This document shows, in pieces, positions 1 to 64,000 of a DNA stretch of 64,000 nt; position 1 is the stretch's first letter; every line of letters begins with the position of its first letter. This DNA is from an uncultured virus (IMG/VR IMGVR_UViG_3300005573_001079) (lineage: Duplodnaviria > Heunggongvirae > Uroviricota > Caudoviricetes). The stretch lies in the IMG/VR virus record IMGVR_UViG_3300005573_001079, positions 62,001 through 126,000 of that record. The stretch is one strand, 5' to 3'. The notes under the pieces were generated by a model, which searched no databases, was not told the DNA's origin, and worked only from the letters and a program-made list of their open reading frames with translations. The position numbers and the translations under genes were made by a program.

Positions 1-147
1 TACTCTTTGTACGGGAATTAGATCTTCGTTTTGGTACTCTGAAGAAGTAAGAAAAGTTAGAGCATCTACTTGTTTTTTAGGAACATAATCTTTTACAACT
101 TTAGTAATAATTTCATTAGAATATGTTTGAAACAATAATTCACTCAT
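1..147 (-). CDS. Hypothetical protein, 5' part only (runs off the window)
   Basis: ATG at 145-147 overlaps the upstream gene's stop; frame open to base 1 (MSELLFQTYSNEIITKVVKDY...). Read manually. Confidence 0.6.
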   Translation of the reverse strand, partial: MSELLFQTYSNEIITKVVKDYVPKKQVDALTFLTSSEYQNEDLIPVQRV

Positions 148-1697
148 TATATTAAACTATGAACAAAATCAATAACAATGTTTTTCGCCTGATCATCTAA
201 TAAACTGTCTGAGTTATCGTATATTTGAGTCTCCCCTCGAGGGTCTACAACAACTGCAAAATTTGATAGGTCATATCTTAGTCCACGTGTACCCTTAGAA
301 GATCTAAAAAGATTTTTTTCAATTAGGAGTTGTTTTAATTGATCTAAAACTTTAGGATCTTTAATATGAACATAGTATAAAGTATTTCTTAAACGCACTC
401 TATAATTATTCCAAAAACCGGAGTTGCCATGAGTAGTACACCAAGAACACTCCCCTCGTTTAGGATTTACAAAGTATCTAAATCCTAACTTTCTAGATGC
501 TTCATGTGTATAAGGAACAACTATAAGTACTTTGTCATTATCTGCAATAACATCATAATCATTTTCTAATTCTTTTACAGTAACAAACTTACGATTCCTT
601 TGTTCTTCCATGTAATTCTTAAAATCATCATATGACTCAAATCTATTAATATCCTTAACCTCGGAAATATTTCTATTAGAAATTATGAAAAATTCTTCTA
701 TATAATTACGTAATTCTTCTAAATCTAAATTAGGATTTTTTATGTACATCTTAACCATCCAATCCAAATACTTCTTAGTAGAAGATGGATCTATAGATTT
801 TAATTGTTGTACTACCTCAGGAGAGATTTGACCTTTCGAAAGCATTAATTTTGTATAATCCCCAGAAAACTTAAAAATTTGAGTTTCTTCAGAATTAAGA
901 CTACCAACTCTAAAGCGAGATGGGTCTTTAGGTCTTACTTCTCCAATATCCGACTTCTTTAAAGAAGGTTGTCTTTCAAATAAATAAGGTTCCTTTTCAA
1001 GTTTTTTAACATAAGTTTCTTCAAAAGGATACTCTACTCCAGACGAAACTTTAAATACTTTTGGATAAATTATCTTGCCTTCTGGAGTAATTCCAACTAT
1101 TGCAGTAGCTCTTGCTTTCAATCCTTTTCCATATTTCCACTCTAACTCAAATTCTAAGTTGTTCAAAGTAGATAAATCATTCCCTGCTTCTTTGGAATAT
1201 TCTCCTCTTTTATATCTTGCAATACACTGAGTCATTCCTTTATTTTTCGCAAAATCAGCTAATTTTTCGGAAACATTATATACTACTCTTCTGTCAAGAA
1301 ATGTATTATAAGTACCTTTAGCATTTGCATCTTTTCTAAGAAGATCTACATTTTTAGTTTGCAAAATTTCTCTAGTACTTGTTTTAGAAGGAACTTTCAA
1401 GACTTTATCATATGAAACTAATTCTGTACCACAATCTGGACAAGTAGGTATAAATTCTTTATTAGCTTTACTTGCTAAATTTTTCTGTTTTTGAAGTTTT
1501 TGATTTCCTAAAGAAATTACCTTATTACAATCTGTACAAAATAATTTTGTAGTAACTACTTCCGTAGAAGAAGTTTTTACCATTTTGTCAACAATCTGTT
1601 TTTCTTTATTACTAACTTCTATTACTTCCTTGATATCAACCCATTCAGGAAGTTCTTTTTTTACATTGCTATTAATCGTTGGAATTATTCTTGTCAT
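147..1697 (-). CDS. Hypothetical phage protein with N-terminal zinc ribbon
   Basis: 516 aa; CTDC...CPDC; C-terminal KYLDW...WCTT segment resembles uncharacterised large-phage proteins. Confidence 0.6.
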   Translation of the reverse strand: MTRIIPTINSNVKKELPEWVDIKEVIEVSNKEKQIVDKMVKTSSTEVVTTKLFCTDCNKVISLGNQKLQKQKNLASKANKEFIPTCPDCGTELVSYDKVLKVPSKTSTREILQTKNVDLLRKDANAKGTYNTFLDRRVVYNVSEKLADFAKNKGMTQCIARYKRGEYSKEAGNDLSTLNNLEFELEWKYGKGLKARATAIVGITPEGKIIYPKVFKVSSGVEYPFEETYVKKLEKEPYLFERQPSLKKSDIGEVRPKDPSRFRVGSLNSEETQIFKFSGDYTKLMLSKGQISPEVVQQLKSIDPSSTKKYLDWMVKMYIKNPNLDLEELRNYIEEFFIISNRNISEVKDINRFESYDDFKNYMEEQRNRKFVTVKELENDYDVIADNDKVLIVVPYTHEASRKLGFRYFVNPKRGECSWCTTHGNSGFWNNYRVRLRNTLYYVHIKDPKVLDQLKQLLIEKNLFRSSKGTRGLRYDLSNFAVVVDPRGETQIYDNSDSLLDDQAKNIVIDFVHSLI

Positions 1698-1720
1698 CTC
1701 TTAAACCCCATTTTTTTTAT

Positions 1721-3232
1721 TTAAATCTTAGAATTAATATCTTTTAATTTCTCTACAATGTCTATAGTCTCTTTCAAAATATCAAAAAGCATTTTATCTT
1801 CATATACACTATCATCAGCAGAGGTAGAAATTTTTTTCTTTTGTACTTCTGAAACTGGATACTTATATAAAAATCTTTCTAACACTAACTTAGTATTTTC
1901 TCCTTCTATAAGAGCCTTTATTTTATTAATTTCTTCTACAATTTTAGGATTAATCTCTTGAGCTTTTTTCAAAATTTGTGCTAACGTTGCGGATGGGGCA
2001 ACTGCTTTTTCTCTTTCTACAAGAGCATATACATCATCCTCTAAAACAGCGACTTTATCTTGAGTTTTCTTTAATTCTTGATAAATCATATCCAAACAAG
2101 ATTTTAACAAAGAAACATTTTTAACAAGTTCTTCATTTAATTCTTTCGTAGCGTCTATAATAGCTTGTTGTAAAGGTTCTGTTTTCTTTTTTATCTCTTG
2201 TTGTATTTGCTCAATTTTACTCTGAGTATCTTTAAATAAGTCAATAGCTGTTTTTACATTAGGATCTGCTTCTTTTAATACTTCTGGTTCTACATACTCT
2301 TCTAATTTTGGAGCTTTTTTAACTTCTTTATATTGTATAGGTAATTCTTCTATGTCACTATCTTGCGCAGATTTACTAAAACCTCCAATAATTTGATCTA
2401 GAGCAATCTCGATTGAAGATGCATACCTTTGTTCTGGAAAATCTTTCCTTAAATCCTTTATCTTCTTATTCTTTTCTGATCTTGATAAATAAGTAGTAGA
2501 TTCTTCTCTCTTCTTTGTATAATCTGGTAAATATTGTTCGTTCTTAAAATGAGGTCGTTCTTCTTCAAACTTTCTGTCCATTTCTTCCATTGTTAACTCT
2601 CCGTATCCTTTCGGATTTTTAGACTTGTCTACATCCTTAGGAAACTCTGTTAATCCTACTTCAATATCATCTCCTCCCCTCATTGGTATTCCAGTTTTTC
2701 TATCTCTTCCTACTTCTTTAATAAGATCTCCTTTATATGGAGAATACTCCGCCTCTTTATTAAATCCTAATTCTTTTATTGCTCTATCTTGTCGCGACTC
2801 TTTAAGATAAGTAGGAATTGTTGCAATTTCATCCTCACTCATTTGAGAAAATGTTTTCAACTGCTTTCTCATATTTAACCAACTTCTTTTTGTATTCCAG
2901 TCTTTTCTCATATTTTTTACCTCTTTATTTACTTCTCTAAATGAAAGACTCACTTTTGGCAATTTTTCGTTAAGTAATTTTTCTAATATTTCTTCTGCAA
3001 TCTTCTCTACAGAAAAATGAGATGAAGTTTTTATAGAAGGTTTAAGATTAACACTATTTTGTTCACTTACCATTACTTGTTGTTGAGTTGCAGGATCAAT
3101 TAAAGTAACCCCTTTTCCAGGAACGTGTTGATACACTTGATACTCTTTCCCGTCAGCAGGATTAACCACAAACTCTCCTTGTTGAAATACTTTAGGACTT
3201 AAGTTTTGTTGAACTGGTTGATTCATAAACAA
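1721..3232 (-). CDS. Hypothetical protein, coiled-coil C-terminus, possibly head-associated
   Basis: 503 aa ORF; an ATG at 3226 is an alternative start. Confidence 0.6.
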   Translation of the reverse strand: MFMNQPVQQNLSPKVFQQGEFVVNPADGKEYQVYQHVPGKGVTLIDPATQQQVMVSEQNSVNLKPSIKTSSHFSVEKIAEEILEKLLNEKLPKVSLSFREVNKEVKNMRKDWNTKRSWLNMRKQLKTFSQMSEDEIATIPTYLKESRQDRAIKELGFNKEAEYSPYKGDLIKEVGRDRKTGIPMRGGDDIEVGLTEFPKDVDKSKNPKGYGELTMEEMDRKFEEERPHFKNEQYLPDYTKKREESTTYLSRSEKNKKIKDLRKDFPEQRYASSIEIALDQIIGGFSKSAQDSDIEELPIQYKEVKKAPKLEEYVEPEVLKEADPNVKTAIDLFKDTQSKIEQIQQEIKKKTEPLQQAIIDATKELNEELVKNVSLLKSCLDMIYQELKKTQDKVAVLEDDVYALVEREKAVAPSATLAQILKKAQEINPKIVEEINKIKALIEGENTKLVLERFLYKYPVSEVQKKKISTSADDSVYEDKMLFDILKETIDIVEKLKDINSKI

Positions 3233-3266
3233 GTGTTATTTGTTATTAAAACAAAATTCATCTAAA

Positions 3267-3491
3267 CTAAAAAAACTCTAAATCTAATTGTAACTGAGTT
3301 TCTTGTAATCTATTATAAGGATCCGTATCTACAATCCAATTAATCAATATTTTAGAAGCGTCTCTTCTAAAAACAATTTCGGGAAACTTCCTCAATAAAA
3401 TATCTGCACCTTTCTTAAAAATATCAATTTTAAATTTTGATTTTACTAATACTCTATCTAAATAATTATAGTATTTATTAAACTCATTCAT
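3267..3491 (-). CDS. Small protein paralogous to an internal module of the 947-aa neighbour
   Basis: KGADILLRKFPE...KILINWI aligns with KGVDFLMKKFPD...KIFNIWI in 3510..6353. Confidence 0.65.
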   Translation of the reverse strand: MNEFNKYYNYLDRVLVKSKFKIDIFKKGADILLRKFPEIVFRRDASKILINWIVDTDPYNRLQETQLQLDLEFF

Positions 3492-3509
3492 TATAGTTTT
3501 TCTTTCTGT

Positions 3510-6353
3510 TTAAAACTGAACTGGACTATTTAAGTCTTCAAATGACTTATTTTGAGATTGAAAATCACTCTGTAAAGGATTTTGTTTGTTCTTCTGCTTT
3601 AAAAAATTATCTAATTTATCTCCTTCATCTATAAATTTTACAACTACTTCTTTTTCATCAGGATTTGTAACAATTTGAAATATTCCTTTCTCATCTTTCG
3701 CTTTCTCACTATCATAAATAACATCATCTATAGCATTCTCTAAGTTAGGATTGGGAGGATTCGGCGGTAATGCAGATGGAACTTTTGTTTGATCCGAATT
3801 TCTATTTTTTACCCAAGACATTGGAGAAACACTATCTGCTACATCTCCTGCAACTTTTAATAAATCTTTCAATCTTTCATCCCCTTCTATCAAATCATAT
3901 AACTTTTCTTCTAGTTTTTTCTTAGTATAAAGATCTAACTTACCTACATCTCTTACAATTTTTATATATTCTTTGTTCTCTGGTAAAAACTCAGATAAAA
4001 TTTTTCTATACTGCTTTAAAAGATTATCGGGCAAATATCTACTAAAACTTGCAACCCATAAACCAAAGTTAGGATCTAAATAATGATCTGATTCTTTATT
4101 CATAGAAGATTTCTTTTCCTTTTTATGTTTAAAATATTCTACTTGTTTTAGTCGTTTACTTGCCTCTTCTTTTGTATCATAAGGACCTCCTAAATTCTTC
4201 CCTTTTTCACTAACTACATACCACTTGTTTTTCTTTAAAACTATTGAAGATTTTTTGTCTAAATCATCTTCTTTTGAATCATCTTCTTTTGAATCATCTT
4301 CTTCCATTTTCTTAAGTTTATCATAATAATCTTCATCTTCTATCAAATGATCTTTTGCAATTTCTTTTGCAATTTCTTCATCATCTGTATGTTCTTTTTC
4401 CACTTCAATACCTTCTTCTAAACTGTCTTCATCAAAAGCTTCGTCTGGAATATCATCTGCAAGTCCTCCTTCAAGACGATCTGTTTCATCTGGTGTCTCT
4501 TTAAATTCTTCTAAGACTTTTTCTAAAAAATTGTCTATTAATTCTTCGTCTGCATCAATATGTATATCTAATGAAGAATTTGCGCTTGAAAATTTTGATA
4601 AAAAAACATCTTTTATTTGATAAAGATTATATACAGATTCTAAATAACCAGCTATATAACTTGCTTCTTCTGGACTTAATTCAAAAGAGTCTACAAATAC
4701 TTTAAACTCATTATCTACATCATAATAATTGTCAGAACCTATACTACTCGCAAAAACTTCTGCAAGACTGTTCAACTTTTCATCATCTCTAACATCCATT
4801 CCTCTTTTGTATTGCTCATCGTCTAAATAAAGCGCCATATCGGCTCCTGCCTTTGATTTATTTCTTCTTTGCTTTTTCGATAATTCATTTGTAAATTCAT
4901 CTAAAGTATTACTTTTATTTTTGTCTGATATTTTATCAATCCATCCTGCAAATCTTACTAAATCGTGAGTATCTGGCCTCTCGAGCATTTCTCCGACTTT
5001 AATCTTGCTACTTAAGCGAATTGACACCTTTGCTCCATCCTCATTAATAAAATACCCATCTATAAAAGATGGAGTGTTAGAAGATAAATTACTCAAAGCT
5101 ATTTTCCATGTATCTCCTCTTGGAATATTGACATTAGAAGAAGTATGTTTATATACCTTAATCCCTTTAACTCCATCTGTAAATTCAAATACAGTTGGCT
5201 TTAAATTAGACCACTTAACTAAAGAAGATGTAGATATCGGAAGAGGTTTAGTATCCATTTGTTGTTCTTCTGCAGATTCCCCCCACTTAACATAAACCAC
5301 ATCTCTATCAACTATTTTTGTAATAATTCCTATTCTTCCGTAAGAATCTTTTACTCTATCCCCTTCAAACAATAGTTGTCCATACATATCTTCTGCAACA
5401 TCATTATCACTAGATAATTTTTTAGAAGCCTTTTGTTGTTGAACTTGTGGTTTTTGCACTTGTTGCTGTAAAAAAGGAGGAGGCGTTTGTTGAGTTGGTT
5501 CTAATTGAGAAGGTGGAGCTCCCCCCTCCTCCTTTGGAGCTTCTTCTTGCCCATTTTGTGGAGTCACCTTCTTCTGATAAAAATCTAATGCGTGTTGCGG
5601 ATCTGTAAACTCAATTGTTACAGTACCGCCACCTCCACCTCCAGTTTCGTTTAATTTTAAGTCTTTTGACTTAATCCCTGGAGCAATAGGTATATTTTTA
5701 GGATCAATATTTGAAGCAGTAACTAATTCATCATCAAAAGGATTAAACTCCCCTATCCAAATATTAAAAATTTTATTAGCCTCAACTGGATCCAAATCTG
5801 GAAACTTTTTCATTAAAAAATCTACTCCTTTATCTAAAAGAGTTTGTTCACTATATGAATAAGGAAAATTCAATAAACGTAACAATTCTGTAAAGTATTT
5901 TCTATATTCTGGGTATTTTTCATATACAGAAAAATCCATCGATTTTTTCTTAAGCTTATGAGCACTCTTTGTTATTTTAGAACCAAATATTTCTTGAAAT
6001 TTTTCATTAGCAACTTGTCTAATAATCTCATCTTCTTCTGTAGTATAAACCACTAACCAATCTTCTGCTGTACCAGTTTTTTCATCCACTATAGTCTTTT
6101 TTATCCAAATTTTTCCATAATCATCATCATCTGTAGCTTGTTTGTATAAACCCATACCAATTGGTATAAAATTCTTTAGTAAGGCGCTAGAAAATTTAAT
6201 CTTACCAAAATCAGAATTATCGTAATTTGATAAGTTTGTAGAAGACGAATTATTAGACATTTCTTGTAAAGTTCTTCTTACAGAAGACAAAATGGACATA
6301 GTATTTCGAGATATTTTATTAGCGTTCTGAATTGGAGGTCTTCTTGTTATCAT
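3510..6353 (-). CDS. Large modular protein with DUF5661-like segment; probable virion/head-associated protein
   Basis: LEGGLADD...GIEVEKEHTDD..IAKEIAKDHL.E...YYDKL (DUF5661-like); KWYVVSEKGKNLGGPY...RLKQVEYFKH module; Q/P-rich and acidic linkers. Confidence 0.6.
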   Translation of the reverse strand: MITRRPPIQNANKISRNTMSILSSVRRTLQEMSNNSSSTNLSNYDNSDFGKIKFSSALLKNFIPIGMGLYKQATDDDDYGKIWIKKTIVDEKTGTAEDWLVVYTTEEDEIIRQVANEKFQEIFGSKITKSAHKLKKKSMDFSVYEKYPEYRKYFTELLRLLNFPYSYSEQTLLDKGVDFLMKKFPDLDPVEANKIFNIWIGEFNPFDDELVTASNIDPKNIPIAPGIKSKDLKLNETGGGGGGTVTIEFTDPQHALDFYQKKVTPQNGQEEAPKEEGGAPPSQLEPTQQTPPPFLQQQVQKPQVQQQKASKKLSSDNDVAEDMYGQLLFEGDRVKDSYGRIGIITKIVDRDVVYVKWGESAEEQQMDTKPLPISTSSLVKWSNLKPTVFEFTDGVKGIKVYKHTSSNVNIPRGDTWKIALSNLSSNTPSFIDGYFINEDGAKVSIRLSSKIKVGEMLERPDTHDLVRFAGWIDKISDKNKSNTLDEFTNELSKKQRRNKSKAGADMALYLDDEQYKRGMDVRDDEKLNSLAEVFASSIGSDNYYDVDNEFKVFVDSFELSPEEASYIAGYLESVYNLYQIKDVFLSKFSSANSSLDIHIDADEELIDNFLEKVLEEFKETPDETDRLEGGLADDIPDEAFDEDSLEEGIEVEKEHTDDEEIAKEIAKDHLIEDEDYYDKLKKMEEDDSKEDDSKEDDLDKKSSIVLKKNKWYVVSEKGKNLGGPYDTKEEASKRLKQVEYFKHKKEKKSSMNKESDHYLDPNFGLWVASFSRYLPDNLLKQYRKILSEFLPENKEYIKIVRDVGKLDLYTKKKLEEKLYDLIEGDERLKDLLKVAGDVADSVSPMSWVKNRNSDQTKVPSALPPNPPNPNLENAIDDVIYDSEKAKDEKGIFQIVTNPDEKEVVVKFIDEGDKLDNFLKQKNKQNPLQSDFQSQNKSFEDLNSPVQF
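4262..4303. repeat. 15-bp in-frame tandem repeat (~2.8 copies) encoding EDDSK
   Basis: aatcatcttcttttg x2 plus a partial copy. Confidence 0.85.
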
Positions 6354-6504
6354 TTCTTGTACCTTTATCTTTATTTATACATTGAATACACTTATTTTCT
6401 TTAGAATTAAAATTTTCAATCAACACCAAATTTTTACATAAAGGACACTCAACATATTGTTGGTTCTTTGAATCTATTGATATATTAAACGTCTTTTCCA
6501 ACAT
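6319..6504 (-). CDS. Small zinc-finger protein
   Basis: CPLC...CIQC; 61 aa. Confidence 0.5.
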   Translation of the reverse strand: MLEKTFNISIDSKNQQYVECPLCKNLVLIENFNSKENKCIQCINKDKGTRNDNKKTSNSER

Positions 6505-6558
6505 AATCTTTCATCCTTAAAATATATAGTAATAACTTCATAAAAAACTATAAAATTT

Positions 6559-6717
6559 TTAATTATCTCTCACTCTCCTCTTCTTTCGAAGAAGAACTTT
6601 ATAAAAAGGCATTACTTGTCTTCTATGGTCAATATTTCTTTCATCAGAAGAAGACAACGCCACTTTAGTAATAATATTTTTTTTATCGATCTTTAAAATA
6701 TCCTTAAAAGAATTCAT
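6559..6717 (-). CDS. Small hypothetical protein (52 aa), absent from the ORF track
   Basis: AAGGAGG RBS, then ATG at 6717; MNSFKDILKIDKKNIITKVALSSS...RRVRDN*; fills the gap between genes. Confidence 0.6.
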   Translation of the reverse strand: MNSFKDILKIDKKNIITKVALSSSDERNIDHRRQVMPFYKVLLRKKRRVRDN

Positions 6718-6734
6718 AGTTTTCCTCCTTATAA

Positions 6735-7430
6735 TTAATATATAGTATTTTTATTAAAAAGATTTGTTTCTTTCTTAACGATCTCTTTTGTAATACGCTT
6801 CATCCACAAATCAGAAGTTACTTTCTCCATTTTTAACATATACATTTGAGAATACTCTCCATAATATCGTGTTATAACAGAACTTAACATAAAATTCTTT
6901 CTCCCACTTTTAGATAACTCTTGATTAATTAAAACGCGTAAAACATAAGCAGATGCTCTTATATTAACATCGGGCAAATATAAATCCATTTTATTTTCTG
7001 CAATACCTTTAGAAATTAAACTATCCCCCCAAAATTCCCAAATAATTCCGCCTAATCCAATTGCATTAGTTACAACAGGTTTACCTTTTACCATAACAGT
7101 TACAGTAGGATGAGTAATATTAAAATGATAATCAGATTCTATACGAAAAATTGCGTGTAATAATCCAATAGGAATATCAAATTCTTTAGAAGCAGATGTA
7201 ATTGCATCTTTGACAATTTTTATAAAACGACTAGAATATCCATAAGTATGTAAATCATCTTCTACAAACATCATTTCATAAGAAACATCTAAATTCTTGT
7301 TGTTTTTTGTAGAAACAGATTTAGATAAAAAATGAGTTGAATAGTAATTAACTATTAAAAACACTCCTAAAAAAAGGAGTAATAAAAATATTATAATCTT
7401 TAAATATTTTACACTTAAAAACTTCATCAC
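6735..7430 (-). CDS. Lytic transglycosylase (SLT-like) with N-terminal membrane anchor
   Basis: LLHAIFRIESDY (catalytic Glu), AIGLGGI, NIRASAYVL, YYG; hydrophobic N-terminus. Confidence 0.75.
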   Translation of the reverse strand: MMKFLSVKYLKIIIFLLLLFLGVFLIVNYYSTHFLSKSVSTKNNKNLDVSYEMMFVEDDLHTYGYSSRFIKIVKDAITSASKEFDIPIGLLHAIFRIESDYHFNITHPTVTVMVKGKPVVTNAIGLGGIIWEFWGDSLISKGIAENKMDLYLPDVNIRASAYVLRVLINQELSKSGRKNFMLSSVITRYYGEYSQMYMLKMEKVTSDLWMKRITKEIVKKETNLFNKNTIY

Positions 7431-7468
7431 ATATTCTCCTTCTTTTTCTTTATACCTTTAATACATAT

Positions 7469-7479
7469 ATATAATACAA
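7469..7479 (-). promoter_or_regulatory. Putative phage promoter motif TTGTATTATAT
   Basis: Same 11-mer is intergenic at 31193, 38470 and 52599; here 39 nt upstream of the SLT gene. Confidence 0.45.
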
Positions 7480-7494
7480 AAAAAATAAGCTAAA

Positions 7495-7986
7495 TTACTT
7501 CCATTCAATTTCGCCTACTACCATAATGGAAGACTTGGTAAGTTTAGGAGAAAGGTATACAGGACATCCAAGTATGTAACAAATGGGTTTTTCTTTTGTA
7601 AAGAAGTAAGACTTTATAGCATTTCTATCTTCTTGGGAGTAATCTCTATATACAAAATTTATCATACAATCAAATACAACAGGACTTATTAATATAATCA
7701 AAGGTATTCTATTATTCTTTCTCAAATAAGAACTTTGTCTAAGTATAGAATCATAAACTTCTTCATTTTGATAAGTTAAGTACTTAACAAACTCTTTTTC
7801 CTTAATATCTATAGAAAGCTTAGATTTAAAATTACAAAGTCTACAAAGAACACAAATAGAAGAATTTACTACAAAAATTTCTTCGTAGAACTCTCCTTCT
7901 CCTTTAGAAAACTTATATTTATAAGGACAATGTATTGGAGCTTTAATAATGTTGTCTTTGAATACTTCTAACTCTACATCATACAT
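7495..7986 (-). CDS. Hypothetical protein
   Basis: 163 aa ORF in the operon; Cys-rich N-terminal half. Confidence 0.55.
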   Translation of the reverse strand: MYDVELEVFKDNIIKAPIHCPYKYKFSKGEGEFYEEIFVVNSSICVLCRLCNFKSKLSIDIKEKEFVKYLTYQNEEVYDSILRQSSYLRKNNRIPLIILISPVVFDCMINFVYRDYSQEDRNAIKSYFFTKEKPICYILGCPVYLSPKLTKSSIMVVGEIEWK

Positions 7987-7994
7987 AACTAATA

Positions 7995-8684
7995 TTATAA
8001 CTCCTTTATTGTACTTACATCATTATCTTTTATAACTTCATATACTTTATTAGCAGAAGATGCAAGAGCTTGACTGTGGGTTACAAAAATTACTTGTCTA
8101 TTAAATCTTTCGCTTAATGACTTTATAAAAATTCCAACTCTATTTGCATACTCTTCATGAACTGAAGATGTAGGTTCATCTAATATGATAGGTCCTTCTA
8201 TTTTTAGTAATTCCGCAAATAAAAATCTTAATATTAATCCTAATACTTCACTAACAGCTCCTCCATATAAAAAAGCAATATCACTATAATTACTTAACAT
8301 TTCTTCAATCTCTTCTTTATAGTTTTCAAAATCTTTTAAATATTCTTGGTACAAAGTTTCTTTTTCAAGATTAGGAAGAACTACAAAATCTACCTCAATC
8401 TGATTCCTTCTATTAACAAACACTATATGAAAATATAAATTTTGATTAAAGATAAAATGTAGCGCTTCTGTAACTATTGGTTCAATATATTTTTTTGATT
8501 GAACTTCCATGCCTTTTATAAAAACTTCAAATAACCTCTTAACTTTAGAAAGTATAGAAAGATCTTTTTCTTTTTCACTTATATCATCAAGAACACTTTT
8601 TAAATCTTTTTTTAAAGAATCCCTTATCCCTACTAATCTGTAAATCTTATTATTTAAAGATAAAACCTTTTCATCAATAGTCAT
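7995..8684 (-). CDS. Rad50/SbcC ATPase, C-terminal half
   Basis: Signature-like YGGA, Walker B/D-loop IILDEPTSSVH, H-switch FVTH; N-terminal coiled coil; no Walker A. Confidence 0.85.
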   Translation of the reverse strand: MTIDEKVLSLNNKIYRLVGIRDSLKKDLKSVLDDISEKEKDLSILSKVKRLFEVFIKGMEVQSKKYIEPIVTEALHFIFNQNLYFHIVFVNRRNQIEVDFVVLPNLEKETLYQEYLKDFENYKEEIEEMLSNYSDIAFLYGGAVSEVLGLILRFLFAELLKIEGPIILDEPTSSVHEEYANRVGIFIKSLSERFNRQVIFVTHSQALASSANKVYEVIKDNDVSTIKEL

Positions 8685-9004
8685 TGCACTTCTGCCTCCT
8701 TTATTAAATCTGCTGGATGTCCTGTATAAGCAGGGGGTTCTACTATACTAAATAGAGGAGCTGCAAATCCCGTGCTTAACATATGTAATACAGGACCAAC
8801 TTCAAAAGGTGTCTTAGGATTATGTACTGCATAACATATATCATCTTTATCATTAACATAAACAACCTTTGCAATCCATCCACCTCTAGTATAATAATAT
8901 TTACCTTCTTCTATATAAAGAGAAGGAGCCTTTTTCTTCAAAGGCTGATCAAATAACGGTAAGTTATTACTATTCTTTTTTAATTTTGATTTAGCCATAG
9001 TCAA
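8681..9004 (-). CDS. Hypothetical protein
   Basis: 107 aa; overlaps the downstream start. Confidence 0.55.
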   Translation of the reverse strand: MTMAKSKLKKNSNNLPLFDQPLKKKAPSLYIEEGKYYYTRGGWIAKVVYVNDKDDICYAVHNPKTPFEVGPVLHMLSTGFAAPLFSIVEPPAYTGHPADLIKEAEVQ

Positions 9005-9014
9005 TATCTTTCTT

Positions 9015-9290
9015 TTAATCAGAAATAGATTGTAACTTTTGTTCTATTTGCAAAATTTGAGACTCTATATTACTAATCATATCATCAATTTCTTTTTCTA
9101 AACTTATAATCATATCAGGTATGTTTTGCACATCATCAATACCATTTTTTCTTAACTCTTCGATTGTTTCATTATATTGATCCTGAAGAAACTTCAACTC
9201 TTGTTCTGCTCTAATTTTTTTTGTTTCTAAATCCTTCACTTTTTTATTAATTTCTTCGATCTTTTTTAAGATATCATCATTTTTTCCCAT
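9015..9290 (-). CDS. Coiled-coil protein
   Basis: 91 aa with heptad pattern throughout; RBS present. Confidence 0.65.
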   Translation of the reverse strand: MGKNDDILKKIEEINKKVKDLETKKIRAEQELKFLQDQYNETIEELRKNGIDDVQNIPDMIISLEKEIDDMISNIESQILQIEQKLQSISD

Positions 9291-9311
9291 AATATTACTC
9301 CTTCTTTTTTT

Positions 9312-9563
9312 TTAAAATGGAAAATCTTTCTCAGTCCAATCTTTCTTATCCCAATTTTTCAATTCTTCTAAAGAATCTATCTCAAAAACATCAATACTAG
9401 TATAATATTTATTTAACAATATCTTCTTTCTCATACCTTGTAAAGTTTCAACTTTAGAATTAAAAAATTCTAACAAATTGTCAATTCTTTTTAAAATAGC
9501 TAAATAATTATCTTTAACTGGACTAACATAAAAATTATCAATAGAATAAAGCTTTATTTTCAT
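9312..9563 (-). CDS. Hypothetical protein
   Basis: 83 aa ORF. Confidence 0.5.
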   Translation of the reverse strand: MKIKLYSIDNFYVSPVKDNYLAILKRIDNLLEFFNSKVETLQGMRKKILLNKYYTSIDVFEIDSLEELKNWDKKDWTEKDFPF

Positions 9564-9780
9564 CTTCCTTTAACATAAGTTTTTTTAATAAAAAATCAAC
9601 TTCTTCTTTCATATTTATTATACATAAAGACTTGCAAGTAGGACATACATCTTGTATTGTGTCATCTACAACTTGATACTCATCAGACTGAAACTCCGCT
9701 CCACATTCTTTACAATAAAAAACTAAATTTAAAGAATGTGATAAAATTTTTACGTTATTCTGTTTTAAAATTACTTTCAT
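9538..9780 (-). CDS. Zinc-ribbon protein
   Basis: CKEC...CPTC. Confidence 0.55.
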   Translation of the reverse strand: MKVILKQNNVKILSHSLNLVFYCKECGAEFQSDEYQVVDDTIQDVCPTCKSLCIINMKEEVDFLLKKLMLKEDENKALFY

Positions 9781-10385
9781 AAGTTCCTCTCAAAAGTAGA
9801 CTTTGACTTTGGAGTTTCATAAAAATCTATCTTACTAACTTTAACTCCAGAGTCTTTTAATAAAGGTTTTAACATTTCTGTTACTATATCAAATACCCAC
9901 TTCGACAAATTTTCTGAAGTTGGTACAAAGTCTAAAATAGTTAATCCTTTCCATTTATCTAATAAACATAAATAAAAAGAATCTTCTTCTGCTTTAGACT
10001 TAATCATTTCTAAAATCGTTTGCTTTATTACATAATAACCCTCTCCTTTTGATTCTAAATAATCATAAACAGAACTGTCAAAAATTCCTAAAAGATTTTT
10101 TAACATTTCAAGTTCAGCTTTGAATAGAGGATCTTGTAAATGAAAAAGAAACTTATGATCAAGATAATCATTTACCCACTTTTTAAATATATTAAGATTA
10201 TTAAAGTCCGTTAACATTCCGTCTTCTCCTAAATTACTACCTTTCAAACTAACAACTATCTTACCTCTATGTCCATGTAAATGTCTACAAGCATTTGTAG
10301 ATGTTAGACTAAAATCTTTATTCAAATCTTGTGTCCACACTCTGTGGCCGTAATCAAATTCAAATTCTTTAGAAATTTCATACAT
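9777..10385 (-). CDS. queD: 6-carboxy-5,6,7,8-tetrahydropterin synthase
   Basis: KEFEFDYGHR, CRHLHGH, DFNNL, LDHKFL, PTSENL, YETP; carries an internal insertion. Confidence 0.9.
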   Translation of the reverse strand: MYEISKEFEFDYGHRVWTQDLNKDFSLTSTNACRHLHGHRGKIVVSLKGSNLGEDGMLTDFNNLNIFKKWVNDYLDHKFLFHLQDPLFKAELEMLKNLLGIFDSSVYDYLESKGEGYYVIKQTILEMIKSKAEEDSFYLCLLDKWKGLTILDFVPTSENLSKWVFDIVTEMLKPLLKDSGVKVSKIDFYETPKSKSTFERNL

Positions 10386-10404
10386 TTTTTAGTCCTCCTC
10401 TTAA

Positions 10405-11352
10405 TTATTGTTTTTCTACTTGTTCTATTAAATTAAAAGCTTCTTCTATAATGTCATCAGAATAATCTAATTCTTTACAAATTTGATATAATCTCTGTTT
10501 AACATCAACAATACCTACCTTGACATCTTGTATAAGCTCTAACACTCTATCAACTGAAATTTCCGGAATTTCTTCTTTTATTATTTTATCTTTAAAGGGA
10601 TGTTCTAAAGCACTTTTTAATTCTACAAAATTAAAATTAATTTTGTCCTCAATATCTATTATCAATACTTTAGGAATTCTTCTGACACCAGTATTATCAA
10701 GTCTTGCAATAGAGCCAGGATGTGCAAAAAAAGTACCCTTAATATTATGAACTTTCTTAAACCCCGGATGATAATGAGCACCTAATACTATATGAGATTC
10801 TGTCTTAACATTTTCTATCAAGACGTGTTCAAAAGGAGCAGGAGACTCTAATAAAGAACCATGAGTTAATTGAATTTGAATAGAACCATTCTTATATAAA
10901 GGCTTGTAATAATTTTCAGGATTAAAATCTAAATAATAAGTATGAGGAGTCCCACAAATAATAATGTCTTTTTGATTTTTTTTATCTTTCACCTCTACAA
11001 ACTGTTGATCACCAATCCCTACTAAATCTATTATACCAGATATAACTAAAGCTCCTACTGCAGTTCTTCTTAAACTTTTTAACTCATATCCATAATAATC
11101 ATGACTTCCTATTATTCCTATAATAGGTAAATTCCAAGACTTTAACACTTTAGCTAAATCATTAAAAGCGCTATAAGAAACATCTGGTCTATCTGTCCAA
11201 TCCCCGCCACATAAAACAATATCACAATTTTCTTTATTGAAAATATCTCCACATTCTTCTAATTTTAAAAGAAGAGAATTTCTAAAATTATCAGTTCTTC
11301 CTTCAGGAGTTTCTAACCTCATATGTATATCTGTTAAATATCCTATCCTCAT
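10405..11352 (-). CDS. sbcD: Mre11/SbcD-like metallophosphoesterase nuclease
   Basis: DIH, GGD, GSHD, THG, AHYH, PGS motifs; adjacent to the Rad50 N-terminal half. Confidence 0.85.
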   Translation of the reverse strand: MRIGYLTDIHMRLETPEGRTDNFRNSLLLKLEECGDIFNKENCDIVLCGGDWTDRPDVSYSAFNDLAKVLKSWNLPIIGIIGSHDYYGYELKSLRRTAVGALVISGIIDLVGIGDQQFVEVKDKKNQKDIIICGTPHTYYLDFNPENYYKPLYKNGSIQIQLTHGSLLESPAPFEHVLIENVKTESHIVLGAHYHPGFKKVHNIKGTFFAHPGSIARLDNTGVRRIPKVLIIDIEDKINFNFVELKSALEHPFKDKIIKEEIPEISVDRVLELIQDVKVGIVDVKQRLYQICKELDYSDDIIEEAFNLIEQVEKQ

Positions 11353-11375
11353 AATGTTTTCCTATGTTTAGTTAC

Positions 11376-12620
11376 TCAAAATGGTCTATTACAAATAGGA
11401 CAAATTTTTAGTTCTTCTTTTATTTTTTGTAAACATTGTACCTCTTTTTCTATTAACACTTTAATATCTTCTATCTGTTTTTCTTTTTCTTCAATATTAT
11501 TAAACAAATAATCAAAATGTTTTTTCTTCTCTTTTAAGAAAGAAATATTTTTATAAATTGTTTCTACTCTATCTAAAGATGATTTTAAAGAAGTAAAATC
11601 CAATGAGTAAATAAGATGTAAAGATTGTATTCTGTTAAACAACTTTAATTGTTTTTCTAAAAGGTTTTTCTTGTAAAAAAGAAAACTTAAATGATCTGTA
11701 TTAAGAGTTTTCGTAGTATCTAATACAGATAAAACAAGGTTGGTCGAACTTAAATTGTAACTAATAGAACTAAGTTTTCTTAAAAGAGTTAAAATAAAAG
11801 TTTTATTATGTAAAACACTTATATCAAAAGGTATAACAATTAAATCTACTATTCGTTTAACAGAAACTGCTTTAGTAATTAATAAATTTAAATCATTTAA
11901 ACTCTTGTTAAGATAATTCAAAAAATCTTCTTTATTTCGATATTCAATAACTTGATTCTTTATAGAATCCATTTCTATCAAAATACTATCAAGGTCTTCA
12001 TAATTAAGTAATTTTTTATCTAAATCTTCCTTCCTTTTTTTAAGAGTAGAAATTTCGGATTCTATCTTTTTCTCTTTCGTTTTTACAACCTGAAATGCTT
12101 TTTGTACAATATCTATTCCAGTAATCTTACTTATTATTTTATTTCTAATAGAAGCAAGTCCTTTCCCTCTTATCAAAAAGTCTTCATCTTTTTGAACGTG
12201 AAAATTTAAATCTATTTCTAAATTATCGTCTAATAGGATGGGAGGAGATACGCCTAAAGAATGAACTACCTCGTCTGGAATTCCCGTCTTAGAAAACTTA
12301 TTAAAAAAATATTCTTCTTTTGAAGGAAGTAATACCTTATAAGAGTTTTCTCCATTTCTTTCTATAACACGAAATACAGTAGTTTCTCCTAAATTTTCTA
12401 TAAAAGATTTAACAACAATACTACAAAGTTTAGAATCTTCTGGTAGTTCTCTTATAAAAGAATCTCCTAATGGTAAATTTCTAACTATCTTTCTTAAAGC
12501 CTTGAGAATAGCACTCTTTCCATGGTTATTTAATCCAATAATTGCAGTAACATTTGGGTCAAATTCAACAAAAGTATCTTTATGAGATTGAAAGTTTTTT
12601 ATATGTAATGACTTAATCAT
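11376..12620 (-). CDS. Rad50/SbcC ATPase, N-terminal half ending at the zinc hook
   Basis: IKNFQSH, Walker A GLNNHGKS, coiled coil, terminal CPICNRPF. Confidence 0.85.
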   Translation of the reverse strand: MIKSLHIKNFQSHKDTFVEFDPNVTAIIGLNNHGKSAILKALRKIVRNLPLGDSFIRELPEDSKLCSIVVKSFIENLGETTVFRVIERNGENSYKVLLPSKEEYFFNKFSKTGIPDEVVHSLGVSPPILLDDNLEIDLNFHVQKDEDFLIRGKGLASIRNKIISKITGIDIVQKAFQVVKTKEKKIESEISTLKKRKEDLDKKLLNYEDLDSILIEMDSIKNQVIEYRNKEDFLNYLNKSLNDLNLLITKAVSVKRIVDLIVIPFDISVLHNKTFILTLLRKLSSISYNLSSTNLVLSVLDTTKTLNTDHLSFLFYKKNLLEKQLKLFNRIQSLHLIYSLDFTSLKSSLDRVETIYKNISFLKEKKKHFDYLFNNIEEKEKQIEDIKVLIEKEVQCLQKIKEELKICPICNRPF

Positions 12621-12702
12621 ATCTTCTTATACTTTGTTTTTACTATTTATTATATTTAATATAATAATATACACAATCTCACACTTATAAATTATTTATT
12701 TC

Positions 12703-13755
12703 TTAATTCTTTGAAAAAATCATTTTTTGTAAAATACTCCCTCCTAACAACTCTGCGTTAGTTTGATCCCAAATATTATAAAGTCTATGCGCAACAGTTG
12801 TAATTTTATTTGCTATCTCATAATAAGTAAATGGTGTTATTGGAGAAAGAGGTAATTCTTGCCCAAGAAGAGCAGCTTTTTTATATTGAGTCTTATAAGC
12901 ATTAACATTATTAATCATATAATTACGAGTATTCTCGTCAAAACCAAATAAGAGATCTGCATCTGTCTTTGAAAATATTGAACTTGTCTTTTTCCAAATA
13001 TCTACAACATCTACTTGTGTTAAATAAGAATCTTTCTTCTTAGAAAACTTATCAAAAACTACACTAACAATTGCACTGTCATAACATTCGAAAGTATCAA
13101 AAAATCTTAACAATCTTATATCTGCAGGTTTTAAATAATTTGCAACCACTTTTCCTAAAAGAGGCATTATAAATGAATTTTCACAATCTATTTTATATAA
13201 CCCTGCGCATATTTGAAGAGGTTTTTTAGAAGTTAAAGAAGCATATAAAAACTCACCTACAAACATTGAATTTTGATCTGGAATTGATAATTCTTTAAAA
13301 ATAAAACTTATCTTCATTAAATCTTCGCTTGCTTGTATCCTTTTAATTGGTTTTGAAGCAAAAGTATCCAAAATAGAAGAATATGAAATTTCTGAATATT
13401 TCTTTTTAATAATTGTAGATACACTAACATCATTTCTCCATAAAACAGTTACTTCCATACCACTATTAAGTTGTTGTATTGATCTAATATCATATATCAA
13501 CACATCATAAGGAACTTTCTTTGCATAAATAACTGGTATACCTAAAACTTTTAAAAAGTCTTCAAACCCTTTTTTAGTTATATTACAAGATCTTCCAGCT
13601 ATTTCTAACTCTCCGGTTTCCTTTAAAGTAATATCTTTTAAAGTACAAGTTTGAGGAATTATATTAATATTAGATAATCCTATGATAGCATCTTGAACAT
13701 TATCAAAAGTATATAAAACTGGTTCAGGTGCAAAAGAAATAACACTGTAATACAT
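12703..13755 (-). CDS. Hypothetical protein, weakly DUF932-like
   Basis: YSEISY...AGLYKIDCENS resembles the DUF932 RxxCxNG region. Confidence 0.45.
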   Translation of the reverse strand: MYYSVISFAPEPVLYTFDNVQDAIIGLSNINIIPQTCTLKDITLKETGELEIAGRSCNITKKGFEDFLKVLGIPVIYAKKVPYDVLIYDIRSIQQLNSGMEVTVLWRNDVSVSTIIKKKYSEISYSSILDTFASKPIKRIQASEDLMKISFIFKELSIPDQNSMFVGEFLYASLTSKKPLQICAGLYKIDCENSFIMPLLGKVVANYLKPADIRLLRFFDTFECYDSAIVSVVFDKFSKKKDSYLTQVDVVDIWKKTSSIFSKTDADLLFGFDENTRNYMINNVNAYKTQYKKAALLGQELPLSPITPFTYYEIANKITTVAHRLYNIWDQTNAELLGGSILQKMIFSKN

Positions 13756-13775
13756 AATAACCTCCTTTTTTTATA

Positions 13776-14309
13776 TTATCTTCCAGAACTCCCAAATCCT
13801 TTAGTACTCCGTGCAGAATTGGAAAGTTTCTTTTTATGAAAAAAGATAACAGTAGGAACTCTAAAGAACTCTATTTGAGCAATTTTATCTCCTTTCTTAA
13901 CGGTAAAAGGATATTTGCCATGATTATATATAATTACGGTAAGTTCCTCTCTATAGTCATTATCAATTATACCTAAATGATTTCTCAAACCTTTTCTAAA
14001 AGCTAACCCTGAGCGTGTGTGAATTTTATATGCAACATTACCAAAAGGAGTGATTGTTAATGATAAGAAAGGAATATAAAAATGAAACGCAGGTGCAATC
14101 TTAATTCCTAATCTCACTTGTCTCCATTGTTCAGTTGGAATTGTTACACTTTCAACAGAATAAACATCCCAACACGCAGCTCTTCCATAAGACTTCGTTG
14201 GTTTCTTTGCTAAAGGATCTACTTTTTGAAAAAAAACAATTATAGGCCCTAAGTATCTTAAATATATCCATATTCCAAATATTACAAGTATTAAAGTAAA
14301 CATAAACAC
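13776..14309 (-). CDS. dut: Trimeric dUTPase with hydrophobic N-terminal extension
   Basis: Five motifs: AACWDV, RSGLA, GIIDNDYR, KIAQ, RSTKGFGSSG. Confidence 0.9.
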   Translation of the reverse strand: MFMFTLILVIFGIWIYLRYLGPIIVFFQKVDPLAKKPTKSYGRAACWDVYSVESVTIPTEQWRQVRLGIKIAPAFHFYIPFLSLTITPFGNVAYKIHTRSGLAFRKGLRNHLGIIDNDYREELTVIIYNHGKYPFTVKKGDKIAQIEFFRVPTVIFFHKKKLSNSARSTKGFGSSGR

Positions 14310-14318
14310 CTCACTAAT

Positions 14319-14960
14319 TTACTGAAATATCTTACTTATTTGTTTATACAAAGAAAACAAAGAATCTACATCTCTTGTGTTATACAAAATAATTTCTTCA
14401 TCAGTAGCTCTCAACATAAAATCTAAAGTGCTTTCTCCATCTTCTTTTATTTCTTTAGGATCAATTACTCCAAAAGAATAACACATCTCTTGTAAAGAAA
14501 TCTTAAACTTACCCCAATTAGTCATAACCTGCATTACATCGTAGTGAGGATTATTACGAAATCTTATTAAATTACAAAACCTTTGAGGAGGATTTATATT
14601 ATATAAAGCACATTTGTATAACAAATATGGGACATCAAAATCAATTCCATTATAAGTTACATATACTCCTCTATAGGTATTTTCAAAATCTTCTACTACA
14701 CTAATAAAATTCCTTATAAGAGATTCCTCATCTTCTCTTGAAAAAAAAGTATCTTTATATGCAATATTTTCTCCATCTATAGAAATTAAATAAGAAATAC
14801 ATATAACTCGAGAGTATTGAGGTTCATGAAAACAATAAGACTTTATCTTTTCTTCCTTTTCTTCTTCTGGAACATTTCTTACTTTATATCTAACAAGAGT
14901 TTCTAACTTTTTATCATGAGTTATAGGAAAAGTTTCTATATCAAACACAAGAAAAGGCAT
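14319..14960 (-). CDS. DnaQ-like 3'-5' exonuclease (stand-alone, PolB-exo-like)
   Basis: FDIET, YNGIDFDVPYL, YNTRDV. Confidence 0.85.
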   Translation of the reverse strand: MPFLVFDIETFPITHDKKLETLVRYKVRNVPEEEKEEKIKSYCFHEPQYSRVICISYLISIDGENIAYKDTFFSREDEESLIRNFISVVEDFENTYRGVYVTYNGIDFDVPYLLYKCALYNINPPQRFCNLIRFRNNPHYDVMQVMTNWGKFKISLQEMCYSFGVIDPKEIKEDGESTLDFMLRATDEEIILYNTRDVDSLFSLYKQISKIFQ

Positions 14961-14961
14961 T

Positions 14962-15480
14962 TTATTTCTCCTTTATTTTTGTATTTAAAAATTCCTTAGG
15001 ATTATAAAATTTTATAAAGTCCTCTAACAGAGTAATACATAAAGAATCATTAAAACCATTCTCTAAATAAAAAGAAGGTATCACTATAGAAAACTTATCA
15101 TAATTTGGGAAATCTTCTAACGCATACACACATAACACAGGATAATTATTAAACTTAATAATTAATAATCTCTTTTTGATATTTTCTTTATCAAATTTCA
15201 TTTTAGTTTCGGTAATTTGACTCCACCAACTATAAATCAAACTCTTTTTGTAATTTTTAAAGAATTTTAGAAAATCCCATTGCTTATAAAACTTACATTC
15301 TACTATAAAGGGAAAATTTATAGAACGATCTCTCGGGACAATATCTCCTGGCTCCCAATTTCCACCACTATTAACACTTCTCCAAAAAGTATGTGGTGGA
15401 ACGTTCCACCACATATCAAATATTTTTGAGATTCTTCTTTCGAAAGAAGACCCTTTTAATTTCCCTTTACCTTTTTTCAT
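14962..15480 (-). CDS. Holliday junction resolvase, Hjc-like PD-(D/E)xK
   Basis: KGSSFERRI, SGG..PGDI, IVECK. Confidence 0.75.
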   Translation of the reverse strand: MKKGKGKLKGSSFERRISKIFDMWWNVPPHTFWRSVNSGGNWEPGDIVPRDRSINFPFIVECKFYKQWDFLKFFKNYKKSLIYSWWSQITETKMKFDKENIKKRLLIIKFNNYPVLCVYALEDFPNYDKFSIVIPSFYLENGFNDSLCITLLEDFIKFYNPKEFLNTKIKEK

Positions 15481-15492
15481 AATCTAAAATAA

Positions 15493-16056
15493 TTATACTG
15501 GAAAATTAAATACTGATTTTTTATCTGAAGAAGGTTTCGTATCCTTATTATCAGAAGTCGTTGAATTAGGAGAAGATTGTGCACTTATTCTACCCCATGT
15601 TTCTTTAGAAACACCTCCTAATTTCTTATTAAAGATTTGTGTAGCTTTTCTTTGTTGTTCTTGAAATTCTTCTATACTCCATACATTTTTAAAATCATTT
15701 CTTTCTTGGTCGTTTACTTTAACAACTATAACATCTGCAACAAATTCTTTCCCTATTAATTCATCTGTATCAAATTCAATTTCCTTTTGTCCTTCAGGAA
15801 TAGACATCCCTACAGATTGAAATACCTTATAATATTTTGACTTAGGAGAACACCCTGCAGGAGTAGAATGAGTAAAAGTATCTCCAACTAACTCTGGATG
15901 GTCGGGAGATTCTACTATAATATCCTCCCAAACTAAAAATTGACTTCCTGCAGTAACACCTCTTTCTGATGTACGCACATCTATTTTGTTAACTCTAAGT
16001 ACGTACAATCCCTCTGGTTTTATTTCATAACCTTCTTTAATTTTGATAATTGCCAT
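15493..16056 (-). CDS. Probable single-stranded DNA-binding protein (DUF669-like)
   Basis: PEGLYVLRV...FDTDELIGKEF; flexible tail ending FNFPV; lies in the recombination block. Confidence 0.55.
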   Translation of the reverse strand: MAIIKIKEGYEIKPEGLYVLRVNKIDVRTSERGVTAGSQFLVWEDIIVESPDHPELVGDTFTHSTPAGCSPKSKYYKVFQSVGMSIPEGQKEIEFDTDELIGKEFVADVIVVKVNDQERNDFKNVWSIEEFQEQQRKATQIFNKKLGGVSKETWGRISAQSSPNSTTSDNKDTKPSSDKKSVFNFPV

Positions 16057-16161
16057 ATTATATCTCCTTTTTTTGTTAATTGATTTTTTTAATTATATAA
16101 TCAAAATAGCGTTTATTTTGATTTCTAAAAAATTATTTAAAATATATTATACAAATTTGTC

Positions 16162-16755
16162 TTATTCTTTTTGTCGTACTCCGGGAATCATACCTAACAT
16201 AATTTCATTTTCTACAATTTTTTGTTGTCTATTAAGATTCAAATTTGCTTTATCTAATGTATCTAATTTAAGAGTTACAATATCAGAATCAAACTTTAAA
16301 TCTTCCATAATCGAGTCTAAACCTTCTACTAAGTCTACTAATGCGCTTAGTTCTGATTGTATTGCTGCTTCTTGTAATTCTTTATTCCTCAAATTTTTAA
16401 TATCTGGATTATTAACTAATAATAAATTTTTCGCTTTTCTATACAATGTATTAACTCTATTTCTAAAGTAATTCCATATCTTCATTTCTTTCTTTACTTG
16501 CATTAAAATATAAGATACTCTATTATAACAAGCTTGAATATAAGAGTACTTCTCATTAAACTTATCAATACTTTCTTCTGGAACTGAATCTAAAACCACG
16601 TTAATCTCGTCTAGTTCTTCATATGGAACTTTATAAATCATACTCTGTCTTTCTTGTATTTCTTTTATTAAAAAGACAAGATCTTCTTCATATTCTTTAA
16701 TAGGATAATTAATTTCCTTTACAAAATTCTCTGATAGTTTAATCTTCGACATCAT
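16162..16755 (-). CDS. Helical hypothetical protein, possibly a recombination mediator
   Basis: 197 aa coiled coil directly downstream of recA. Confidence 0.45.
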
Positions 16756-17797
16756 TTACCTCCTTCTGATGATCTTCTGAAACTTCAATTGCATCTTTTT
16801 TAGGAATTCTGGAAGATTCTATCTTATTAATTAATTCAGATTTTAATTGATCTAAGTCTTGAGGATTTTCTTCTAAATACTTCTTAAAAGAACTACCTTG
16901 TACTTTTTTATCTTTAAAAATATACCACCCTCCTCCTATCTTTTTTATTAAATCATAAGAAATAGATAAATCAATAATATCTTGTATATAATCTATACCT
17001 TTACCGAAAATAATATCTACAGTAATCTCTTTAAAAGGAGGAGCTACTTTATTCTTAACAATTTTAATTCTTGTTTTATTACCTAATACTGAATCTCCTT
17101 GTTTAATACTAGAAATTCTTCTAACATCAATTCTTATAGAAGAATAAAACTTAAGCGCATTACCTCCAGGAGTAACTTCTGCATTACCCCACATTTGTCC
17201 AATATTATCTCTAAGTTGATTAATAAATATTAAACAAGCTTTACTCTTAGAAGTCAAAGCAACTAGTTTTCTTAAAGCTTGAGACATTAATCGTGCTTGT
17301 AATGCGACTTGTAAATCACCCATATTTCCTTCTAATTCGTCTTTTGGAGTCAACGCTGCAACGCTATCTACAACAATTGCGTCAATTGCGCCTGATCTAA
17401 TCAAAGCTTCTACAATTTCGAGAGCTTGTTCTCCATAATCTGGTTGGGATAGTAATAAACTATCAACATTTACTCCAATAGATTTTGCATAATCTACACT
17501 TAAAGAATGTTCCGCATCTATAAAAGCAGCCACCCCTCCTGATTTTTGACACTCTGCTAAAATATGTAAGCTTATTGTTGTTTTACCTCCACTTTGAGGA
17601 CCAAAAATTTCAATAATTCTACCTCTTGGAATGCCTCCTACTCCTAAAGCATAATCAAGAGAAATACATCCAGTAGAAATTGATTCAATTTTTTCTATTT
17701 TTGATTCTCCTAACCTCATTATGGAACCTTTCCCAAACATTTTTTCAATAGAAGCAATAGTATCATTCAAAATTTTTATTCTGTTTACATCTGTCAT
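16739..17797 (-). CDS. recA: RecA recombinase
   Basis: [48 protein letters not shown]. Confidence 0.97.
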
Positions 17798-18129
17798 AAT
17801 TTTACCTCTTTATTATGTTTTTTCTTAGTTACCTTTTTTAAAATTTCTTCTGCTATTTCTTCTGCAAAATCGTGTAAAGTAGAAGAGCAAATAGAAGAAC
17901 AACTAGTAAAAATTTTTACTATATAACTATAAATTATCTCAACAAGTTCAATTTTTGTAATTTCTTTACTAATATCAATAATCGGAACATCTTTACTATA
18001 CGCAACTACGTTTTGGACTCTTTTAGAATTTCCTTGAAAAGAAACATACCAAATACCTTCAAACAAATCGGGTATACTTAATCCTGCGGGTTTATATCTT
18101 TTACCAACTTTTATATAATATACATCCAT
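17794..18129 (-). CDS. Hypothetical protein
   Basis: 111 aa ORF in the operon. Confidence 0.55.
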
Positions 18130-18134
18130 TTGTA

Positions 18135-18980
18135 CTAAACCTTATCTTTTATAAATTTATTATACAATAATAATTGTTTGTTTCTAGATTCATCATAACT
18201 CCTCTTTTTTAAAATAAAAAAATATGCATGTGTCACATAATACATCAAAGATAACAAAAGAGAATAATACGTAAACCCATATTCAACTACAAACCGCTCA
18301 AAGATATGATTCGACTGAAAAATATTAAAATGTTTCCTATTTCCTAATACACCTTTTATCAAAAAAACAACATCTTCTTGTGTATTTAGAGAAGACTCAT
18401 ATAATAAACCTAACGCTCTTCTTACTTTCCCAATACTCGAGATCCACTCAGATACTTTTATCATATCAAACTCTAAATTAACTCCACTTCTTTTTACATG
18501 CTTCTTCTTATAAGTTAAAACATTACCAGATATTAAAAAAGCACTTTCATAATTCAAATTATATAATCCTATCCCTAATCCATATGACATAAATTTATCA
18601 TAACAATTATAACCTTGCACAAAAGGAACCCATGTATCATTCCTAATACTAAACTTATATGAAGGAAGTATATAATTAATAAATAACCTATTATTATTTT
18701 TACCCCCTTCATTTATATCATAAACTTCATATTTTAATCCCTCTTTAAAAAGAGTATTCTCCACAGTTTCAACAAAATCTTTGTGAAGAATTACTTTATA
18801 ATTTGAAGATACTATAGTTAAAACATCTGCTGTTGGGTTTTCTAATAAAGAATTCTTTCTTACAAGTATATTTCCTAAACATTCTTGTATCTTTTCTTGA
18901 AAAGAAACAATTATAGGAATCTCAACTATATCGTAGTAAAAATCTTCTTTTTTAAGATTTCTTTGCTTTTTTAAAATCAT
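18135..18980 (-). CDS. DUF932-like protein
   Basis: IVSSNYKVILH...NCYD...GIGLY pattern. Confidence 0.5.
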   Translation of the reverse strand: MILKKQRNLKKEDFYYDIVEIPIIVSFQEKIQECLGNILVRKNSLLENPTADVLTIVSSNYKVILHKDFVETVENTLFKEGLKYEVYDINEGGKNNNRLFINYILPSYKFSIRNDTWVPFVQGYNCYDKFMSYGLGIGLYNLNYESAFLISGNVLTYKKKHVKRSGVNLEFDMIKVSEWISSIGKVRRALGLLYESSLNTQEDVVFLIKGVLGNRKHFNIFQSNHIFERFVVEYGFTYYSLLLSLMYYVTHAYFFILKKRSYDESRNKQLLLYNKFIKDKV

Positions 18981-19077
18981 TAAATCACCTCGCTAATTAC
19001 TAACTTTCCTTCTATATAAAATTTAATTTTTTTCATCAACTTTAATCCTTAAATTTTAACAACATAAAACAAATAAA

Positions 19078-19878
19078 CTACGATAAGCTCATTTGATCTC
19101 TCATATCTTTGATACTATTTATCAACATTTGAGGGTGGGATGAATGTGCATAAATAAACTCATCGGGATCTTTTGCCCCCTCTAAATCTAGAAAACCTAA
19201 TTTAATATTATCTAAACGTTTGGACATTTCTATAACTTTTTGTTTGGCTTTTCTTCCTGCATCATCATTATCAAAACAAAAAATAAAGTAATCTGCAAAA
19301 GTTTTCAACAATAAAAAATGAGTATACATAAAAGACGTTCCAAAAGGAGACACTACAATATGAATACCTGCTTTATAACAAGAAATTACATCTACATTGC
19401 CCTCTACAACAAATACGGTTCTGTATTTGATAATAGAATTTAAAGACTGATATAAACCATATAAAGATAAAGATTTTTGAAAAATTTCAGAAGTTTTAGT
19501 CATACGATATTTTGGTAAAGAATTATCTAATGTTCTACCACATATTGCTATTACATTTCCCTTTAAATCAAAAATAGGAAAAATTAAATGATGAGAAAAA
19601 AAACTATGATAAACATTATCATTATTTTTTTTCAAAACTCCTATTCTTTCTAAAAGAATTGGATCTATTTGATAAGTCTCAAAAAAGTTCTTATTGTATA
19701 CAATTCCAGGATCATAACCAATCAAAAATTTATCAATCATATTACTATCAATTCCCCTTTTACTACAATAATCTAATCCTTTTTGACTGTGAAAGAGAGA
19801 CTTCCTATAAAAATTCGCTAAATGATTCAAAGATAAAACAGCATCTTTATAATGTTTAAATAAAGCATCCAAATTCAT
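19078..19878 (-). CDS. DnaG-type primase catalytic core (no zinc-binding domain)
   Basis: LIFPIFD..GNVIAICGR, PKY, VVEGNVDV, CFDNDDAG, KDPDE. Confidence 0.9.
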   Translation of the reverse strand: MNLDALFKHYKDAVLSLNHLANFYRKSLFHSQKGLDYCSKRGIDSNMIDKFLIGYDPGIVYNKNFFETYQIDPILLERIGVLKKNNDNVYHSFFSHHLIFPIFDLKGNVIAICGRTLDNSLPKYRMTKTSEIFQKSLSLYGLYQSLNSIIKYRTVFVVEGNVDVISCYKAGIHIVVSPFGTSFMYTHFLLLKTFADYFIFCFDNDDAGRKAKQKVIEMSKRLDNIKLGFLDLEGAKDPDEFIYAHSSHPQMLINSIKDMRDQMSLS

Positions 19879-19899
19879 AGTATGTCTCTGAATATAAAA

Positions 19900-21537
19900 T
19901 CAAGATTGCGCTGACTGAGTAAAAAGTCTATCAATATAATCTTTCTCTTCGTCTGATAAAGATATAATACCTTTAGTAGTCAAAAACATACCCGCAACAG
20001 AAACTGCGTTTTCTAAAGAAAGTCTTGTTACTTTTACAGGATCAATCACTCCTATTTCAAATAAATCCCCAAAAGTATTATTCAAAACATCATACCCAAA
20101 ATTTATATTTTTAGAGTCTAAAACTTCTTTTAAAATCGCATCTCCTTTTAATCCTGCATTCTCACATATACTTAGAAAAGGAATCTCTAAAGAATTATAC
20201 AAAATATTTATCCCTATTTTTTGATCCTCAATGCTTCCTTTAACAAACTTTACGTCACTTAAATCTTTCAAAACTTCTCTTGCTCTTAACAAAGCTACCC
20301 CGCCTCCTGCGACAATACCTTCTTCTAATGCCGCGGACGTTGCATGTAATGCATCTTCTATCCGCATTTTCTTTTCTTTTAATTCAGTTTCTGTAAATGC
20401 ACCTACTCTTAATACAACAATGCCTCCTGTTAACTTACCTAATCTCTCTCTTAATTTTTGTTTATCATATTCTATTTCCGTGTTATTAATTTGTGTCTTT
20501 ATTTGTTCAATAGTTTCTTGAATCTTTTTTGGATCTCCTTTTCCTCCGAAAATAATAGTTCTATCTTTACTAACAACAACTTTTTCTGCTTTCCCTAAAA
20601 TAGAAGTAGTAGCTTGAGTTATAGGAACAACATCTCCAAACACAGTCCCTCCAGTAAAAACAGCGATATCATTAAGCAAGTCTGTTCTTCTGTCTCCATA
20701 TCCAGGAGATAATACTGCACAACAATTCAAAACCCCTTTAACACTATTCAACAATAATAATTTGAGTATGTCATCACTAAAATCATTTGCAATTACTAAT
20801 AAAGAAGAATTTCCTTTATGATACACCTCTTCCATTATTTGTTTTAAGTACATATTATTAAGAATATCATTATATATCAATATATAACAATTTTTTAATT
20901 CTACTTCCATACTATCTTTTTTATTAATAAATCCTATTGATTTATATCCTCGATCAAACTGCATTCCCTCCGCAACATCTATGATAGTTTGAGGTCCTTT
21001 ACTCTCTTCTACAATTACAACTCCATCTTCTCCCGCTTTTTCAATAGCATCTGTAATAATTTCTCCTATCTCATAATCATTGTTTGCGGATATACTAGCA
21101 ACATTAATTAAGTCTTCTCTACTTTCTATTTTTCGAGAAATTTCTTGCAAACGACTCACTACCATCTTTACTCCAATATCCATACCTCTTTTCAAATCTA
21201 TAGGATTCGCACCAGCTACTATATTCTTAATACCATAAGTAATCAAAGAATGGGACAATACTGTTGCGGTTGTAGTTCCATCTCCTGCTATTTCATTAGT
21301 TTTTAATGCAGCTTCTTTAACGATCTGAGCTCCTAAATTTTCAATTCCATCTTTAACAAACACTTCTTTTGCAACAGTAACCCCATCTTTAGTAATCAAG
21401 GGAGATAATCCGGGTCTTTCTATAATTACATTATTGCCTTTAGGTCCTAAAGTACATTTTACAATATTTGCTAAATAATCTACACCTTTTTTCAACTTAA
21501 TTAGAGCATCTTCATAAACAATATTTCTTTGTTTCAT
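19900..21537 (-). CDS. groEL: Chaperonin GroEL (phage-encoded)
   Basis: TLGPKG, TKDGVTVAKE, GDGTTTATV, EGMQFDRGY, EEGIVAGGG, GVIDP; no GGM tail. Confidence 0.97.
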   Translation of the reverse strand: MKQRNIVYEDALIKLKKGVDYLANIVKCTLGPKGNNVIIERPGLSPLITKDGVTVAKEVFVKDGIENLGAQIVKEAALKTNEIAGDGTTTATVLSHSLITYGIKNIVAGANPIDLKRGMDIGVKMVVSRLQEISRKIESREDLINVASISANNDYEIGEIITDAIEKAGEDGVVIVEESKGPQTIIDVAEGMQFDRGYKSIGFINKKDSMEVELKNCYILIYNDILNNMYLKQIMEEVYHKGNSSLLVIANDFSDDILKLLLLNSVKGVLNCCAVLSPGYGDRRTDLLNDIAVFTGGTVFGDVVPITQATTSILGKAEKVVVSKDRTIIFGGKGDPKKIQETIEQIKTQINNTEIEYDKQKLRERLGKLTGGIVVLRVGAFTETELKEKKMRIEDALHATSAALEEGIVAGGGVALLRAREVLKDLSDVKFVKGSIEDQKIGINILYNSLEIPFLSICENAGLKGDAILKEVLDSKNINFGYDVLNNTFGDLFEIGVIDPVKVTRLSLENAVSVAGMFLTTKGIISLSDEEKDYIDRLFTQSAQS

Positions 21538-21579
21538 AACAAAGATTTCTCCTTAATTTATTAAAAACTAAACAAACTA

Positions 21580-22089
21580 TTATTTTTTGTTTCTCATTTC
21601 TTTAGATAATTCTTCTAAAAGAATTTTAGAAAAAGCAATAATCTCTTTAGCTGCATCTCTTCTAATAGAATCTCCTCCTTTAGCTAATTGAGAAGGATGA
21701 AAATGAGAAACATAAGTAGCATAAAAAGACCCAGCAGTATTAAAAATAAACTCTTTAAGCTCCTCAATGGATAAAGAAAAACTGCTCGAGGACGGAACCT
21801 CTATCTTACTTTCAAATTCAGTTGTTGTAGTATTAGAAAATTGATTTTTATACTCTTCCATTTCTTCTACATCTTCATCATCATCGTCTAAATAATTATC
21901 TACATCATCTTCATCTATAACTTCATCATCTATAACTTCATCATCTAAATAAATATCATCTAAATCTGAGTTAGTTGCTTTGGCTTTTTCCTCTAAAAAA
22001 GCATCATTTTTTAACTCTGTCTGAGAAGGCTTAACATCTTTCTGTAAAATGTTCTTCCTTTCTCCTACTGTTATTTTTCCCATAGTCAT
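21580..22089 (-). CDS. Acidic hypothetical protein
   Basis: D/E-rich tract; 15-bp tandem repeat at 21911-21947 (DDEVI). Confidence 0.6.
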   Translation of the reverse strand: MTMGKITVGERKNILQKDVKPSQTELKNDAFLEEKAKATNSDLDDIYLDDEVIDDEVIDEDDVDNYLDDDDEDVEEMEEYKNQFSNTTTTEFESKIEVPSSSSFSLSIEELKEFIFNTAGSFYATYVSHFHPSQLAKGGDSIRRDAAKEIIAFSKILLEELSKEMRNKK

Positions 22090-22117
22090 TCTCCTTTAAT
22101 TTATTAATAAAAATAAG

Positions 22118-24721
22118 TTATTTATGAAATTCAAACTTTTCTCTTAACATTTCTCTAATAATGCTCCAATCTTTAGTTAAATCTACCTCAACTAAAGACC
22201 CCCAAGATTTTCCTATTTTAATTTCTGGAGATAAAGGAACAATTAAATCAGAAACTTCGGGATTCAACATTTTATTATACAAAAGTTTAGAAACGAATTC
22301 TAATTCATCATCTGGAACATTAAATACTAAAGAATCATATACAGTTAAGACAAGTCTTGATCTCAAGCTTCTTTTTCTTATCTCTCTAAATACTTTTACG
22401 CAAGACAAAAATGTTAAATCAGAAGCAGCACTCTGTATAGGGCTATTTATTGATTGTCTTTCTGCTTCTGCTCTTAGACCTTGATTCGAACTATTTATAT
22501 TTAAAAGTCTCCTCCTTCTTCCAAATAAATTAACAACATATCCATCTCTCTTTGCTAAAGCGGTGGTTACTGCAAGCCATTTCTTTGCTACTTTATATCG
22601 ATTAAAAAAAGTATCAATAATACGTTGAGCTAATGAAGGAGAAACTCCTAATTGTTCTGATACACTCTTCGCACCTCTCCCATACATTATTCCAAATATT
22701 ATCAACTTCGTATCTTGTCTTTCTGCTTTTGTAACATCTTTCGTAATTTCTAAAAATTCTTCGTATGAAATATCTCTATTAGGTATAGGCACTTTTTTAT
22801 AAGCAGCAGCTGCCATTAATTTATGAATATCTATTCCATTTTGTAAATCTCTTAAAGCTTGTGGATCTTTACTGTAATTAATCCATATTCTAAATTCTGC
22901 TTGACCTTGGTCTACTTCTACTAACCAATCTGACGTTCCATCCTCATAACGATCCGCACAAAAAATATCTTTAATATCCTCTGCAGTTCCAGTACGCGGA
23001 ATGTTATTTAAATTAGGATTTCTAGAACTCGGTCTACCAGTAACTGTCCCAAACAATAAATAATCTGTATGAACTTTATCTCCTACTAATCTTTTCTTAA
23101 TACCATCAAGAAAAGTACTTTTAAGATGAGACAAAGTACGATATTTTGCTAAGTATTCGCAAAACTTATTAGCTTTAGAATACTCTAATAATACTTCGTC
23201 ATCTAAACTAGGATTATTCTTAACAGTAGTTTTTATTATAGGTAACTTCATCTTCTCTATAAGAAGTTCTTTTAATTGTTTAGGAGAATTAATGTTAAAA
23301 ACAAATCTTGTTTCCTCTTTCTTAAACTCTAAATAATCTTCAAAATTAGGAAATCTTTTTTGTAAAAAAGCAGAACTTTCCCATTTTTCATATAGTTCTT
23401 TTATTTTTTCATTAGTCTTTTCTAATTCAAATTGTTTTACCTGAGGTACTTCATAAATTTTTTGTAAATACTCTTCCATTTTCTTTTCATACTTCTCAAT
23501 AGTTTTATTTAAATAATCAATATCTATACTAACCCCGCAAAATTCAGTTTGAATCAAAATTCTCTGCATAGGCATCATTATCTCAAACAATACAAAATCA
23601 AGTTTTTGTTCATATATCTCAGGTAACATTTTGTTATAAGATCTTAAAGTACAATCAACATCTTTAAGAGCATATAGATACAAAATTTCTCCTGGAATAT
23701 CAGAATAATTAGATATTTTATTTTGTAACTTATATTGATTAAGAGGAATATCATATCTTCCTAAATCTGTGTACTTTTCTGAAAGAACTTCCAAACCATG
23801 TGGACTATTTTCATCGAGTAAGTGATCCATCAAAATAGTATCACAATAATAATTATTAACTATAATACCTCGAGATAAAAGAAATTCAATATCAAAAGAT
23901 CCATTATGTGCAATCTTTTTAGAATTATTTTCAAAAACTTCTTTCAACTTATCAAAAATATAATCTTTATCTATTTTTTGTGTTAAAATTCTTAAATCAA
24001 TTAGTACTCCGGTATTCTCCATCCAAGAAAATGTAAGTATAAAAATCTCATCTTTCATAAAATCTAAACCAGTGGTCTCAATATCGAAAGCCCACAAATC
24101 ATTTTCGTGTAATTGAGAAACTAACCAATCAAATTGTGCTAAATTCGTAACAACTTTATAATCAACAGGAGATTCATTTTCTATTTTAATTTTACCTTGC
24201 AAAAAATCTTTTACAGTTCTTAAATCATTAGTAAATTTAGTTCTTTCTTGAGGATTTCTAAGTATATAAGCAGGATGAAATAATGGGATAATCTTACAAT
24301 TATATTCTTCACAATCAAATATCTTACCATGTACTCTTGTTATACCCCCTACTCCTTTTAAAAACTTTTTAAGAGGAGTATTACCTAAAGTAACAATAAC
24401 TTTTGGTTTTAAACTTAAAATATCTTGTTCTAAAAATTCAAAACAGCTTTCAACCTCTTTCGGTAATGGAACTCTATTATCTGGAGGTCTACATGCACAA
24501 ATATTTCCTATAGAAACTTTCTCTCTATCAATACCTACCTCTCTTAAGCACGCATTTAATAAATTTCCAGCATCTCCTACAAAAGGAATGCCTTTCTTGT
24601 CTTCTTCTACTCCAGGAGCTTCTCCTATAAAGAATATCTCCGAACCTTCAACAATTACTGAAGGAACTACTTGTGTCCTATTTTTATATAATTCACATTT
24701 TTGACAATTCAAATCATACAT
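22118..24721 (-). CDS. polA: Family A DNA polymerase with N-terminal family-4 uracil-DNA glycosylase domain and 3'-5' exonuclease
   Basis: UDG: CQKC, GEAPG, CRPPDNR, HPAY. Exo: DIETTG, HNGSFD. Pol: TGRPSS, DQGQAEFR, KLIIFGIMYG, NSPIQS, VYDS. Confidence 0.93.
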   Translation of the reverse strand: MYDLNCQKCELYKNRTQVVPSVIVEGSEIFFIGEAPGVEEDKKGIPFVGDAGNLLNACLREVGIDREKVSIGNICACRPPDNRVPLPKEVESCFEFLEQDILSLKPKVIVTLGNTPLKKFLKGVGGITRVHGKIFDCEEYNCKIIPLFHPAYILRNPQERTKFTNDLRTVKDFLQGKIKIENESPVDYKVVTNLAQFDWLVSQLHENDLWAFDIETTGLDFMKDEIFILTFSWMENTGVLIDLRILTQKIDKDYIFDKLKEVFENNSKKIAHNGSFDIEFLLSRGIIVNNYYCDTILMDHLLDENSPHGLEVLSEKYTDLGRYDIPLNQYKLQNKISNYSDIPGEILYLYALKDVDCTLRSYNKMLPEIYEQKLDFVLFEIMMPMQRILIQTEFCGVSIDIDYLNKTIEKYEKKMEEYLQKIYEVPQVKQFELEKTNEKIKELYEKWESSAFLQKRFPNFEDYLEFKKEETRFVFNINSPKQLKELLIEKMKLPIIKTTVKNNPSLDDEVLLEYSKANKFCEYLAKYRTLSHLKSTFLDGIKKRLVGDKVHTDYLLFGTVTGRPSSRNPNLNNIPRTGTAEDIKDIFCADRYEDGTSDWLVEVDQGQAEFRIWINYSKDPQALRDLQNGIDIHKLMAAAAYKKVPIPNRDISYEEFLEITKDVTKAERQDTKLIIFGIMYGRGAKSVSEQLGVSPSLAQRIIDTFFNRYKVAKKWLAVTTALAKRDGYVVNLFGRRRRLLNINSSNQGLRAEAERQSINSPIQSAASDLTFLSCVKVFREIRKRSLRSRLVLTVYDSLVFNVPDDELEFVSKLLYNKMLNPEVSDLIVPLSPEIKIGKSWGSLVEVDLTKDWSIIREMLREKFEFHK

Positions 24722-24726
24722 AACTT

Positions 24727-25542
24727 TTATTTAACCCAACTTAAAATTTTTTCAATATTATAAACTATACAATTATATTGTTCTGTGTTTAAAACAGTAG
24801 AATCAGAAAAGTTTACTTTTTCTAAAATCTTTTCGCAAGGAAGACCTCTATCAGTATACTTAATACAATGCTTACCATGAATATATGCAGAAGAAGAATC
24901 ATTAGAATGAATCCAATAATAAGAATCTCCTTTATATCTTTGTAACTCTACAGCATCGCTTAGTCCCATTAAATGTGTTGGTTTAACAATCTTTTGTGAA
25001 GATGCTCTTATATATCTATTTATACGATCTACTAAATACCACCTGTTTAAAACTCTTTTTAAAGTTTGACTCTTTATATTATCAGATACTCCTTCAATCT
25101 CAAAATCAAGAGAAAAAGGAAGTCCAATATAAGATATTTTAGAATGGTTGTTCCAAAAGAAAAAAGACCCTATAATTTCATCTACATTTTTTCCTTGAGC
25201 CATTGCTAATATTGGAATATTACAATTTCTAGATGAATGTAATTCAATAAAGTCTAACACCATCTTTTTCGTTTCTGCTGCGTCTTCCCATGCTTCTGGG
25301 GCAACTACTACAGAAACTTGTAAATCTTCTGCAATATCCAATAAAGCATTTGCATCAAAACTTGTTCCTAATTCAAAAATAGAATTATCTAAAATGACAA
25401 AATCTTTTTCACGTATACGCTTTCTATAAAATTCATAATATTTTGAATCCGACTGTAACACATGTGGTAAAATAAGATGGTACTTAGATTTTGTTGCAAA
25501 ATCTTCTAAATAAGAAGTTGGACAAATAATACAATGCTGCAT
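24727..25542 (-). CDS. Divergent TGT/DpdA-like 7-deazaguanine transglycosylase
   Basis: VILDNSIFE (cf. LDSGAF), AMAQG, HLMG, SNDSS: TGT-barrel motifs in the expected order; in the que operon. Confidence 0.65.
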   Translation of the reverse strand: MQHCIICPTSYLEDFATKSKYHLILPHVLQSDSKYYEFYRKRIREKDFVILDNSIFELGTSFDANALLDIAEDLQVSVVVAPEAWEDAAETKKMVLDFIELHSSRNCNIPILAMAQGKNVDEIIGSFFFWNNHSKISYIGLPFSLDFEIEGVSDNIKSQTLKRVLNRWYLVDRINRYIRASSQKIVKPTHLMGLSDAVELQRYKGDSYYWIHSNDSSSAYIHGKHCIKYTDRGLPCEKILEKVNFSDSTVLNTEQYNCIVYNIEKILSWVK

Positions 25543-25557
25543 TTTTCCTCCTGTAGT

Positions 25558-25908
25558 TTAATTATCTCTCTTTAAAGATTCTAAATACTTAGATAGTTTA
25601 TTACTTTCTATATCCATAGAATTTTTAACAAATTTTATTTCTATTATTAAAGATCGTACTAAATTTTTTATAAAAGAAGGGAAAAGAGAAAGTAAAAACA
25701 AAAATCTTACAAACGTAACAAATCCTTGTTTTTCCATCTCAAACATTTGTCTTTCTTTTAAATTCATAACATATATTTCAAGATCCTTTCTTTTTTTATC
25801 CTTTTCTTTTAGATAAGAATTATACCAACGTTGAGAATTCAATAGGAAAGTCATAAATAAAAAGAGAATTAATATAATAATTAATTGTTCCATACAAACA
25901 CCTCGCAA
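25558..25908 (-). CDS. Small membrane protein
   Basis: Two hydrophobic segments. Confidence 0.5.
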   Translation of the reverse strand: MRGVCMEQLIIILILFLFMTFLLNSQRWYNSYLKEKDKKRKDLEIYVMNLKERQMFEMEKQGFVTFVRFLFLLSLFPSFIKNLVRSLIIEIKFVKNSMDIESNKLSKYLESLKRDN

Positions 25909-26543
25909 TCTTTAAATTCTATAATATTTTTAGAAATTTCTGAAACTTTATTTTTAATATACAAAGTAGAAAAAAAATAAACATTTCCATACTCGTCTTC
26001 CCCTCTATACAATATCTTGTTTTTCATAAATGCATATAAAGAAGAATTAAAGCAATCTAAACAAATACAAGCGGCTTCTCCGTCAATAACAGAAAGAACA
26101 TCCTTGATAGCGTCTTTTTGTTTTATCTTTTGAGATAAAAACAAATGTAAAAGTCTTACAATCAATTCAGTATCAACCTGTGTATCTTGATAAATATTAT
26201 ATTTTTCTTCGAATAATTTCTTTTGCTTCTCATAATTATACAAAACCCCATTATGTACTAAAGAAAGATTATCAAATGTTATAGGTTGATTATTAGAAAA
26301 ATCAAGACCGAAAATTGCATAACGATTTTGACCAATAATTTTATCTCCTTTCTCTAAAGCCAAATCAAAAGATATATCCCTTGCTCGTATAGGCCACTTA
26401 TAAGTATAAAACTTTTTATTTCTAAGCAAGGTCAATCCAGTTCCATCTTGACCTCTGATATCTGAAGCTTTAAGTAATTTAAAATAAACTTCTGTAGCAA
26501 AAGAAGGATTATTATTAACTATACATCCTGTTATTCCACACAT
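25881..26543 (-). CDS. Class II (Ntn) glutamine amidotransferase, stand-alone
   Basis: Start placed at MCGITG (Cys2 nucleophile); RGQDGTG, NRYA, QP, HNG, DTE. Confidence 0.85.
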   Translation of the reverse strand: MCGITGCIVNNNPSFATEVYFKLLKASDIRGQDGTGLTLLRNKKFYTYKWPIRARDISFDLALEKGDKIIGQNRYAIFGLDFSNNQPITFDNLSLVHNGVLYNYEKQKKLFEEKYNIYQDTQVDTELIVRLLHLFLSQKIKQKDAIKDVLSVIDGEAACICLDCFNSSLYAFMKNKILYRGEDEYGNVYFFSTLYIKNKVSEISKNIIEFKDCEVFVWNN

Positions 26544-27142
26544 ATATCTACACACTCCAATTCTAAATTTTCAATACTGTTAAATACATCTACATTAGGA
26601 CCAGAAAAAAGATAAACACCTTGTTTTAATCCTTTAGTAACTAAATCTTTAATTAAACATACTTCAAAATCCTTTGGTTTCTGTGTCCTTGACAAAGATA
26701 CTTCTTTAAACCACCCTATATCTATATAACAATTTCTAAGAGATGAACGAAGAGGTTTTTCTTTCTTATTAGAAAAAACTAATAATTGTTCAGTACAATT
26801 TCTATATGTATTGCCTAATCCATAATGTAATTTTTTATGAGGAGTTTCTTTTACCCAAGTTATAATAGTTTTATAAACATAGTTATTAAAATTTGTCTTA
26901 AAAACTTCTTCTATCATTGAATTAGTACACCACAAAAATAAATATTTTGTATTTAAAAGACTAAATAAGGTATTTAACCCTTGAACATTATCCCATCTTG
27001 AATAAGTGAGATTATTAGAAATAGCAGGATTTTCTTTATCTTTATAATCCCAAGGAGGATCCACAATAGCAAAATCTTTTTCCGTAGCAGTTTTTAAATA
27101 GTCAACATAATCACTTTTAATTTTTATTACCATTACTCTCAC
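26531..27142 (-). CDS. MT-A70 family N6-adenine (amino) methyltransferase
   Basis: VDPPW, LFLWCT, ITWVK, GLG..YRNCTEQLL, QKP. Confidence 0.85.
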   Translation of the reverse strand: MRVMVIKIKSDYVDYLKTATEKDFAIVDPPWDYKDKENPAISNNLTYSRWDNVQGLNTLFSLLNTKYLFLWCTNSMIEEVFKTNFNNYVYKTIITWVKETPHKKLHYGLGNTYRNCTEQLLVFSNKKEKPLRSSLRNCYIDIGWFKEVSLSRTQKPKDFEVCLIKDLVTKGLKQGVYLFSGPNVDVFNSIENLELECVDICVE

Positions 27143-27190
27143 ACTTTTTTTTTGTTAAACAACTTCTTTTATTAAAAAATCATTCCTATT

Positions 27191-27907
27191 TTAAATACTT
27201 TTGTTTTGCTCCCATTTTTCTAAAACTTCTTTCCATTTATCTTCATTAACTAATGGATCTCTTACACCTGCTTCTATAAACCCTTTTATTCTCAACTTAC
27301 AAGTATCACATTCTAAGCATGGTTCTTCTTCTCCTTTATAACAGCTCCAAGTATATTCATAAGGCACTTTCAAAATATTTCCTATCTCAATAATTTCAGA
27401 CTTATATAAGTGAAGTAAAGGAGTTCTTAATTTTATAGTTCCTCCAGTTGTAGTTTTTTTAGTAGCATTATTTATTAAATTTTGCCACGCTTGTATATAC
27501 TCTGGTCGAGTATCTGGATATCCGCTTGCATCTACTGCAGTAACTCCAGTAAATATAGCATCCGCGTCTATTTCTTCTGCATATTGTAATGCATAAGCAA
27601 TAAATAATGTATTTCTAGCGGGAACATAAGTAACTGGAATTTCTTTACAAATTTCTTCTAGCGATCTTCCTTGTGGAACTTCAATACTATCAGTTAATGC
27701 ACTTCCTTTTGGAGTTGGTAAGTTTATTATTCGATGTTCTTTTACTCCTGCAATTTCTGCCACCCTCTTAGCACATTCAATTTCCTTAGAATGTCTTTGC
27801 CCATATAAAAAGGTTAGAGCATATAATTCGTGTCCTTCTTTTTTTGCAATAAATAGACACGTACTAGAATCTAACCCTCCGCTAAGTATTACAACCGCTT
27901 TTTTCAT
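27191..27907 (-). CDS. queC: 7-cyano-7-deazaguanine (preQ0) synthase
   Basis: SGGLDS, YGQRH, TYVPARN, GYPDTR, WSCY...C..C..C. Confidence 0.96.
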   Translation of the reverse strand: MKKAVVILSGGLDSSTCLFIAKKEGHELYALTFLYGQRHSKEIECAKRVAEIAGVKEHRIINLPTPKGSALTDSIEVPQGRSLEEICKEIPVTYVPARNTLFIAYALQYAEEIDADAIFTGVTAVDASGYPDTRPEYIQAWQNLINNATKKTTTGGTIKLRTPLLHLYKSEIIEIGNILKVPYEYTWSCYKGEEEPCLECDTCKLRIKGFIEAGVRDPLVNEDKWKEVLEKWEQNKSI

Positions 27908-27935
27908 AAAAACCTCCCTTTTATTAATTTATTAC

Positions 27936-27966
27936 AATAAGAGGAAGACATTGTCCTCCTCTTATT
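27936..27966 (-). promoter_or_regulatory. RNA hairpin upstream of queC (possible attenuator, terminator or processing site)
   Basis: Minus strand AATAAGAGGAGGACA-A-TGTCTTCCTCTTATT; 15-nt arms with one G-U pair. Confidence 0.55.
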
Positions 27967-27985
27967 AAGTTAGGAGAAAAAATAA

Positions 27986-28567
27986 TTATTGAACTTGATT
28001 TTCTTTAATATGACTAATTATTAAATTAACTCTTTCCTTTATATCCGTTGTTTTTACTTCTATAAAAGGAATATTAAAATCTTTTAGTATCTTTCTTATT
28101 TTTTTATCCACTAAAAGTCTTCCTTTTTCTTTTCTTATATCATCTTGTACATAAGGAATAATCGGAGGGAAATAAAACAAAAGTATTTTTATTCCTGGTG
28201 TATTAAACAAATTTTTAATAAACTCAATATTTAAAGACTTTAAAAAAGAAGAACTCTTAATTGATAATGTATAAGCTGTTGTACAAATAGGAGTTCTTTC
28301 TGATAATACAACACAACTTTCACTATTAATTCCTTTCCAAAACAAATTCATTAATTGAGAAGTAATTACAATTTGATTATACTCATTACTTTCTACATCA
28401 ATTTTATCATCAATGACTTTTTTTCTAATAAGATCTCTTACAAACTCACTAATTACAAACGTAGAAATTCTCATAGAATCTAACTCTTTCTTCACTTTTT
28501 TTAAAAGAGTTGTTTTTCCAGTACTATTAGTACCAGTAAATAATACTAACAATTTTTGATTAAACAT
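27986..28567 (-). CDS. P-loop nucleotide kinase/ATPase (NadR/AAA_28-like)
   Basis: GTNSTGKTT, SEFVR, SERTPI, DDIR; start at ATG 28567 with RBS. Confidence 0.75.
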   Translation of the reverse strand: MFNQKLLVLFTGTNSTGKTTLLKKVKKELDSMRISTFVISEFVRDLIRKKVIDDKIDVESNEYNQIVITSQLMNLFWKGINSESCVVLSERTPICTTAYTLSIKSSSFLKSLNIEFIKNLFNTPGIKILLFYFPPIIPYVQDDIRKEKGRLLVDKKIRKILKDFNIPFIEVKTTDIKERVNLIISHIKENQVQ

Positions 28568-28606
28568 ATTTATCCCCTTTTCATTTTTTCTATAAATAAA
28601 ATACAA

Positions 28607-29176
28607 TTATAAAAGAAAATATTGCTTCATTTTGTTATACACACCTATTTTGTTTGGAATATGTGCATCTGTAGAATACAAAAAGTTTAATCTTTCTTTA
28701 ACTTCTTTATAAAAATTAACCAAATGTTTTCTTAAATATCTTTCATTCAATTCAACTAAAACATTTTGTGCTAAACAAAATGAAATAAAGTCTTCAATCA
28801 CAAAATCAGAAAGAGGTATTGTCTCTTTATGAAAAGGATGACCTAAATGATGTACTCTTGTAAGTAATGGATAGATACTCTTTAATACTTCTAAATAATG
28901 TAAAGAATCTTTATAAGTATGTAAAGATAAAATTATTTTATAATTTTTCTCTTCTAATTCTTTAATATCCCGTTCCATTTTATTATAATTTGAATTTGAG
29001 CTTAACTCTATCCCTATATTAATCTTACCTCTAAATTCTTCTAATCCTCTTACAAAATCATTTAACCTCATTTGATTTTTATGTATCACCATAATGCCGT
29101 CTGTTATTACATTATTAATATAATAATCATATTGATTATGATAGCGTGGATCATAATGAAAATGATAGTCTTTCAT
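28607..29176 (-). CDS. PHP-family phosphatase (histidinol-phosphatase-like)
   Basis: DYHFH, GIE, SLH, GHP, ELN, STDAH. Confidence 0.75.
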   Translation of the reverse strand: MKDYHFHYDPRYHNQYDYYINNVITDGIMVIHKNQMRLNDFVRGLEEFRGKINIGIELSSNSNYNKMERDIKELEEKNYKIILSLHTYKDSLHYLEVLKSIYPLLTRVHHLGHPFHKETIPLSDFVIEDFISFCLAQNVLVELNERYLRKHLVNFYKEVKERLNFLYSTDAHIPNKIGVYNKMKQYFLL

Positions 29177-30300
29177 ATTATTTCCTTAATTCTATTACAC
29201 ATCTCTTTTATAACATCAAAAGAAGTAAATAAAGGAGGAGTTAATAATATTCTATTTTTAATTTTTCTTAATAATACACCTTTTTCTAAAAACTCTTTAG
29301 TGCTAAGTCTGTCTAAATAAAAAGAAATTAACATTCCTTTTCTGTTATAATCTTTCATATCAGAAAAAAATTCATCAAATATTTTACCTTTACATTCTAT
29401 ATAATCATAAATACTTTTATAAGATGATATGTTTTCTAATATATGAAGAGCAGCACGCGCTGCAATCAAATTAAATGCAAAAGTACTACTATAAAATCCT
29501 CTTTTCAAAGAGAAATTATCAAATAAATTAGATTTATAAAAAACTCCATAAAGAGGAAGACCTCCTCCTATACTTTTTCCAAAAACAATAACGTCAGGAT
29601 CTATTCCAAAATATCCTTGATATGAAAAAACATTTCCCGTTCTCCAAAATCCTGATTGTACTTCATCTACAATTAATAATATATCCATAGATTTAGCAAC
29701 ATCAAACAACTTCTTAAAAACATCTTGCTTTAAGAAAACTCCTCCTGAATTTGCAATCGCACAAGGTTCTACAATAATAGCAGCAACATCCCCTCGAAAA
29801 AGACTTAAAAAATGTTCAAAATTTTCAAAAGAAAAATCTTTGTTGTGAATAGAATCATATAATATTATACTTGAATCATAAAAAGTGTGTTGCAAAATAA
29901 CTTCTCTTCTTCCTGAAAGAGAACCAAATTTTCCATGGTATTGACCATCAAACATTATTACATATTTTTTTTGAGTATATAACTTTGCAAAATGAATAGC
30001 ACTAATAACAGAATCGGTACCACTCGCGGTATAAGATATAAAATAATTATTCGATACAAGATCCTCTAACTTTGAGGTCAGCATCTTTCTCAATTCACTA
30101 TTAAACTCATAAGCAGTTGGAAGTGCATTATACTGTTCTCCTATTACTTTAGATAAAGTAGGGATCCACAAAGAAGTAGAACATGAAAAAGAATGTGCGT
30201 CAAAGTATTCTTTGTTATTAATATCTAATAATACTCCAGGTTCTTTATATTTCTTAAAAACAATATCAAAATCATATATATAACTACTTGTTATTTCCAT
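29173..30300 (-). CDS. Class III PLP-dependent aminotransferase
   Basis: SGTDS, YHG, IIVEP, IVDEVQSGFWRTG, FGKSIGGGLP, STF. Confidence 0.9.
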   Translation of the reverse strand: MEITSSYIYDFDIVFKKYKEPGVLLDINNKEYFDAHSFSCSTSLWIPTLSKVIGEQYNALPTAYEFNSELRKMLTSKLEDLVSNNYFISYTASGTDSVISAIHFAKLYTQKKYVIMFDGQYHGKFGSLSGRREVILQHTFYDSSIILYDSIHNKDFSFENFEHFLSLFRGDVAAIIVEPCAIANSGGVFLKQDVFKKLFDVAKSMDILLIVDEVQSGFWRTGNVFSYQGYFGIDPDVIVFGKSIGGGLPLYGVFYKSNLFDNFSLKRGFYSSTFAFNLIAARAALHILENISSYKSIYDYIECKGKIFDEFFSDMKDYNRKGMLISFYLDRLSTKEFLEKGVLLRKIKNRILLTPPLFTSFDVIKEMCNRIKEII

Positions 30301-31157
30301 TATTTATTCCCTCCATATAACATTTCATAAATTTCTTCCTTAGTTTTTCCCTCTGCCATAAGTTGTTTCTTCAATTCTTTTATTTCTTTTTGTCTTTTTC
30401 TTATAGCATCCTTTACTTGTTCTGGTGTCCAAGATTTTCTTGCATCTACATGAACTCCTTTACTTAACTTAGATAAAACATCATTTAATTCCCCTAAAGT
30501 TTCACTATTAAGTAATTGAAAAACATTCATTTTCATTAAATTATCCTTAATTTTCTCAAAAGTAATCTCACTTGGTATTTCTATTAAAGGCTTATTCAAC
30601 TGATCACAAGCATACTTAAGAGCTTTTTTACCTTTACTCGTAACTCTAAATACTCCGATTACATACTTATAATCAAACTTTTCTAAAAACTTTTTTACTC
30701 TATCCCCGATTACTTGATAAAAAACTTTTTTTATTTCTTCTGGAGTTCTATGATTATCATCCCACGCATAATGAGCAAAAGGATAATACTTTTCATATTG
30801 GGTTGGTATAACTCCAATAGAAGAAATGGTTACTAAATCATAAATATCATCATAAGGTTTAGTAGCGCCAATTATCTTTTTATAAGTATGAGTCGTAGAA
30901 TAAGGTTTTTTTGCAGTACAATTTGTAAAAAGAACTATATCGTGAAGAGGTTTAAAATTATCTAAAACAAATTGAAAAGCCCTTTCAGGATGTGGATGAT
31001 AAAAATGTTCTTTTACTGGATGCAATAAAGGAGAATCCGGACCCAAATCCCATTCATTTGGTGGAATAATTTCTTTTTCATCCCCTACTAAAGAAGTAGT
31101 AACATTACGGGATTTGGAAATAGAATTATAAAAATTCCTAGAATTAAAAAGATTCAT
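30300..31157 (-). CDS. ArcS-like (DUF5591) archaeosine-synthase core domain protein
   Basis: FTNCTAKKPYS (cf. ArcS PCSxxKPYS), SSIGVIP..YE..YPFAHY.W. Confidence 0.75.
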   Translation of the reverse strand: MNLFNSRNFYNSISKSRNVTTSLVGDEKEIIPPNEWDLGPDSPLLHPVKEHFYHPHPERAFQFVLDNFKPLHDIVLFTNCTAKKPYSTTHTYKKIIGATKPYDDIYDLVTISSIGVIPTQYEKYYPFAHYAWDDNHRTPEEIKKVFYQVIGDRVKKFLEKFDYKYVIGVFRVTSKGKKALKYACDQLNKPLIEIPSEITFEKIKDNLMKMNVFQLLNSETLGELNDVLSKLSKGVHVDARKSWTPEQVKDAIRKRQKEIKELKKQLMAEGKTKEEIYEMLYGGNK

Positions 31158-31192
31158 TTTTTTTTACCCTATTACTTATTATTTATATACAA

Positions 31193-31203
31193 ATATAATA
31201 CAA
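31193..31203 (-). promoter_or_regulatory. Putative phage promoter motif TTGTATTATAT
   Basis: Exact copy, 36 nt upstream of the ArcS-like gene. Confidence 0.45.
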
Positions 31204-31213
31204 AATCAACTAA

Positions 31214-31855
31214 TTATTTCAATGACTTCACAAATTTAATTAAAATTTCTATTTTTTCCTCATCCATTTCTTTTTTTACTTCCTCCCACTCTACCCCTTC
31301 AAAAACAATCTTTTCAACATACGGTCTTATATCATTTGGCACGCTACACCAAAAATCAACATCGTCTCCTTCTTTCTCACATCCGTGATTTGAGTCCAAA
31401 ATAATATCAAATTCTTCTCTATCGTAATATTGTATTTCAATAACGTTATTTTTGCTAATCCTCCTATGTTCATTAGTTAGGATATTATTAACAATTAATC
31501 CCAACCTCTTTGAAAAGGTTTGATTATTGTACATAGGTCCGTAATACTGTAAGGACCTATAAGTCGAAAATCTGACTTCACTTATAAGGTCTTCAACATC
31601 AATACTTTCATTATAACTTCTACTTCTAATACAAGACTTAAAAATATAAGGGAAAATAAACCCCCACAGCTTTTCGAATCCCCTATCGTCCACATTATAA
31701 AATTCCCTTATCTTTCCTTTGTTCTTTCCTCTTATGTAATAAGGAAGGATTTTTTGTTCCTCGAAGATTTTAAATCTTTCTTCCAGAGAAGTGATGGGGG
31801 AACATATTGAATATGTAATATCATCAATAATTTTTTGTAATGATTGGATATCCAT
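31214..31855 (-). CDS. Divergent sigma-factor-like protein (region 2)
   Basis: DVEDLISEV...SLQYY...TFSKRLGLIVNNIL. Confidence 0.55.
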   Translation of the reverse strand: MDIQSLQKIIDDITYSICSPITSLEERFKIFEEQKILPYYIRGKNKGKIREFYNVDDRGFEKLWGFIFPYIFKSCIRSRSYNESIDVEDLISEVRFSTYRSLQYYGPMYNNQTFSKRLGLIVNNILTNEHRRISKNNVIEIQYYDREEFDIILDSNHGCEKEGDDVDFWCSVPNDIRPYVEKIVFEGVEWEEVKKEMDEEKIEILIKFVKSLK

Positions 31856-31957
31856 TTTTTTCTCCTAACTTTTAAAAAAATGTTAACTAAAATATAATAA
31901 ACAAAATGAAATAATCCAAATCTTTTTTTTATTTTTTTTTTATTTTTTTTTAAATTG

Positions 31958-32884
31958 TTAATAAAATATCCAATTAACTGATTTACTAGAAGAAAGTACA
32001 TTAAAAGGATGTATTGATTCTTCATTCTCAACTTTCAAAGACCACGCTAACACTTTTGGATTGTTTTGTAACATAATTTGTAAATCCCTTGCAATATCTT
32101 CAGAAAATTTAGGATTTTTATAACCTTTCTCAGTAACCCATCTTTCATCAGCTCTTTTTAAAAGTGGAAAAGTAGGAGCAGAAGCTTGAGCTTCTATAGA
32201 TTTTATCAAATCTTCTATATATAAACTATCATCTTTATCAACTTGAATCTCTATTTTAATTAATGAACGTTGATTATGAGCTCCTAAACCTACAAATCTT
32301 CCTATATCTTTATAAAATTCTATATCTTTAGAACACTTACACTCCGCGGAAATTTCATTTATTATATAATCATTTTGTAATAAACTCATTTCTTTACTAC
32401 AAGGACAAACAGATGCAGCAACTACATTAACTTCTAAAAGAAAATAAGTATTTCCATTCTTTTTTATACCAGTCATTGCACACAAATAAGACATCGGAGC
32501 AATTTTTTTAGAAACAGGAGCTTTTTTATTTATGTAATAATCAAATTCAAATCTTGCATAAACATCTTTACTTCCTAACCGTCTTTGCATATCTACTAAT
32601 ATATCTTCTAAAATTTGAAAGTTTAAAATTGAAGAATGATTATCCTTAAAAAACACTAAAACTTCCATAAATCTACTCAAATTATGTCCTTTAGCACTTT
32701 CGGGTAAAGAAGCAAATAATTTTACTTTAGCAGAGGCATTAACTTGAGACCCATCTTTTCTTAAAATAATAATAGGAAACTTTATATTAGTAAGCCCTAC
32801 TCTTTCTAATCCTATGCCTCGAGGATCTTGAGAATTTTGAACATCTGGTAAAGTTTTTGTTAATTCTTCTATTGAGTTAGACAT
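31958..32884 (-). CDS. folE2: GTP cyclohydrolase IB
   Basis: LPDVQ, VGL, KGHNLSRF, SVCPCS, AHNQRS, LKRADE, NPKFSED, ESIH. Confidence 0.93.
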   Translation of the reverse strand: MSNSIEELTKTLPDVQNSQDPRGIGLERVGLTNIKFPIIILRKDGSQVNASAKVKLFASLPESAKGHNLSRFMEVLVFFKDNHSSILNFQILEDILVDMQRRLGSKDVYARFEFDYYINKKAPVSKKIAPMSYLCAMTGIKKNGNTYFLLEVNVVAASVCPCSKEMSLLQNDYIINEISAECKCSKDIEFYKDIGRFVGLGAHNQRSLIKIEIQVDKDDSLYIEDLIKSIEAQASAPTFPLLKRADERWVTEKGYKNPKFSEDIARDLQIMLQNNPKVLAWSLKVENEESIHPFNVLSSSKSVNWIFY

Positions 32885-32898
32885 ATCACTTCTCCTTT

Positions 32899-33390
32899 TT
32901 ATTTTTTTTGATGTAAAAATTCATTATAAATTTGTAATAATTCTTCTTCACTAAAATTATATGATAAAATACAATTACATATATACAACCAATAGTTTGT
33001 AGAATCTATTGGTACAATTGGTAAATTATTTAAAATCTTGTATAGAATTCTTTGAGAAAGATTTCTATTATCTTTTTTTACTTGTTCTCTTTTATAAAAA
33101 TCTATTTTCTTTTGTAAAGTATTTAAGTCATAATTATTATTTCCTTTCAACAATAAAAAAGCTTCTCTATCAGTTATTCCTTCCAATAACGCCACAAACC
33201 TAACTATACCTCCTCCTTTTCCACAAGAAAAACAATTAAACAAACCAGTTTTTTTATTAATCTTAGCATTACCAAAATGATGGTCATCATGAAAAGGACA
33301 TAAAATATCTATTTCATCAGAGTAAGAATTTTCTCTATAACTTATATTATACTTGTTTAATATATTGATTATATCAATATTAATACTCAT
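32899..33390 (-). CDS. Stand-alone CHC2 primase zinc-binding domain protein
   Basis: CPFHDD...FNCFSCGKGG; directly downstream of dnaB. Confidence 0.85.
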   Translation of the reverse strand: MSINIDIINILNKYNISYRENSYSDEIDILCPFHDDHHFGNAKINKKTGLFNCFSCGKGGGIVRFVALLEGITDREAFLLLKGNNNYDLNTLQKKIDFYKREQVKKDNRNLSQRILYKILNNLPIVPIDSTNYWLYICNCILSYNFSEEELLQIYNEFLHQKK

Positions 33391-33404
33391 ACATTTTTTT
33401 TGCT

Positions 33405-34736
33405 TTATTGTTCATACCCTGGATATATTATTTTTCTATCCCCTACGTAACAAAATGCAGGATTTGCAAATGTAGTAAAAGTAACATTCTTTTGACCATA
33501 TCTATTTTTTCTTATCGTCCAATGTAATTGATTTGTAGCAGCATCAATTCCATTTGGATCCTGATGTAAAAAAACAATAACATGAAAAGGATTAGTAACA
33601 TAATGAGATTCTGAAATATTCTCTAAATCTCTTTTCTCTCCTTCCTTAATCTTTTTCCCTTCTCTATTCAATTGCATACTTGTAATTAAACGAGTTCCAT
33701 ATGTACGAGCTATAACTCTAAGTTCTGACGCAAGCAACTTAAACTTTTCGGAACTACTACTATAACTTCCTAAAGGCTCCATTTCATTCAAATAATCAAT
33801 TATAACTGCATCTGGATACTTTCCTGTTTTAGCAAAATATAACTCTATCTCTTTAATAACATCTCCAGAAGTAGCTTTATCTGGAATATCTACAATGTAA
33901 AGAGGATATTTGTTTTCAACAATATCTATTAACTTCTCTCTATAAATACCTCTATTTACATTCAATTTACCAGAAACTATATCCTTAAACTCTAATAAAG
34001 AATGTCTCGCATCAATCATTCTTTGATAATCTCTTTGGTCTCCAGAACCAGGAACTTCAAGTGTAAGTACCATTGTATCTTTTTTCTCTATAAAAGCATA
34101 ATTATATGCAATAGACAATTTAGTAAGGGTTTTAAATTCTCCAGTTCCTGCAACAATTAACATCATATGAGTTTTTCTTAAACCTCCATTAGTATAATAA
34201 TCTAAGTCGTTTATATGAAAAGGTATTGCTGTACTTTCAATAGTTTTGGATTCTACTCCTTTATAATACTCCCATCTTTCTACGGCAGAATCATAAATAA
34301 ATTCTCTATTACTTTCTTTTATACCAAAAGGATTTACTAATTCAGATAAAACAGATATTTTCTCTCTTACAATTTCCCTTGGATTCTTTGATTGTAATTC
34401 CTCTGGTAACTTTGATGCTACATCAAATAACTTGCGTGAACAAAACATATCAAATAAATCTTGAATTCTAACATTCAGTTCTTGCAAAGTAATATTAATT
34501 TCTTTTAATTCTAAAACTAAAATTTTTACGTCCGGATCATTTGTCTTATCAATAATTATATCAGGAGTAGGAAAAGTAGAGTAAGGAGGTCTTAGAATTT
34601 TTTTAAATTCTTTATAACATCTTCTGTGTAGTTCTTCCTCAAACCAGCTTTCTGGAATCTCTTTCCAAAATTCTGGGCCTTTTAAGAAGGCAGCTAATAC
34701 TAACTTTTCGACTTGAGGATCTTTAAATTTTATCAT
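33405..34736 (-). CDS. dnaB: Replicative DnaB-like helicase
   Basis: GGLR, AGTGEFKT, TLE, IIDYL, QLNR, KNRYG. Confidence 0.85.
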   Translation of the reverse strand: MIKFKDPQVEKLVLAAFLKGPEFWKEIPESWFEEELHRRCYKEFKKILRPPYSTFPTPDIIIDKTNDPDVKILVLELKEINITLQELNVRIQDLFDMFCSRKLFDVASKLPEELQSKNPREIVREKISVLSELVNPFGIKESNREFIYDSAVERWEYYKGVESKTIESTAIPFHINDLDYYTNGGLRKTHMMLIVAGTGEFKTLTKLSIAYNYAFIEKKDTMVLTLEVPGSGDQRDYQRMIDARHSLLEFKDIVSGKLNVNRGIYREKLIDIVENKYPLYIVDIPDKATSGDVIKEIELYFAKTGKYPDAVIIDYLNEMEPLGSYSSSSEKFKLLASELRVIARTYGTRLITSMQLNREGKKIKEGEKRDLENISESHYVTNPFHVIVFLHQDPNGIDAATNQLHWTIRKNRYGQKNVTFTTFANPAFCYVGDRKIIYPGYEQ

Positions 34737-34737
34737 A

Positions 34738-35505
34738 TTACAATTCTATTATCTTTCGAAGGTTTTCATACTGTTTACGATAAGAATTACCAACTAAAAT
34801 AACATCTACTAATTCCTCAAATCTATCAACTACGTTATCTGCGTGAACCCTACTTTCCTTCAATACTTTTTTAGAAAAATTAGAATTAACAATCAATGAT
34901 TTTTTTGTATCATAAATACTTCTAAAAAAATCATTTACCATTGAACCCAAAAAAGTAGTAGACTTATCAATATTATAATCTTTTTCAATTTCTTCTATAA
35001 CTAACAATTTTACATCATTCTTAATCCATTCAATTAACTCTTTATTCTCTTCTATATTTATGTCATAAAATAGTCCTGTAAGTCGAGACATACTAATAGC
35101 ATAACATATAATGTCTTGTTTCATAGCTTCTTTCAAAATATAATAACTAAGTGCTGTTTTGGCTAAACCATGTGCTCCTTGTATATACAACCCTACACCT
35201 TCATCTACCATAATCTTTATCTTATCTACATAATTTTTTATTATCTTTAACGCTTCTTTATTATTACTTATAAATTCTTTTGTTAAATTTCGAAGGTCAA
35301 AATCCCAATACTTTTGAGGTATATTAGCAGAAAGTAATTTTATCTGTCTTCTAAACTCTTCTACACACTCACAATCCATAAATATACCATTCGTTGTTAA
35401 ATATGCACCTCTCCCTAAACACTTTCCTTTACAAAACTTTCCAATAACAGAATTTTTAATACTTTCAACTTTCTCTGGGGGTATTAAGAAACTTTTCATA
35501 AACAA
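34738..35505 (-). CDS. DnaC/IstB-like helicase loader ATPase
   Basis: N-terminal Cys cluster, ANIP, GLYIQGAHGLAKT, LLVIEEI, SN, DRF, GNSYR. Confidence 0.8.
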   Translation of the reverse strand: MFMKSFLIPPEKVESIKNSVIGKFCKGKCLGRGAYLTTNGIFMDCECVEEFRRQIKLLSANIPQKYWDFDLRNLTKEFISNNKEALKIIKNYVDKIKIMVDEGVGLYIQGAHGLAKTALSYYILKEAMKQDIICYAISMSRLTGLFYDINIEENKELIEWIKNDVKLLVIEEIEKDYNIDKSTTFLGSMVNDFFRSIYDTKKSLIVNSNFSKKVLKESRVHADNVVDRFEELVDVILVGNSYRKQYENLRKIIEL

Positions 35506-35511
35506 TATTTC

Positions 35512-35910
35512 TCATAATAGTTTTCTAAAAATTTCCTTACTATAAAGTTCTTGTTTAAGTTTTTCAAAATCATCGTTTGTAAATGATTTGCAAGATGTTA
35601 ATTTTGAAGTTTTTAAAAACTTAATATTATAATATACTTTTTCACTTACTATTGCCCCAAAAGAAGGAACGTAATCCTTTTGAGTAAAAAAAATAGAAAA
35701 TACATCATCAATAAATTCTTTGTATTGAAGAGAAGTTAAATTCATCTTTTCTCTAAATCCTTTTATCCTCGACATCATACCAACCCAAGCATCTTCTGGC
35801 ACACTAAACTCTTTAGAAACAAACTCCTTATACTTAACTAAAAAATAAATTAAAATATCTCTATTAGACCATTTATCTATATCTTTAGTATTTGTTAACT
35901 TAATCTTCAT
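35512..35910 (-). CDS. Hypothetical protein in the replication block
   Basis: 132 aa ORF between helicase and loader. Confidence 0.55.
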   Translation of the reverse strand: MKIKLTNTKDIDKWSNRDILIYFLVKYKEFVSKEFSVPEDAWVGMMSRIKGFREKMNLTSLQYKEFIDDVFSIFFTQKDYVPSFGAIVSEKVYYNIKFLKTSKLTSCKSFTNDDFEKLKQELYSKEIFRKLL

Positions 35911-37372
35911 TTTCTATATCCTCTAAAGTTAAATTACTAACATCTCTAATCTCTACTACAAAAGCAGGTTCTGACTTATATAAAGATAATCTCTTTTGAG
36001 AATGTTGAGATAGATATTTACATTGATGTATAAAATCTATAATTCCTACTGTTGTTTTTGATTCATGTTTGGTTATAGATCTCATACGTTGAAAAGTTGC
36101 TATATTGCTTAACCCTCCAACCATATTGATAGTATAATCTAAACTTGGAACATCTAAACCTTCTTCAAATAATGTAGACACTAAAAGTAAAATTTCTTTA
36201 TTTTGTAATCTCTTTAATACATCTTGTCTCTTCTCTGTACTATCACTGCCTACTAAATACTCACATTCTAAGAATTTTGCTAAATCTTTAGTATGTTGAA
36301 TAAATTCAGTTTGAACTACAACTGATTTTCCAAGAGCGTTTAGTTGTTTCGCTAAATTACGTACTAAATGAGTTAAAAATGGATTCTGTATTACAGCTTT
36401 TGTATAAACAGCTCTATAATTACCATCAACCTTAATAGAAGGAAGTTTATACATATATATGTAGGGAGTCATTAAATATCCTTCTTCGATCAAAGAAGAA
36501 TAAGTAATTTTGTATATAACAGGACCAGTTCTCTCTTCTACTAAGATAGAGTCAGGTTTATCTGAAAAAGGAGTAGCTGACAACCCTATTTTCATAACTG
36601 TATTTATACACCTATCATAAATAAATCCTGTAGTGGAAGATTGTAAATGATGAACTTCATCTAAAAATAAGGTTTTTGTTTTTATTAATAAATTTCTTAC
36701 TCCTTCTTTATCAACTACTTCTTTTTCTTCGTATAATCCTTTTTCTTTATATTTCTTATTATAAGCAGAATAAGCACTTTGAACTGTAACTACATTAATA
36801 TCTCCTATCTTACATTCACCATCACAAATAAAACCTATTTGTTTATCTTTAAAATTCTTCTCAAACACCCTTAAAGTTTGATACGCTAAATCTCTGCTGC
36901 GCACTAAGAAAACTACGGGAAATTGATTAAAATGATAAATAATAGAAACCGCAATCAAAGTTTTACCACTTCTCGGAGGAGCTTGAATTATACCAAATCT
37001 TTTTCTTATAGCAGTCAAAGTTGCCTCTTGTTGATAGTGTCTTAAAGTAACAACATTATCATTTGCATCTTTAAAATCAACTTTTGAAATCTCCGATATT
37101 GCATGATTTGGAAAATTTAATATCTCTATCTCATAATTATTACTCTTAAGTATATCTACTACTCTTGGTAATAATCCTGTTCTGAATTTCTTAGAAGCAT
37201 GTTTATACAATCTACAATATCCATCCCATATACCATTTTGGTACTTCGGAGAAAAATAATATCCTTCTGGTCTATACTTTAGAGTATCATATAAAAGATT
37301 ATACACCGCGGAGGGAGCAGAAATAATTTTACACCAAACAAAAGAAAAATTAATAACTACTTTTCCCATCAT
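35900..37372 (-). CDS. Superfamily 2 DNA helicase (UvsW-like)
   Basis: LRHYQ, PPRSGKT, DEVH, SAT, EGLDVP, QR.R. Confidence 0.9.
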   Translation of the reverse strand: MMGKVVINFSFVWCKIISAPSAVYNLLYDTLKYRPEGYYFSPKYQNGIWDGYCRLYKHASKKFRTGLLPRVVDILKSNNYEIEILNFPNHAISEISKVDFKDANDNVVTLRHYQQEATLTAIRKRFGIIQAPPRSGKTLIAVSIIYHFNQFPVVFLVRSRDLAYQTLRVFEKNFKDKQIGFICDGECKIGDINVVTVQSAYSAYNKKYKEKGLYEEKEVVDKEGVRNLLIKTKTLFLDEVHHLQSSTTGFIYDRCINTVMKIGLSATPFSDKPDSILVEERTGPVIYKITYSSLIEEGYLMTPYIYMYKLPSIKVDGNYRAVYTKAVIQNPFLTHLVRNLAKQLNALGKSVVVQTEFIQHTKDLAKFLECEYLVGSDSTEKRQDVLKRLQNKEILLLVSTLFEEGLDVPSLDYTINMVGGLSNIATFQRMRSITKHESKTTVGIIDFIHQCKYLSQHSQKRLSLYKSEPAFVVEIRDVSNLTLEDIENED

Positions 37373-37693
37373 CTACAAACCTCTTGGGGGTATAATAACC
37401 CATCCTTTATAAATTAGGTTTCTTATAATCTGTTCTGCTGGTATATAATAATCTCTATCTGTTTGAACCCATTGAGCTATTTCTTGATAAAAATCATCAA
37501 TAGCAGTTGCAGAAAATCCTTCTGTAGGATAACTTTTCGCAGGTAATATATCATATCCAGAATTTTCTACAATTTCTAATACTTCTCGAAGAAAATTGAC
37601 ATCTAATCTTAAGTTTTTACGTAATACAGGTGAATTATATCTTCTTCTTAACTCTTCTAATATCTCATAAACAACTCTTTCTTTATCTAACAT
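37373..37693 (-). CDS. Hypothetical protein
   Basis: 106 aa ORF. Confidence 0.55.
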   Translation of the reverse strand: MLDKERVVYEILEELRRRYNSPVLRKNLRLDVNFLREVLEIVENSGYDILPAKSYPTEGFSATAIDDFYQEIAQWVQTDRDYYIPAEQIIRNLIYKGWVIIPPRGL

Positions 37694-37696
37694 AAA

Positions 37697-38446
37697 CTAA
37701 ACTCCTCTTTTATTGTCATAAGCAACAATGTGAATTCTATCAGTATAATTATATCCTTTTTTAATACAATACTCTATTAAAGGAACTCTAATCTTATCTA
37801 ATTCCTCTCTCGTAGCTCCTGCAGGCATCAAATATACCTTACAGTTTGGAATTTTTAGTTGTTTTACCATTTCTTCAATTTCTTCAATATCCTTCTCAAA
37901 GTTAGATACTACTGGCTTAAATTGATAATCATAATAAGAAATAAGTTGTAACATAATATCATAATTATTCCTTAATGATTTATGACGAGTAACCCAAGCT
38001 TGAGGAACTTTGATAACTTTATCTCCTGCTTTGTAAAGACCTCCAACTTTAGGAGTAGTACTTGATAATTTAGGAGATAAAGAAATAAAATCTGCTTTTG
38101 TTTTTACAAAAGCAATACCGGCTGTCTCTATAGTAACAAAATGACCAAAATCTTTCGCAATATTTACCAACCTATTTAACAAAGTTGGATTTGAAGTAGG
38201 TTCTCCTCCTGTTATCATAGTATGCTTTATATGAGAATTTTTTTTATAAAAGTTTATAAGTGTACTCTCTACAACACGAAAAGGTTCAGGAGCCCAACTA
38301 GTATACCAGCTATCACAAATAGAACTTCCAAAAACACATCTCATAGGACATCCTACCATACGAACTAAAATATGAGGGACTCCTGTATATTTTCCTTCTC
38401 CTTGAATACATGTGTAAAACTCTGATATTCCTATTTCTTTTTCCAT
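37697..38446 (-). CDS. queE: 7-carboxy-7-deazaguanine synthase (radical SAM)
   Basis: IQGEG, R..GCPMRC......CDS, TGGEP, IETAG, SPK, RIH. Confidence 0.92.
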   Translation of the reverse strand: MEKEIGISEFYTCIQGEGKYTGVPHILVRMVGCPMRCVFGSSICDSWYTSWAPEPFRVVESTLINFYKKNSHIKHTMITGGEPTSNPTLLNRLVNIAKDFGHFVTIETAGIAFVKTKADFISLSPKLSSTTPKVGGLYKAGDKVIKVPQAWVTRHKSLRNNYDIMLQLISYYDYQFKPVVSNFEKDIEEIEEMVKQLKIPNCKVYLMPAGATREELDKIRVPLIEYCIKKGYNYTDRIHIVAYDNKRGV

Positions 38447-38469
38447 ATATATCCCTTCTTTTTTTATTC

Positions 38470-38480
38470 ATATAATACAA
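38470..38480 (-). promoter_or_regulatory. Putative phage promoter motif TTGTATTATAT
   Basis: Exact copy, 24 nt upstream of queE. Confidence 0.45.
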
Positions 38481-38485
38481 CATTA

Positions 38486-39154
38486 TTACCATACTATACC
38501 TTTTTCAACAGTATATAAACCATACATATCTCTAAATTTAACGCAAATCTTTCCATTTTCACACAACTTTCTCTTAGTAAAAATACTTTTCATAATTCTC
38601 AAAAATTCATCTAAAGTAACTCTAGATTCAAAAGATGTAGAAAGTCGAGGTAAATCCTCAAAAGAAACCATAGGATAAATAATAACACTTCCGTATCTCT
38701 GTAATAAATCAAGTAAATCTTCAAAATAAAAATTTAAACTAGGATTGTTTACTTCCAAATAAACTTCTCCTAAAAAAGGAAAAAGATAATCTACCGGAAC
38801 TGGACATTTGATTATCATAATCAATTCATCATTATCTTTTTCAAATTTATAACCACACTCTAAAAGATAACTTAAAGACTCCTTTAAATAAACAGAAACT
38901 CTATCTACAGGAAGGAAAAATAAAATTTCTAAAAACTTAAGAGATCCCAACTTCTTCAAATCTTCAATTATATCTAATAACAAATCTTTGTTGATCACTT
39001 TTTTCTGATAATCAGTCATTACTTTTATTATATCAAATAAACTAACATCATTTTCGTAATTAATACATACTTTAGAAATAACTTCATTACTGCCTCTTCC
39101 TCTTCGTGCAACAAGAAAAGGTATTTTTAAGTCATTAATTGAGAGATATTGCAT
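38486..39154 (-). CDS. Degenerate FolE2-like protein lacking catalytic motifs
   Basis: Colinear by eye with 31958..32884 (e.g. FYFEDLLDLLQRYGSVIIYPMV vs LYIEDLIKSIEAQASAPTFPLL); no CPC, HNQR or ESIH; start at ATG 39154. Confidence 0.6.
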   Translation of the reverse strand: MQYLSINDLKIPFLVARRGRGSNEVISKVCINYENDVSLFDIIKVMTDYQKKVINKDLLLDIIEDLKKLGSLKFLEILFFLPVDRVSVYLKESLSYLLECGYKFEKDNDELIMIIKCPVPVDYLFPFLGEVYLEVNNPSLNFYFEDLLDLLQRYGSVIIYPMVSFEDLPRLSTSFESRVTLDEFLRIMKSIFTKRKLCENGKICVKFRDMYGLYTVEKGIVW

Positions 39155-39179
39155 ATCTATACCTCTTTTTTTGTTGTTA

Positions 39180-41879
39180 TCAACCACACCCACCTGTACT
39201 ACCACAATGAGTACAAGTATAACAAGTACCTGTTCTTACCATTAAATTTCCACAATTAGGACAAGTTTCTCCTGTTTGATACTCTTCTTTTTTCTTTTCA
39301 GAACCTAAATTATGAGAATGAAATGACAATAAATGTCTCATATACTTTGCTATATAATCTGGAATAGAAGAAGCAACTGGAATATTAGGATTACTTGTAA
39401 ATCCACTTGGTTCAAATTGTAAATTTTCAAATGCATCAATAATTTCTTCAGGAGGAACTCCATACTGTAACATAATACTTACTAAAATAGCAATCGTATT
39501 AACCAATCCATTTAGAGTACTACCTCCTTTGCTTATTTCTGCATACATTTCTCCTAACTTATGAGTATCTGGATAAAATCCGAATTGTAAAAATCCTTTC
39601 TGATTACCTATCCTAAACTTATGATTATATCCCGGTCTATCATCTGGTAAAACTCTTCTAATTGGTTTAGGTCTTCCATTACTCAATAATTTTTCACTTT
39701 TGTCTAAAGATAACGGTTGACTTCCTTTACATCCATCTCTATAAACAGAAATGCTTTTTAATCCTAATCTCCATGCTGTCATAAATATTTTGTCAATGTC
39801 TTCCTTAGTAGCATTGTAAGGAAGATTTACTGTTTTAGATATACCACCGCTGATAAAAGGTTGAACAGCTGCCATCATCTCAACGTGTGCGCTTGGAGAT
39901 AAAGTTAATTGCGGTAGAGAAGAAAAAGAAGTTTGTAATAATGGTAGGTGTTTTGCATCTAATAAAGAAAAGAGAGATTCTGGATCATTTTTTAATGATT
40001 TAAAAATAACATTTATTTCTCTATCTGTATAACCTAATTTAAGTAAAGCTTTCTTTACTGAAGGAACAGTTAATTCAATGAACCCTCCTCCTACCATTTT
40101 CTTATAATAAGTCAAACCTAAAACAGGTTCTATACCAGTTGTTTCTGCTCCCATCATAAAACTAATAGTACCAGTTGGTGCAATAACAACTACCTGTGCA
40201 TTGCGAACTGGTGAATGATTAGAAGGAAAATTCTGAATAGCTTGTTCAATAATATAATTTATCTCTGTTTTTATGTCTTCATTTATTTGAGAAAAAGATA
40301 AATCGTTCTTTAACTTCTCCATATAAGATAAGTGTTTTGCTAAAACTTCAGACACATATTCTTTGTTTGTTTCATATTTTTCAAAAGGTCCTAATTGAGA
40401 AGCTAATTCCTGAGATGTACTATATGCAAAAGATAAAAGAAGAGCGGTTATTGCAGCTGCATACTTACGTCCTTCTTCACTATCATAAGGTAATGTCTTA
40501 GATAAAAGTAAAGCTCCTAAATTAGTATACCCTAATCCTAAAGTTCTGTATAACTTTGTCTTCTCTTTAATATGTCTAGTTGGATAAGATGCATTATGCA
40601 CGGAAATATCCATTGCGGTTATAAATATTCTCACAGCTTGCTTAAACTTACTTATATTAAAAGAATCTCCTTCTAAAAACTTTAATAAGTTTAAAGATGC
40701 TAAATTACAACTAGTATCTTCTAAAAAGAAATATTCGGAACAAGGATTAGACCCTGTTATCTCTCCATCTGCTTTACAAGTGTGCCAATTATTAATATGA
40801 GTGCGAAATTGAACCCCGGGATCTGCACATTCCCATGCACTTTCACAAATCATATTCCATAAATCTCTCGCCTTTACCCACTTAATGACCTTTATATACT
40901 CATCTTTTTTCTCTAAATACCAATTACCTTCGTATTCAAAAAAATCTCCTTGAAATGTAGTTATAGTCTTAAGTTTTTTCTTATCTATATCGGGCAAATT
41001 TGTAGGATATCTTTCAAGTAATGCCCATTGTTGAGATGATATTAAGCATTGCATAAAAGAATCAGGTATAGATACTGACTGATTAAAATTTTGTAACCCT
41101 AACAAAGAATATACTCCGTTAGGATCATCAAAGTCTGCACTCCATCCTTCCTTTATCAAAATCTTTGCAGCCTTTTCAACTTGTGCTTTCTGTACTATAA
41201 ATTGTTCTATATCGCCATGGTCTATATCTAATTCCATCATTAAAGCACTTCTTCTTGTTTTTCCTCCACTCTTAGTAGCTTTCGCAATTTTGTCGGAAAT
41301 CTCTATAGGAACTAAAGGACCCATTGCAGTTCCACCTGTAGAAACTCTTTCTTTGCTAGATCTTAATTTGCTTCTATTTAATCCTGCTCCAGAACCTCCT
41401 CTAAATATACTCATTTCTATCTTCATATTATCTGATATAGAATCCATAGTATCATCTGCAGATAAAATAAAACAAGCAGAAACTTGCGGGTCTTTCCTCA
41501 CTCCTACATTAAAATATACAGGAGAGTTAAATGCTGCATATTGATAAAGCATTAAATATGTCAACTCATCTTTAAAAACTTCTGCATCTTCTTCAGTGTC
41601 AAAATATTTATCCGCAAGTCCTTTTTCATAATACCACCCTACTACTCTTGTTATTAATTGTTTTAAAGAGTATTCCCTATTTTTAGGAGTACTTCCTGCA
41701 AAATATTTTTCACAAACAATATCAACACTTGTTTGATCCCAAAATTCAGGAAACTCTACATTTTGTTGTTCAAATATTTTCTTTCCTTCTTTATTTGTAA
41801 TAGAAGAATTAAAATTCTTCCATGTAACGGTATTAAAAGGGTGAAGTCCTTCTGCTGTAAATACTCTTTCAAATTTCAT
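39180..41879 (-). CDS. nrdJ: Class II (B12-dependent) ribonucleotide reductase
   Basis: FNSP, SACFI, GGKTRRSA, NPCSEY, CNLASLN, APTGT, SKTVN, YRDG; C-terminal TSCPD-like region and CPNC..C..C zinc ribbon. Confidence 0.95.
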   Translation of the reverse strand: MKFERVFTAEGLHPFNTVTWKNFNSSITNKEGKKIFEQQNVEFPEFWDQTSVDIVCEKYFAGSTPKNREYSLKQLITRVVGWYYEKGLADKYFDTEEDAEVFKDELTYLMLYQYAAFNSPVYFNVGVRKDPQVSACFILSADDTMDSISDNMKIEMSIFRGGSGAGLNRSKLRSSKERVSTGGTAMGPLVPIEISDKIAKATKSGGKTRRSALMMELDIDHGDIEQFIVQKAQVEKAAKILIKEGWSADFDDPNGVYSLLGLQNFNQSVSIPDSFMQCLISSQQWALLERYPTNLPDIDKKKLKTITTFQGDFFEYEGNWYLEKKDEYIKVIKWVKARDLWNMICESAWECADPGVQFRTHINNWHTCKADGEITGSNPCSEYFFLEDTSCNLASLNLLKFLEGDSFNISKFKQAVRIFITAMDISVHNASYPTRHIKEKTKLYRTLGLGYTNLGALLLSKTLPYDSEEGRKYAAAITALLLSFAYSTSQELASQLGPFEKYETNKEYVSEVLAKHLSYMEKLKNDLSFSQINEDIKTEINYIIEQAIQNFPSNHSPVRNAQVVVIAPTGTISFMMGAETTGIEPVLGLTYYKKMVGGGFIELTVPSVKKALLKLGYTDREINVIFKSLKNDPESLFSLLDAKHLPLLQTSFSSLPQLTLSPSAHVEMMAAVQPFISGGISKTVNLPYNATKEDIDKIFMTAWRLGLKSISVYRDGCKGSQPLSLDKSEKLLSNGRPKPIRRVLPDDRPGYNHKFRIGNQKGFLQFGFYPDTHKLGEMYAEISKGGSTLNGLVNTIAILVSIMLQYGVPPEEIIDAFENLQFEPSGFTSNPNIPVASSIPDYIAKYMRHLLSFHSHNLGSEKKKEEYQTGETCPNCGNLMVRTGTCYTCTHCGSTGGCG

Positions 41880-41898
41880 AAATTTCTCCTTATTAATT

Positions 41899-42540
41899 TT
41901 AATAAAAACTACAATTTTTCTTAATTTTTATTAAAGCTTGTTCCTTTATTTGACGTACTTTTTCAGAATCTAAATGAAGTAATAATCCTATTTCTTTCAA
42001 AGTATAAGACTTAAAATAAGGTGGATCTAATCCAAAATATAATTTTATGATAGACAATTCCTTATCAGTTAACACTTTCTCTATACTCTTAACTATATCT
42101 CTATAAGCTTTTGTCTTAACAGTAATATCTTCACTTTCTTCACTTTTAATATTATCAAAATCAAAACTTTCTGGTATAGTATAAAATTGACTTGTTTTAG
42201 AGTAAAATGCTAAAGCTCTTCCTATATACCATAAAATATAATGTCTTGCATAAGTAAAAACTCTACATTCATAAGACGGGTCGAATCTTTGTAATCCATC
42301 TATTAACCCTAAATTACCTTCTTGAATTAAGTCCATTACATCTACCTGAGGTGGAATTTTATAATCTCTCAAAAGATAAATCACAAAACGTAAATGACAA
42401 TTTATTAATCTTTCTCTTGCATAAGAAGAACCTGAGGCAAATTGTATTAACAACTCCTTCTCCTCTTCTTTAGTAAGAGGTTCATATTTAGGATCTCCTA
42501 ATTCTTTTATATACTGTGTGAGAGTATGAGAAAATATCAT
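41899..42540 (-). CDS. Sigma-70 family RNA polymerase sigma factor
   Basis: LTKEEE, LINCHLRFV, DLIQEGNLGL, FDP, FTYA; region 4 TLKEIG...EKVRQIKEQAL. Confidence 0.9.
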   Translation of the reverse strand: MIFSHTLTQYIKELGDPKYEPLTKEEEKELLIQFASGSSYARERLINCHLRFVIYLLRDYKIPPQVDVMDLIQEGNLGLIDGLQRFDPSYECRVFTYARHYILWYIGRALAFYSKTSQFYTIPESFDFDNIKSEESEDITVKTKAYRDIVKSIEKVLTDKELSIIKLYFGLDPPYFKSYTLKEIGLLLHLDSEKVRQIKEQALIKIKKNCSFY

Positions 42541-42549
42541 AAAAATTTA

Positions 42550-42924
42550 TTATTCATTATTATACAATTTAATATTTCCGTCTTTACATACATCTAAATC
42601 TCCTTTAGCAATACTTTCAAACATTTTATTTAATGCAGTTACTAGCATTGGTCTTTTTATTTTAAAACAAATATCTAATTTCTTTTTTAAATCAACATAC
42701 TTACTAATATTATTTTTTTGTTTTGCCTCTGCTGCAAGATCTTCAAGTATCCATATTCGAATATTTAAAATTATTAGTTTTTCAATAACTTCTCCTATAG
42801 TTTCTGATTTTATCAACTCGATATTATTATCACTCAAAGCTTCTTTTTTAAAAGAAGCAACATTCCTTCTAAGAAGGTTGTTTAAAGTAACTGCAAATCG
42901 GTTGCTTACTTTTTTTCGTTTCAT
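42550..42924 (-). CDS. DUF4254-like helical protein
   Basis: ETIGEVIEKLIILNIRIWILED. Confidence 0.5.
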   Translation of the reverse strand: MKRKKVSNRFAVTLNNLLRRNVASFKKEALSDNNIELIKSETIGEVIEKLIILNIRIWILEDLAAEAKQKNNISKYVDLKKKLDICFKIKRPMLVTALNKMFESIAKGDLDVCKDGNIKLYNNE

Positions 42925-43814
42925 TTCTCCATCTCTTTTTTGTAAATTTCTATAGTTTGTTTAATTCCTTCTTGTAAACTCGTAAACTTATAATTAGAAA
43001 ATAATTGTTTAAACAACTCTATACTCATTGGTTTTCTAAACTGTCCGTTAGGCATATTTACATCAAAGTAAAAAGGAATATTATCAAAATTAGAAGAAAT
43101 TATCTTTGCAAGTTGTTTAACTGTATACTCTTTTTCATCTCCTACATTTAAAATTCCTGGAGTTGTAAATTTTAATAACGCCTTTTTACAAATATCTACA
43201 ACATCCTTTACATAAATAAACTGTCTCATTGGAGTACCATCTCCCCATACACAAAAAGCATCAGTTTTATTCTTCCAAGATACATATGCTTTATGAATTA
43301 AACTAGGAACTAAATGCCCGGATTCTTTTCCGAAATGATCATTAGGGCCATAAACATTACATAACACTAAACAATTGTAAATAACACCATACTGTTCACA
43401 ATATGTTCTACTCATTATATCTAACACTCTTTTAGCATAAGCATATCCATAATGTGCTTCATGAGGCATTCCATTATGAAAATCAATTTCTTTATAAGGT
43501 ATAGGAGCATCTACGGGATACGCGCAAGAAGAAGATAAAGATAATACTCTTTTAACCCCTACTATTCTCGCAGCTTCTAATACATTAGCATTAATAACTA
43601 CATTCTCATAACAATACCTTCCTTTTTCTTTAATGTTCCCATACACTCCTCCTATCTTGCCTGCAGTATGAATTATAGCATCTGGTTTAATATCAGAAAA
43701 CACTTTTATAACTTCATCTAAATTCATTAAATCACAATCTTTTCTACTAATCTTAACACCTACATCAAAATTACTTCCAATAAAACCATTTCCACCAGTT
43801 ATTAATAATCTCAT
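42921..43814 (-). CDS. fcl: GDP-L-fucose synthase-like epimerase/reductase
   Basis: GGNGFIG, SSSCAYP, YAYAKR, NVYGPND.F, HLVPSLI, WGDG.P.R. Confidence 0.9.
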   Translation of the reverse strand: MRLLITGGNGFIGSNFDVGVKISRKDCDLMNLDEVIKVFSDIKPDAIIHTAGKIGGVYGNIKEKGRYCYENVVINANVLEAARIVGVKRVLSLSSSCAYPVDAPIPYKEIDFHNGMPHEAHYGYAYAKRVLDIMSRTYCEQYGVIYNCLVLCNVYGPNDHFGKESGHLVPSLIHKAYVSWKNKTDAFCVWGDGTPMRQFIYVKDVVDICKKALLKFTTPGILNVGDEKEYTVKQLAKIISSNFDNIPFYFDVNMPNGQFRKPMSIELFKQLFSNYKFTSLQEGIKQTIEIYKKEMEK

Positions 43815-44788
43815 AAAAGCTTCCTCATTTTATCTAAATATTCTAAATAAAATGTTTTTTCATCACTTGTAATATAGTTAAAAAATAATGACGAATCTTT
43901 AGAAATGTCACTTAGTAATTTTTCATTATTATAATATCCATTTTTTTCATTTACAATATCTAAAATTATATCATGAGGATTTCTTCTTTGAAAAACAGTA
44001 GGTTTATCATAAACTACGATAGGATCCTTAAATAAAGACTCTATATAGTAGGATATCCATATATCAGACATTCTTCCTAGAGAAGAAAACAAAAAGTAGT
44101 AAGGTACAATTCTTCTATGCAAAATAGTATTTTGAGAATTAAAAGGAGAAAACCGTAAAGTAACAAAAGGACAAACACTCATATTAGAATCTGTACTAAA
44201 AAAATCTTCTGTTGATTTTAATAATCTGCATATACCATCTACATCAGGTTCTCCATACCAAAGATTAGTCTGGACATAAGGAGTAACTTTTACTTGTTTC
44301 TTTTTAACGAATTTCCTAAACTTCAGTTGTTTTAAAGGATAACCTCTGTGCCATACGTAAGGATGTTGTTTTACAATAAATATAGGATCCACTGTTTGAG
44401 CATTTACTCTATCTAAAAAATAACAAGTATATCTAGATTGTTTTCCTACTAAAATATTTTGACCCCATGCCCTAATTGGATAATTATCATCGTCTACAAG
44501 CGCAATCACATCTGCTCCTTGAGTATAAGCATAATATATACTAAACATCTTTCTTGTATCAGTGTTCTCTTTTAAAATAAAATGAAGATCACTATACATT
44601 TTCTTTTGATCATCTAAACTTAGATATACAACATTTTTATTATCTTTAGCAAATTTTTCATATATACTATCATCTGTCTTGCTATCTCCTGAAATAACCA
44701 AAGTCCAATCTGGATGATTTTTTGTAAAATAAGTATAAGATGTTTTTTCGAGATTATTAATAGTAGTTGTAGCAATAAATTTTTTCAT
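43811..44788 (-). CDS. STELLO/DUF288 (GT75/RGP-like) GT-A fold protein
   Basis: TTTIN, GDSKT, DDDNYP, WHRGYP, PDVDG, PFNSQNT, GRMSDIW. Confidence 0.65.
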   Translation of the reverse strand: MKKFIATTTINNLEKTSYTYFTKNHPDWTLVISGDSKTDDSIYEKFAKDNKNVVYLSLDDQKKMYSDLHFILKENTDTRKMFSIYYAYTQGADVIALVDDDNYPIRAWGQNILVGKQSRYTCYFLDRVNAQTVDPIFIVKQHPYVWHRGYPLKQLKFRKFVKKKQVKVTPYVQTNLWYGEPDVDGICRLLKSTEDFFSTDSNMSVCPFVTLRFSPFNSQNTILHRRIVPYYFLFSSLGRMSDIWISYYIESLFKDPIVVYDKPTVFQRRNPHDIILDIVNEKNGYYNNEKLLSDISKDSSLFFNYITSDEKTFYLEYLDKMRKLL

Positions 44789-45531
44789 AATACACCTTCT
44801 TTTTTACTCGTAGAAAAATTATTAATAAAATCAAGCAATTTTTTTGCATCTAATTTCCGTTGGTTTAATGTTTCTCTATAAAGATTATCAACTTCTAGCT
44901 GACGCCTTCTATAATTATTAAAATTAAAATCATAAGTAGTATCGTACAATGTAGAATCAACGATCCAGTGATTGTGTCGAACAATTACTTCCCTTAAAAA
45001 AATCCTTCTATTTATCATCTTAGCAATATCATCAATCCAATTATCTGCATAGTTATAAATAAATATTTTAGGAGTTAAATATCCTAATGCATCTACCCAA
45101 TTCTTATGAACAATTCCGTGTACTGCTAAAGACCCGTCGTTGTGTATTACATCATTTACACCTACATAAACAATCTTATCAGAAAAATCTTTAAAAACGC
45201 GCAATACTTTCTCATCCCAATTTTGAGTTTCAAACACAACATCATCTCCGCAAATCATATAATAATCTTTAGTAGCAATACTTAAACATTGATTCCAAAG
45301 ATCCGAAAAAATAACTTTAGGCCCCTTTTTAAATTTAACAACATCACAAAAGTCTCTTGATAAAATTTCTAACTCTTTGATTGTACTTGTATCGTCTTCA
45401 TCTGCGTAAAAACAAATTTCGTTTGATTCAGAATATAATGAAGTATTTAAAATGTTCTTAACTAAAGAGCGCAGCCTTTCATGTCTGCCTCTCGTAGGAA
45501 TTAATATTGATATCATAATTCTTTTCTCCAA
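44785..45531 (-). CDS. Glycosyltransferase family 2
   Basis: ISILIPTRGR, ADEDD, GDDVVF, YADNW. Confidence 0.8.
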   Translation of the reverse strand: MEKRIMISILIPTRGRHERLRSLVKNILNTSLYSESNEICFYADEDDTSTIKELEILSRDFCDVVKFKKGPKVIFSDLWNQCLSIATKDYYMICGDDVVFETQNWDEKVLRVFKDFSDKIVYVGVNDVIHNDGSLAVHGIVHKNWVDALGYLTPKIFIYNYADNWIDDIAKMINRRIFLREVIVRHNHWIVDSTLYDTTYDFNFNNYRRRQLEVDNLYRETLNQRKLDAKKLLDFINNFSTSKKEGVL

Positions 45532-46508
45532 TATTGTAATAAATCATTAGTAATATCATCTAATGACTTCTTAGCACTCCAACCAGTATCTTGTTTAAAT
45601 TTTGTACAATCTGGTATCTGAAGAGTTATATCTGTAGGTCTTACTCTTAAAGGATCAACTATTATTTGAAACTTTTCTTTTGGAATAATACTTTTACTTA
45701 ACATATTTTCTAATGCATCTCCTACTGTACAAGTATAATTTCCTCCTATGTTATAAATCTCTCCTACTTTCCCTTTCTTTGCACATAAATAATATGCATA
45801 TATAGCATCATCTATGTGAGAATATGTTCTAACAGAGTTTAGATTTCCTACTTTAATAAGATAATTCTCTTTTGTTTCTTGAGACTTCTCGTGAGAAACA
45901 ATTTGATAAGCAAAATTACTTAAAGCAAAAACTTCTCCTCTTCGAGGTCCTTCATGAGAAAACATACGAGTAACTATAATTCTCATTCCATATGCTTTAT
46001 AATAATATTGACTCATTAAATCATGAGCTACTTTTGATATTGAATAAGGATTTGCAGCTCTTATAGAATTAGTCTCTTTTATAGGGACCTCTTCAGGTGT
46101 TGGATTTCCATAAACCTCAGAACTACTCACAGAAATTATAAGAGGATCGTGTAAACCTAAATCTCTGAAATTTTTTAAAACTTCTAATAAATTAACAGTG
46201 CCAATTACATTTGTCATTAAAGTACTTATTGGAGCTTGAAAACTATAAGCAGGGTAACTTTGAGACGCAAAATGATATACATAGTCCAAGGATTTAAAAC
46301 CTTTAATAATATCCATTAAGCTCTTTATATCGAGTAAATCCCCTTCTACAAATTTTACTCTACTATTACTAAATAAATGTTTAATATTTTTATTAGAGCT
46401 CCTCCATCTTTTCAAAACATATATAAAAGAATCTTCTTCTTTTTTCAAAAGAAAATCAATCATATGACTCCCTACAAACCCTGTGCCTCCAGTTATAAAG
46501 TATATCAT
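45513..46508 (-). CDS. gmd: GDP-mannose 4,6-dehydratase-like SDR
   Basis: GGTGFVG, ASQSY, SSSEVYG, PYSISK, RMFSHEGPRRG, VGNL, RPTD. Confidence 0.85.
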   Translation of the reverse strand: MIYFITGGTGFVGSHMIDFLLKKEEDSFIYVLKRWRSSNKNIKHLFSNSRVKFVEGDLLDIKSLMDIIKGFKSLDYVYHFASQSYPAYSFQAPISTLMTNVIGTVNLLEVLKNFRDLGLHDPLIISVSSSEVYGNPTPEEVPIKETNSIRAANPYSISKVAHDLMSQYYYKAYGMRIIVTRMFSHEGPRRGEVFALSNFAYQIVSHEKSQETKENYLIKVGNLNSVRTYSHIDDAIYAYYLCAKKGKVGEIYNIGGNYTCTVGDALENMLSKSIIPKEKFQIIVDPLRVRPTDITLQIPDCTKFKQDTGWSAKKSLDDITNDLLQYWRKEL

Positions 46509-47317
46509 TTTTCTCCTCTCATCTTTTTTATCAATAATTCTTTATTAATTGCTGCATTTTTACAATCTTCTTCGTGAGAGAGATCATTTTCACATCTGTG
46601 ATTCTGATGAATTACAGCAGTATTCAAAACTCCTACAATCTTTACCTTATTGGAGATTAATGTATGACCTAGCATAGCATCTTCATATCCATATCCTGCA
46701 AAATCTTCATCAAAACCTCCTACTTTATCAAACACTTCTTTTAATATACAAAAATTTCCAGAAAAAATAGAGTCACATTTATGATAAAATTCTTCCTTGG
46801 AATTATCAGAAGATATAGAAGTTGTTTGATATCCATAAAAAGATTTGACTAAAGTATCTATCTTTTCTAAAGATGAATAATCTATCATCTCTTTACCATC
46901 ATTAATGATTATAAACTCATCCTTTAAATATAGGTATTTCCAATAAGAGTAAAAAGCACCTTGAATAACTTGAAAAGAATGATTGTTTATGTATCTTACA
47001 TAATTTTCTACATAATTTGGATATGTTATACAATCACAATCAAGAAAAATAATATAAGGAGTAGTAACCTTGGACGCTCCTAAGTTACGAACCGCAGAAC
47101 GGTTTTTAGGTAAATTACAAACAAAATAAGAAGAATTTGGAAAGTATTTTAAAAATAAAGATTTAGTATCATCATAACTATTGTTATCAATAGCAATAAC
47201 ATCAAAATTAGAAAACGTTTGATTTTTTAAACTTATCAAACATCTTCTAATTAAAGGTAGTCTATTAATATACTTACGTGAATCAGAAAATAAAGATAAT
47301 ACAATAGTTATATTCAT
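46505..47317 (-). CDS. Glycosyltransferase family 2 (with GT7-like C-terminus)
   Basis: DNNSYD, RNLGA, FLDCD, GGFDEDFAGYGYED. Confidence 0.85.
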   Translation of the reverse strand: MNITIVLSLFSDSRKYINRLPLIRRCLISLKNQTFSNFDVIAIDNNSYDDTKSLFLKYFPNSSYFVCNLPKNRSAVRNLGASKVTTPYIIFLDCDCITYPNYVENYVRYINNHSFQVIQGAFYSYWKYLYLKDEFIIINDGKEMIDYSSLEKIDTLVKSFYGYQTTSISSDNSKEEFYHKCDSIFSGNFCILKEVFDKVGGFDEDFAGYGYEDAMLGHTLISNKVKIVGVLNTAVIHQNHRCENDLSHEEDCKNAAINKELLIKKMRGEK

Positions 47318-47342
47318 AAACCTTTCTATATAATCTAAAATA

Positions 47343-47777
47343 CTATTTACATAAAGAATTCCATTCTTTAAATTCAGCTGCTAAACAATCTGTTTTATAA
47401 TCATATCCTTTCTCTTCTTTCAATTCTGATAAAATTCTGTTCTTCATTAAGTTTCTTATCCCATTTAAACTGTGTGTTAACTTCAACTTGTAAAGATCTT
47501 GATCTTTCCCTTCTCTAACTGATTTCTCATTATACCATATATGAGTATTAATTTGAGATAAAATTATCAGAGACTTTAGTAAAGTAGACGTTATCTTAAT
47601 ATCTTCATAAGATCTTAGTATCTGATCAATATCGTGTAATATATCATCTATCTCTTTTTCATACACATCTTTTTTATCTTCTATAAAAACAATCTTCAAT
47701 AAATCTATACTAAGTCTGTCTAATAAATCACTAATAGAAGGTAAATATCTTCTATTAATGTTTTTCTTTTTTTCCAT
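47343..47777 (-). CDS. DUF4254/DUF6165-like helical protein
   Basis: SISDLLDRLSI..LK, INTHIW.NE, LNGIRN..K..I. Confidence 0.5.
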   Translation of the reverse strand: MEKKKNINRRYLPSISDLLDRLSIDLLKIVFIEDKKDVYEKEIDDILHDIDQILRSYEDIKITSTLLKSLIILSQINTHIWYNEKSVREGKDQDLYKLKLTHSLNGIRNLMKNRILSELKEEKGYDYKTDCLAAEFKEWNSLCK

Positions 47778-47789
47778 ATAAATTATTCC

Positions 47790-48173
47790 TTAAACTTTTT
47801 TCTTTAAAGAAGAAAGAAAATTTTTGAGATAGGACTTGACTAAAAGCCCTTCTTTAGAGCTCCAAATTGCTCTCTTTTTCAAAACCTTAAAAGGTAATTT
47901 TTCGTTTTCAAATCTACAATCTATCTCTCTTAACACAAATAACTCCTTGTTAATCTCCTTGGATATCTTTTTTAAAACTTTTTCGTCTTTTGTAAGATCT
48001 AAATCCCCATACCAAATTTTTCCCGTGTTCCTTGTAATTATATTAGCATTAAATAAAACAAAATTTTTAGGATACAAAGTTTTATATAAACCCTTAGAAA
48101 AAGATAATAATCTTCCTAACTTAAATCCGTGTTTTTCAAACACATCTTTATATTTTTCATAATTAACTTTCAT
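47790..48173 (-). CDS. Hypothetical protein
   Basis: 127 aa; FNANI...KIWYGDLDL. Confidence 0.6.
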   Translation of the reverse strand: MKVNYEKYKDVFEKHGFKLGRLLSFSKGLYKTLYPKNFVLFNANIITRNTGKIWYGDLDLTKDEKVLKKISKEINKELFVLREIDCRFENEKLPFKVLKKRAIWSSKEGLLVKSYLKNFLSSLKKKV

Positions 48174-49002
48174 ATTGTATCCTTAAATTTTCTTTTATTT
48201 TAGAAACAAATTGTTCGTAATTATTATCCTTAAACTCTTTTATTCTTTTATGCATAACTTTTGGATGAGTTCCAGTAAACTTTTTTATTTTATTTTCTAT
48301 AATGTCTTTTTCAAATAAAAATAAATAATCACAATATTCTTTTCCTAATTTTTCTTTCATTTCTAACATCTTTGGATCGGGAAATCCTATATCTTTGAAT
48401 AATTGTTGAAAGTCCCACTCTTTCTTCCATCCTTTTTCACCAGAATGAACTTTACCATAGTGATAAACTGTAATATCCGTATGTAATACCTCCCGCTCTA
48501 CCCCTCCTGCTAATTGATGCGCATCCTCTACTAACATCCAATTACTCCCCCTTCTGTGTATTCTTATTATTTCATCATAAACAAAAGGAAATGTTGTTTC
48601 ATAATTACATACAAAATGAATATACTTGGTCGTAAGTGCAGTTACATTTAAATTATGTTTTTCAACTAATTTAATCCATGCTTTAATATTATTATATTGG
48701 TTTTCATGTATTACTTCATCAGATTGAACATGCCACTTAAAATCTGTATCTAAAAATAGTGCTGCATAGTTCCCAATTACAGATAACTCTGTAAAATGTT
48801 TTGCCCACGAATGTCTAACAATCTTAACTTTATCTTTATACTTTTCTCGAAATTGTTGTAATAATTCTAATGTATTGTCTTCGCTTTCACACTCACAAAC
48901 TACTATTTGATCTGCAATTGGTACTACAGATTCTAAAGATTCTAAAAATGGATAATCATAAATTACTCCATTTCTTATAAATTGATATACTCCAAGACTC
49001 AT
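48163..49002 (-). CDS. GT-A fold (GT2-like) glycosyltransferase
   Basis: FIRNG..YDYPF.ES, SEDNT, QSDEVIHE, HYG. Confidence 0.75.
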   Translation of the reverse strand: MSLGVYQFIRNGVIYDYPFLESLESVVPIADQIVVCECESEDNTLELLQQFREKYKDKVKIVRHSWAKHFTELSVIGNYAALFLDTDFKWHVQSDEVIHENQYNNIKAWIKLVEKHNLNVTALTTKYIHFVCNYETTFPFVYDEIIRIHRRGSNWMLVEDAHQLAGGVEREVLHTDITVYHYGKVHSGEKGWKKEWDFQQLFKDIGFPDPKMLEMKEKLGKEYCDYLFLFEKDIIENKIKKFTGTHPKVMHKRIKEFKDNNYEQFVSKIKENLRIQYES

Positions 49003-49310
49003 TTTTTCCTCTCTTTAAGTTTTTCTGAAATTTTTTCTCTTAAAGATTTCTGTTCGTAACTATAAGCTTCCCATTTTTTCTTCAAACTATTATTCTTTTC
49101 CTCTATAATTTTACCTATATTAGTAACACTATCACTATTAGAAGACTTAACACTTACATTAAAAAAATTGTAAACTTTTTTTAAAGGTTTTTTGCAAATT
49201 TCACAAACTTCATCTGAAGAAAACTTAAAGGAAACTCTTTTAACTATTACTTCGTAGTTAGAACAATCAACATTTATACACTTATAACTAAATACTGGCA
49301 TTTTATTCAC
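48999..49310 (-). CDS. FmdB-like zinc-ribbon protein
   Basis: MPVFSYKC...C...CEIC. Confidence 0.6.
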   Translation of the reverse strand: MNKMPVFSYKCINVDCSNYEVIVKRVSFKFSSDEVCEICKKPLKKVYNFFNVSVKSSNSDSVTNIGKIIEEKNNSLKKKWEAYSYEQKSLREKISEKLKERKK

Positions 49311-49316
49311 TCCCTT

Positions 49317-49532
49317 TTACCATAATACTGTTCTATTTCGAATAATAATAAAAATAGCCTTTACTGCTCCAAATACTCCTCTCAATAAAAAATATATAAA
49401 AGTAAACAAAATAAAAATCACTCCCCATGGATTCAATATTCTAACTCTTAATTCTTCTTCTTTGCTTGTTATTGCACCTAAAAAATAAAATGTGTAAAAA
49501 ATAAAAGCCAAATATTTATCATCTCCTTTCAT
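49317..49532 (-). CDS. Small membrane protein
   Basis: Hydrophobic, 71 aa. Confidence 0.5.
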   Translation of the reverse strand: MKGDDKYLAFIFYTFYFLGAITSKEEELRVRILNPWGVIFILFTFIYFLLRGVFGAVKAIFIIIRNRTVLW

Positions 49533-50500
49533 CCTACTACCCTTTCTAAAAATCTTAAATATTGTTGTGTTGTATTTTCTTTAGTATACTTTAAAGAAGT
49601 ATTGTATGCATTTCTAATTAACACTTCAAGTTTTTGATTATCTAAAAGTAAAAAATTATATAAAGAATCTGCTAAGGCATTTAAATCTCCGTCTTTTACA
49701 ACAAAACAATTTTGACCATCTTTCATAAATTCTTCTCCACCACCTCCTGTAAAACCAATTACAAAAGTATTAGACGCCATTGCCTCCAATGCAGGTAATC
49801 CAAATCCTTCTGGATAAGAATGAGCAATAAAAACATCATGTTCTCTTAAAACATGTGCGAAAGCAATCTCCGATACATCTTCTAATGTATAAAATTGAAC
49901 TCTTCTCAAAAGAGTAGGAGAATATTTATTAGAAGAGTAAAGAATATTTATTAAATCTTCTCTAACTTTATCACCATTTTTTCTTTTTTGTATTAAAACA
50001 TTACAACGATTCGCAAAAAATTTCAAATTAAAATTCATCGGATAAAAAATATCTTTTCTTATAAAAGGCTCTACAACGTGAGCATCTTCTCTCAAAATAA
50101 ACTTTCTCACAAACTCTGAAATACAAAGTATGTGTTTATCTCTGTAATTATTCAAAATAGGATTCCAAAATACATGCCCTTGTATGTAACAAACTTTAAT
50201 AAAATCATTAAACATAGAATCTAATGGATAAGTATCTTCCCACCCTATTACTACAACTTTTTTACCAGATTTCTTTGAAGTATATGCATATTGTTGAGCT
50301 TCTTTATATGAAGTTATTCTTCCTGTGTCTCTTTTTGCCATCCAATGAGGAATCGAATTAACATTAGGAAAACATATAATAGACTCAATTCCTAATTTTT
50401 TCTCTATCTCAGATAAATCATAATGTACTTTTATTCCTCCGCAAGGAGACGTATTTTCTGGAAGTACGTGTATAATCAACAACTCTTCTGTAGATATCAT
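49529..50500 (-). CDS. Glycosyltransferase family 4
   Basis: GGIKV, EGFGLPALEAMAS. Confidence 0.85.
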   Translation of the reverse strand: MISTEELLIIHVLPENTSPCGGIKVHYDLSEIEKKLGIESIICFPNVNSIPHWMAKRDTGRITSYKEAQQYAYTSKKSGKKVVVIGWEDTYPLDSMFNDFIKVCYIQGHVFWNPILNNYRDKHILCISEFVRKFILREDAHVVEPFIRKDIFYPMNFNLKFFANRCNVLIQKRKNGDKVREDLINILYSSNKYSPTLLRRVQFYTLEDVSEIAFAHVLREHDVFIAHSYPEGFGLPALEAMASNTFVIGFTGGGGEEFMKDGQNCFVVKDGDLNALADSLYNFLLLDNQKLEVLIRNAYNTSLKYTKENTTQQYLRFLERVVG

Positions 50501-50551
50501 AAAGCCTCCACAAAATTTCTTATTTTTTTCTTAAAAAAAAATGTTTTATCA

Positions 50552-52453
50552 TTACTTATCAAAAATTAAATTTTTTCCTAGTTTCCCAATATTTTCAATT
50601 GAATATTGTTGTGCTTTTATATAAGCAATTTCACCTTTTTTCTTTATTTCTTCTCTATTATTATACAAATGTCTAAATATCTCTGTAAGATGATCAACAC
50701 TAGGTTCTGCCCATTGTCCTCCTATATAATTATGAAAATACGGTAAGTATTGTAAAGGAATATCTACAAGTTTGTAATCAATCAACCACCCATTTTCTTC
50801 TCCTACATAATCTAATAATCCACTATAACCAGTAGCTATAGAAGGTATGCCTAGCGCACCTGCTTCTATAAATGGTAATCCAAATCCCTCCGCTCTTGTT
50901 GGTAACACAAAAACATCAAAATTTCTTAAAAAATTTGGCATAAGCTTGTCTGATATGTAATTTGTTGTTACAAGTATAGAAGGACGATTTTCAAACGGTA
51001 CAATAGAGTTTATCCAATCAACTATTGACATTCCTTTTTGTTCTAAAACAAACTTCATAGATAGTGCGTGAATAGTTAAAGTAACATCATCATTCTTTGT
51101 AAAAGCATTACAAAATGCCTTTACTAAAATTTCGGGGGCTTTTCTTTCTCCAAAATGGAAAACAGAAACAAAATTTAATCCTTTTAATCCATCTATATTC
51201 AATCTGCTTCCTTCTTTTTTGAATAAAGAAGTATCAACTGAATTTGGCAACACAAAAATAGGAGTCTTAACTCCACACTCTAATAAAACATTTCTAAAAA
51301 AAGTAGAAGTTGTAAAAACTTTGTCTACGTTATTTAATTGTTCTACCCACTGTTTTGGAACTCTGGTACTTTCTCCTGTAGTATGTGCAATACGTTGTTT
51401 TCCTGGAGGCATTAAATACATATGATCCCCTTCTGAAGATCTTAAAACAACTCTATTCCAGTAATCATTAGGTTTTAAAATCATCTCCTTAATTTCCCAA
51501 TCAATCATATTTTTCTTATCATAATGATATTCAACTGGAGCAATTGAAACATCGACTCCATTTCTTTTTAATCCTTTTGCTAAATTTCTCATTACTCCAC
51601 AAAAAGACCATTCTCCATATATTTCAGAGGATATCAAAACTTTATAAGGATTATCACTTTTATATTCTTCTTGTTCTCTCTTTAAATAGAATTTAATTTG
51701 ATTCTTATCACTTATTTGTTTCTTAACATCTTCACTATCTCCTTTAACTATATCTCTAGAAGTAACGTTTTCATAATGAATAGCTTGTGCAAATGGTGTA
51801 TATACAGTTTTATATCCTTCTTTTCTAGCTCTATAAACATAGTCTACTTCCTCAAAGTACCCTCTCTCAAATATATTATCAAAAATTCCAACTTTATCAA
51901 CTACCTCTTTCTTTATATAAAACAATGCACCAGTAACATACTCTACTTCTGTAATTTGATTAATAAAAGAAGTAGGAAGTCCAGCATCTATATGTTGTCC
52001 CCATCCAAATACATTTAAAAACGCACCTGCATGTTGAATAGTTCCATCTGGAAATAATAATTTACCTCCTACAATTCCTATATCATTGCTTAAGTATGCA
52101 GCAGTAACTAAATTATCAATACATCCATCAAGGAGAATCATATCATTATTCATAATCAAAAAATCGCAGTCTTCTTTTAAACTCAAAATGTATTTTATCC
52201 CTAAATTTGCACCTCCTCCATACCCTAAATTTTCATCACTATGAATAAAATAAGGAAAAAAGTTTGGAGATTCTTTTAAGTACTCTTTGCTCTTTAAATA
52301 TTGTAAAGTCTCATCGGTAGAATTATTATCTACTATTACTAAAAAGAGTTTGTTTATCTTAGTAGATTGTGAAAAAACTCTACGTATAGATTCTACAACT
52401 TGCTTAGTATAAAATAACTGATTGTAAACTGGAATAATAATTGACAAATTCAT
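50552..52453 (-). CDS. GT2-GT4 fusion glycosyltransferase
   Basis: N-terminal IIIPVYN, DNNSTD, NLGYGGGAN, NND, YFEEVD; C-terminal RK, EGFGLPFIEA. Confidence 0.9.
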   Translation of the reverse strand: MNLSIIIPVYNQLFYTKQVVESIRRVFSQSTKINKLFLVIVDNNSTDETLQYLKSKEYLKESPNFFPYFIHSDENLGYGGGANLGIKYILSLKEDCDFLIMNNDMILLDGCIDNLVTAAYLSNDIGIVGGKLLFPDGTIQHAGAFLNVFGWGQHIDAGLPTSFINQITEVEYVTGALFYIKKEVVDKVGIFDNIFERGYFEEVDYVYRARKEGYKTVYTPFAQAIHYENVTSRDIVKGDSEDVKKQISDKNQIKFYLKREQEEYKSDNPYKVLISSEIYGEWSFCGVMRNLAKGLKRNGVDVSIAPVEYHYDKKNMIDWEIKEMILKPNDYWNRVVLRSSEGDHMYLMPPGKQRIAHTTGESTRVPKQWVEQLNNVDKVFTTSTFFRNVLLECGVKTPIFVLPNSVDTSLFKKEGSRLNIDGLKGLNFVSVFHFGERKAPEILVKAFCNAFTKNDDVTLTIHALSMKFVLEQKGMSIVDWINSIVPFENRPSILVTTNYISDKLMPNFLRNFDVFVLPTRAEGFGLPFIEAGALGIPSIATGYSGLLDYVGEENGWLIDYKLVDIPLQYLPYFHNYIGGQWAEPSVDHLTEIFRHLYNNREEIKKKGEIAYIKAQQYSIENIGKLGKNLIFDK

Positions 52454-52495
52454 TTCCTAAGTCTCCTTTTTAACATATTCGAAATTACGAATTCC

Positions 52496-52530
52496 TATTA
52501 TATAATCGTATTATATAATCGTATTATATA
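52496..52530. repeat. 13-bp tandem repeat TATTATATAATCG (2.7 copies)
   Basis: Units at 52496 and 52509, partial at 52522; inverted copy at ~52594-52607. Confidence 0.85.
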
Positions 52531-52580
52531 TGGCGTTTATTATAATAATAATATTAATATTAATAAATAATTATATGTGT

Positions 52581-52597
52581 ATCGCGCGAAGCGCGAT
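52581..52597. repeat. GC-rich hairpin ATCGCGC-GAA-GCGCGAT
   Basis: Perfect 7-bp stem with GAA loop in an AT-rich spacer. Confidence 0.8.
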
Positions 52598-52789
52598 TAT
52601 ATAATACAAATGATTTTTGCATTTTTTCATACAAATTTACATTTCTTTTTATTTTTTTTATAACTTGTTGTAAAATAACAATTTATAGAAATAAAAAATT
52701 TAAAAATTGTTAAAACCTAAAAGATAATTTAAGTTCAAATTTTTTTCAAGATTGTAAAACTGTTAAAAAAATGCTTTTTATAGTTTCTA

Positions 52790-52814
52790 TAACTTATTAA
52801 AATATAATAAGTTA
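52790..52814. repeat. 10-5-10 palindrome TAACTTATTA-N5-TAATAAGTTA
   Basis: Perfect inverted repeat; degenerate second copy at 52661-52685. Confidence 0.7.
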
Positions 52815-52861
52815 GTTTTCTTACAAAAAATAAAATCAAAGAACAAATTTATATTTAAAGT

Positions 52862-52911
52862 ATTCGAGATGCTAAAGCATCTCGAATGTCAACCTTTAAA
52901 AAGGTTGACAT
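52862..52911. repeat. Two abutting 26-bp palindromes (possible terminator or cruciform)
   Basis: ATTCGAGATGCT-AA-AGCATCTCGAAT and ATGTCAACCTTT-AA-AAAGGTTGACAT, just after the GT4 stop codon. Confidence 0.85.
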
Positions 52912-52914
52912 ACA

Positions 52915-54141
52915 TCACACCTTATCTAAAGTCAATATATTTCCTAAGGAGCTTTTGGAAATAAGAGATTGAGAAAGGTTACTAAATAAGTCAATTAATT
53001 TACTATAAGTAGATTCTTTTGAAAATGATTTTCTAAATATTTCTCCTGCTTCTTTTGCTTTTTTTCTGTTTTCTTCTTCATTATCTATTAAGTCTTTAAT
53101 CTTCTTTTTTGCGTCCTCGATGTTAGGGTATGCCCAAATCATATCTGGTGTAAAAAATCCAGTAGATAATGCTCCTTTAGAAACAGGTTTTAAATCGAAA
53201 TCTATAACATTAAAATATTTAGGATTTATAAAGTGCATATGTCCACTCCAACCAGTTACTGCTACGGGTAAATCACACGCAACCGCTTCTGCAATACCTC
53301 TTCCCCATCCTTCTCCGCTTGTTAGAGATACAAACCCTGTTATTTTAGGATGTTTATAAACAATTGCCATTTCTTCATCTGTTAAGTTTCCATGTAATAA
53401 AGTTATCTTAGGATATAAAGCGTTTCCTTTAATAGATTTAATTCTTTGTTGTACATGGTAGTAATCATAAGAAGAATTATTAGAAATTTGTGTTTTTAAT
53501 ACTAAACCTACTTTTTTGTTATTTTCAAAAGTTTTTACAAACAAATTTAGTAGCAACCCTATCCCTTTTCTGTCTTCTCCGATTCCTCCTTGCAACCATT
53601 GACCTACACCTAGTAAGTTTTTTTCGCACGGTAAATCATCTAAAAGTTTGTATACAAAGACATCGGAATTAACTGGATTATTATTAAAAATACTAGTATC
53701 TACTCCCTCTTCTACTACTGCTATCTTAGTAGTAACCCCACTATTTTTGAAAACATCTCTTTGAAAATTACTTGGAACAATTACTAAATCCATTAAGTTA
53801 CACTTATCTACCCACTCCTTAGGTATTTTGTTTGACTCTAAACCTGCTGTAATTCCTACGTTTAAATTGCCTACTTTTGTAAACTCTGGTGGTATTCCAA
53901 CATGTACAAATATAAAAGGAACATATTTGTGTATAACATTATTACACATAAATAACAGTACTTCTTTATCTTTTACGGGAATAGTATCCGCAGTATTTGT
54001 TGATCCACCCCATTGAGTTGGTAAAATTGCAATGTTAAACTTTTGACTATTCCACAAAGAAATAGCAATATCTCTACTGTGAGCTCCGTATCCACTTTGA
54101 GAAAAAACTGGAGCTCTTAAAACAATATTCGGTTTATTCAT
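52915..54141 (-). CDS. Glycosyltransferase family 4
   Basis: SGYG.HSR, DRKG, GEGWGRGIAEA, WSGHMHF. Confidence 0.85.
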   Translation of the reverse strand: MNKPNIVLRAPVFSQSGYGAHSRDIAISLWNSQKFNIAILPTQWGGSTNTADTIPVKDKEVLLFMCNNVIHKYVPFIFVHVGIPPEFTKVGNLNVGITAGLESNKIPKEWVDKCNLMDLVIVPSNFQRDVFKNSGVTTKIAVVEEGVDTSIFNNNPVNSDVFVYKLLDDLPCEKNLLGVGQWLQGGIGEDRKGIGLLLNLFVKTFENNKKVGLVLKTQISNNSSYDYYHVQQRIKSIKGNALYPKITLLHGNLTDEEMAIVYKHPKITGFVSLTSGEGWGRGIAEAVACDLPVAVTGWSGHMHFINPKYFNVIDFDLKPVSKGALSTGFFTPDMIWAYPNIEDAKKKIKDLIDNEEENRKKAKEAGEIFRKSFSKESTYSKLIDLFSNLSQSLISKSSLGNILTLDKV

Positions 54142-54152
54142 AATTCCTCTCT

Positions 54153-55373
54153 TTATATTGTTGTTAATTTAACTCTTTTATAAGATTTTGGTTGTTCATA
54201 AAGTTCTTTTAAAATTTTATCCCATTTTTCTATTACTTGATTTATATGAAAATGAGATATGATGTGTTCTCTTGCTTCTTTTCCAATAGTTTCTTTTAAT
54301 GTTTTGCGCTCTTTATACATAGTATGCAAAGAATTAATTGCAGTGTCAAATGAAACATAATCTTGATATATATAAGATGCACCGGGAACTCCAAATAAAG
54401 TTCTTACATCGGGTTCCATCAATATTCCATATACTTTGTTCCCATCCGTTAATTGCTCTGTCATACCACCAGTTTTAGTCGCAACAACAGGAGTTCCTGC
54501 ACATAAAGATTCTCCTACACAAAGTCCGAAACCTTCATTATAAGTTATCGTAAACGTTACGTCTGCTATATTGTAGAATAAATTTAACCTATCAGACTTT
54601 ACTTTTTCAAAATTATAAACAACTGGAACTTTTTCAAATCCTAAATCTCTATGAAATTGTAGTATATCTATACCTTCAACATCTATTGGATCAGTATTCA
54701 TAAGAAGTAAAGAGTGTGGATGAGTTTTATGAAATTCTTTAAAAATCATTAAAACATCTCCTACTCTTTTTCTTATAATATTTCTATTGTTCCAAAATAT
54801 AATGAACTCAAGATTTTCCATATTTACAAGATTTTTTAAGTTTTCTCTTTCTTTTCTAATAATGTTTTGTGGTAAAGGATAAAATTCTGTAGGATCAAAC
54901 CCATGTTGAACACAATAAATTGGTTTATCTTTAATATTTTCCTTCATTAATTCATAAGAAAATTTTGAAATCATTACTAACGCATCACAAGATTCATAAA
55001 AAGGAAGGTTAAATTTTGGAAAAGGGTCATTATCCCAAGTATGGTAAAATACTATTCTACTATACTCTCTGATTTCATCATCCATTTTAAATAAGTATCC
55101 AAAAAATCGAGGATCAGAAAAAGGAATTATAAAGTCGGGCTTCTCTTTATCAATAACATACCTTACAAAGTTCTTATCCCCATACTCTCTACCTATGTTA
55201 ACTGGATATATTAACACATCTTCTTTAACAGGAGTTAGGTCTTTATGATTTAATGCACACCCTATTACTACTACTTCATAACCTAAGTTTGCTAATCCTT
55301 TGGTCAACTTTCTTGCTTGTATTCCTACTCCTGTATTTAAACGAATATCATCAGTAATAAATAATAGTTTCAC
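54153..55373 (-). CDS. Glycosyltransferase family 4
   Basis: TGVG, HGFD, NRNIIRK, NEGFGLCVGES. Confidence 0.85.
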   Translation of the reverse strand: MKLLFITDDIRLNTGVGIQARKLTKGLANLGYEVVVIGCALNHKDLTPVKEDVLIYPVNIGREYGDKNFVRYVIDKEKPDFIIPFSDPRFFGYLFKMDDEIREYSRIVFYHTWDNDPFPKFNLPFYESCDALVMISKFSYELMKENIKDKPIYCVQHGFDPTEFYPLPQNIIRKERENLKNLVNMENLEFIIFWNNRNIIRKRVGDVLMIFKEFHKTHPHSLLLMNTDPIDVEGIDILQFHRDLGFEKVPVVYNFEKVKSDRLNLFYNIADVTFTITYNEGFGLCVGESLCAGTPVVATKTGGMTEQLTDGNKVYGILMEPDVRTLFGVPGASYIYQDYVSFDTAINSLHTMYKERKTLKETIGKEAREHIISHFHINQVIEKWDKILKELYEQPKSYKRVKLTTI

Positions 55374-55420
55374 GATTATCTCCTAATTTTTTTTTATTAA
55401 TAATTGTATTATACAAAATT

Positions 55421-57394
55421 TTACTGATTCTTTAGTTTAGTTATTCTTAAATATGTTGCATATCCTCCATGTAGATCATTAAAATTAAATAAATTTCGCG
55501 TGTTTCTCATACAAATGATAGGTTGAGTAACATAATTATATCCAGTTACAAGTAACTTATTATAAATACCACTTGTATCATCTACATTTACAATTGCTTT
55601 TGTAATTAAAGAATTATATGTGTAATGTGAGTCTACCTGAGCAAAAGACCAACCAGCAACCTGCCACTGTGGTTGTTGCATACTTCCAGAAGGATATGGC
55701 TTAATTATAATCATTCCATATGATCCCGTAACCTGATAAGAGCAATAATGAGTACTACAAAGCGCTACTTCATATATTCCTTTTTCTTTGATCGTAATTT
55801 GAAAACTTCCGGTGCCAGAAGTGGGATTACCCGTAATTATATCTGCTTGAGATATTTGATTACCAGTAATATTATGCCATGGTATAAATTGACAAACATC
55901 AAGAAATTGATCAAAATCAAGGTTTGCAGGAGTAGGTGGTATATATGGATCAAAAAGACTATAAGGAATAACATAAATATCACTCTTATTTTGCAAACTC
56001 AAATGAGTATGGTAGGGATCTGCATCTGAAGTAGGTCCAGCTGTTAAAGGATTGGAAGATTTCCAGTTACTGCCTGTTCCAGTAAGTGCTTTTCCTATTT
56101 GATAGCGTAATCTTTGCAATGTATCTTTAAGAGAACTAGTTAATGTTAACTCAGATGTAGAAGGATTTTGTACACCCTCTTCATAATCTGCAGCAATGTC
56201 AAGTATATTATTTCCATAAAATGTTCTACAATCTGTCCATGATAATATATCATCTCCCGCATCTGCTATTTCAGCAACTCCTAATGGATAATATTCAATT
56301 CCTTTATGACCTGTACTATAATGATATCCATTTAAGTTAAATGAAAAAAGATTATCAATATAAGTAAGGAAAAAACTATCAAATTCTTTCCACTCAACTC
56401 CTCCTTGTGAGTTTACAACTGCAAAATATAAACCGTCAGACGGAGCATCAGATGCACGTAAAATAGGTAAACTTCCTGTTATTACATTACCATTTACTAA
56501 CAAAAAAGCATTAGAAGGAGGATTAAAAGAAATATATGCTCCAATATATTGATCATTGATTACTCCTTTATAACTATCAAGAGTCTGTTGGTTTCTTACT
56601 CCAATAGGGATAATTCCATTTACATGTAAATCTGTTGCGTGTCGTTTTTGTAATAATTTTAAATCTCCTCCAAGATCGTCAAAACTTAATCCATGAGGAT
56701 TGTTTGGTGTTGGAGTTGCAGACCCTGTTGAATATATATGATCTGCAACTGATTTGTGAGTAGGTACTGGAACTTTATAAGGGTCTACTCCAACAGAATC
56801 TGCAGTAGTAAACCATTTTGTATACAATCTAGTATCTTCTATACCACTTGAATCAATATTACCATTACCATCTGCTTGAAATCTTGCTAATAATATTTCA
56901 GAAGATGTTGATGGAGGAAGATTATCTATTGAAACAAAGAAAGACCTATAGTATCTTGTAGGATGTAATACACCTAAGTCATCCGCTTTTAAACTACCAG
57001 TAGCTTCTGCGTAGGAAATTTTAACATAATTAATATCATTAGGAGAAGAAGTCCATCTATAATAAAGTGAAGACTCTCCTTTAGATATAGTAAGAATTCC
57101 AGGTAAAACTATAAGTTCTCCAGGATCTAATATAGCAGCCCCTGGATATATTCTTATTGTATCATCTTGAACTTTTACTACTTTTAGATTTTTATTCATA
57201 GTGTGTTCTGAGGGACTTCCTATAACCCCGCCTTTATCTTTACCATATGTTACAAGTTGATCTTCATTGTATCCCCCGCTTCTTCCTAAAAAGGATCTTA
57301 TTACATTTTGCAAGTTTCCAATAAGACTATCACTTATACTATTTAAATCTTCGCTTAAAACTAACTGATCATTAAAAAAATAAGGTCTCTCCAT
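55421..57394 (-). CDS. Probable tail/baseplate structural protein (tail-fibre-like)
   Basis: 657 aa in the structural module; NNPHG motif; beta-rich C-terminus. Confidence 0.5.
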   Translation of the reverse strand: MERPYFFNDQLVLSEDLNSISDSLIGNLQNVIRSFLGRSGGYNEDQLVTYGKDKGGVIGSPSEHTMNKNLKVVKVQDDTIRIYPGAAILDPGELIVLPGILTISKGESSLYYRWTSSPNDINYVKISYAEATGSLKADDLGVLHPTRYYRSFFVSIDNLPPSTSSEILLARFQADGNGNIDSSGIEDTRLYTKWFTTADSVGVDPYKVPVPTHKSVADHIYSTGSATPTPNNPHGLSFDDLGGDLKLLQKRHATDLHVNGIIPIGVRNQQTLDSYKGVINDQYIGAYISFNPPSNAFLLVNGNVITGSLPILRASDAPSDGLYFAVVNSQGGVEWKEFDSFFLTYIDNLFSFNLNGYHYSTGHKGIEYYPLGVAEIADAGDDILSWTDCRTFYGNNILDIAADYEEGVQNPSTSELTLTSSLKDTLQRLRYQIGKALTGTGSNWKSSNPLTAGPTSDADPYHTHLSLQNKSDIYVIPYSLFDPYIPPTPANLDFDQFLDVCQFIPWHNITGNQISQADIITGNPTSGTGSFQITIKEKGIYEVALCSTHYCSYQVTGSYGMIIIKPYPSGSMQQPQWQVAGWSFAQVDSHYTYNSLITKAIVNVDDTSGIYNKLLVTGYNYVTQPIICMRNTRNLFNFNDLHGGYATYLRITKLKNQ

Positions 57395-57409
57395 TTTGAA
57401 CCTCCTTTA

Positions 57410-60232
57410 TTAATTTTTTTCTCCTTGAGGATTACCATATTTCCAAATTTTTGGATGTATTCCTCTAAAATAATTTCTTTTGCTATTATAAATAAATTCA
57501 CAATTTTGTATCTTTTCTGATAAATAATTTATTACATCCTGTGATAAATATTGTTTATTGATAATATTAACACTTATCTTTTTTGTCATAAAAACTGGAT
57601 TAACTAACTTCTCTATCTCCTCTGTAGATAGTTTAAAGAGATCGTCTAATAACATTACTAATGCATTATCTCTTGAATCTGATATAGATAAAACGGGTTT
57701 TCCTTCTATTATTTCGAATTCTATATCATATGGTGGTTGAAATCCTCTTTCTGATAATTCTGGTAAGAAAGTTTTAATCTCATAAGTTTTATGTGGTAAG
57801 ATTATTTGAGTAACCAATTCATTATTTTCATTAACAAAGAATATAAAAGGATTTTTTACAAGAACTGAAGTAGGATGATAATTATAATCAGAAAAAACCT
57901 GACTTTGAGAAAAAGACCGACCTGGGTCAAACCAACTCCAATCAAAAGTAGTACTACCATAAACTGTTATTACTTTGTATTTAAAAGTATACCAACTTCT
58001 TTGTAAAACAAAATCAGAATGATACTCTTCTTCAAAGACTATTTTATTGTGATATGGTTGTATCCAAATAGGAAGCTCTATTTTCTTACCCGTAAAGTTG
58101 TACCCCCACGCCACCATTTTTCCATCTTTAGATGTCCATCCTTGAGGACTTGAATACCATCCACAAGTTAAGTCTATGTACATTATTCCAGAGAATAATC
58201 CTCCTACGTAATTACAACAAAAATATGAACCACAAGGACTAGGCAAAGTTTTGCCCTTCTTTATATCGACTTTTATTCTTTCAAAACGATAGTTAAGAAC
58301 TTTTTCTATATCTAAATAAGTAAATGCTCCAGAGTATACTCCACTCGATTTTCCACTTTTTCCTAATGTACCAGAAAATCCTGTTATACTAGACCCTCCT
58401 TCTGGTATAGGAGTAGTAGCTACTACTGCCATCTTTTCTCCTACTCTAACCATACCACAAGCATCTATTCCTTTTCTAAACATTCTTAAAGGAATTTCTA
58501 CGTAAGTAATATTCGGTATTTGAGTAGTATCTTGTACTTTATAATAGCCAACTCTATATAATATACTATCAGGAGTTACAAATATTACATCCAAAGTATC
58601 TAATCCTACGCTTAGTATCTTTGCATGTATTACAGTATCTACAATCATTGAAGATAATACTGCATTAAGGTCTTTTTGAAAATTTCCGGAATTTACTGGA
58701 TTTAAAACGTATATGTTTATATATAAAGAATCAATTTCTACATATCTATTTGGCAGATAACTTAAAAATAAAGTATCTGGTATTGGAACAACATTATTTT
58801 TTGTAATTGGTTTTCCAATAATAGTAAAGTTAAATTTATGAGCTGAGTCTGGTAAAGGAAGAAGGTAAGTTGTATTATTATAAACATTAATAGAATCTTG
58901 CAAAAAAGATACAAATAAAGTTACAGAATCTCTCGAAGAATACCATTTAATCTTTACAGTATCCCCTTGTACAAATAAAGAATTTTGATAAGGACTTAAA
59001 AACTTTAAAGTGTCATACTTTGTTAATGGAGCCCATCTTAAATAAGGATATCCTTCATTTATTGAAGGATCGATTGCCCAAGTGTTATCAAAATCCCATG
59101 TTGTATAAGTACTTTGAGTTTTCATTTCTGCAGTTAGCTTCGCTATAGCAGAATCAGAATTTACTAAAACAGAAGCGCTTTTTTGAGTACCACAAATTTC
59201 ATAATTAAAATATGAATAGAATATGTTTTGAGAAACTCCAGACCATCCTAATTTAGTAAAACCTCCCGCGGGTCCTTCAAATTGTGTGGTACTATAACAC
59301 CTTCTTATAATTAAATTAGGACTTCCGCCTGAATATCCTACTCCTGTAACAAACCCTACAGTAGCTCCTCCAGAATTAGTTGTTAATGTTATTTTACCTT
59401 TGAAAAAACAATCTTCTATTATTACGTTTCCACTCGAACTTGCAGAATATCCTATATATCCTAAAAACGCTCCAAGATTTCCAGAAGATGTTAAGTATCT
59501 TCTTCCTTTTATATGTACATTTTCTGCAAAACATTTTTGAATTACTCCTTCTACAATTGTACCACAAATTGCCCCTGTTGAAAATCCTGCGCCGCTTGTC
59601 CCATCCCCTGCTGTCCATATAAGAGTATTTCTTATCGCACATTCTTTTACGCTATCTAAAGTAGTAGTACCAATATATCCTATAATTCCACCGACTCCAT
59701 TTTGCATGTTAATATAATTTTCTTTCAGTATTATTTTTGAAGAATCAACTATTACTCTATACAATAAATTTCTAAAATCAGAAAAAGAAGTTCCGAATCT
59801 TCCAGCAATAAATCCTATGTAGGAATTTGTCATATTATTATTTAAAGTAGAGTCTACTATTTCAAAATTCTTACAAGATAAATTGAATACTCTAATAGTA
59901 GTAGCACCTGAGAAAAGACCTATATAATTACCACTCGTAACTTCATAATACATTTTCATATTCCTTATAACATGACCATTTCCATCAAGAGATACTCGTG
60001 CAGATATATTTATTGGAGTCCAATTTCCTCCGCTACCTACTCCTAAATCATCTAAGTTTATATCATTAATTAATTTGTAATAAACAGTTGTATTAGAACC
60101 TTGGTTACGAATTTGATTAAATTGTTGAGCGGTAGAAATAAGATAAGGATCATTTTGAGTACCACTTCCTCCTGCAAACTGTCCTAATAAATTTTGTGAT
60201 AAGAATAAAATGATAATTATGATTCTTTTCAT
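57410..60232 (-). CDS. Secreted GLUG-type beta-helix protein with signal peptide
   Basis: Signal peptide; FAGGSGTQNDPYLISTA; LDGNGHVI; GGIIG-type repeats; WDF...W......GYPYL. Confidence 0.7.
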   Translation of the reverse strand: MKRIIIIILFLSQNLLGQFAGGSGTQNDPYLISTAQQFNQIRNQGSNTTVYYKLINDINLDDLGVGSGGNWTPINISARVSLDGNGHVIRNMKMYYEVTSGNYIGLFSGATTIRVFNLSCKNFEIVDSTLNNNMTNSYIGFIAGRFGTSFSDFRNLLYRVIVDSSKIILKENYINMQNGVGGIIGYIGTTTLDSVKECAIRNTLIWTAGDGTSGAGFSTGAICGTIVEGVIQKCFAENVHIKGRRYLTSSGNLGAFLGYIGYSASSSGNVIIEDCFFKGKITLTTNSGGATVGFVTGVGYSGGSPNLIIRRCYSTTQFEGPAGGFTKLGWSGVSQNIFYSYFNYEICGTQKSASVLVNSDSAIAKLTAEMKTQSTYTTWDFDNTWAIDPSINEGYPYLRWAPLTKYDTLKFLSPYQNSLFVQGDTVKIKWYSSRDSVTLFVSFLQDSINVYNNTTYLLPLPDSAHKFNFTIIGKPITKNNVVPIPDTLFLSYLPNRYVEIDSLYINIYVLNPVNSGNFQKDLNAVLSSMIVDTVIHAKILSVGLDTLDVIFVTPDSILYRVGYYKVQDTTQIPNITYVEIPLRMFRKGIDACGMVRVGEKMAVVATTPIPEGGSSITGFSGTLGKSGKSSGVYSGAFTYLDIEKVLNYRFERIKVDIKKGKTLPSPCGSYFCCNYVGGLFSGIMYIDLTCGWYSSPQGWTSKDGKMVAWGYNFTGKKIELPIWIQPYHNKIVFEEEYHSDFVLQRSWYTFKYKVITVYGSTTFDWSWFDPGRSFSQSQVFSDYNYHPTSVLVKNPFIFFVNENNELVTQIILPHKTYEIKTFLPELSERGFQPPYDIEFEIIEGKPVLSISDSRDNALVMLLDDLFKLSTEEIEKLVNPVFMTKKISVNIINKQYLSQDVINYLSEKIQNCEFIYNSKRNYFRGIHPKIWKYGNPQGEKN

Positions 60233-60248
60233 ATAGTATCTTCTTTCT

Positions 60249-60722
60249 TTATTTCTTTATCCAAATCCAACAATACCATAATTCTCTTGTACTTGTAGAA
60301 GGTCTAGATACAATAAATCGATCGGTTTCAATCCTAACTCCTAATACATCTTGTGGATCTGGTATTGTATTTAATATAGTTACAACAACAACATCTTGTG
60401 GTCTAATGCCTTGTACATAAATAGTATCATATTGTTTGTTAACCACAAAATAGTTTTGTCCTGAAAAAGAAGGAGAAAACTTTAAAGTATCATTTATTAT
60501 TTGTAATTGATTTGGATCTGTAAAAACAATTAATTCGTTAAGTAAACTATCAATATCTGTCCAATTTTTATTTAGCGAGTCTGCACTTGGTCTTGCTGAT
60601 TGAGCCCATTGTCTTAATTTATAATATTGTGTTCTTGATGAAGGTGGATCAAATCGTTGTTGTGAAATTACATTTATATAAGTTAAAACTACAAATAAAA
60701 GAAAATATAATAATTTTTTCAT
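60249..60722 (-). CDS. Signal-peptide protein with tail-fibre-like N-terminal motif
   Basis: MKKLLYFLLFVVLTYINVISQ; TQYYKLRQW...LNKNWTDIDSLL. Confidence 0.55.
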   Translation of the reverse strand: MKKLLYFLLFVVLTYINVISQQRFDPPSSRTQYYKLRQWAQSARPSADSLNKNWTDIDSLLNELIVFTDPNQLQIINDTLKFSPSFSGQNYFVVNKQYDTIYVQGIRPQDVVVVTILNTIPDPQDVLGVRIETDRFIVSRPSTSTRELWYCWIWIKK

Positions 60723-60739
60723 AAACTCCTCCTTTCTTT

Positions 60740-62794
60740 TTATAGGTATATTCCATAATCTTCGGAATATATATCACCATACCCAGATGCTTCGTGAGCT
60801 ATTTTAAAATAAGGTAATGGAATAGAAGATGTAGTTACTCCTCTAATAGAACATTGATGCAACTCAAATTCTTTTACATTTGCTTCTATTCTAAATTGAA
60901 ATTGATGTATCGTATCTTGGTTCATTATTTTACGAGATGTTATTTTAGGCAATGTATCATAAAAACGATTTCTTAATTCTCCAGGAACAATACTTCCTGT
61001 ACTTAACATTATTTCATCAAATCCTATTCCTATAGAATTAGTATCAATTCTTAAATACCCAGATGGTATAGAAGGAATACTTCCTGTTATTTGTTCTGAA
61101 TATATTAAATTATCATCTACTTGTAAATAAATAACATTATCAATACCTAGACATGCAAAATAATGAGGTCTATATGGTAATTCTTCAAGATACTCTGAAA
61201 TATCTGCCCTTACAGTAGTAATACTACCACTATTGTTTATATTAAAGCTAAAAAACCCGCTAAGAAAATCATATGATTCTATCGCTATTGAATACCCATT
61301 GTTTTCCGGTATAACAGTCATTTCGTGAGGAGAAGGAAGATCTTCATATTTATAAACAAATACACCTCGAAATGTAGTATCTATTCCATAAATCCATCCT
61401 TCCCATAAAAAGTTAGTTTGAGATAAATCCAAAGCGACATCATTATATATTAAAATTAAAGACCCAGAACTTAGTTTCCACCCTAATTTTAAAGGTTCTC
61501 TTCCTCTTATGTAAGTAGTTTTAAAAGATCCACTAGTCCAAAGAGTTAAATTATTTACAGTCGAAATATCTTCTACTTCATTTAGTTTATTAAATATTAA
61601 GTGATTAATAGGTTGTAAATCTTTTGAAGATTCTATGTCAGATAAAAGACTAAACTTATTATATCCTGGTAAATATTCTCTAAAGTAAACTGTTCTTGGA
61701 ATTGGTTGTCCAGGATAAGATCTCATATAAACTTTATATCTTGCGTCATTTCTTAGTAAAACAGACCAATCATAATAATAAGTAATGTCAGGGTTTATAT
61801 CCACAATTCCTAAATAACCAGATGTTAAAGCGCCTTTATAGGAAGGAATATCTATTAAAGAAACGTGAGGATCTGTCTCATATATTGGATCTCTCCAAAA
61901 AAGAACTTGTTGAGTATTATAAATGTACCCTCCACTTGCATACATAAATAAGTCAGAAGAATAAGAAGGTATACTCATAGGAGAAGGTTTCCATATAGAT
62001 ATTTTATCAGAAACATCATAATAAGGAATTATATCTACTTTTAAAACATTATTAATAGAATTTTCTATACTTCGAACTATACTACTTGTAGCAATAGTAC
62101 TATCTAAGAATAAAGTGCAATTAATTCCACTATTATAACGTTTCTTTCCTAACAATTTCGTATTAAAACCAAGTTTAGAATATGTATATAAATAAGGATC
62201 TCCTACACTCGCCGGAAGATTAGTATAGTAAAGATTTCCTTTTTTAGGTATTTCTGCATCAAGAATTACTAAATTATCTCCTGTACTCAATATAGAACCT
62301 GTAACAGTTTGTAACTTCCATCCTAAAACATCTCTTACAGACTCTCTGACTAAAGGAGAAACTCCGTTGTAAGCTTGTCCTACTTGATGGATACTTTTAA
62401 TTGTAGTACTATCAAAGAGAGCCTCTGATATAAATCGAAGTTGTTGTCTGTATCCTTGTAAAATATAATTATGAATTTCATATTCTTGACTTATATTTTT
62501 ACTAACTTCAAATAAATAACCAAAGTTCTCATACATTTTACTACTACTTCTGTCAGTAGGAAAAGGAGTAGTTCTTACTCCTTCAATAAAAAGATCATTA
62601 AATAATTGAAAACTTTCGATAGAAGCAGAAGATATTTGATCTGCATACATTTTTAGTATATTGTATATATTAGACCCAATAATATTTACAGGATACCAAC
62701 GAGATGAAAGATAAGAAAATAAGCTAGATAGGATTCTGTTTATACTTCTGTTTGCGTAATCTTTCCAGTTTATAAAAATCATACTGTAAACCAA
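60740..62794 (-). CDS. Probable baseplate wedge protein with LamG-like C-terminal region
   Basis: Directly downstream of baseplate J; WEGWI...GFDEIMLS resembles LamG. Confidence 0.5.
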   Translation of the reverse strand: MVYSMIFINWKDYANRSINRILSSLFSYLSSRWYPVNIIGSNIYNILKMYADQISSASIESFQLFNDLFIEGVRTTPFPTDRSSSKMYENFGYLFEVSKNISQEYEIHNYILQGYRQQLRFISEALFDSTTIKSIHQVGQAYNGVSPLVRESVRDVLGWKLQTVTGSILSTGDNLVILDAEIPKKGNLYYTNLPASVGDPYLYTYSKLGFNTKLLGKKRYNSGINCTLFLDSTIATSSIVRSIENSINNVLKVDIIPYYDVSDKISIWKPSPMSIPSYSSDLFMYASGGYIYNTQQVLFWRDPIYETDPHVSLIDIPSYKGALTSGYLGIVDINPDITYYYDWSVLLRNDARYKVYMRSYPGQPIPRTVYFREYLPGYNKFSLLSDIESSKDLQPINHLIFNKLNEVEDISTVNNLTLWTSGSFKTTYIRGREPLKLGWKLSSGSLILIYNDVALDLSQTNFLWEGWIYGIDTTFRGVFVYKYEDLPSPHEMTVIPENNGYSIAIESYDFLSGFFSFNINNSGSITTVRADISEYLEELPYRPHYFACLGIDNVIYLQVDDNLIYSEQITGSIPSIPSGYLRIDTNSIGIGFDEIMLSTGSIVPGELRNRFYDTLPKITSRKIMNQDTIHQFQFRIEANVKEFELHQCSIRGVTTSSIPLPYFKIAHEASGYGDIYSEDYGIYL

Positions 62795-63999
62795 TTTATA
62801 GTTAAATTACTTAGTGTAGGAAAACAATTAAACGGAATTTCAAGATTTCCAAAGTTATTGGGTAATATACTATTATCTTCACTTTTAAATTCATTAAATG
62901 GAAGCTTTACATCATCAACTCCATTTGTATTGAGAATTACTCTTGCAATATCGGCTTGTTGTAATTCTTGTCCTATATGTAAACTGTCGATAAAGGAAGA
63001 TATTTCATCTCTAATTAAACTTTCAAGACTGAGTTGGTCATAACCAGGTAAAGCTCTAATTGTTATATTTAAGACAATAGGAACGACAATTGCTTCTTTT
63101 ACTAAAATATCTACATTTTGAATTAATTTGTCTTCTCTTAAAAGGTAATTTTGCAAATCGGATATAAGAGAATTATAAGAGTAATTTACTATAACAGATC
63201 CCGAAGAAGAAAATAAAGGAGGACTAAAGGTTATTTTGTCGTTTCCTTTAACTGAACCCGCATAAGCTCCAGAGTCTTTTACAAAACTATAATTAGTAGT
63301 AATCTCACTTCCTCCTTGAGCTATATAAAAAATTTCTCTTACGGGTTGATTAGATAAAACTATTTCGTCAAATGAAGGATTTAATACTGCAGAAAAAACT
63401 TCTTGAGTATTACTTATTCTGTATCCTTTTACATAAACATCTACTGCTCCCGCATCTTCTCTCCCTACATCATTGTGCCCCAATACTTTTGCATCAATTA
63501 CATCTTCTGAAAACATTAAGACATCACTTAATAATCCGCTTAAAGTTCCTAAATTACTTCCTTTCCATTTTAAAGCAATCCTATTTCTAAAAGTTTCTGT
63601 GTCTTCTCTATCCATTCCTCCTGTAGTTGACTCTTTATTATAACATCCTTCGATTCCTGTAATTGGAGTAATAATAGTATTAATAGATAAAGGACCAACA
63701 ACACTATTTGCACCCGGAAATACAGATACAATTGGCGCAGTTACTTCATATACACCAGTGTTGGGATTTAAATAGGTTTGTGAAAACGCTGTGTACATTG
63801 TAACAGTTGATAATGTAACAAAACGCTGTGCCTCCGTAGTATTGGTAGGAGATGTAGATACTACTGTACCAGCAGGAATTGTTATATCAAAACTAGGTGC
63901 AGTATTTCTGAAAAATGTTACATATCCTTTTGACTGTCTTGCATTTTTCCTAACTAATCCTAAATTAGAAGCTATTTTATCAAGAACTGAGTCTGGAGC
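62779..63999 (-). CDS. Baseplate J-like protein (5' end outside the window)
   Basis: Frame open to the window end (LDKIASNLGLVRK..GYVTF..IPAGTVV); GGMDREDTETFRNRI; AGAVDVYV. Confidence 0.85.
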   Translation of the reverse strand, partial: APDSVLDKIASNLGLVRKNARQSKGYVTFFRNTAPSFDITIPAGTVVSTSPTNTTEAQRFVTLSTVTMYTAFSQTYLNPNTGVYEVTAPIVSVFPGANSVVGPLSINTIITPITGIEGCYNKESTTGGMDREDTETFRNRIALKWKGSNLGTLSGLLSDVLMFSEDVIDAKVLGHNDVGREDAGAVDVYVKGYRISNTQEVFSAVLNPSFDEIVLSNQPVREIFYIAQGGSEITTNYSFVKDSGAYAGSVKGNDKITFSPPLFSSSGSVIVNYSYNSLISDLQNYLLREDKLIQNVDILVKEAIVVPIVLNITIRALPGYDQLSLESLIRDEISSFIDSLHIGQELQQADIARVILNTNGVDDVKLPFNEFKSEDNSILPNNFGNLEIPFNCFPTLSNLTINWFTV

Positions 64000-64000
64000 T

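What the first reader, a model, noticed from the sequence alone, without database searches (positions are those of the whole stretch)
24727..25542. Divergent TGT-fold enzyme 5 nt upstream of the polymerase: possible pre-replicative route
Seen: LDNSIFE, QG, HLMG and SNDSS match the TGT/DpdA motif order, but the protein is short (271 aa), has DNS for DSG and shows no obvious C-terminal Zn site. It abuts polA, and the operon contains a nucleotide-kinase-like gene. Inference: it may exchange the base at nucleotide level, with kinase and polymerase incorporating the modified dNTP, rather than acting on DNA like canonical DpdA.
Basis: partly seen in the sequence, partly recalled or inferred. Interest (0 to 1): 0.7.

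Follow-up and report, generated by a model that had tools for sequence, protein, structure and literature searches.

The report
Phage DpdA3 deazaguanine base-exchange enzyme
A gene in an uncultured large phage encodes a stripped-down relative of the enzymes that swap guanine for 7-deazaguanine; the family (DpdA3) is already named, but whether it works on finished DNA or on free nucleotides has never been tested.

Summary

DNA-acting phage DpdA1 also lacks a conserved Cys cluster and also sits beside polymerase genes. The third cue generalises. A nucleotide kinase (AAA_28, AAA_18 or T4 gp1 type) and/or a dNTP-pyrophosphatase-like gene lies within 3 kb of DpdA3 in 69 of 109 loci (10 of 18 clades), against 0 of 23 DpdA1 loci.

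I lean to a nucleotide-pool, pre-replicative route (about 0.5) over DNA-level exchange (about 0.4). Only an assay can decide.

The parts
24727..25542 (-). DpdA3-subfamily TGT-fold 7-deazaguanine transglycosylase, 271 aa. Predicted general acid/base D52, nucleophile D215, base-recognition residues E83 and Q116-G117, and the HLMG 190-193 motif.
   Evidence: ORF. Model pLDDT 97.7. Foldseek and VIA-align match TGT/DpdA only. BLASTP to the DpdA3 of immuto, CP220 and phiST. hhalign to the DpdA3 clade, probability 100%. hhalign to DpdA1, probability 94.9%. Column counts.
22118..24721 (-). DNA polymerase, 867 aa: UDG-superfamily domain (26-167), 3'-5' exonuclease (188-369) and family A polymerase (474-841). 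It starts 5 nt after the DpdA3 stop.
   Evidence: Pfam. Junction sequence.
25558..25908 (-). 116-aa ORF (TTG start) with a hydrophobic N-terminal stretch; no family. It overlaps the 3' end of the GATase ORF.
   Evidence: no Pfam or PHROG hit.
25881..26555 (-). Stand-alone class-II (Ntn) glutamine amidotransferase. The real start is probably the internal MCGI. Together with QueC it forms a split version of Gat-QueC.
   Evidence: Pfam GATase_6/7; NCBIfam GlmS/PurF N-domain; translation.
26531..27142 (-). MT-A70-family (DPPW motif) methyltransferase.
   Evidence: Pfam MT-A70 4.9e-11; PHROG 359 DNA methyltransferase.
27191..27907 (-). QueC (7-cyano-7-deazaguanine synthase).
   Evidence: Pfam QueC 5.9e-71; TIGR00364 above its cut-off.
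27986..28606 (-). P-loop nucleoside/nucleotide-kinase-like protein (AAA_28), 206 aa. It is homologous to the kinases found next to DpdA3 in other phages.
   Evidence: Pfam AAA_28 2.5e-16; PHROG 2107 'thymidylate kinase'. Model pLDDT 91; Foldseek top hits are thymidylate kinases, deoxynucleoside kinases and the NadR RNK domain. BLASTP to locus kinases.
28607..29176 (-). PHP/HisJ-family phosphoesterase-like protein, 189 aa (weak match).
   Evidence: NCBIfam TIGR01856 7.5e-6, below its cut-off; no Pfam hit.
29173..30300 (-). Class-III (PLP) aminotransferase.
   Evidence: Pfam Aminotran_3 1.3e-44.
30300..31157 (-). Stand-alone DUF5591 domain, the ArcS core ('ArcS2'-like).
   Evidence: Pfam DUF5591 2e-12; NCBIfam archaeosine synthase alpha 2.5e-12, below its cut-off. 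ArcS2 is defined in PMC10516641.
31958..32884 (-). GTP cyclohydrolase FolE2.
   Evidence: Pfam GCHY-1 3.9e-72; NF010200 above its cut-off.
9777..10385 (-). QueD-like 6-pyruvoyl-tetrahydropterin synthase family protein.
   Evidence: Pfam PTPS 6.4e-29.
37697..38446 (-). Probable QueE (radical SAM).
   Evidence: Pfam Radical_SAM 9.9e-7, exactly at its cut-off. phmmer finds it in 80 DpdA3 loci.
13776..14309 (-). dUTPase/dCTP-deaminase-superfamily protein. It is the only dNTP-pyrophosphatase-like gene found in the 129-kb record.
   Evidence: Pfam dUTPase 4.3e-20 and DCD 2e-5. Rest of the record.

Best explanation
What it is (about 0.9). The ORF encodes a DpdA3-subfamily transglycosylase. It is a bare (beta/alpha)8 TGT barrel that forms the N-glycosidic bond between 2'-deoxyribose and a 7-deazaguanine base. 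The base is made by the phage's own FolE2-QueD-QueE-QueC pathway, here probably elaborated further by the GATase, the ArcS2-like protein and the aminotransferase.

Chemistry (inferred from homology). A double displacement: D215 attacks C1' and expels guanine, with D52 as general acid/base. [quoted passage not shown]

Where it acts (my commitment, about 0.5; inferred from gene neighbourhoods only). It acts on the deoxyguanosine nucleotide pool, not on finished DNA. A dNTP pyrophosphatase turns dGTP into dGMP. DpdA3 swaps the base on dGMP, or possibly on dG or dGTP. The neighbouring nucleotide kinase re-phosphorylates the product. The phage's own polymerase then incorporates it. This would explain the complete replacement of G reported for DpdA3 phages.

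Shown here: the gene, its fold, its family, the conserved catalytic residues, the pathway genes and the neighbourhood statistics. Not shown: any enzymatic activity, the substrate, or the base carried by this phage's DNA. The confidence given (0.5) is for the whole statement including the nucleotide-pool route.
For: Identity.
- BLASTP to DpdA3 of immuto 25% (6e-21), CP220 25% (5e-16) and phiST 25% (1e-12).
- hhalign of the window clade against the immuto/CP220-type clade: probability 100%, E 4e-45, 262 columns.
- hhalign against DpdA1: 94.9%, E 4.6e-8, pairing D52/D72, E83/D114, Q116/H141, H190/H196 and D215/D215.
- The roles of the two Asp are taken from the bDpdA mutants D95A and D256A (PMC10164549, passages).

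Nucleotide level.
1. Literature (PMC10516641, passages): DpdA3 phages replace 100% of G, against 32% or less for the other subfamilies. DpdA3 could not be made to work in the E. coli DNA-modification model. [quoted passage not shown]
2. A small kinase lies within 3 kb of DpdA3, on the same strand, in 65 of 109 loci and 9 of 18 clades at 50% identity, plus the window itself.
3. The kinase is directly adjacent in CP220, phiST, BSTP12, Youna2, L099 and L112.
4. The kinases belong to at least three families in the same position: AAA_28 in the window, CP220 and immuto; AAA_18 in phiST; T4 gp1-type DNMK in Aeromonas Ahp1 and Vibrio D479. This points to the function, not the lineage.
5. The window kinase model matches thymidylate kinases, deoxynucleoside kinases and the NadR ribosylnicotinamide kinase domain, not motor ATPases.
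6. dNTP-pyrophosphatase-like genes accompany DpdA3: MazG/PRA-PH in phiST and in 27 of 79 immuto-like loci, HD in CP220, and DCD/dUTPase-like directly downstream in L095, L097/L112, L102/L105, L069, L012, Ahp1, D479 and RHph_I1_18.
7. Any of these classes lies within 3 kb in 69 of 109 loci and 10 of 18 clades. In the 23 DpdA1 control loci there is no kinase-model hit within 3 kb, no small P-loop ORF within 3 kb, and no MazG-like or dUTPase-like hit within the 8-kb flanks.
Against: - Every characterised member of the superfamily (TGT, arcTGT, bDpdA, DpdA1) works on a polynucleotide. None is known to act on a free nucleotide.
- DpdA3 shares DpdA1's compact, Zn-less architecture and C-terminal invariant Asn, so nothing in the fold demands a different substrate.
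- The authors who defined DpdA3 read it as post-replicative.
- 8 of 18 clades show neither a kinase nor a dNTPase-like gene within 3 kb.
- In this record (129 kb, estimated 74% complete) no MazG or HD dGTPase was found. Only a dUTPase-like gene lies 10 kb away.
- AAA_28 kinases also occur in 89 Streptomyces phage records, next to an FkbM methyltransferase and without DpdA3.
- The DpdA1 control is mostly small siphophages of few lineages, so genome size and lineage are confounded.
- Of 109 DpdA3 loci, 79 belong to one clade, and they are the best 80 of 558 relatives found.
- The kinase could instead recycle released guanine to GTP for base synthesis.
Confidence: 0.5

Rival explanations
1. DNA-level exchange, the published view. 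DpdA3 is a sequence-unspecific DNA guanine transglycosylase. It replaces G in phage DNA after or during replication, perhaps on single-stranded or nascent DNA at the fork. That could also explain why dpdA genes of several subfamilies sit next to polymerase or clamp genes. On this reading the kinase and dNTPase-like neighbours serve general nucleotide supply, or recycle released guanine into GTP for base synthesis.
For: - Homology and shared architecture with DNA-acting DpdA1, and the same catalytic residues.
- bDpdA and DpdA1 are shown to insert preQ0 into DNA (PMC10164549; PMC6884629).
- Hutinet 2023 proposes post-replicative insertion for all subfamilies.
- PolA lies within 3 kb of DpdA3 in 12 of 18 clades, and DpdA1 is likewise next to clamp or polymerase genes.
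- 8 of 18 clades have no kinase or dNTPase-like neighbour.
Against: - It does not explain why kinases of three unrelated families and three kinds of dNTP pyrophosphatase-like genes recur directly beside DpdA3, also in 55-kb and 79-kb phages, yet beside none of 23 DpdA1 loci.
- Replacement is 100% only in this subfamily.
- The attempts to show activity in the E. coli DNA model failed.
Confidence: 0.4
2. Partner-ATPase model. The P-loop neighbour is not a metabolic kinase. It is a functional analogue of bacterial DpdB, an ATPase that DpdA needs in order to work on DNA.
For: bDpdA needs the ATPase DpdB for preQ0 insertion (PMC10164549, abstract and passages). Actinophage DpdA genes sit next to ParB-like genes.
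Against: The window kinase model matches small-molecule nucleoside/nucleotide kinases, not ParB-like or motor ATPases. In Ahp1 and D479 the same position is held by a T4 gp1-type dNMP kinase. This model gives no role to the dNTPase-like genes.
Confidence: 0.05
3. The enzyme modifies tRNA, or merely boosts host queuosine/archaeosine precursors, rather than changing the phage genome. Alternatively, it is catalytically dead.
For: The fold is that of tRNA-guanine transglycosylases. Hutinet 2019 considered Q-precursor boosting for phages without a DpdA.
Against: It lacks the Zn subdomain and the insertions that TGTs use to hold tRNA. It is a homologue of proteins from phages whose DNA is 100% modified. 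The catalytic residues are invariant. It sits in the replication block.
Confidence: 0.03

Closest known systems
DpdA3 (Hutinet et al. 2023, NAR; Cellulophaga phiST CGPG_00065, Campylobacter CP220 gp056, Flavobacterium immuto gp206)
   Same: Homology over nearly the full length to immuto and CP220 and over residues 1-206 to phiST (25% identity; profile-profile probability 100%). Same length class (258-264 aa against 271). Same motifs (LDNS, QG, HLxG, SxDxS). Encoded with FolE/QueD/QueE genes, with a kinase nearby and, in immuto, with PolA and GroEL downstream as in the window.
   Different: It forms a separate clade: about 30 metagenomic relatives at 41-64% identity and only 25% to the named members. 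It has Glu instead of Asp at the base-recognition position (E in 38 of 96 and D in 57 of 96 family members). Its cluster has FolE2, a split GATase plus QueC, an ArcS2-like gene, a class-III aminotransferase, a PHP-like gene and MT-A70. No characterised DpdA3 phage seen here carries that gene set.
DpdA1 (Enterobacteria phage 9g and relatives)
   Same: Compact Zn-less TGT barrel. Catalytic Asp pair, HxxG and SxDSS motifs, and an invariant Asn in the C-terminal helix. The gene sits next to polymerase genes.
   Different: Only remote similarity (hhalign 94.9%, 165 columns). DpdA1 replaces 32% of G or less, in sequence motifs. No kinase or dNTPase-like gene was found beside it in 23 loci.
Bacterial DpdA (Salmonella Montevideo, PDB 7UI4)
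   Different: bDpdA has the 128-residue Ins8 pinned by a CxCx2Cx22H Zn site, plus Ins1, which together form the DNA-binding crescent, and it needs DpdB and ATP. The window protein has only about 56 residues after the nucleophile and no Zn ligands.
tRNA-guanine transglycosylases (bacterial TGT, archaeal arcTGT, eukaryotic QTRT1)
   Same: Fold and catalytic logic. Top Foldseek and VIA-align hits. It has Q-G like TGT at the position where DpdA1 and bDpdA have His.
   Different: No Pfam TGT match. No Zn subdomain, no N-terminal lid, no PUA or C domains.
Pre-replicative base-replacement modules: T4 gp56 dCTPase / gp42 dCMP hydroxymethylase / gp1 dNMP kinase, and the PurZ-MazZ-DatZ-DpoZ module of 2-aminoadenine phages (recalled from general knowledge, not from a call)
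   Same: The same three-part logic appears next to DpdA3: a dNTP pyrophosphatase-like gene, an enzyme that changes the base, and a dNMP kinase, often with the phage's own PolA. In Ahp1 and D479 the kinase is literally the T4 gp1 family.
   Different: The base-changing step would be a TGT-type base swap, not a modification of the existing base or a new purine pathway. Nothing has been shown biochemically.

Membership tests
DpdA3 subfamily | Sequence homology to the founding members (phiST CGPG_00065, CP220 gp056, immuto gp206) | tested here: met
   BLASTP E 1e-12 to 6e-21 (nearly full length for immuto and CP220, residues 1-206 for phiST). hhalign probability 100%, 262 aligned columns.
DpdA3 subfamily | TGT-type TIM barrel | tested here: met
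DpdA3 subfamily | Catalytic Asp pair (general acid/base and nucleophile) conserved | tested here: met
   D52 in 95 of 96 and D215 in 96 of 96. They align to DpdA1 D72 and D215. Roles are taken from bDpdA mutants.
DpdA3 subfamily | Encoded with 7-deazaguanine synthesis genes | tested here: met
   FolE2, QueC, QueD and probable QueE are in the window.
DpdA3 subfamily | Complete replacement of G in virion DNA | not testable with these tools
   This is an uncultured IMG/VR record. It needs LC-MS of virion DNA.
DpdA3 subfamily | Transglycosylase activity and its substrate | not testable with these tools
   Not shown for any DpdA3 either. No later report was found in the library searches.
Canonical TGT (Pfam PF01702) | Match to the family model at its curated threshold | tested here: not met
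   No hit for the window protein at E<=1. 2 of 96 relatives hit weakly, best E 0.11.
Canonical TGT and bacterial DpdA | Structural Zn site (CxCx2C...H) pinning the beta8/alpha8 insertion | tested here: not met
   No conserved Cys in the family. Only about 56 residues follow D215. The site is described.
Bacterial DpdA (Pfam PF23859) | Match to the family model | tested here: not met
   No hit for the window protein. 3 of 96 relatives hit, best E 0.022.
DpdA4 / DUF6610 (PF20314) | Match to DUF6610 | tested here: not met
   No hit for the window protein at E<=1. 12 of 96 relatives hit weakly, best 4.7e-4. The two families are therefore related, but this protein does not fall in DpdA4.
Pre-replicative nucleotide-level replacement module (works-like claim, not a family) | dNTP pyrophosphatase, base-changing enzyme and dNMP kinase encoded together | tested here: inconclusive
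   Kinase 2.4 kb upstream of DpdA3. Only a dUTPase-like gene 10 kb away and a weak PHP-like gene. No MazG or HD in the 129 kb held. The full trio is adjacent in Ahp1, D479, L095 and L112.

The most novel reading that the evidence does not exclude
DpdA3 would be the first TGT-fold enzyme that swaps the base on a free deoxyguanosine nucleotide. With a dedicated nucleotide kinase, a dGTP-removing pyrophosphatase and a UDG-domain-bearing PolA, it would form a portable pre-replicative module that rewrites G completely. [quoted passage not shown] In this phage the extra GATase, ArcS2-like, class-III aminotransferase and PHP genes would add a 7-deazaguanine derivative not yet described.
Probability: 0.35. 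Interest if true: 0.85.

Novelty: new member of a known kind. Interest (0 to 1): 0.55.

Why it matters
DpdA3 goes with the only 7-deazaguanine systems reported to replace every G (CP220, phiST, immuto). No member has been assayed, and the defining paper reports that its attempts failed.

Whether replacement happens in the nucleotide pool or on DNA decides several things:
- how these phages exclude dGTP;
- which polymerases accept the modified dNTPs;
- how such genomes could be made in vitro;
- how the modification interacts with host defences that sense modified G.

The neighbourhood pattern found here (kinases of three families plus MazG, HD or dUTPase-like genes beside DpdA3 but not beside DpdA1) turns a loose idea into a short list of proteins to purify and a clear set of assays.

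The window's cluster also carries enzymes (aminotransferase, ArcS2-like, split GATase, PHP-like) that hint at an undescribed base.

On the sober side, the gene itself belongs to a named family, and the family is large (1720 cluster representatives).

Tried and rejected
- **Net charge and pI as a proxy for DNA binding.** Median pI is 5.4-6.1 for the DpdA3-type alignments and 5.9 for DNA-acting DpdA1. Uninformative.
- **Complex prediction of DpdA3 with the kinase.** No verdict (score 0.01). Not used as evidence either way.
- **The search for related loci with the broad alignment A1.** Replaced by the clade alignments A2-A5.
- **Large-genome DpdA2 control, Vibrio phage nt-1.** Neither Pfam TGT, nor Pfam DpdA, nor profile A1 found a DpdA gene in the record, so this control was dropped. 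The genome-size confound of the DpdA1 control therefore stands.
- **Was the 'methyltransferase' next to the AAA_28 kinase in Streptomyces phage LukeCage a hidden DpdA3?** No: hhalign probability 0.1% and Pfam FkbM methyltransferase.
- **Promoter scan of 21000-34000.** 74 sites against 78 +/- 8 expected: no signal. No minus-strand terminator-like site lies between 22118 and 31645.
- **Pfam scan of the 71 ORFs outside the window plus 8 small window ORFs.** No MazG, HD, thymidylate synthase or second kinase; mostly structural and LRR-like genes.
- **First iterative-HMM script.** Killed by the sandbox and rerun in smaller steps.
- **Crippen et al. 2019 (PMC6854489).** Not held. Its content is known to me only through statements in PMC6884629 and PMC10516641.
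- **The search of earlier findings.** Nothing on this genome.
- **Literature on UDG-PolA fusions.** One unrelated review.
- **Supplementary tables of PMC10516641** (lists of DpdA3 homologues) were not opened. They may already list relatives of this clade.
Full report
**The gene.** The window is a stretch of an uncultured virus record: 128,925 bases, estimated 74% complete, 29% G+C. Nearly all genes lie on the minus strand; ORFs of 60 aa or more cover 96.6% of it. The finding's coordinates, 24727-25542, hold a 271-aa minus-strand ORF with an ATG start and AGGAGG 6 nt upstream of the ATG. Its TAA stop is followed by five bases and then the ATG of an 867-aa polymerase gene.

**Family searches.** Pfam and NCBIfam give no hit. 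PHROGs gives two families of unknown function. The protein is not an orphan. The 90%-identity protein search scored 382 candidates and found 39 proteins at E<=1e-3, about 30 of them at 41-64% identity. An exhaustive HMMER scan finds 1720 cluster representatives at E<=1e-3, 384 at E<=1e-10 and 19 at E<=1e-30. In isolated phages, tblastn finds 33 records, all below 60% identity. They include Campylobacter Firehammerviruses, Cellulophaga phiST-like phages and Flavobacterium immuto phages, where the gene is annotated 'DNA guanine transglycosylase'.

**Which family.** Pairwise BLASTP aligns the protein nearly end to end with two published DpdA3 proteins: immuto gp206 (25%, 6e-21) and CP220 gp056 (25%, 5e-16). 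With phiST CGPG_00065 (25%, 1e-12) the main alignment covers query residues 1-206. A profile of the window's own clade against a profile of the immuto/CP220-type clade gives hhalign probability 100%, E 4e-45, over 262 columns. The whole family against a phage DpdA1 alignment gives 94.9%, E 4.6e-8, over 165 columns. That alignment pairs:
- D52 with DpdA1 D72;
- E83 with D114;
- Q116 with H141;
- H190 with H196;
- D215 with D215.

In bacterial DpdA the equivalent residues are the general acid/base D95, the base-recognition residues D130 and H181, and the nucleophile D256; the D95A and D256A mutants are dead (PMC10164549, passages). In the family alignment, D52 is present in 95 of 96 sequences. 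R167, H190, G193, D215 and N262 are each present in 96 of 96. Position 83 is D in 57 and E in 38. Position 116 is Q in 71 and H in 22. The protein is thus a catalytically intact, divergent member of DpdA3.

**What is published about DpdA3.** I read passages, not the whole text, of PMC10516641. [quoted passage not shown] Its substrate is 'difficult to predict'. Attempts to test DpdA3 in the authors' E. coli model 'were unsuccessful'. [quoted passage not shown] I could not read that Campylobacter paper. Six library searches found no report of a DpdA3 assay or of a nucleotide-level exchange. A 2025 preprint adds one more phage with full 7-deazaguanine substitution but says nothing on the route.

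- *Short, no Zn.* True for the window protein. No Cys is conserved and only about 56 residues follow the nucleophile. bDpdA, by contrast, has a 128-residue insertion pinned by a CxCx2Cx22H Zn site that forms the DNA-binding surface. But my alignment of 11 phage DpdA1 proteins, enzymes known to modify DNA, also has no invariant Cys, and they are about 306 aa long. This cue does not discriminate.
- *Abuts polA.* Also true, and recurrent. A PolA lies within 3 kb of DpdA3 in 29 of 109 loci and 12 of 18 clades. It is directly adjacent in L006, L108-L110, Bacillus phage BSTP12 and Weizmannia phage Youna2. But DpdA1 of 9g, Yong-L2-223 and MS1 is likewise directly upstream of clamp or polymerase genes, and in ART the clamp and polymerase genes lie 3-4 kb downstream. 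This cue does not discriminate either.
- *A kinase in the operon.* This one generalises (next two paragraphs).

**The kinase association: data.** I collected 110 loci with a DpdA3-type gene; 109 yielded a DpdA3 ORF. They comprise 7 loci (the window's own contig left out), 80 (the best 80 of 558 relatives), 4 and 14, plus CP220, phiST, immuto, BSTP12 and Youna2. Three contigs appear twice. I grouped the loci by DpdA3 identity into 18 clades at 50%; one immuto-like clade holds 79 loci.

**The kinase association: result.** An HMM built from the kinases next to DpdA3 hits an ORF within 3 kb, always on the same strand, in 65 of 109 loci and 9 of 18 clades. Among loci with at least 5 kb on both sides the figure is 41 of 62. 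The window itself adds one more clade: its kinase starts 2.4 kb upstream. By Pfam, the window kinase, CP220 gp057 and immuto gp203 are all AAA_28 (2.5e-16, 1.7e-12, 3.3e-13). phiST CGPG_00066 is AAA_18. In Aeromonas phage Ahp1 and Vibrio phage D479, the gene directly after DpdA3 is a T4 gp1-type deoxynucleotide monophosphate kinase (PF21448; 1.7e-17 and 5.7e-9). The window kinase model (pLDDT 91) matches thymidylate kinases, deoxynucleoside kinases and the NadR ribosylnicotinamide-kinase domain (TM up to 0.69).

**dNTP-pyrophosphatase-like genes.** These recur too:
- MazG in phiST, and a PRA-PH/MazG-like gene in immuto and 27 of 79 immuto-like loci;
- HD fused to a kinase in CP220;
- a dCTP-deaminase/dUTPase-superfamily gene directly downstream of DpdA3 in L095, L097/L112, L102/L105, L069, L012, Ahp1, D479 and Rhizobium phage RHph_I1_18.

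**Totals and control.** Any of the three gene classes lies within 3 kb in 69 of 109 loci and 10 of 18 clades; kinase and pyrophosphatase-like genes occur together in 32 loci and 5 clades. In the control of 23 DpdA1 loci (9g, 17 IMG/VR loci, 5 diverse isolates), no kinase-model hit and no small P-loop ORF lies within 3 kb. No MazG-like or dUTPase-like hit lies within the 8-kb flanks; the only dUTPase is 13 kb away in 9g.

**Limits of that comparison.**
- The control is mostly 50-60-kb siphophages of few lineages. My attempt to add a large DpdA2 phage failed.
- The DpdA3 sample is dominated by one clade.
- 8 of 18 clades show none of these neighbours.
- AAA_28 kinases also occur without DpdA3 in 89 Streptomyces phage records.
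- In the present record no MazG or HD was found. There is only a dUTPase-like gene 10 kb away and a weak PHP-like gene next to the kinase.
- The kinase might instead recycle released guanine into GTP for base synthesis. It might also be a DpdB-like helper, although its fold argues against that.

**Reading.** A dNTP pyrophosphatase, a base-changing enzyme and a dNMP kinase, often beside the phage's own polymerase, is the layout of known pre-replicative base-replacement systems: T4 hydroxymethylcytosine and the 2-aminoadenine phages (recalled, not from a call). Add the 100% replacement seen only in this subfamily and the failed DNA-modification test. On that basis I put about 0.5 on base exchange in the deoxyguanosine nucleotide pool. 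I put about 0.4 on DNA-level exchange, which has superfamily precedent and the published view behind it. The rest goes to a helper-ATPase or tRNA role. Nothing here is biochemical proof.

**The cluster.** The block from 22118 to about 32884 has no minus-strand terminator-like site up to 31645. In transcription order it holds:
- FolE2;
- an ORF of 213 aa without a family;
- a stand-alone DUF5591 (ArcS2-like) protein;
- a class-III aminotransferase;
- a PHP-like protein;
- the kinase;
- QueC;
- an MT-A70 methyltransferase;
- a class-II GATase;
- a small hydrophobic ORF;
- DpdA3;
- the UDG-exo-PolA polymerase.

QueD and a probable QueE lie elsewhere in the window. The closest contig, L006 (47% DpdA3 identity), keeps FolE2, kinase, QueC, GATase, DpdA3 and PolA, followed by a 544-aa ORF at the position of the window's chaperonin gene. 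It lacks detectable homologues of the PHP-like and MT-A70 genes, and no aminotransferase or ArcS2 homologue shows among its plus-strand ORFs. The base finally carried by this phage cannot be told from sequence. An archaeosine-type or further aminated derivative is a guess.

**Verdict.** The gene is a new, divergent member of a known family.

Noticed in passing
window 22118-24721 (-); also L006, L007-L009, L095-L112, L013, L014: The polymerase next to DpdA3 carries an N-terminal UDG-superfamily domain (Pfam UDG 1.5e-33). phmmer gave 26 domain matches in 21 PolA ORFs of the DpdA3 loci and none in the 23 DpdA1 control loci. Pfam confirms it in L009, L013 and L110, while the immuto PolA lacks it. 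The role of a glycosylase-like domain on the polymerase of G-replacing phages is unexplained.
   Followed up: partly
window 28607-31157 (-) and 25881-27142 (-): The deazaguanine cluster holds genes not seen in the characterised DpdA3 phages examined here: a class-III aminotransferase, a stand-alone DUF5591/ArcS2-like protein, a PHP/HisJ-like phosphoesterase, a GATase separate from QueC, and an MT-A70 methyltransferase. This may point to an undescribed 7-deazaguanine derivative.
   Followed up: partly
L142 (Aeromonas phage Ahp1) 4986-6969; L144 (Vibrio phage D479) 4974-6863: The gene order is DpdA3-like, then a T4 gp1-type dNMP kinase, then a dCTP-deaminase/dUTPase-like gene, all abutting. In the records the DpdA3-like genes are annotated only as hypothetical proteins.
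   Followed up: partly
L143 (Rhizobium phage RHph_I1_18) 5001-6269: A DpdA3-like domain is fused to a C-terminal DUF3310 domain (422 aa), followed by a dUTPase-like gene and clamp and clamp-loader genes. Other long relatives exist: P0162 (586 aa, with the match in its C-terminal half) and P0175 (475 aa, with a NUMOD3 motif).
   Followed up: no
L141 (Streptomyces phage LukeCage) 6210-7621, and 89 Streptomyces phage records: An AAA_28 kinase homologous to the DpdA3-linked kinases overlaps the end of an FkbM-type methyltransferase gene, with a MazG-like gene 5 kb upstream. This may be another nucleotide-level modification module unrelated to deazaguanine.
   Followed up: partly
window 19900-21537 (-) and 21580-22089 (-): A GroEL-like chaperonin gene follows the polymerase, after a 169-aa very acidic ORF. 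The same PolA-then-chaperonin order occurs in phage immuto (PolA, GroES, GroEL). In L006 an unsearched 544-aa ORF holds the same position after a 152-aa ORF.
   Followed up: no
window 42921-55373 (-): A run of sugar-nucleotide and glycosyltransferase genes (NAD-dependent epimerase, GDP-mannose 4,6-dehydratase, GT2 and GT4 families, one 633-aa GT2-GT4 fusion) sits inside the phage. The target is unknown: DNA, virion or host surface.
   Followed up: no
G000:C1:15048-29691 (outside the window): A tandem array of about 20 paralogous minus-strand genes of 150-590 aa has LRR/Receptor-L-like repeats, next to tail genes. It may be a diversified receptor-binding set.
   Followed up: no
window 39180-41879 (-), 41899-42540 (-), 31214-31855 (-): A class II (B12) ribonucleotide reductase with a TSCPD domain, a sigma-70-like factor (regions 2 and 4), and a second weak sigma-like ORF inside the deazaguanine block.
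   Followed up: no
L005 (IMG/VR contig of 133,380 bases): A second public contig carries a 100% identical DpdA3 gene. It is probably the same phage, assembled slightly longer than the record that holds the window.
   Followed up: no

Follow-up and report, generated by a model that had tools for sequence, protein, structure and literature searches.

A candidate three-gene unit for tailoring 7-deazaguanine DNA in an uncultured phage: an ArcS2-like protein, an aminotransferase and a PHP phosphoesterase

Eight 7-deazaguanine DNA bases are known, and the literature describes the function of ArcS homologues in phages as unclear. Archaeal ArcS adds an amine to the nitrile of preQ0 and accepts the nucleoside or the 5'-nucleotide but not the free base, according to the excerpted text of PMC11298593. 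The sole characterised phage ArcS2 is that of Vibrio phage nt-1, a stand-alone DUF5591 core encoded beside FolE, QueD, QueC and a DNA transglycosylase, which carries a degenerate ArcS motif and acts downstream of preQ0 (excerpts of PMC6884629 and PMC10516641); in the plasmid assay, dPreQ0 went from 926 to 0 per 10^6 nt and dG+ came to only 4 (same part of PMC10516641). A further group consists of phages with the transglycosylase DpdA3, for which the quoted sections of PMC10516641 give dADG in Campylobacter phage CP220, dDG in Cellulophaga phage phiST and fdPreQ1 in Flavobacterium phage immuto.

The window analysed here is a stretch of 64,000 nucleotides and forms part of a low-GC phage record of 128,925 bases (128.9 kb), with an estimated completeness of 74%; coordinates are those of the window, and all genes described between 9777 and 38446 lie on the minus strand. 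Supply of preQ0 would be provided by the GTP cyclohydrolase FolE2 (31958..32884; Pfam GCHY-1, 3.9e-72), a QueD with a large insertion (9777..10385; Pfam PTPS, 6.4e-29; TIGR03367, 1.7e-17), QueE (37697..38446; Pfam Radical_SAM, 9.9e-7; NCBIfam QueE models, 5.4e-17 and weaker) and the preQ0 synthase QueC (27191..27907; Pfam QueC, 5.9e-71; TIGR00364, 212.9 bits against a cutoff of 150.3). Insertion into phage DNA would fall to a DpdA3-type DNA guanine transglycosylase of 271 aa (24727..25542), recognised by tblastn homology to 33 phage records, among them immuto, where the gene is annotated as DNA guanine transglycosylase (1e-13), CP220 (6e-9) and phiST (9e-6), with a coverage of 76-96%; Pfam TGT had no match anywhere in the phage record. 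The original prediction missed both this gene and a nearby amidotransferase gene (25881..26543). PolA and GroEL are encoded in the neighbourhood, as in immuto. From its sequence, the phage is predicted to exchange the guanine of its DNA for a 7-deazaguanine. Like nt-1, it combines a stand-alone DUF5591 core with preQ0 synthesis genes and a transglycosylase, although the latter is DpdA2 in nt-1, where the annotation shows no aminotransferase or PHP gene over a distance of 5 kb. CP220, phiST and immuto share with it a DpdA3 homologue with an AAA_28 or P-loop gene alongside, but no gene annotated as ArcS2, aminotransferase or PHP lies within 8-9 kb of their DpdA3, and the ArcS2 of the window matched none of the three by tblastn. 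Their tailoring enzymes QueC*, DpdL and DpdN/QueF were not seen among the Pfam matches of the window.

Four adjacent minus-strand ORFs follow one another in the same direction at 30300..31157 (285 aa), 29173..30300 (375 aa), 28607..29176 (189 aa) and, as called, 27986..28606, as the original prediction had described. Its two stop/start overlaps can be read in the sequence, as TAATG at 30300 between the ArcS2 and aminotransferase genes and as ATGA at 29173-29176 between the aminotransferase and PHP genes. The fourth gene, encoding a P-loop protein, most likely begins at the ATG at 28567, which an AAAGGGG ribosome-binding site precedes by 6 nt, and would thus be separated from the PHP gene by a 40-nt gap, without translational coupling. 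A promoter-like motif had also been predicted ahead of the first gene, and TTGAAA-16-TATTAT (31195..31222, 10/12 matches) is indeed present there and ranks among the top-scoring sites of this kind in 24000..33500; such sites are, however, no commoner in that interval than in shuffles (62 observed vs. 58.9 +/- 6.9 expected), so that the motif, read as 31222..31195, is without statistical weight. Directly upstream of the first three genes lies a gene for a 213-aa protein (31214..31855) without Pfam, PHROG or NCBIfam match, of which a 42% identical homologue is encoded upstream of the ArcS2 gene in the related contig L010. Its similarity to ECF sigma factors is non-significant (E 0.8).

The order of the first three genes is strictly kept. 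Gene context covers four of the six ArcS2 lineages (all but P0007 and P0009), in metagenomic fragments throughout; the aminotransferase gene follows the ArcS2 gene in all four, and the PHP gene comes next in each of the three whose contigs reach far enough. Between trio-bearing phages PolA is 33%, FolE2 29% and RecA 33% identical, which marks these phages as distant, and the same comparison gives 54% for ArcS2, 42% for the aminotransferase and 35% for PHP. A horizontally moving cassette was considered but is not claimed here, ArcS2 standing above the core genes and the aminotransferase and PHP not clearly so. All three lineages are exclusive to the module: close relatives of the two partners were found only there, and a search of 5.8 billion proteins gave six clusters for the ArcS2 clade and two for the PHP lineage. 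Searched as DNA among 50,697 phage records, the four genes gave no match, no DpdA was detected with a DpdA3 HMM in the fragments L002, L003, L010 and L022, and neither of two L002 ORFs (292 and 314 aa) matched anything in the PDB or among phages. We found no description of the module in the literature, including that since 2024, and the supplement of PMC10516641 returned 0 matches for aminotransferase, PHP or histidinol. The synteny in all relatives with DNA argues that ArcS2, aminotransferase and PHP work together, and the three appear to form one rare and conserved functional unit; of the four-gene module proposed originally, this part stands and the kinase falls outside.

The reading that we prefer, with a probability of about 0.4, is that the aminotransferase makes an amino-phosphate, which the ArcS2-like enzyme couples to the preQ0 nitrile and PHP dephosphorylates. 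With glutamate, the aminotransferase would convert a phosphorylated keto or aldehyde metabolite into the putative amino-phosphate; the ArcS2-like enzyme would then join this amine to the nitrile carbon of preQ0, in DNA or in a nucleotide, probably by way of a thioimidate on the invariant Cys80, to give an N-substituted amidine. PHP would strip the phosphate, either before or after coupling, and the expected outcome is a base of the N-(hydroxyalkyl)-archaeosine type. The synteny of the trio, the overlaps between its first and second and its second and third genes, and the exclusivity of the partners all support this scheme. The scheme would resemble phage thymidine hypermodification, in which a kinase, PLP and other enzymes decorate a base already present in the DNA with small amines, but the chemistry there runs through pyrophosphorylated 5-hmdU on a different base, and no DUF5591 enzyme is known to take part. 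A precedent for the succession of transaminase, coupling enzyme and phosphatase is found in amidation of the Campylobacter jejuni HS:2 capsule, for which the excerpted text of PMC12096443 describes a DHAP transaminase (Cj1437), a coupling enzyme (Cj1438C) and a phosphatase acting after coupling (Cj1435). The logic would be shared, namely formation of an amino-phosphate by transamination, its attachment through the amine to an electrophilic polymer carbon and removal of the phosphate; in the capsule, a sugar carboxylate serves as acceptor and is joined by ATP-dependent amide ligation.

The protein encoded at 30300..31157 matches Pfam DUF5591 (2e-12; 47.6 bits, cutoff 26) and, among PDB sequences, 2q07 (9.6e-10). 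Comparison of its predicted structure with the ArcS core, the check that had been proposed for it, revealed the DUF5591 fold, whose absence would have refuted the original prediction: in the AF2 model (pLDDT 93.8), 2q07 was the only Foldseek match at E<=0.001 (1.6e-7) and gave a VIA Z of 16.2 with an rmsd of 2.5 over 139 residues, the next Z being 6.5. A helical C-terminal extension begins at about residue 197. Among 62 homologues C80 and P85 are invariant and Y86 is at least 90% conserved, and the core Cys and KPY of the C1 motif are present (NCTAKKPY). Set against the ArcS C1 motif as quoted in the cited part of PMC10516641, PC-X3-KPY-X2-S-X2-H, the motif of the window protein is incomplete (NC-TAK-KPY-ST-T-HT-Y), with P replaced by N, S by T and H by Y; the first and last of these changes occur in all six clade members, while the Ser is kept in five of the six. 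This incompleteness counts against the amine-coupling scheme; the active ArcS2 of nt-1 is likewise described as degenerate in its motif (PMC10516641, in the portion quoted). The tblastn match of the window ArcS2 to the nt-1 ArcS2 region (1e-6) covers 44% of the query at 24% identity, and the two phage proteins differ in length (285 vs. 226 aa).

Compared with archaeal ArcS-RaSEA, the locus shares the catalytic core family and would share the addition of an amine to the preQ0 nitrile and the action of a second enzyme afterwards (archaeal side from excerpts of PMC11298593). It differs in having neither TGT-like nor PUA domains, no radical-SAM partner and an expected substrate of DNA rather than tRNA. 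DUF5591 was the only Pfam match of 30300..31157, which carries no TGT-like N domain and no PUA domain, and the protein reaches 46 and 37 bits with the NCBIfam ArcS models, far short of their cutoffs (600 and 440); the true ArcS relatives P0144 and P0161 have TGT, DUF5591 and PUA together. As judged by domain content, this is an ArcS2-type protein and not a canonical archaeal ArcS alpha subunit. Viral profile searches with P0013, P0014 and A6 and a search of genome contigs with A1 gave no matches, and a search with A7 recovered one locus, L022, which encodes a 495-aa DUF5591 protein whose C-terminal half found nothing in the ESM Atlas. The gene is preceded there by a weakly matching HAD-like hydrolase gene (2.5e-4) and a cytidylyltransferase-like gene, a hint, too weak to use, that a phosphatase accompanies another ArcS-core lineage.

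The claim that QueE is the only radical-SAM gene of the window extends to the whole 128,925-base record, where PF04055 has a single match, inside QueE (37697..38446); a second, RaSEA-type gene was not found by this search of the record, estimated to be 74% complete. This counts in favour of the amine-coupling scheme, and it also bears on a different possibility, that the product is ordinary dG+, ArcS2 adding an amino compound and the PLP and PHP enzymes trimming the adduct in place of RaSEA. Archaeal ArcS stops at preQ0-Lys and requires RaSEA for G+ (excerpted text of PMC11298593), and a fused radical-SAM domain occurs in 11 of the 44 DUF5591 relatives scanned, a sample enriched for long proteins; a trimming partner thus seems to be the rule in the wider family, whereas the ArcS2 clade has no radical-SAM partner and yet is always accompanied by the aminotransferase and PHP. 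The one characterised ArcS2, that of nt-1, moreover yields dG+ (PMC10516641, quoted part), which speaks against a substituted product here. Trimming is nevertheless unlikely in our view. We know of no PLP or PHP chemistry that cleaves an N-alkyl amidine, a phosphoesterase would have no obvious part in such a reaction, and nt-1 makes dG+ with neither an aminotransferase nor a PHP gene annotated nearby. In favour of the amine-coupling scheme, the nt-1 assay, in which all dPreQ0 disappeared and so little dG+ was formed, indicates that dG+ is not necessarily the chief product of an ArcS2.

The class III aminotransferase assignment of 29173..30300 is borne out by PF00202 (Aminotran_3, 1.3e-44; 152.9 bits, cutoff 30.5). 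The protein is a divergent fold-type I PLP enzyme of 375 aa; among PDB entries it comes closest to acetylornithine aminotransferase (2eh6, 1.7e-28), with which the PLP Lys (FGKSIGGG) and the Asp of DEVQ align, and these residues, K242 and D212, are invariant in 32 sequences. It has two close homologues (49% and 42% identical), both from module contigs, below which the best near-full-length matches are 27-31% identical, and no NCBIfam model reached its cutoff. Judged against positions at least 80% conserved in 29 acetylornithine-type relatives, all three module copies have replaced the HGR Arg by Lys and the QGEGG Glu by Asn, and carry G219W, G251Y, D269F and H270Y. The HGR Arg and QGEGG Glu are, we presume, substrate-site residues of the acetylornithine/ornithine/GABA aminotransferase subgroup, and the module enzyme retains neither of these marks of that subgroup. 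Such remodelling in all three copies fits a new substrate.

This remodelled active site also weighs against the idea that ArcS2 suffices for dG+ or some other known derivative, while the aminotransferase and PHP serve unrelated metabolism and only happen to travel with it. Phages carry many auxiliary metabolic genes, and the best family matches of the aminotransferase are arginine/lysine-pathway enzymes. Ammonia for plain dG+ could be supplied by the stand-alone class II (Ntn) glutamine amidotransferase at 25881..26543 (Pfam GATase_6, 8.7e-11), encoded 1.4 kb beyond the P-loop kinase gene, and its presence counts against the amine-coupling scheme. Its true start is likely to be MCGITG. It was considered as the possible Gat half of Gat-QueC; its phage matches are stand-alone Gn_AT_II proteins or glmS/GlcN-6-P aminotransferase genes, none of them annotated as a Gat-QueC fusion. 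No homologue was seen in the L002 fragment, which counts against the idea of ArcS2 acting alone. Strict synteny and translational coupling among phages with replication proteins only about 30% identical, and partner lineages found nowhere outside the module, are hard to reconcile with unrelated metabolism, and we consider this explanation distinctly improbable.

The 189-aa product of 28607..29176 has no significant sequence match: Pfam gave nothing at E<=10, the closest Pfam family was CpsB_CapC (0.03, in two of four members scanned), PF02811 was never matched, NCBIfam hisJ_fam reached 7.5e-6 (25.8 bits, below its cutoff of 90.2), and an alignment profile retrieved only spurious matches among PDB sequences. 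By fold, it is predicted to be a short PHP metal phosphoesterase, in keeping with the earlier assignment. With its AF2 model (pLDDT 90.1), the Foldseek matches, at TMq 0.63-0.72 and E about 1e-5, were the histidinol-phosphate phosphatases 4gyf, 3dcp and 2yxo and PHP domains of PolX, and the ESM Atlas returned PHP clusters (0.94, TM 0.79-0.80). H5, H7, H32, E57, H86, H113, D170 and H172 are invariant in four sequences and, in the model, sit where strands end; they may correspond to the canonical metal ligands (HxH, H, E, H, H, DxH).

The fourth gene (27986..28567) encodes an AAA_28, NadR-kinase-like P-loop protein (Pfam AAA_28, 2.5e-16; 60.8 bits, cutoff 27; P-loop GTNSTGKT), which had been counted as a member of the module. 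In L002 and L010, the two other lineages with downstream DNA, the trio was seen without this neighbour. AAA_28 proteins adjoin DpdA3 in CP220 (gp057, 1.7e-12) and immuto (gp203, 3.3e-13), a P-loop gene (gp041) lies directly upstream of DpdA3 in phiST, and an HMM of these three proteins matched only 27986..28567 among 149 ORFs (4.3e-6); the gene had no tblastn match in phages, the link to DpdA3 resting on Pfam and this small HMM. Its absence beside the trio elsewhere and its place beside DpdA3 in the three characterised phages set it outside the unit; it probably belongs with the DpdA3 gene set, and the amine-coupling scheme would work without it. A route through free nucleotides would give it a task, with preQ0 nucleoside 5'-phosphate being tailored, phosphorylated by the AAA_28 protein and incorporated by the phage polymerase, and PHP acting on the nucleotide phosphate. 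For ArcS, preQ0 nucleoside 5'-monophosphate is a good substrate, unlike the base (PMC11298593, excerpted text), AAA_28 kinases adjoin DpdA3 in all three characterised DpdA3 phages, small phosphoribosyltransferases are present in immuto and L002, and DpdA3 phages replace all G (PMC10516641, quoted sections). No phosphoribosyltransferase was found in the phage record, however, the aminotransferase would be left without a role, and Cui et al. describe insertion as post-replicative in all such phages (PMC10516641, same sections), so that this route seems very improbable. Nor does anything connect the glycosyltransferases at 42921..55373 with the base, for which the original prediction had envisaged glycosylation as a possible further step.

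At somewhat less than even odds, the trio writes an undescribed base, an archaeosine bearing on its amidine nitrogen a small hydroxyalkyl (amino-alcohol) group that the aminotransferase and PHP supply; ArcS2 proteins would then be general ligases of amines to nitriles, with the neighbouring genes deciding which amine is used. As the phage has DpdA3, such a base could possibly replace most or all of its guanines. If this is true, amidine chemistry would widen from ammonia- or lysine-derived groups to designed side chains, the phage would possess a new anti-restriction base, and the enzyme pair attaching amines to nitrile-bearing DNA would be useful for labelling. With the trio, it could be tested directly whether enzymes with an ArcS core select their amine.

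Four adjacent genes on the minus strand, predicted originally from the DNA, are real open reading frames: an ArcS2-like gene (30300..31157, 285 aa; Pfam DUF5591, 2e-12), an aminotransferase gene (29173..30300, 375 aa; Aminotran_3, 1.3e-44), a gene for a 189-aa protein without a Pfam match (28607..29176) and an AAA_28 gene (27986..28606, 206 aa as listed; 2.5e-16). The overlapping stop and start codons also stand, with TAATG at 30300 and ATGA at 29173-29176. Judged from the sequence, the most likely start codon of the fourth gene is the ATG at 28567, preceded by its own AAAGGGG site, which would therefore leave 40 nt between this gene and the third. The promoter-like motif ahead of the genes (TTGAAA-16-TATTAT, 31222..31195) is present, but such sites are equally common in shuffled sequence (62 found vs. 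58.9 expected). A 213-aa protein (31214..31855, minus strand) precedes the first three genes and has a 42% identical counterpart at the same position in a related locus, L010; it shows only a non-significant similarity to ECF sigma factors (E 0.8) and may be a regulator of the trio.

The predicted structure of the ArcS2-like protein (AlphaFold model built from 62 homologues, pLDDT 93.8) has the expected DUF5591/ArcS-core fold, with DUF5591 protein AF0587 (2q07) as the sole significant Foldseek match (1.6e-7) and a VIA-align Z of 16.2 to it (rmsd 2.5 Å, 139 residues; runner-up Z 6.5). The protein lacks TGT and PUA domains, scores far under cutoff with the NCBIfam ArcS models, and therefore corresponds to ArcS2, the name given to the core domain alone in the available text of Cui et al. 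(PMC10516641). A tblastn search reached the ArcS2 region of Vibrio phage nt-1 (1e-6, 24% identity). The protein retains the Cys and KPY of the motif PC-X3-KPY-X2-S-X2-H; Pro and His are replaced by Asn and Tyr in all six clade members, and Ser is retained in five of the six, being Thr in the window.

This clade is rare, with six clusters (54-64% identity) among 5.8 billion proteins, representing six lineages. DNA context was compared for four of them (the window with its near-identical 133-kb twin, L001/L009; L010; L002/L003/L012; L011); the other two lineages are P0007 and P0009. The aminotransferase gene directly follows the ArcS2 gene in all four, and the gene for the 189-aa protein comes next in all three whose contigs reach far enough. 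Between L002 and the window the three proteins are 54%, 42% and 35% identical, respectively; core genes are only 28-33% identical (PolA 33%, FolE2 29%, RecA 33%, QueE 28%), and close kinship therefore does not account for the synteny. The 189-aa protein has one other cluster only in the 5.8-billion-protein database, and the two close homologues of the aminotransferase both come from contigs carrying the module; below these, the best near-full-length matches are 27-31% identical. The occurrence of ArcS2 in phage deazaguanine clusters is already known; that it is constantly accompanied by a dedicated aminotransferase and a PHP protein is not described in the searched literature, including the available part of the PMC10516641 supplement. 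The deazaguanine cluster of L002 also encodes a DUF366 protein (4174..4788; 6.8e-32), of an archaeal-annotated family, with no counterpart in the window.

The 189-aa protein has no significant sequence match, and its model (pLDDT 90.1) resembles histidinol-phosphate phosphatases and PolX PHP domains (E ~1e-5, TMq 0.63-0.72). It falls among PHP clusters in the ESM Atlas, and the four available sequences share eight strictly conserved His, Glu and Asp residues. The aminotransferase can be aligned over its full length with 2eh6, an acetylornithine aminotransferase (1.7e-28), and the PLP lysine, DEVQ aspartate and SGT loop are all present; NCBIfam models all fall well short of their cutoffs. At positions at least 80% conserved in 29 acetylornithine-type relatives, all three module copies carry Lys for the HGR Arg and Asn for the QGEGG Glu, and several Gly, Asp or His are replaced by Trp, Tyr or Phe. 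We take the HGR and QGEGG positions to belong to the substrate site.

The surrounding region is a 7-deazaguanine DNA-modification cluster within the replication module. The window (G+C ~28%, nearly all genes on the minus strand) covers bases 62001-126000 of a virus record 128,925 bases long, whose completeness is put at 74%. Pfam and NCBIfam scans identified, all on the minus strand, FolE2 (31958..32884), QueC (27191..27907), QueE (37697..38446) and QueD (9777..10385, 202 aa), in which the 121-position PTPS profile stretches over residues 3-200, implying a large insertion. Pfam TGT has no match anywhere in the record. A 271-aa DpdA3-type transglycosylase (24727..25542, minus strand) has matches in 33 phage records, among them Flavobacterium phage immuto, where the match is the 'DNA guanine transglycosylase' (1e-13), and CP220 and phiST, at the corresponding genes; these three homologues are of the DpdA3 subfamily, associated with complete guanine replacement in the available text of Cui et al. 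(PMC10516641). The interval from this gene to QueC holds a 116-aa ORF, a glutamine amidotransferase of class II (Ntn) that stands alone (25881..26543, minus strand; likely start MCGITG) and could be the ammonia source for QueC or ArcS2, and an MT-A70-like methyltransferase found by Pfam (26531..27142, minus strand). In the family A DNA polymerase (22118..24721, minus strand) a domain of the uracil-DNA-glycosylase superfamily (PF03167, 1.5e-33, residues 26-167) lies N-terminal to the 3'-5' exonuclease domain, and L002 shares this architecture. A run of sugar-nucleotide and glycosyltransferase genes (42921..55373, minus strand) includes two NAD epimerase/dehydratase genes, of which one resembles GDP-mannose-4,6-dehydratase, and no fewer than six GT2/GT4 proteins, among them a 633-aa fusion of GT2 and GT4; no link between this run and the DNA base was seen. 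Outside the window, G000 15048..29691 (loci L004/L005) holds some 20 paralogous genes in tandem, encoding 150-590 aa and each with Receptor-L/LRR_EndoS-type repeats, which could form an array of diversified receptor-binding or surface proteins.

The AAA_28 gene, proposed as the kinase of the module, does not accompany the trio in L002 or L010. Full-length AAA_28 proteins are encoded one gene (CP220 gp057) and two genes (immuto gp203) from DpdA3, and the gene immediately before DpdA3 in phiST, gp041, is annotated as a P-loop ATPase. An HMM built from these three matched the fourth gene alone among 149 ORFs (4.3e-6), pairwise similarity being weak, and we read it as the P-loop protein of the DpdA3 set rather than a member of the trio. 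Small phosphoribosyltransferase genes adjoin FolE in immuto (L019, 6822..7217), a DpdA3 phage, and in L002 (6903..7400), where no DpdA was found; no such gene occurs in the window's record. Taken with the AAA_28 gene, they are a hint that DpdA3 phages may use a route acting on nucleotides. Action of the trio at the nucleotide level is a live alternative, and archaeal ArcS, according to the available text of PMC11298593, uses the preQ0 nucleoside and its 5'-phosphate, not the free base.

That enzyme adds lysine to the nitrile, and a radical-SAM partner (RaSEA) then trims the product (PMC11298593, available text). Among 284 DUF5591 relatives (HMMER, E<=0.001, 1.84 billion representatives), a Pfam scan of 44, a set enriched for long proteins, found true ArcS (TGT + DUF5591 + PUA) in two and fusion to a radical-SAM domain in 11, which parallels the ArcS-RaSEA pair. 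In contrast, the trio's clade has no such partner, fused or separate; QueE is the single radical-SAM match in the whole record. The clade is accompanied by a PLP enzyme in 4/4 lineages with DNA context and by a PHP enzyme in 3/3. At L022 6342..8401, on a 197-kb viral contig, the gene for a 495-aa DUF5591 protein comes after a cytidylyltransferase-like gene and overlaps a weakly matched HAD-like hydrolase gene upstream of it; this may be another pairing of ArcS core and phosphatase. Two further explanations are live, namely plain archaeosine in DNA (dG+) through a trimming route free of radical SAM, and dG+ made by ArcS2 alone. In the nt-1 plasmid test, dPreQ0 fell from 926 to 0 per 10^6 nt with only 4 dG+ gained (PMC10516641, available text), and the main product of a phage ArcS2 may therefore, even in that case, be something other than dG+.

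The original prediction, in which the aminotransferase and PHP protein make a small amine that the ArcS-like protein condenses onto the preQ0 nitrile, is retained with two corrections as the best-supported scheme: the aminotransferase would yield an amino-phosphate, ArcS2 would couple it to the nitrile, and the PHP enzyme would take the phosphate off. This scheme would account for the presence of a transaminase whose substrate site is altered, and of a phosphoesterase as well, beside an amine-adding enzyme. The same logic of transaminase, coupling and phosphatase is established for Campylobacter jejuni capsule amidation, where, according to the available text of PMC12096443, DHAP is transaminated by Cj1437, Cj1438C performs the coupling of (S)-serinol phosphate, and Cj1435 removes the phosphate once coupling is done.
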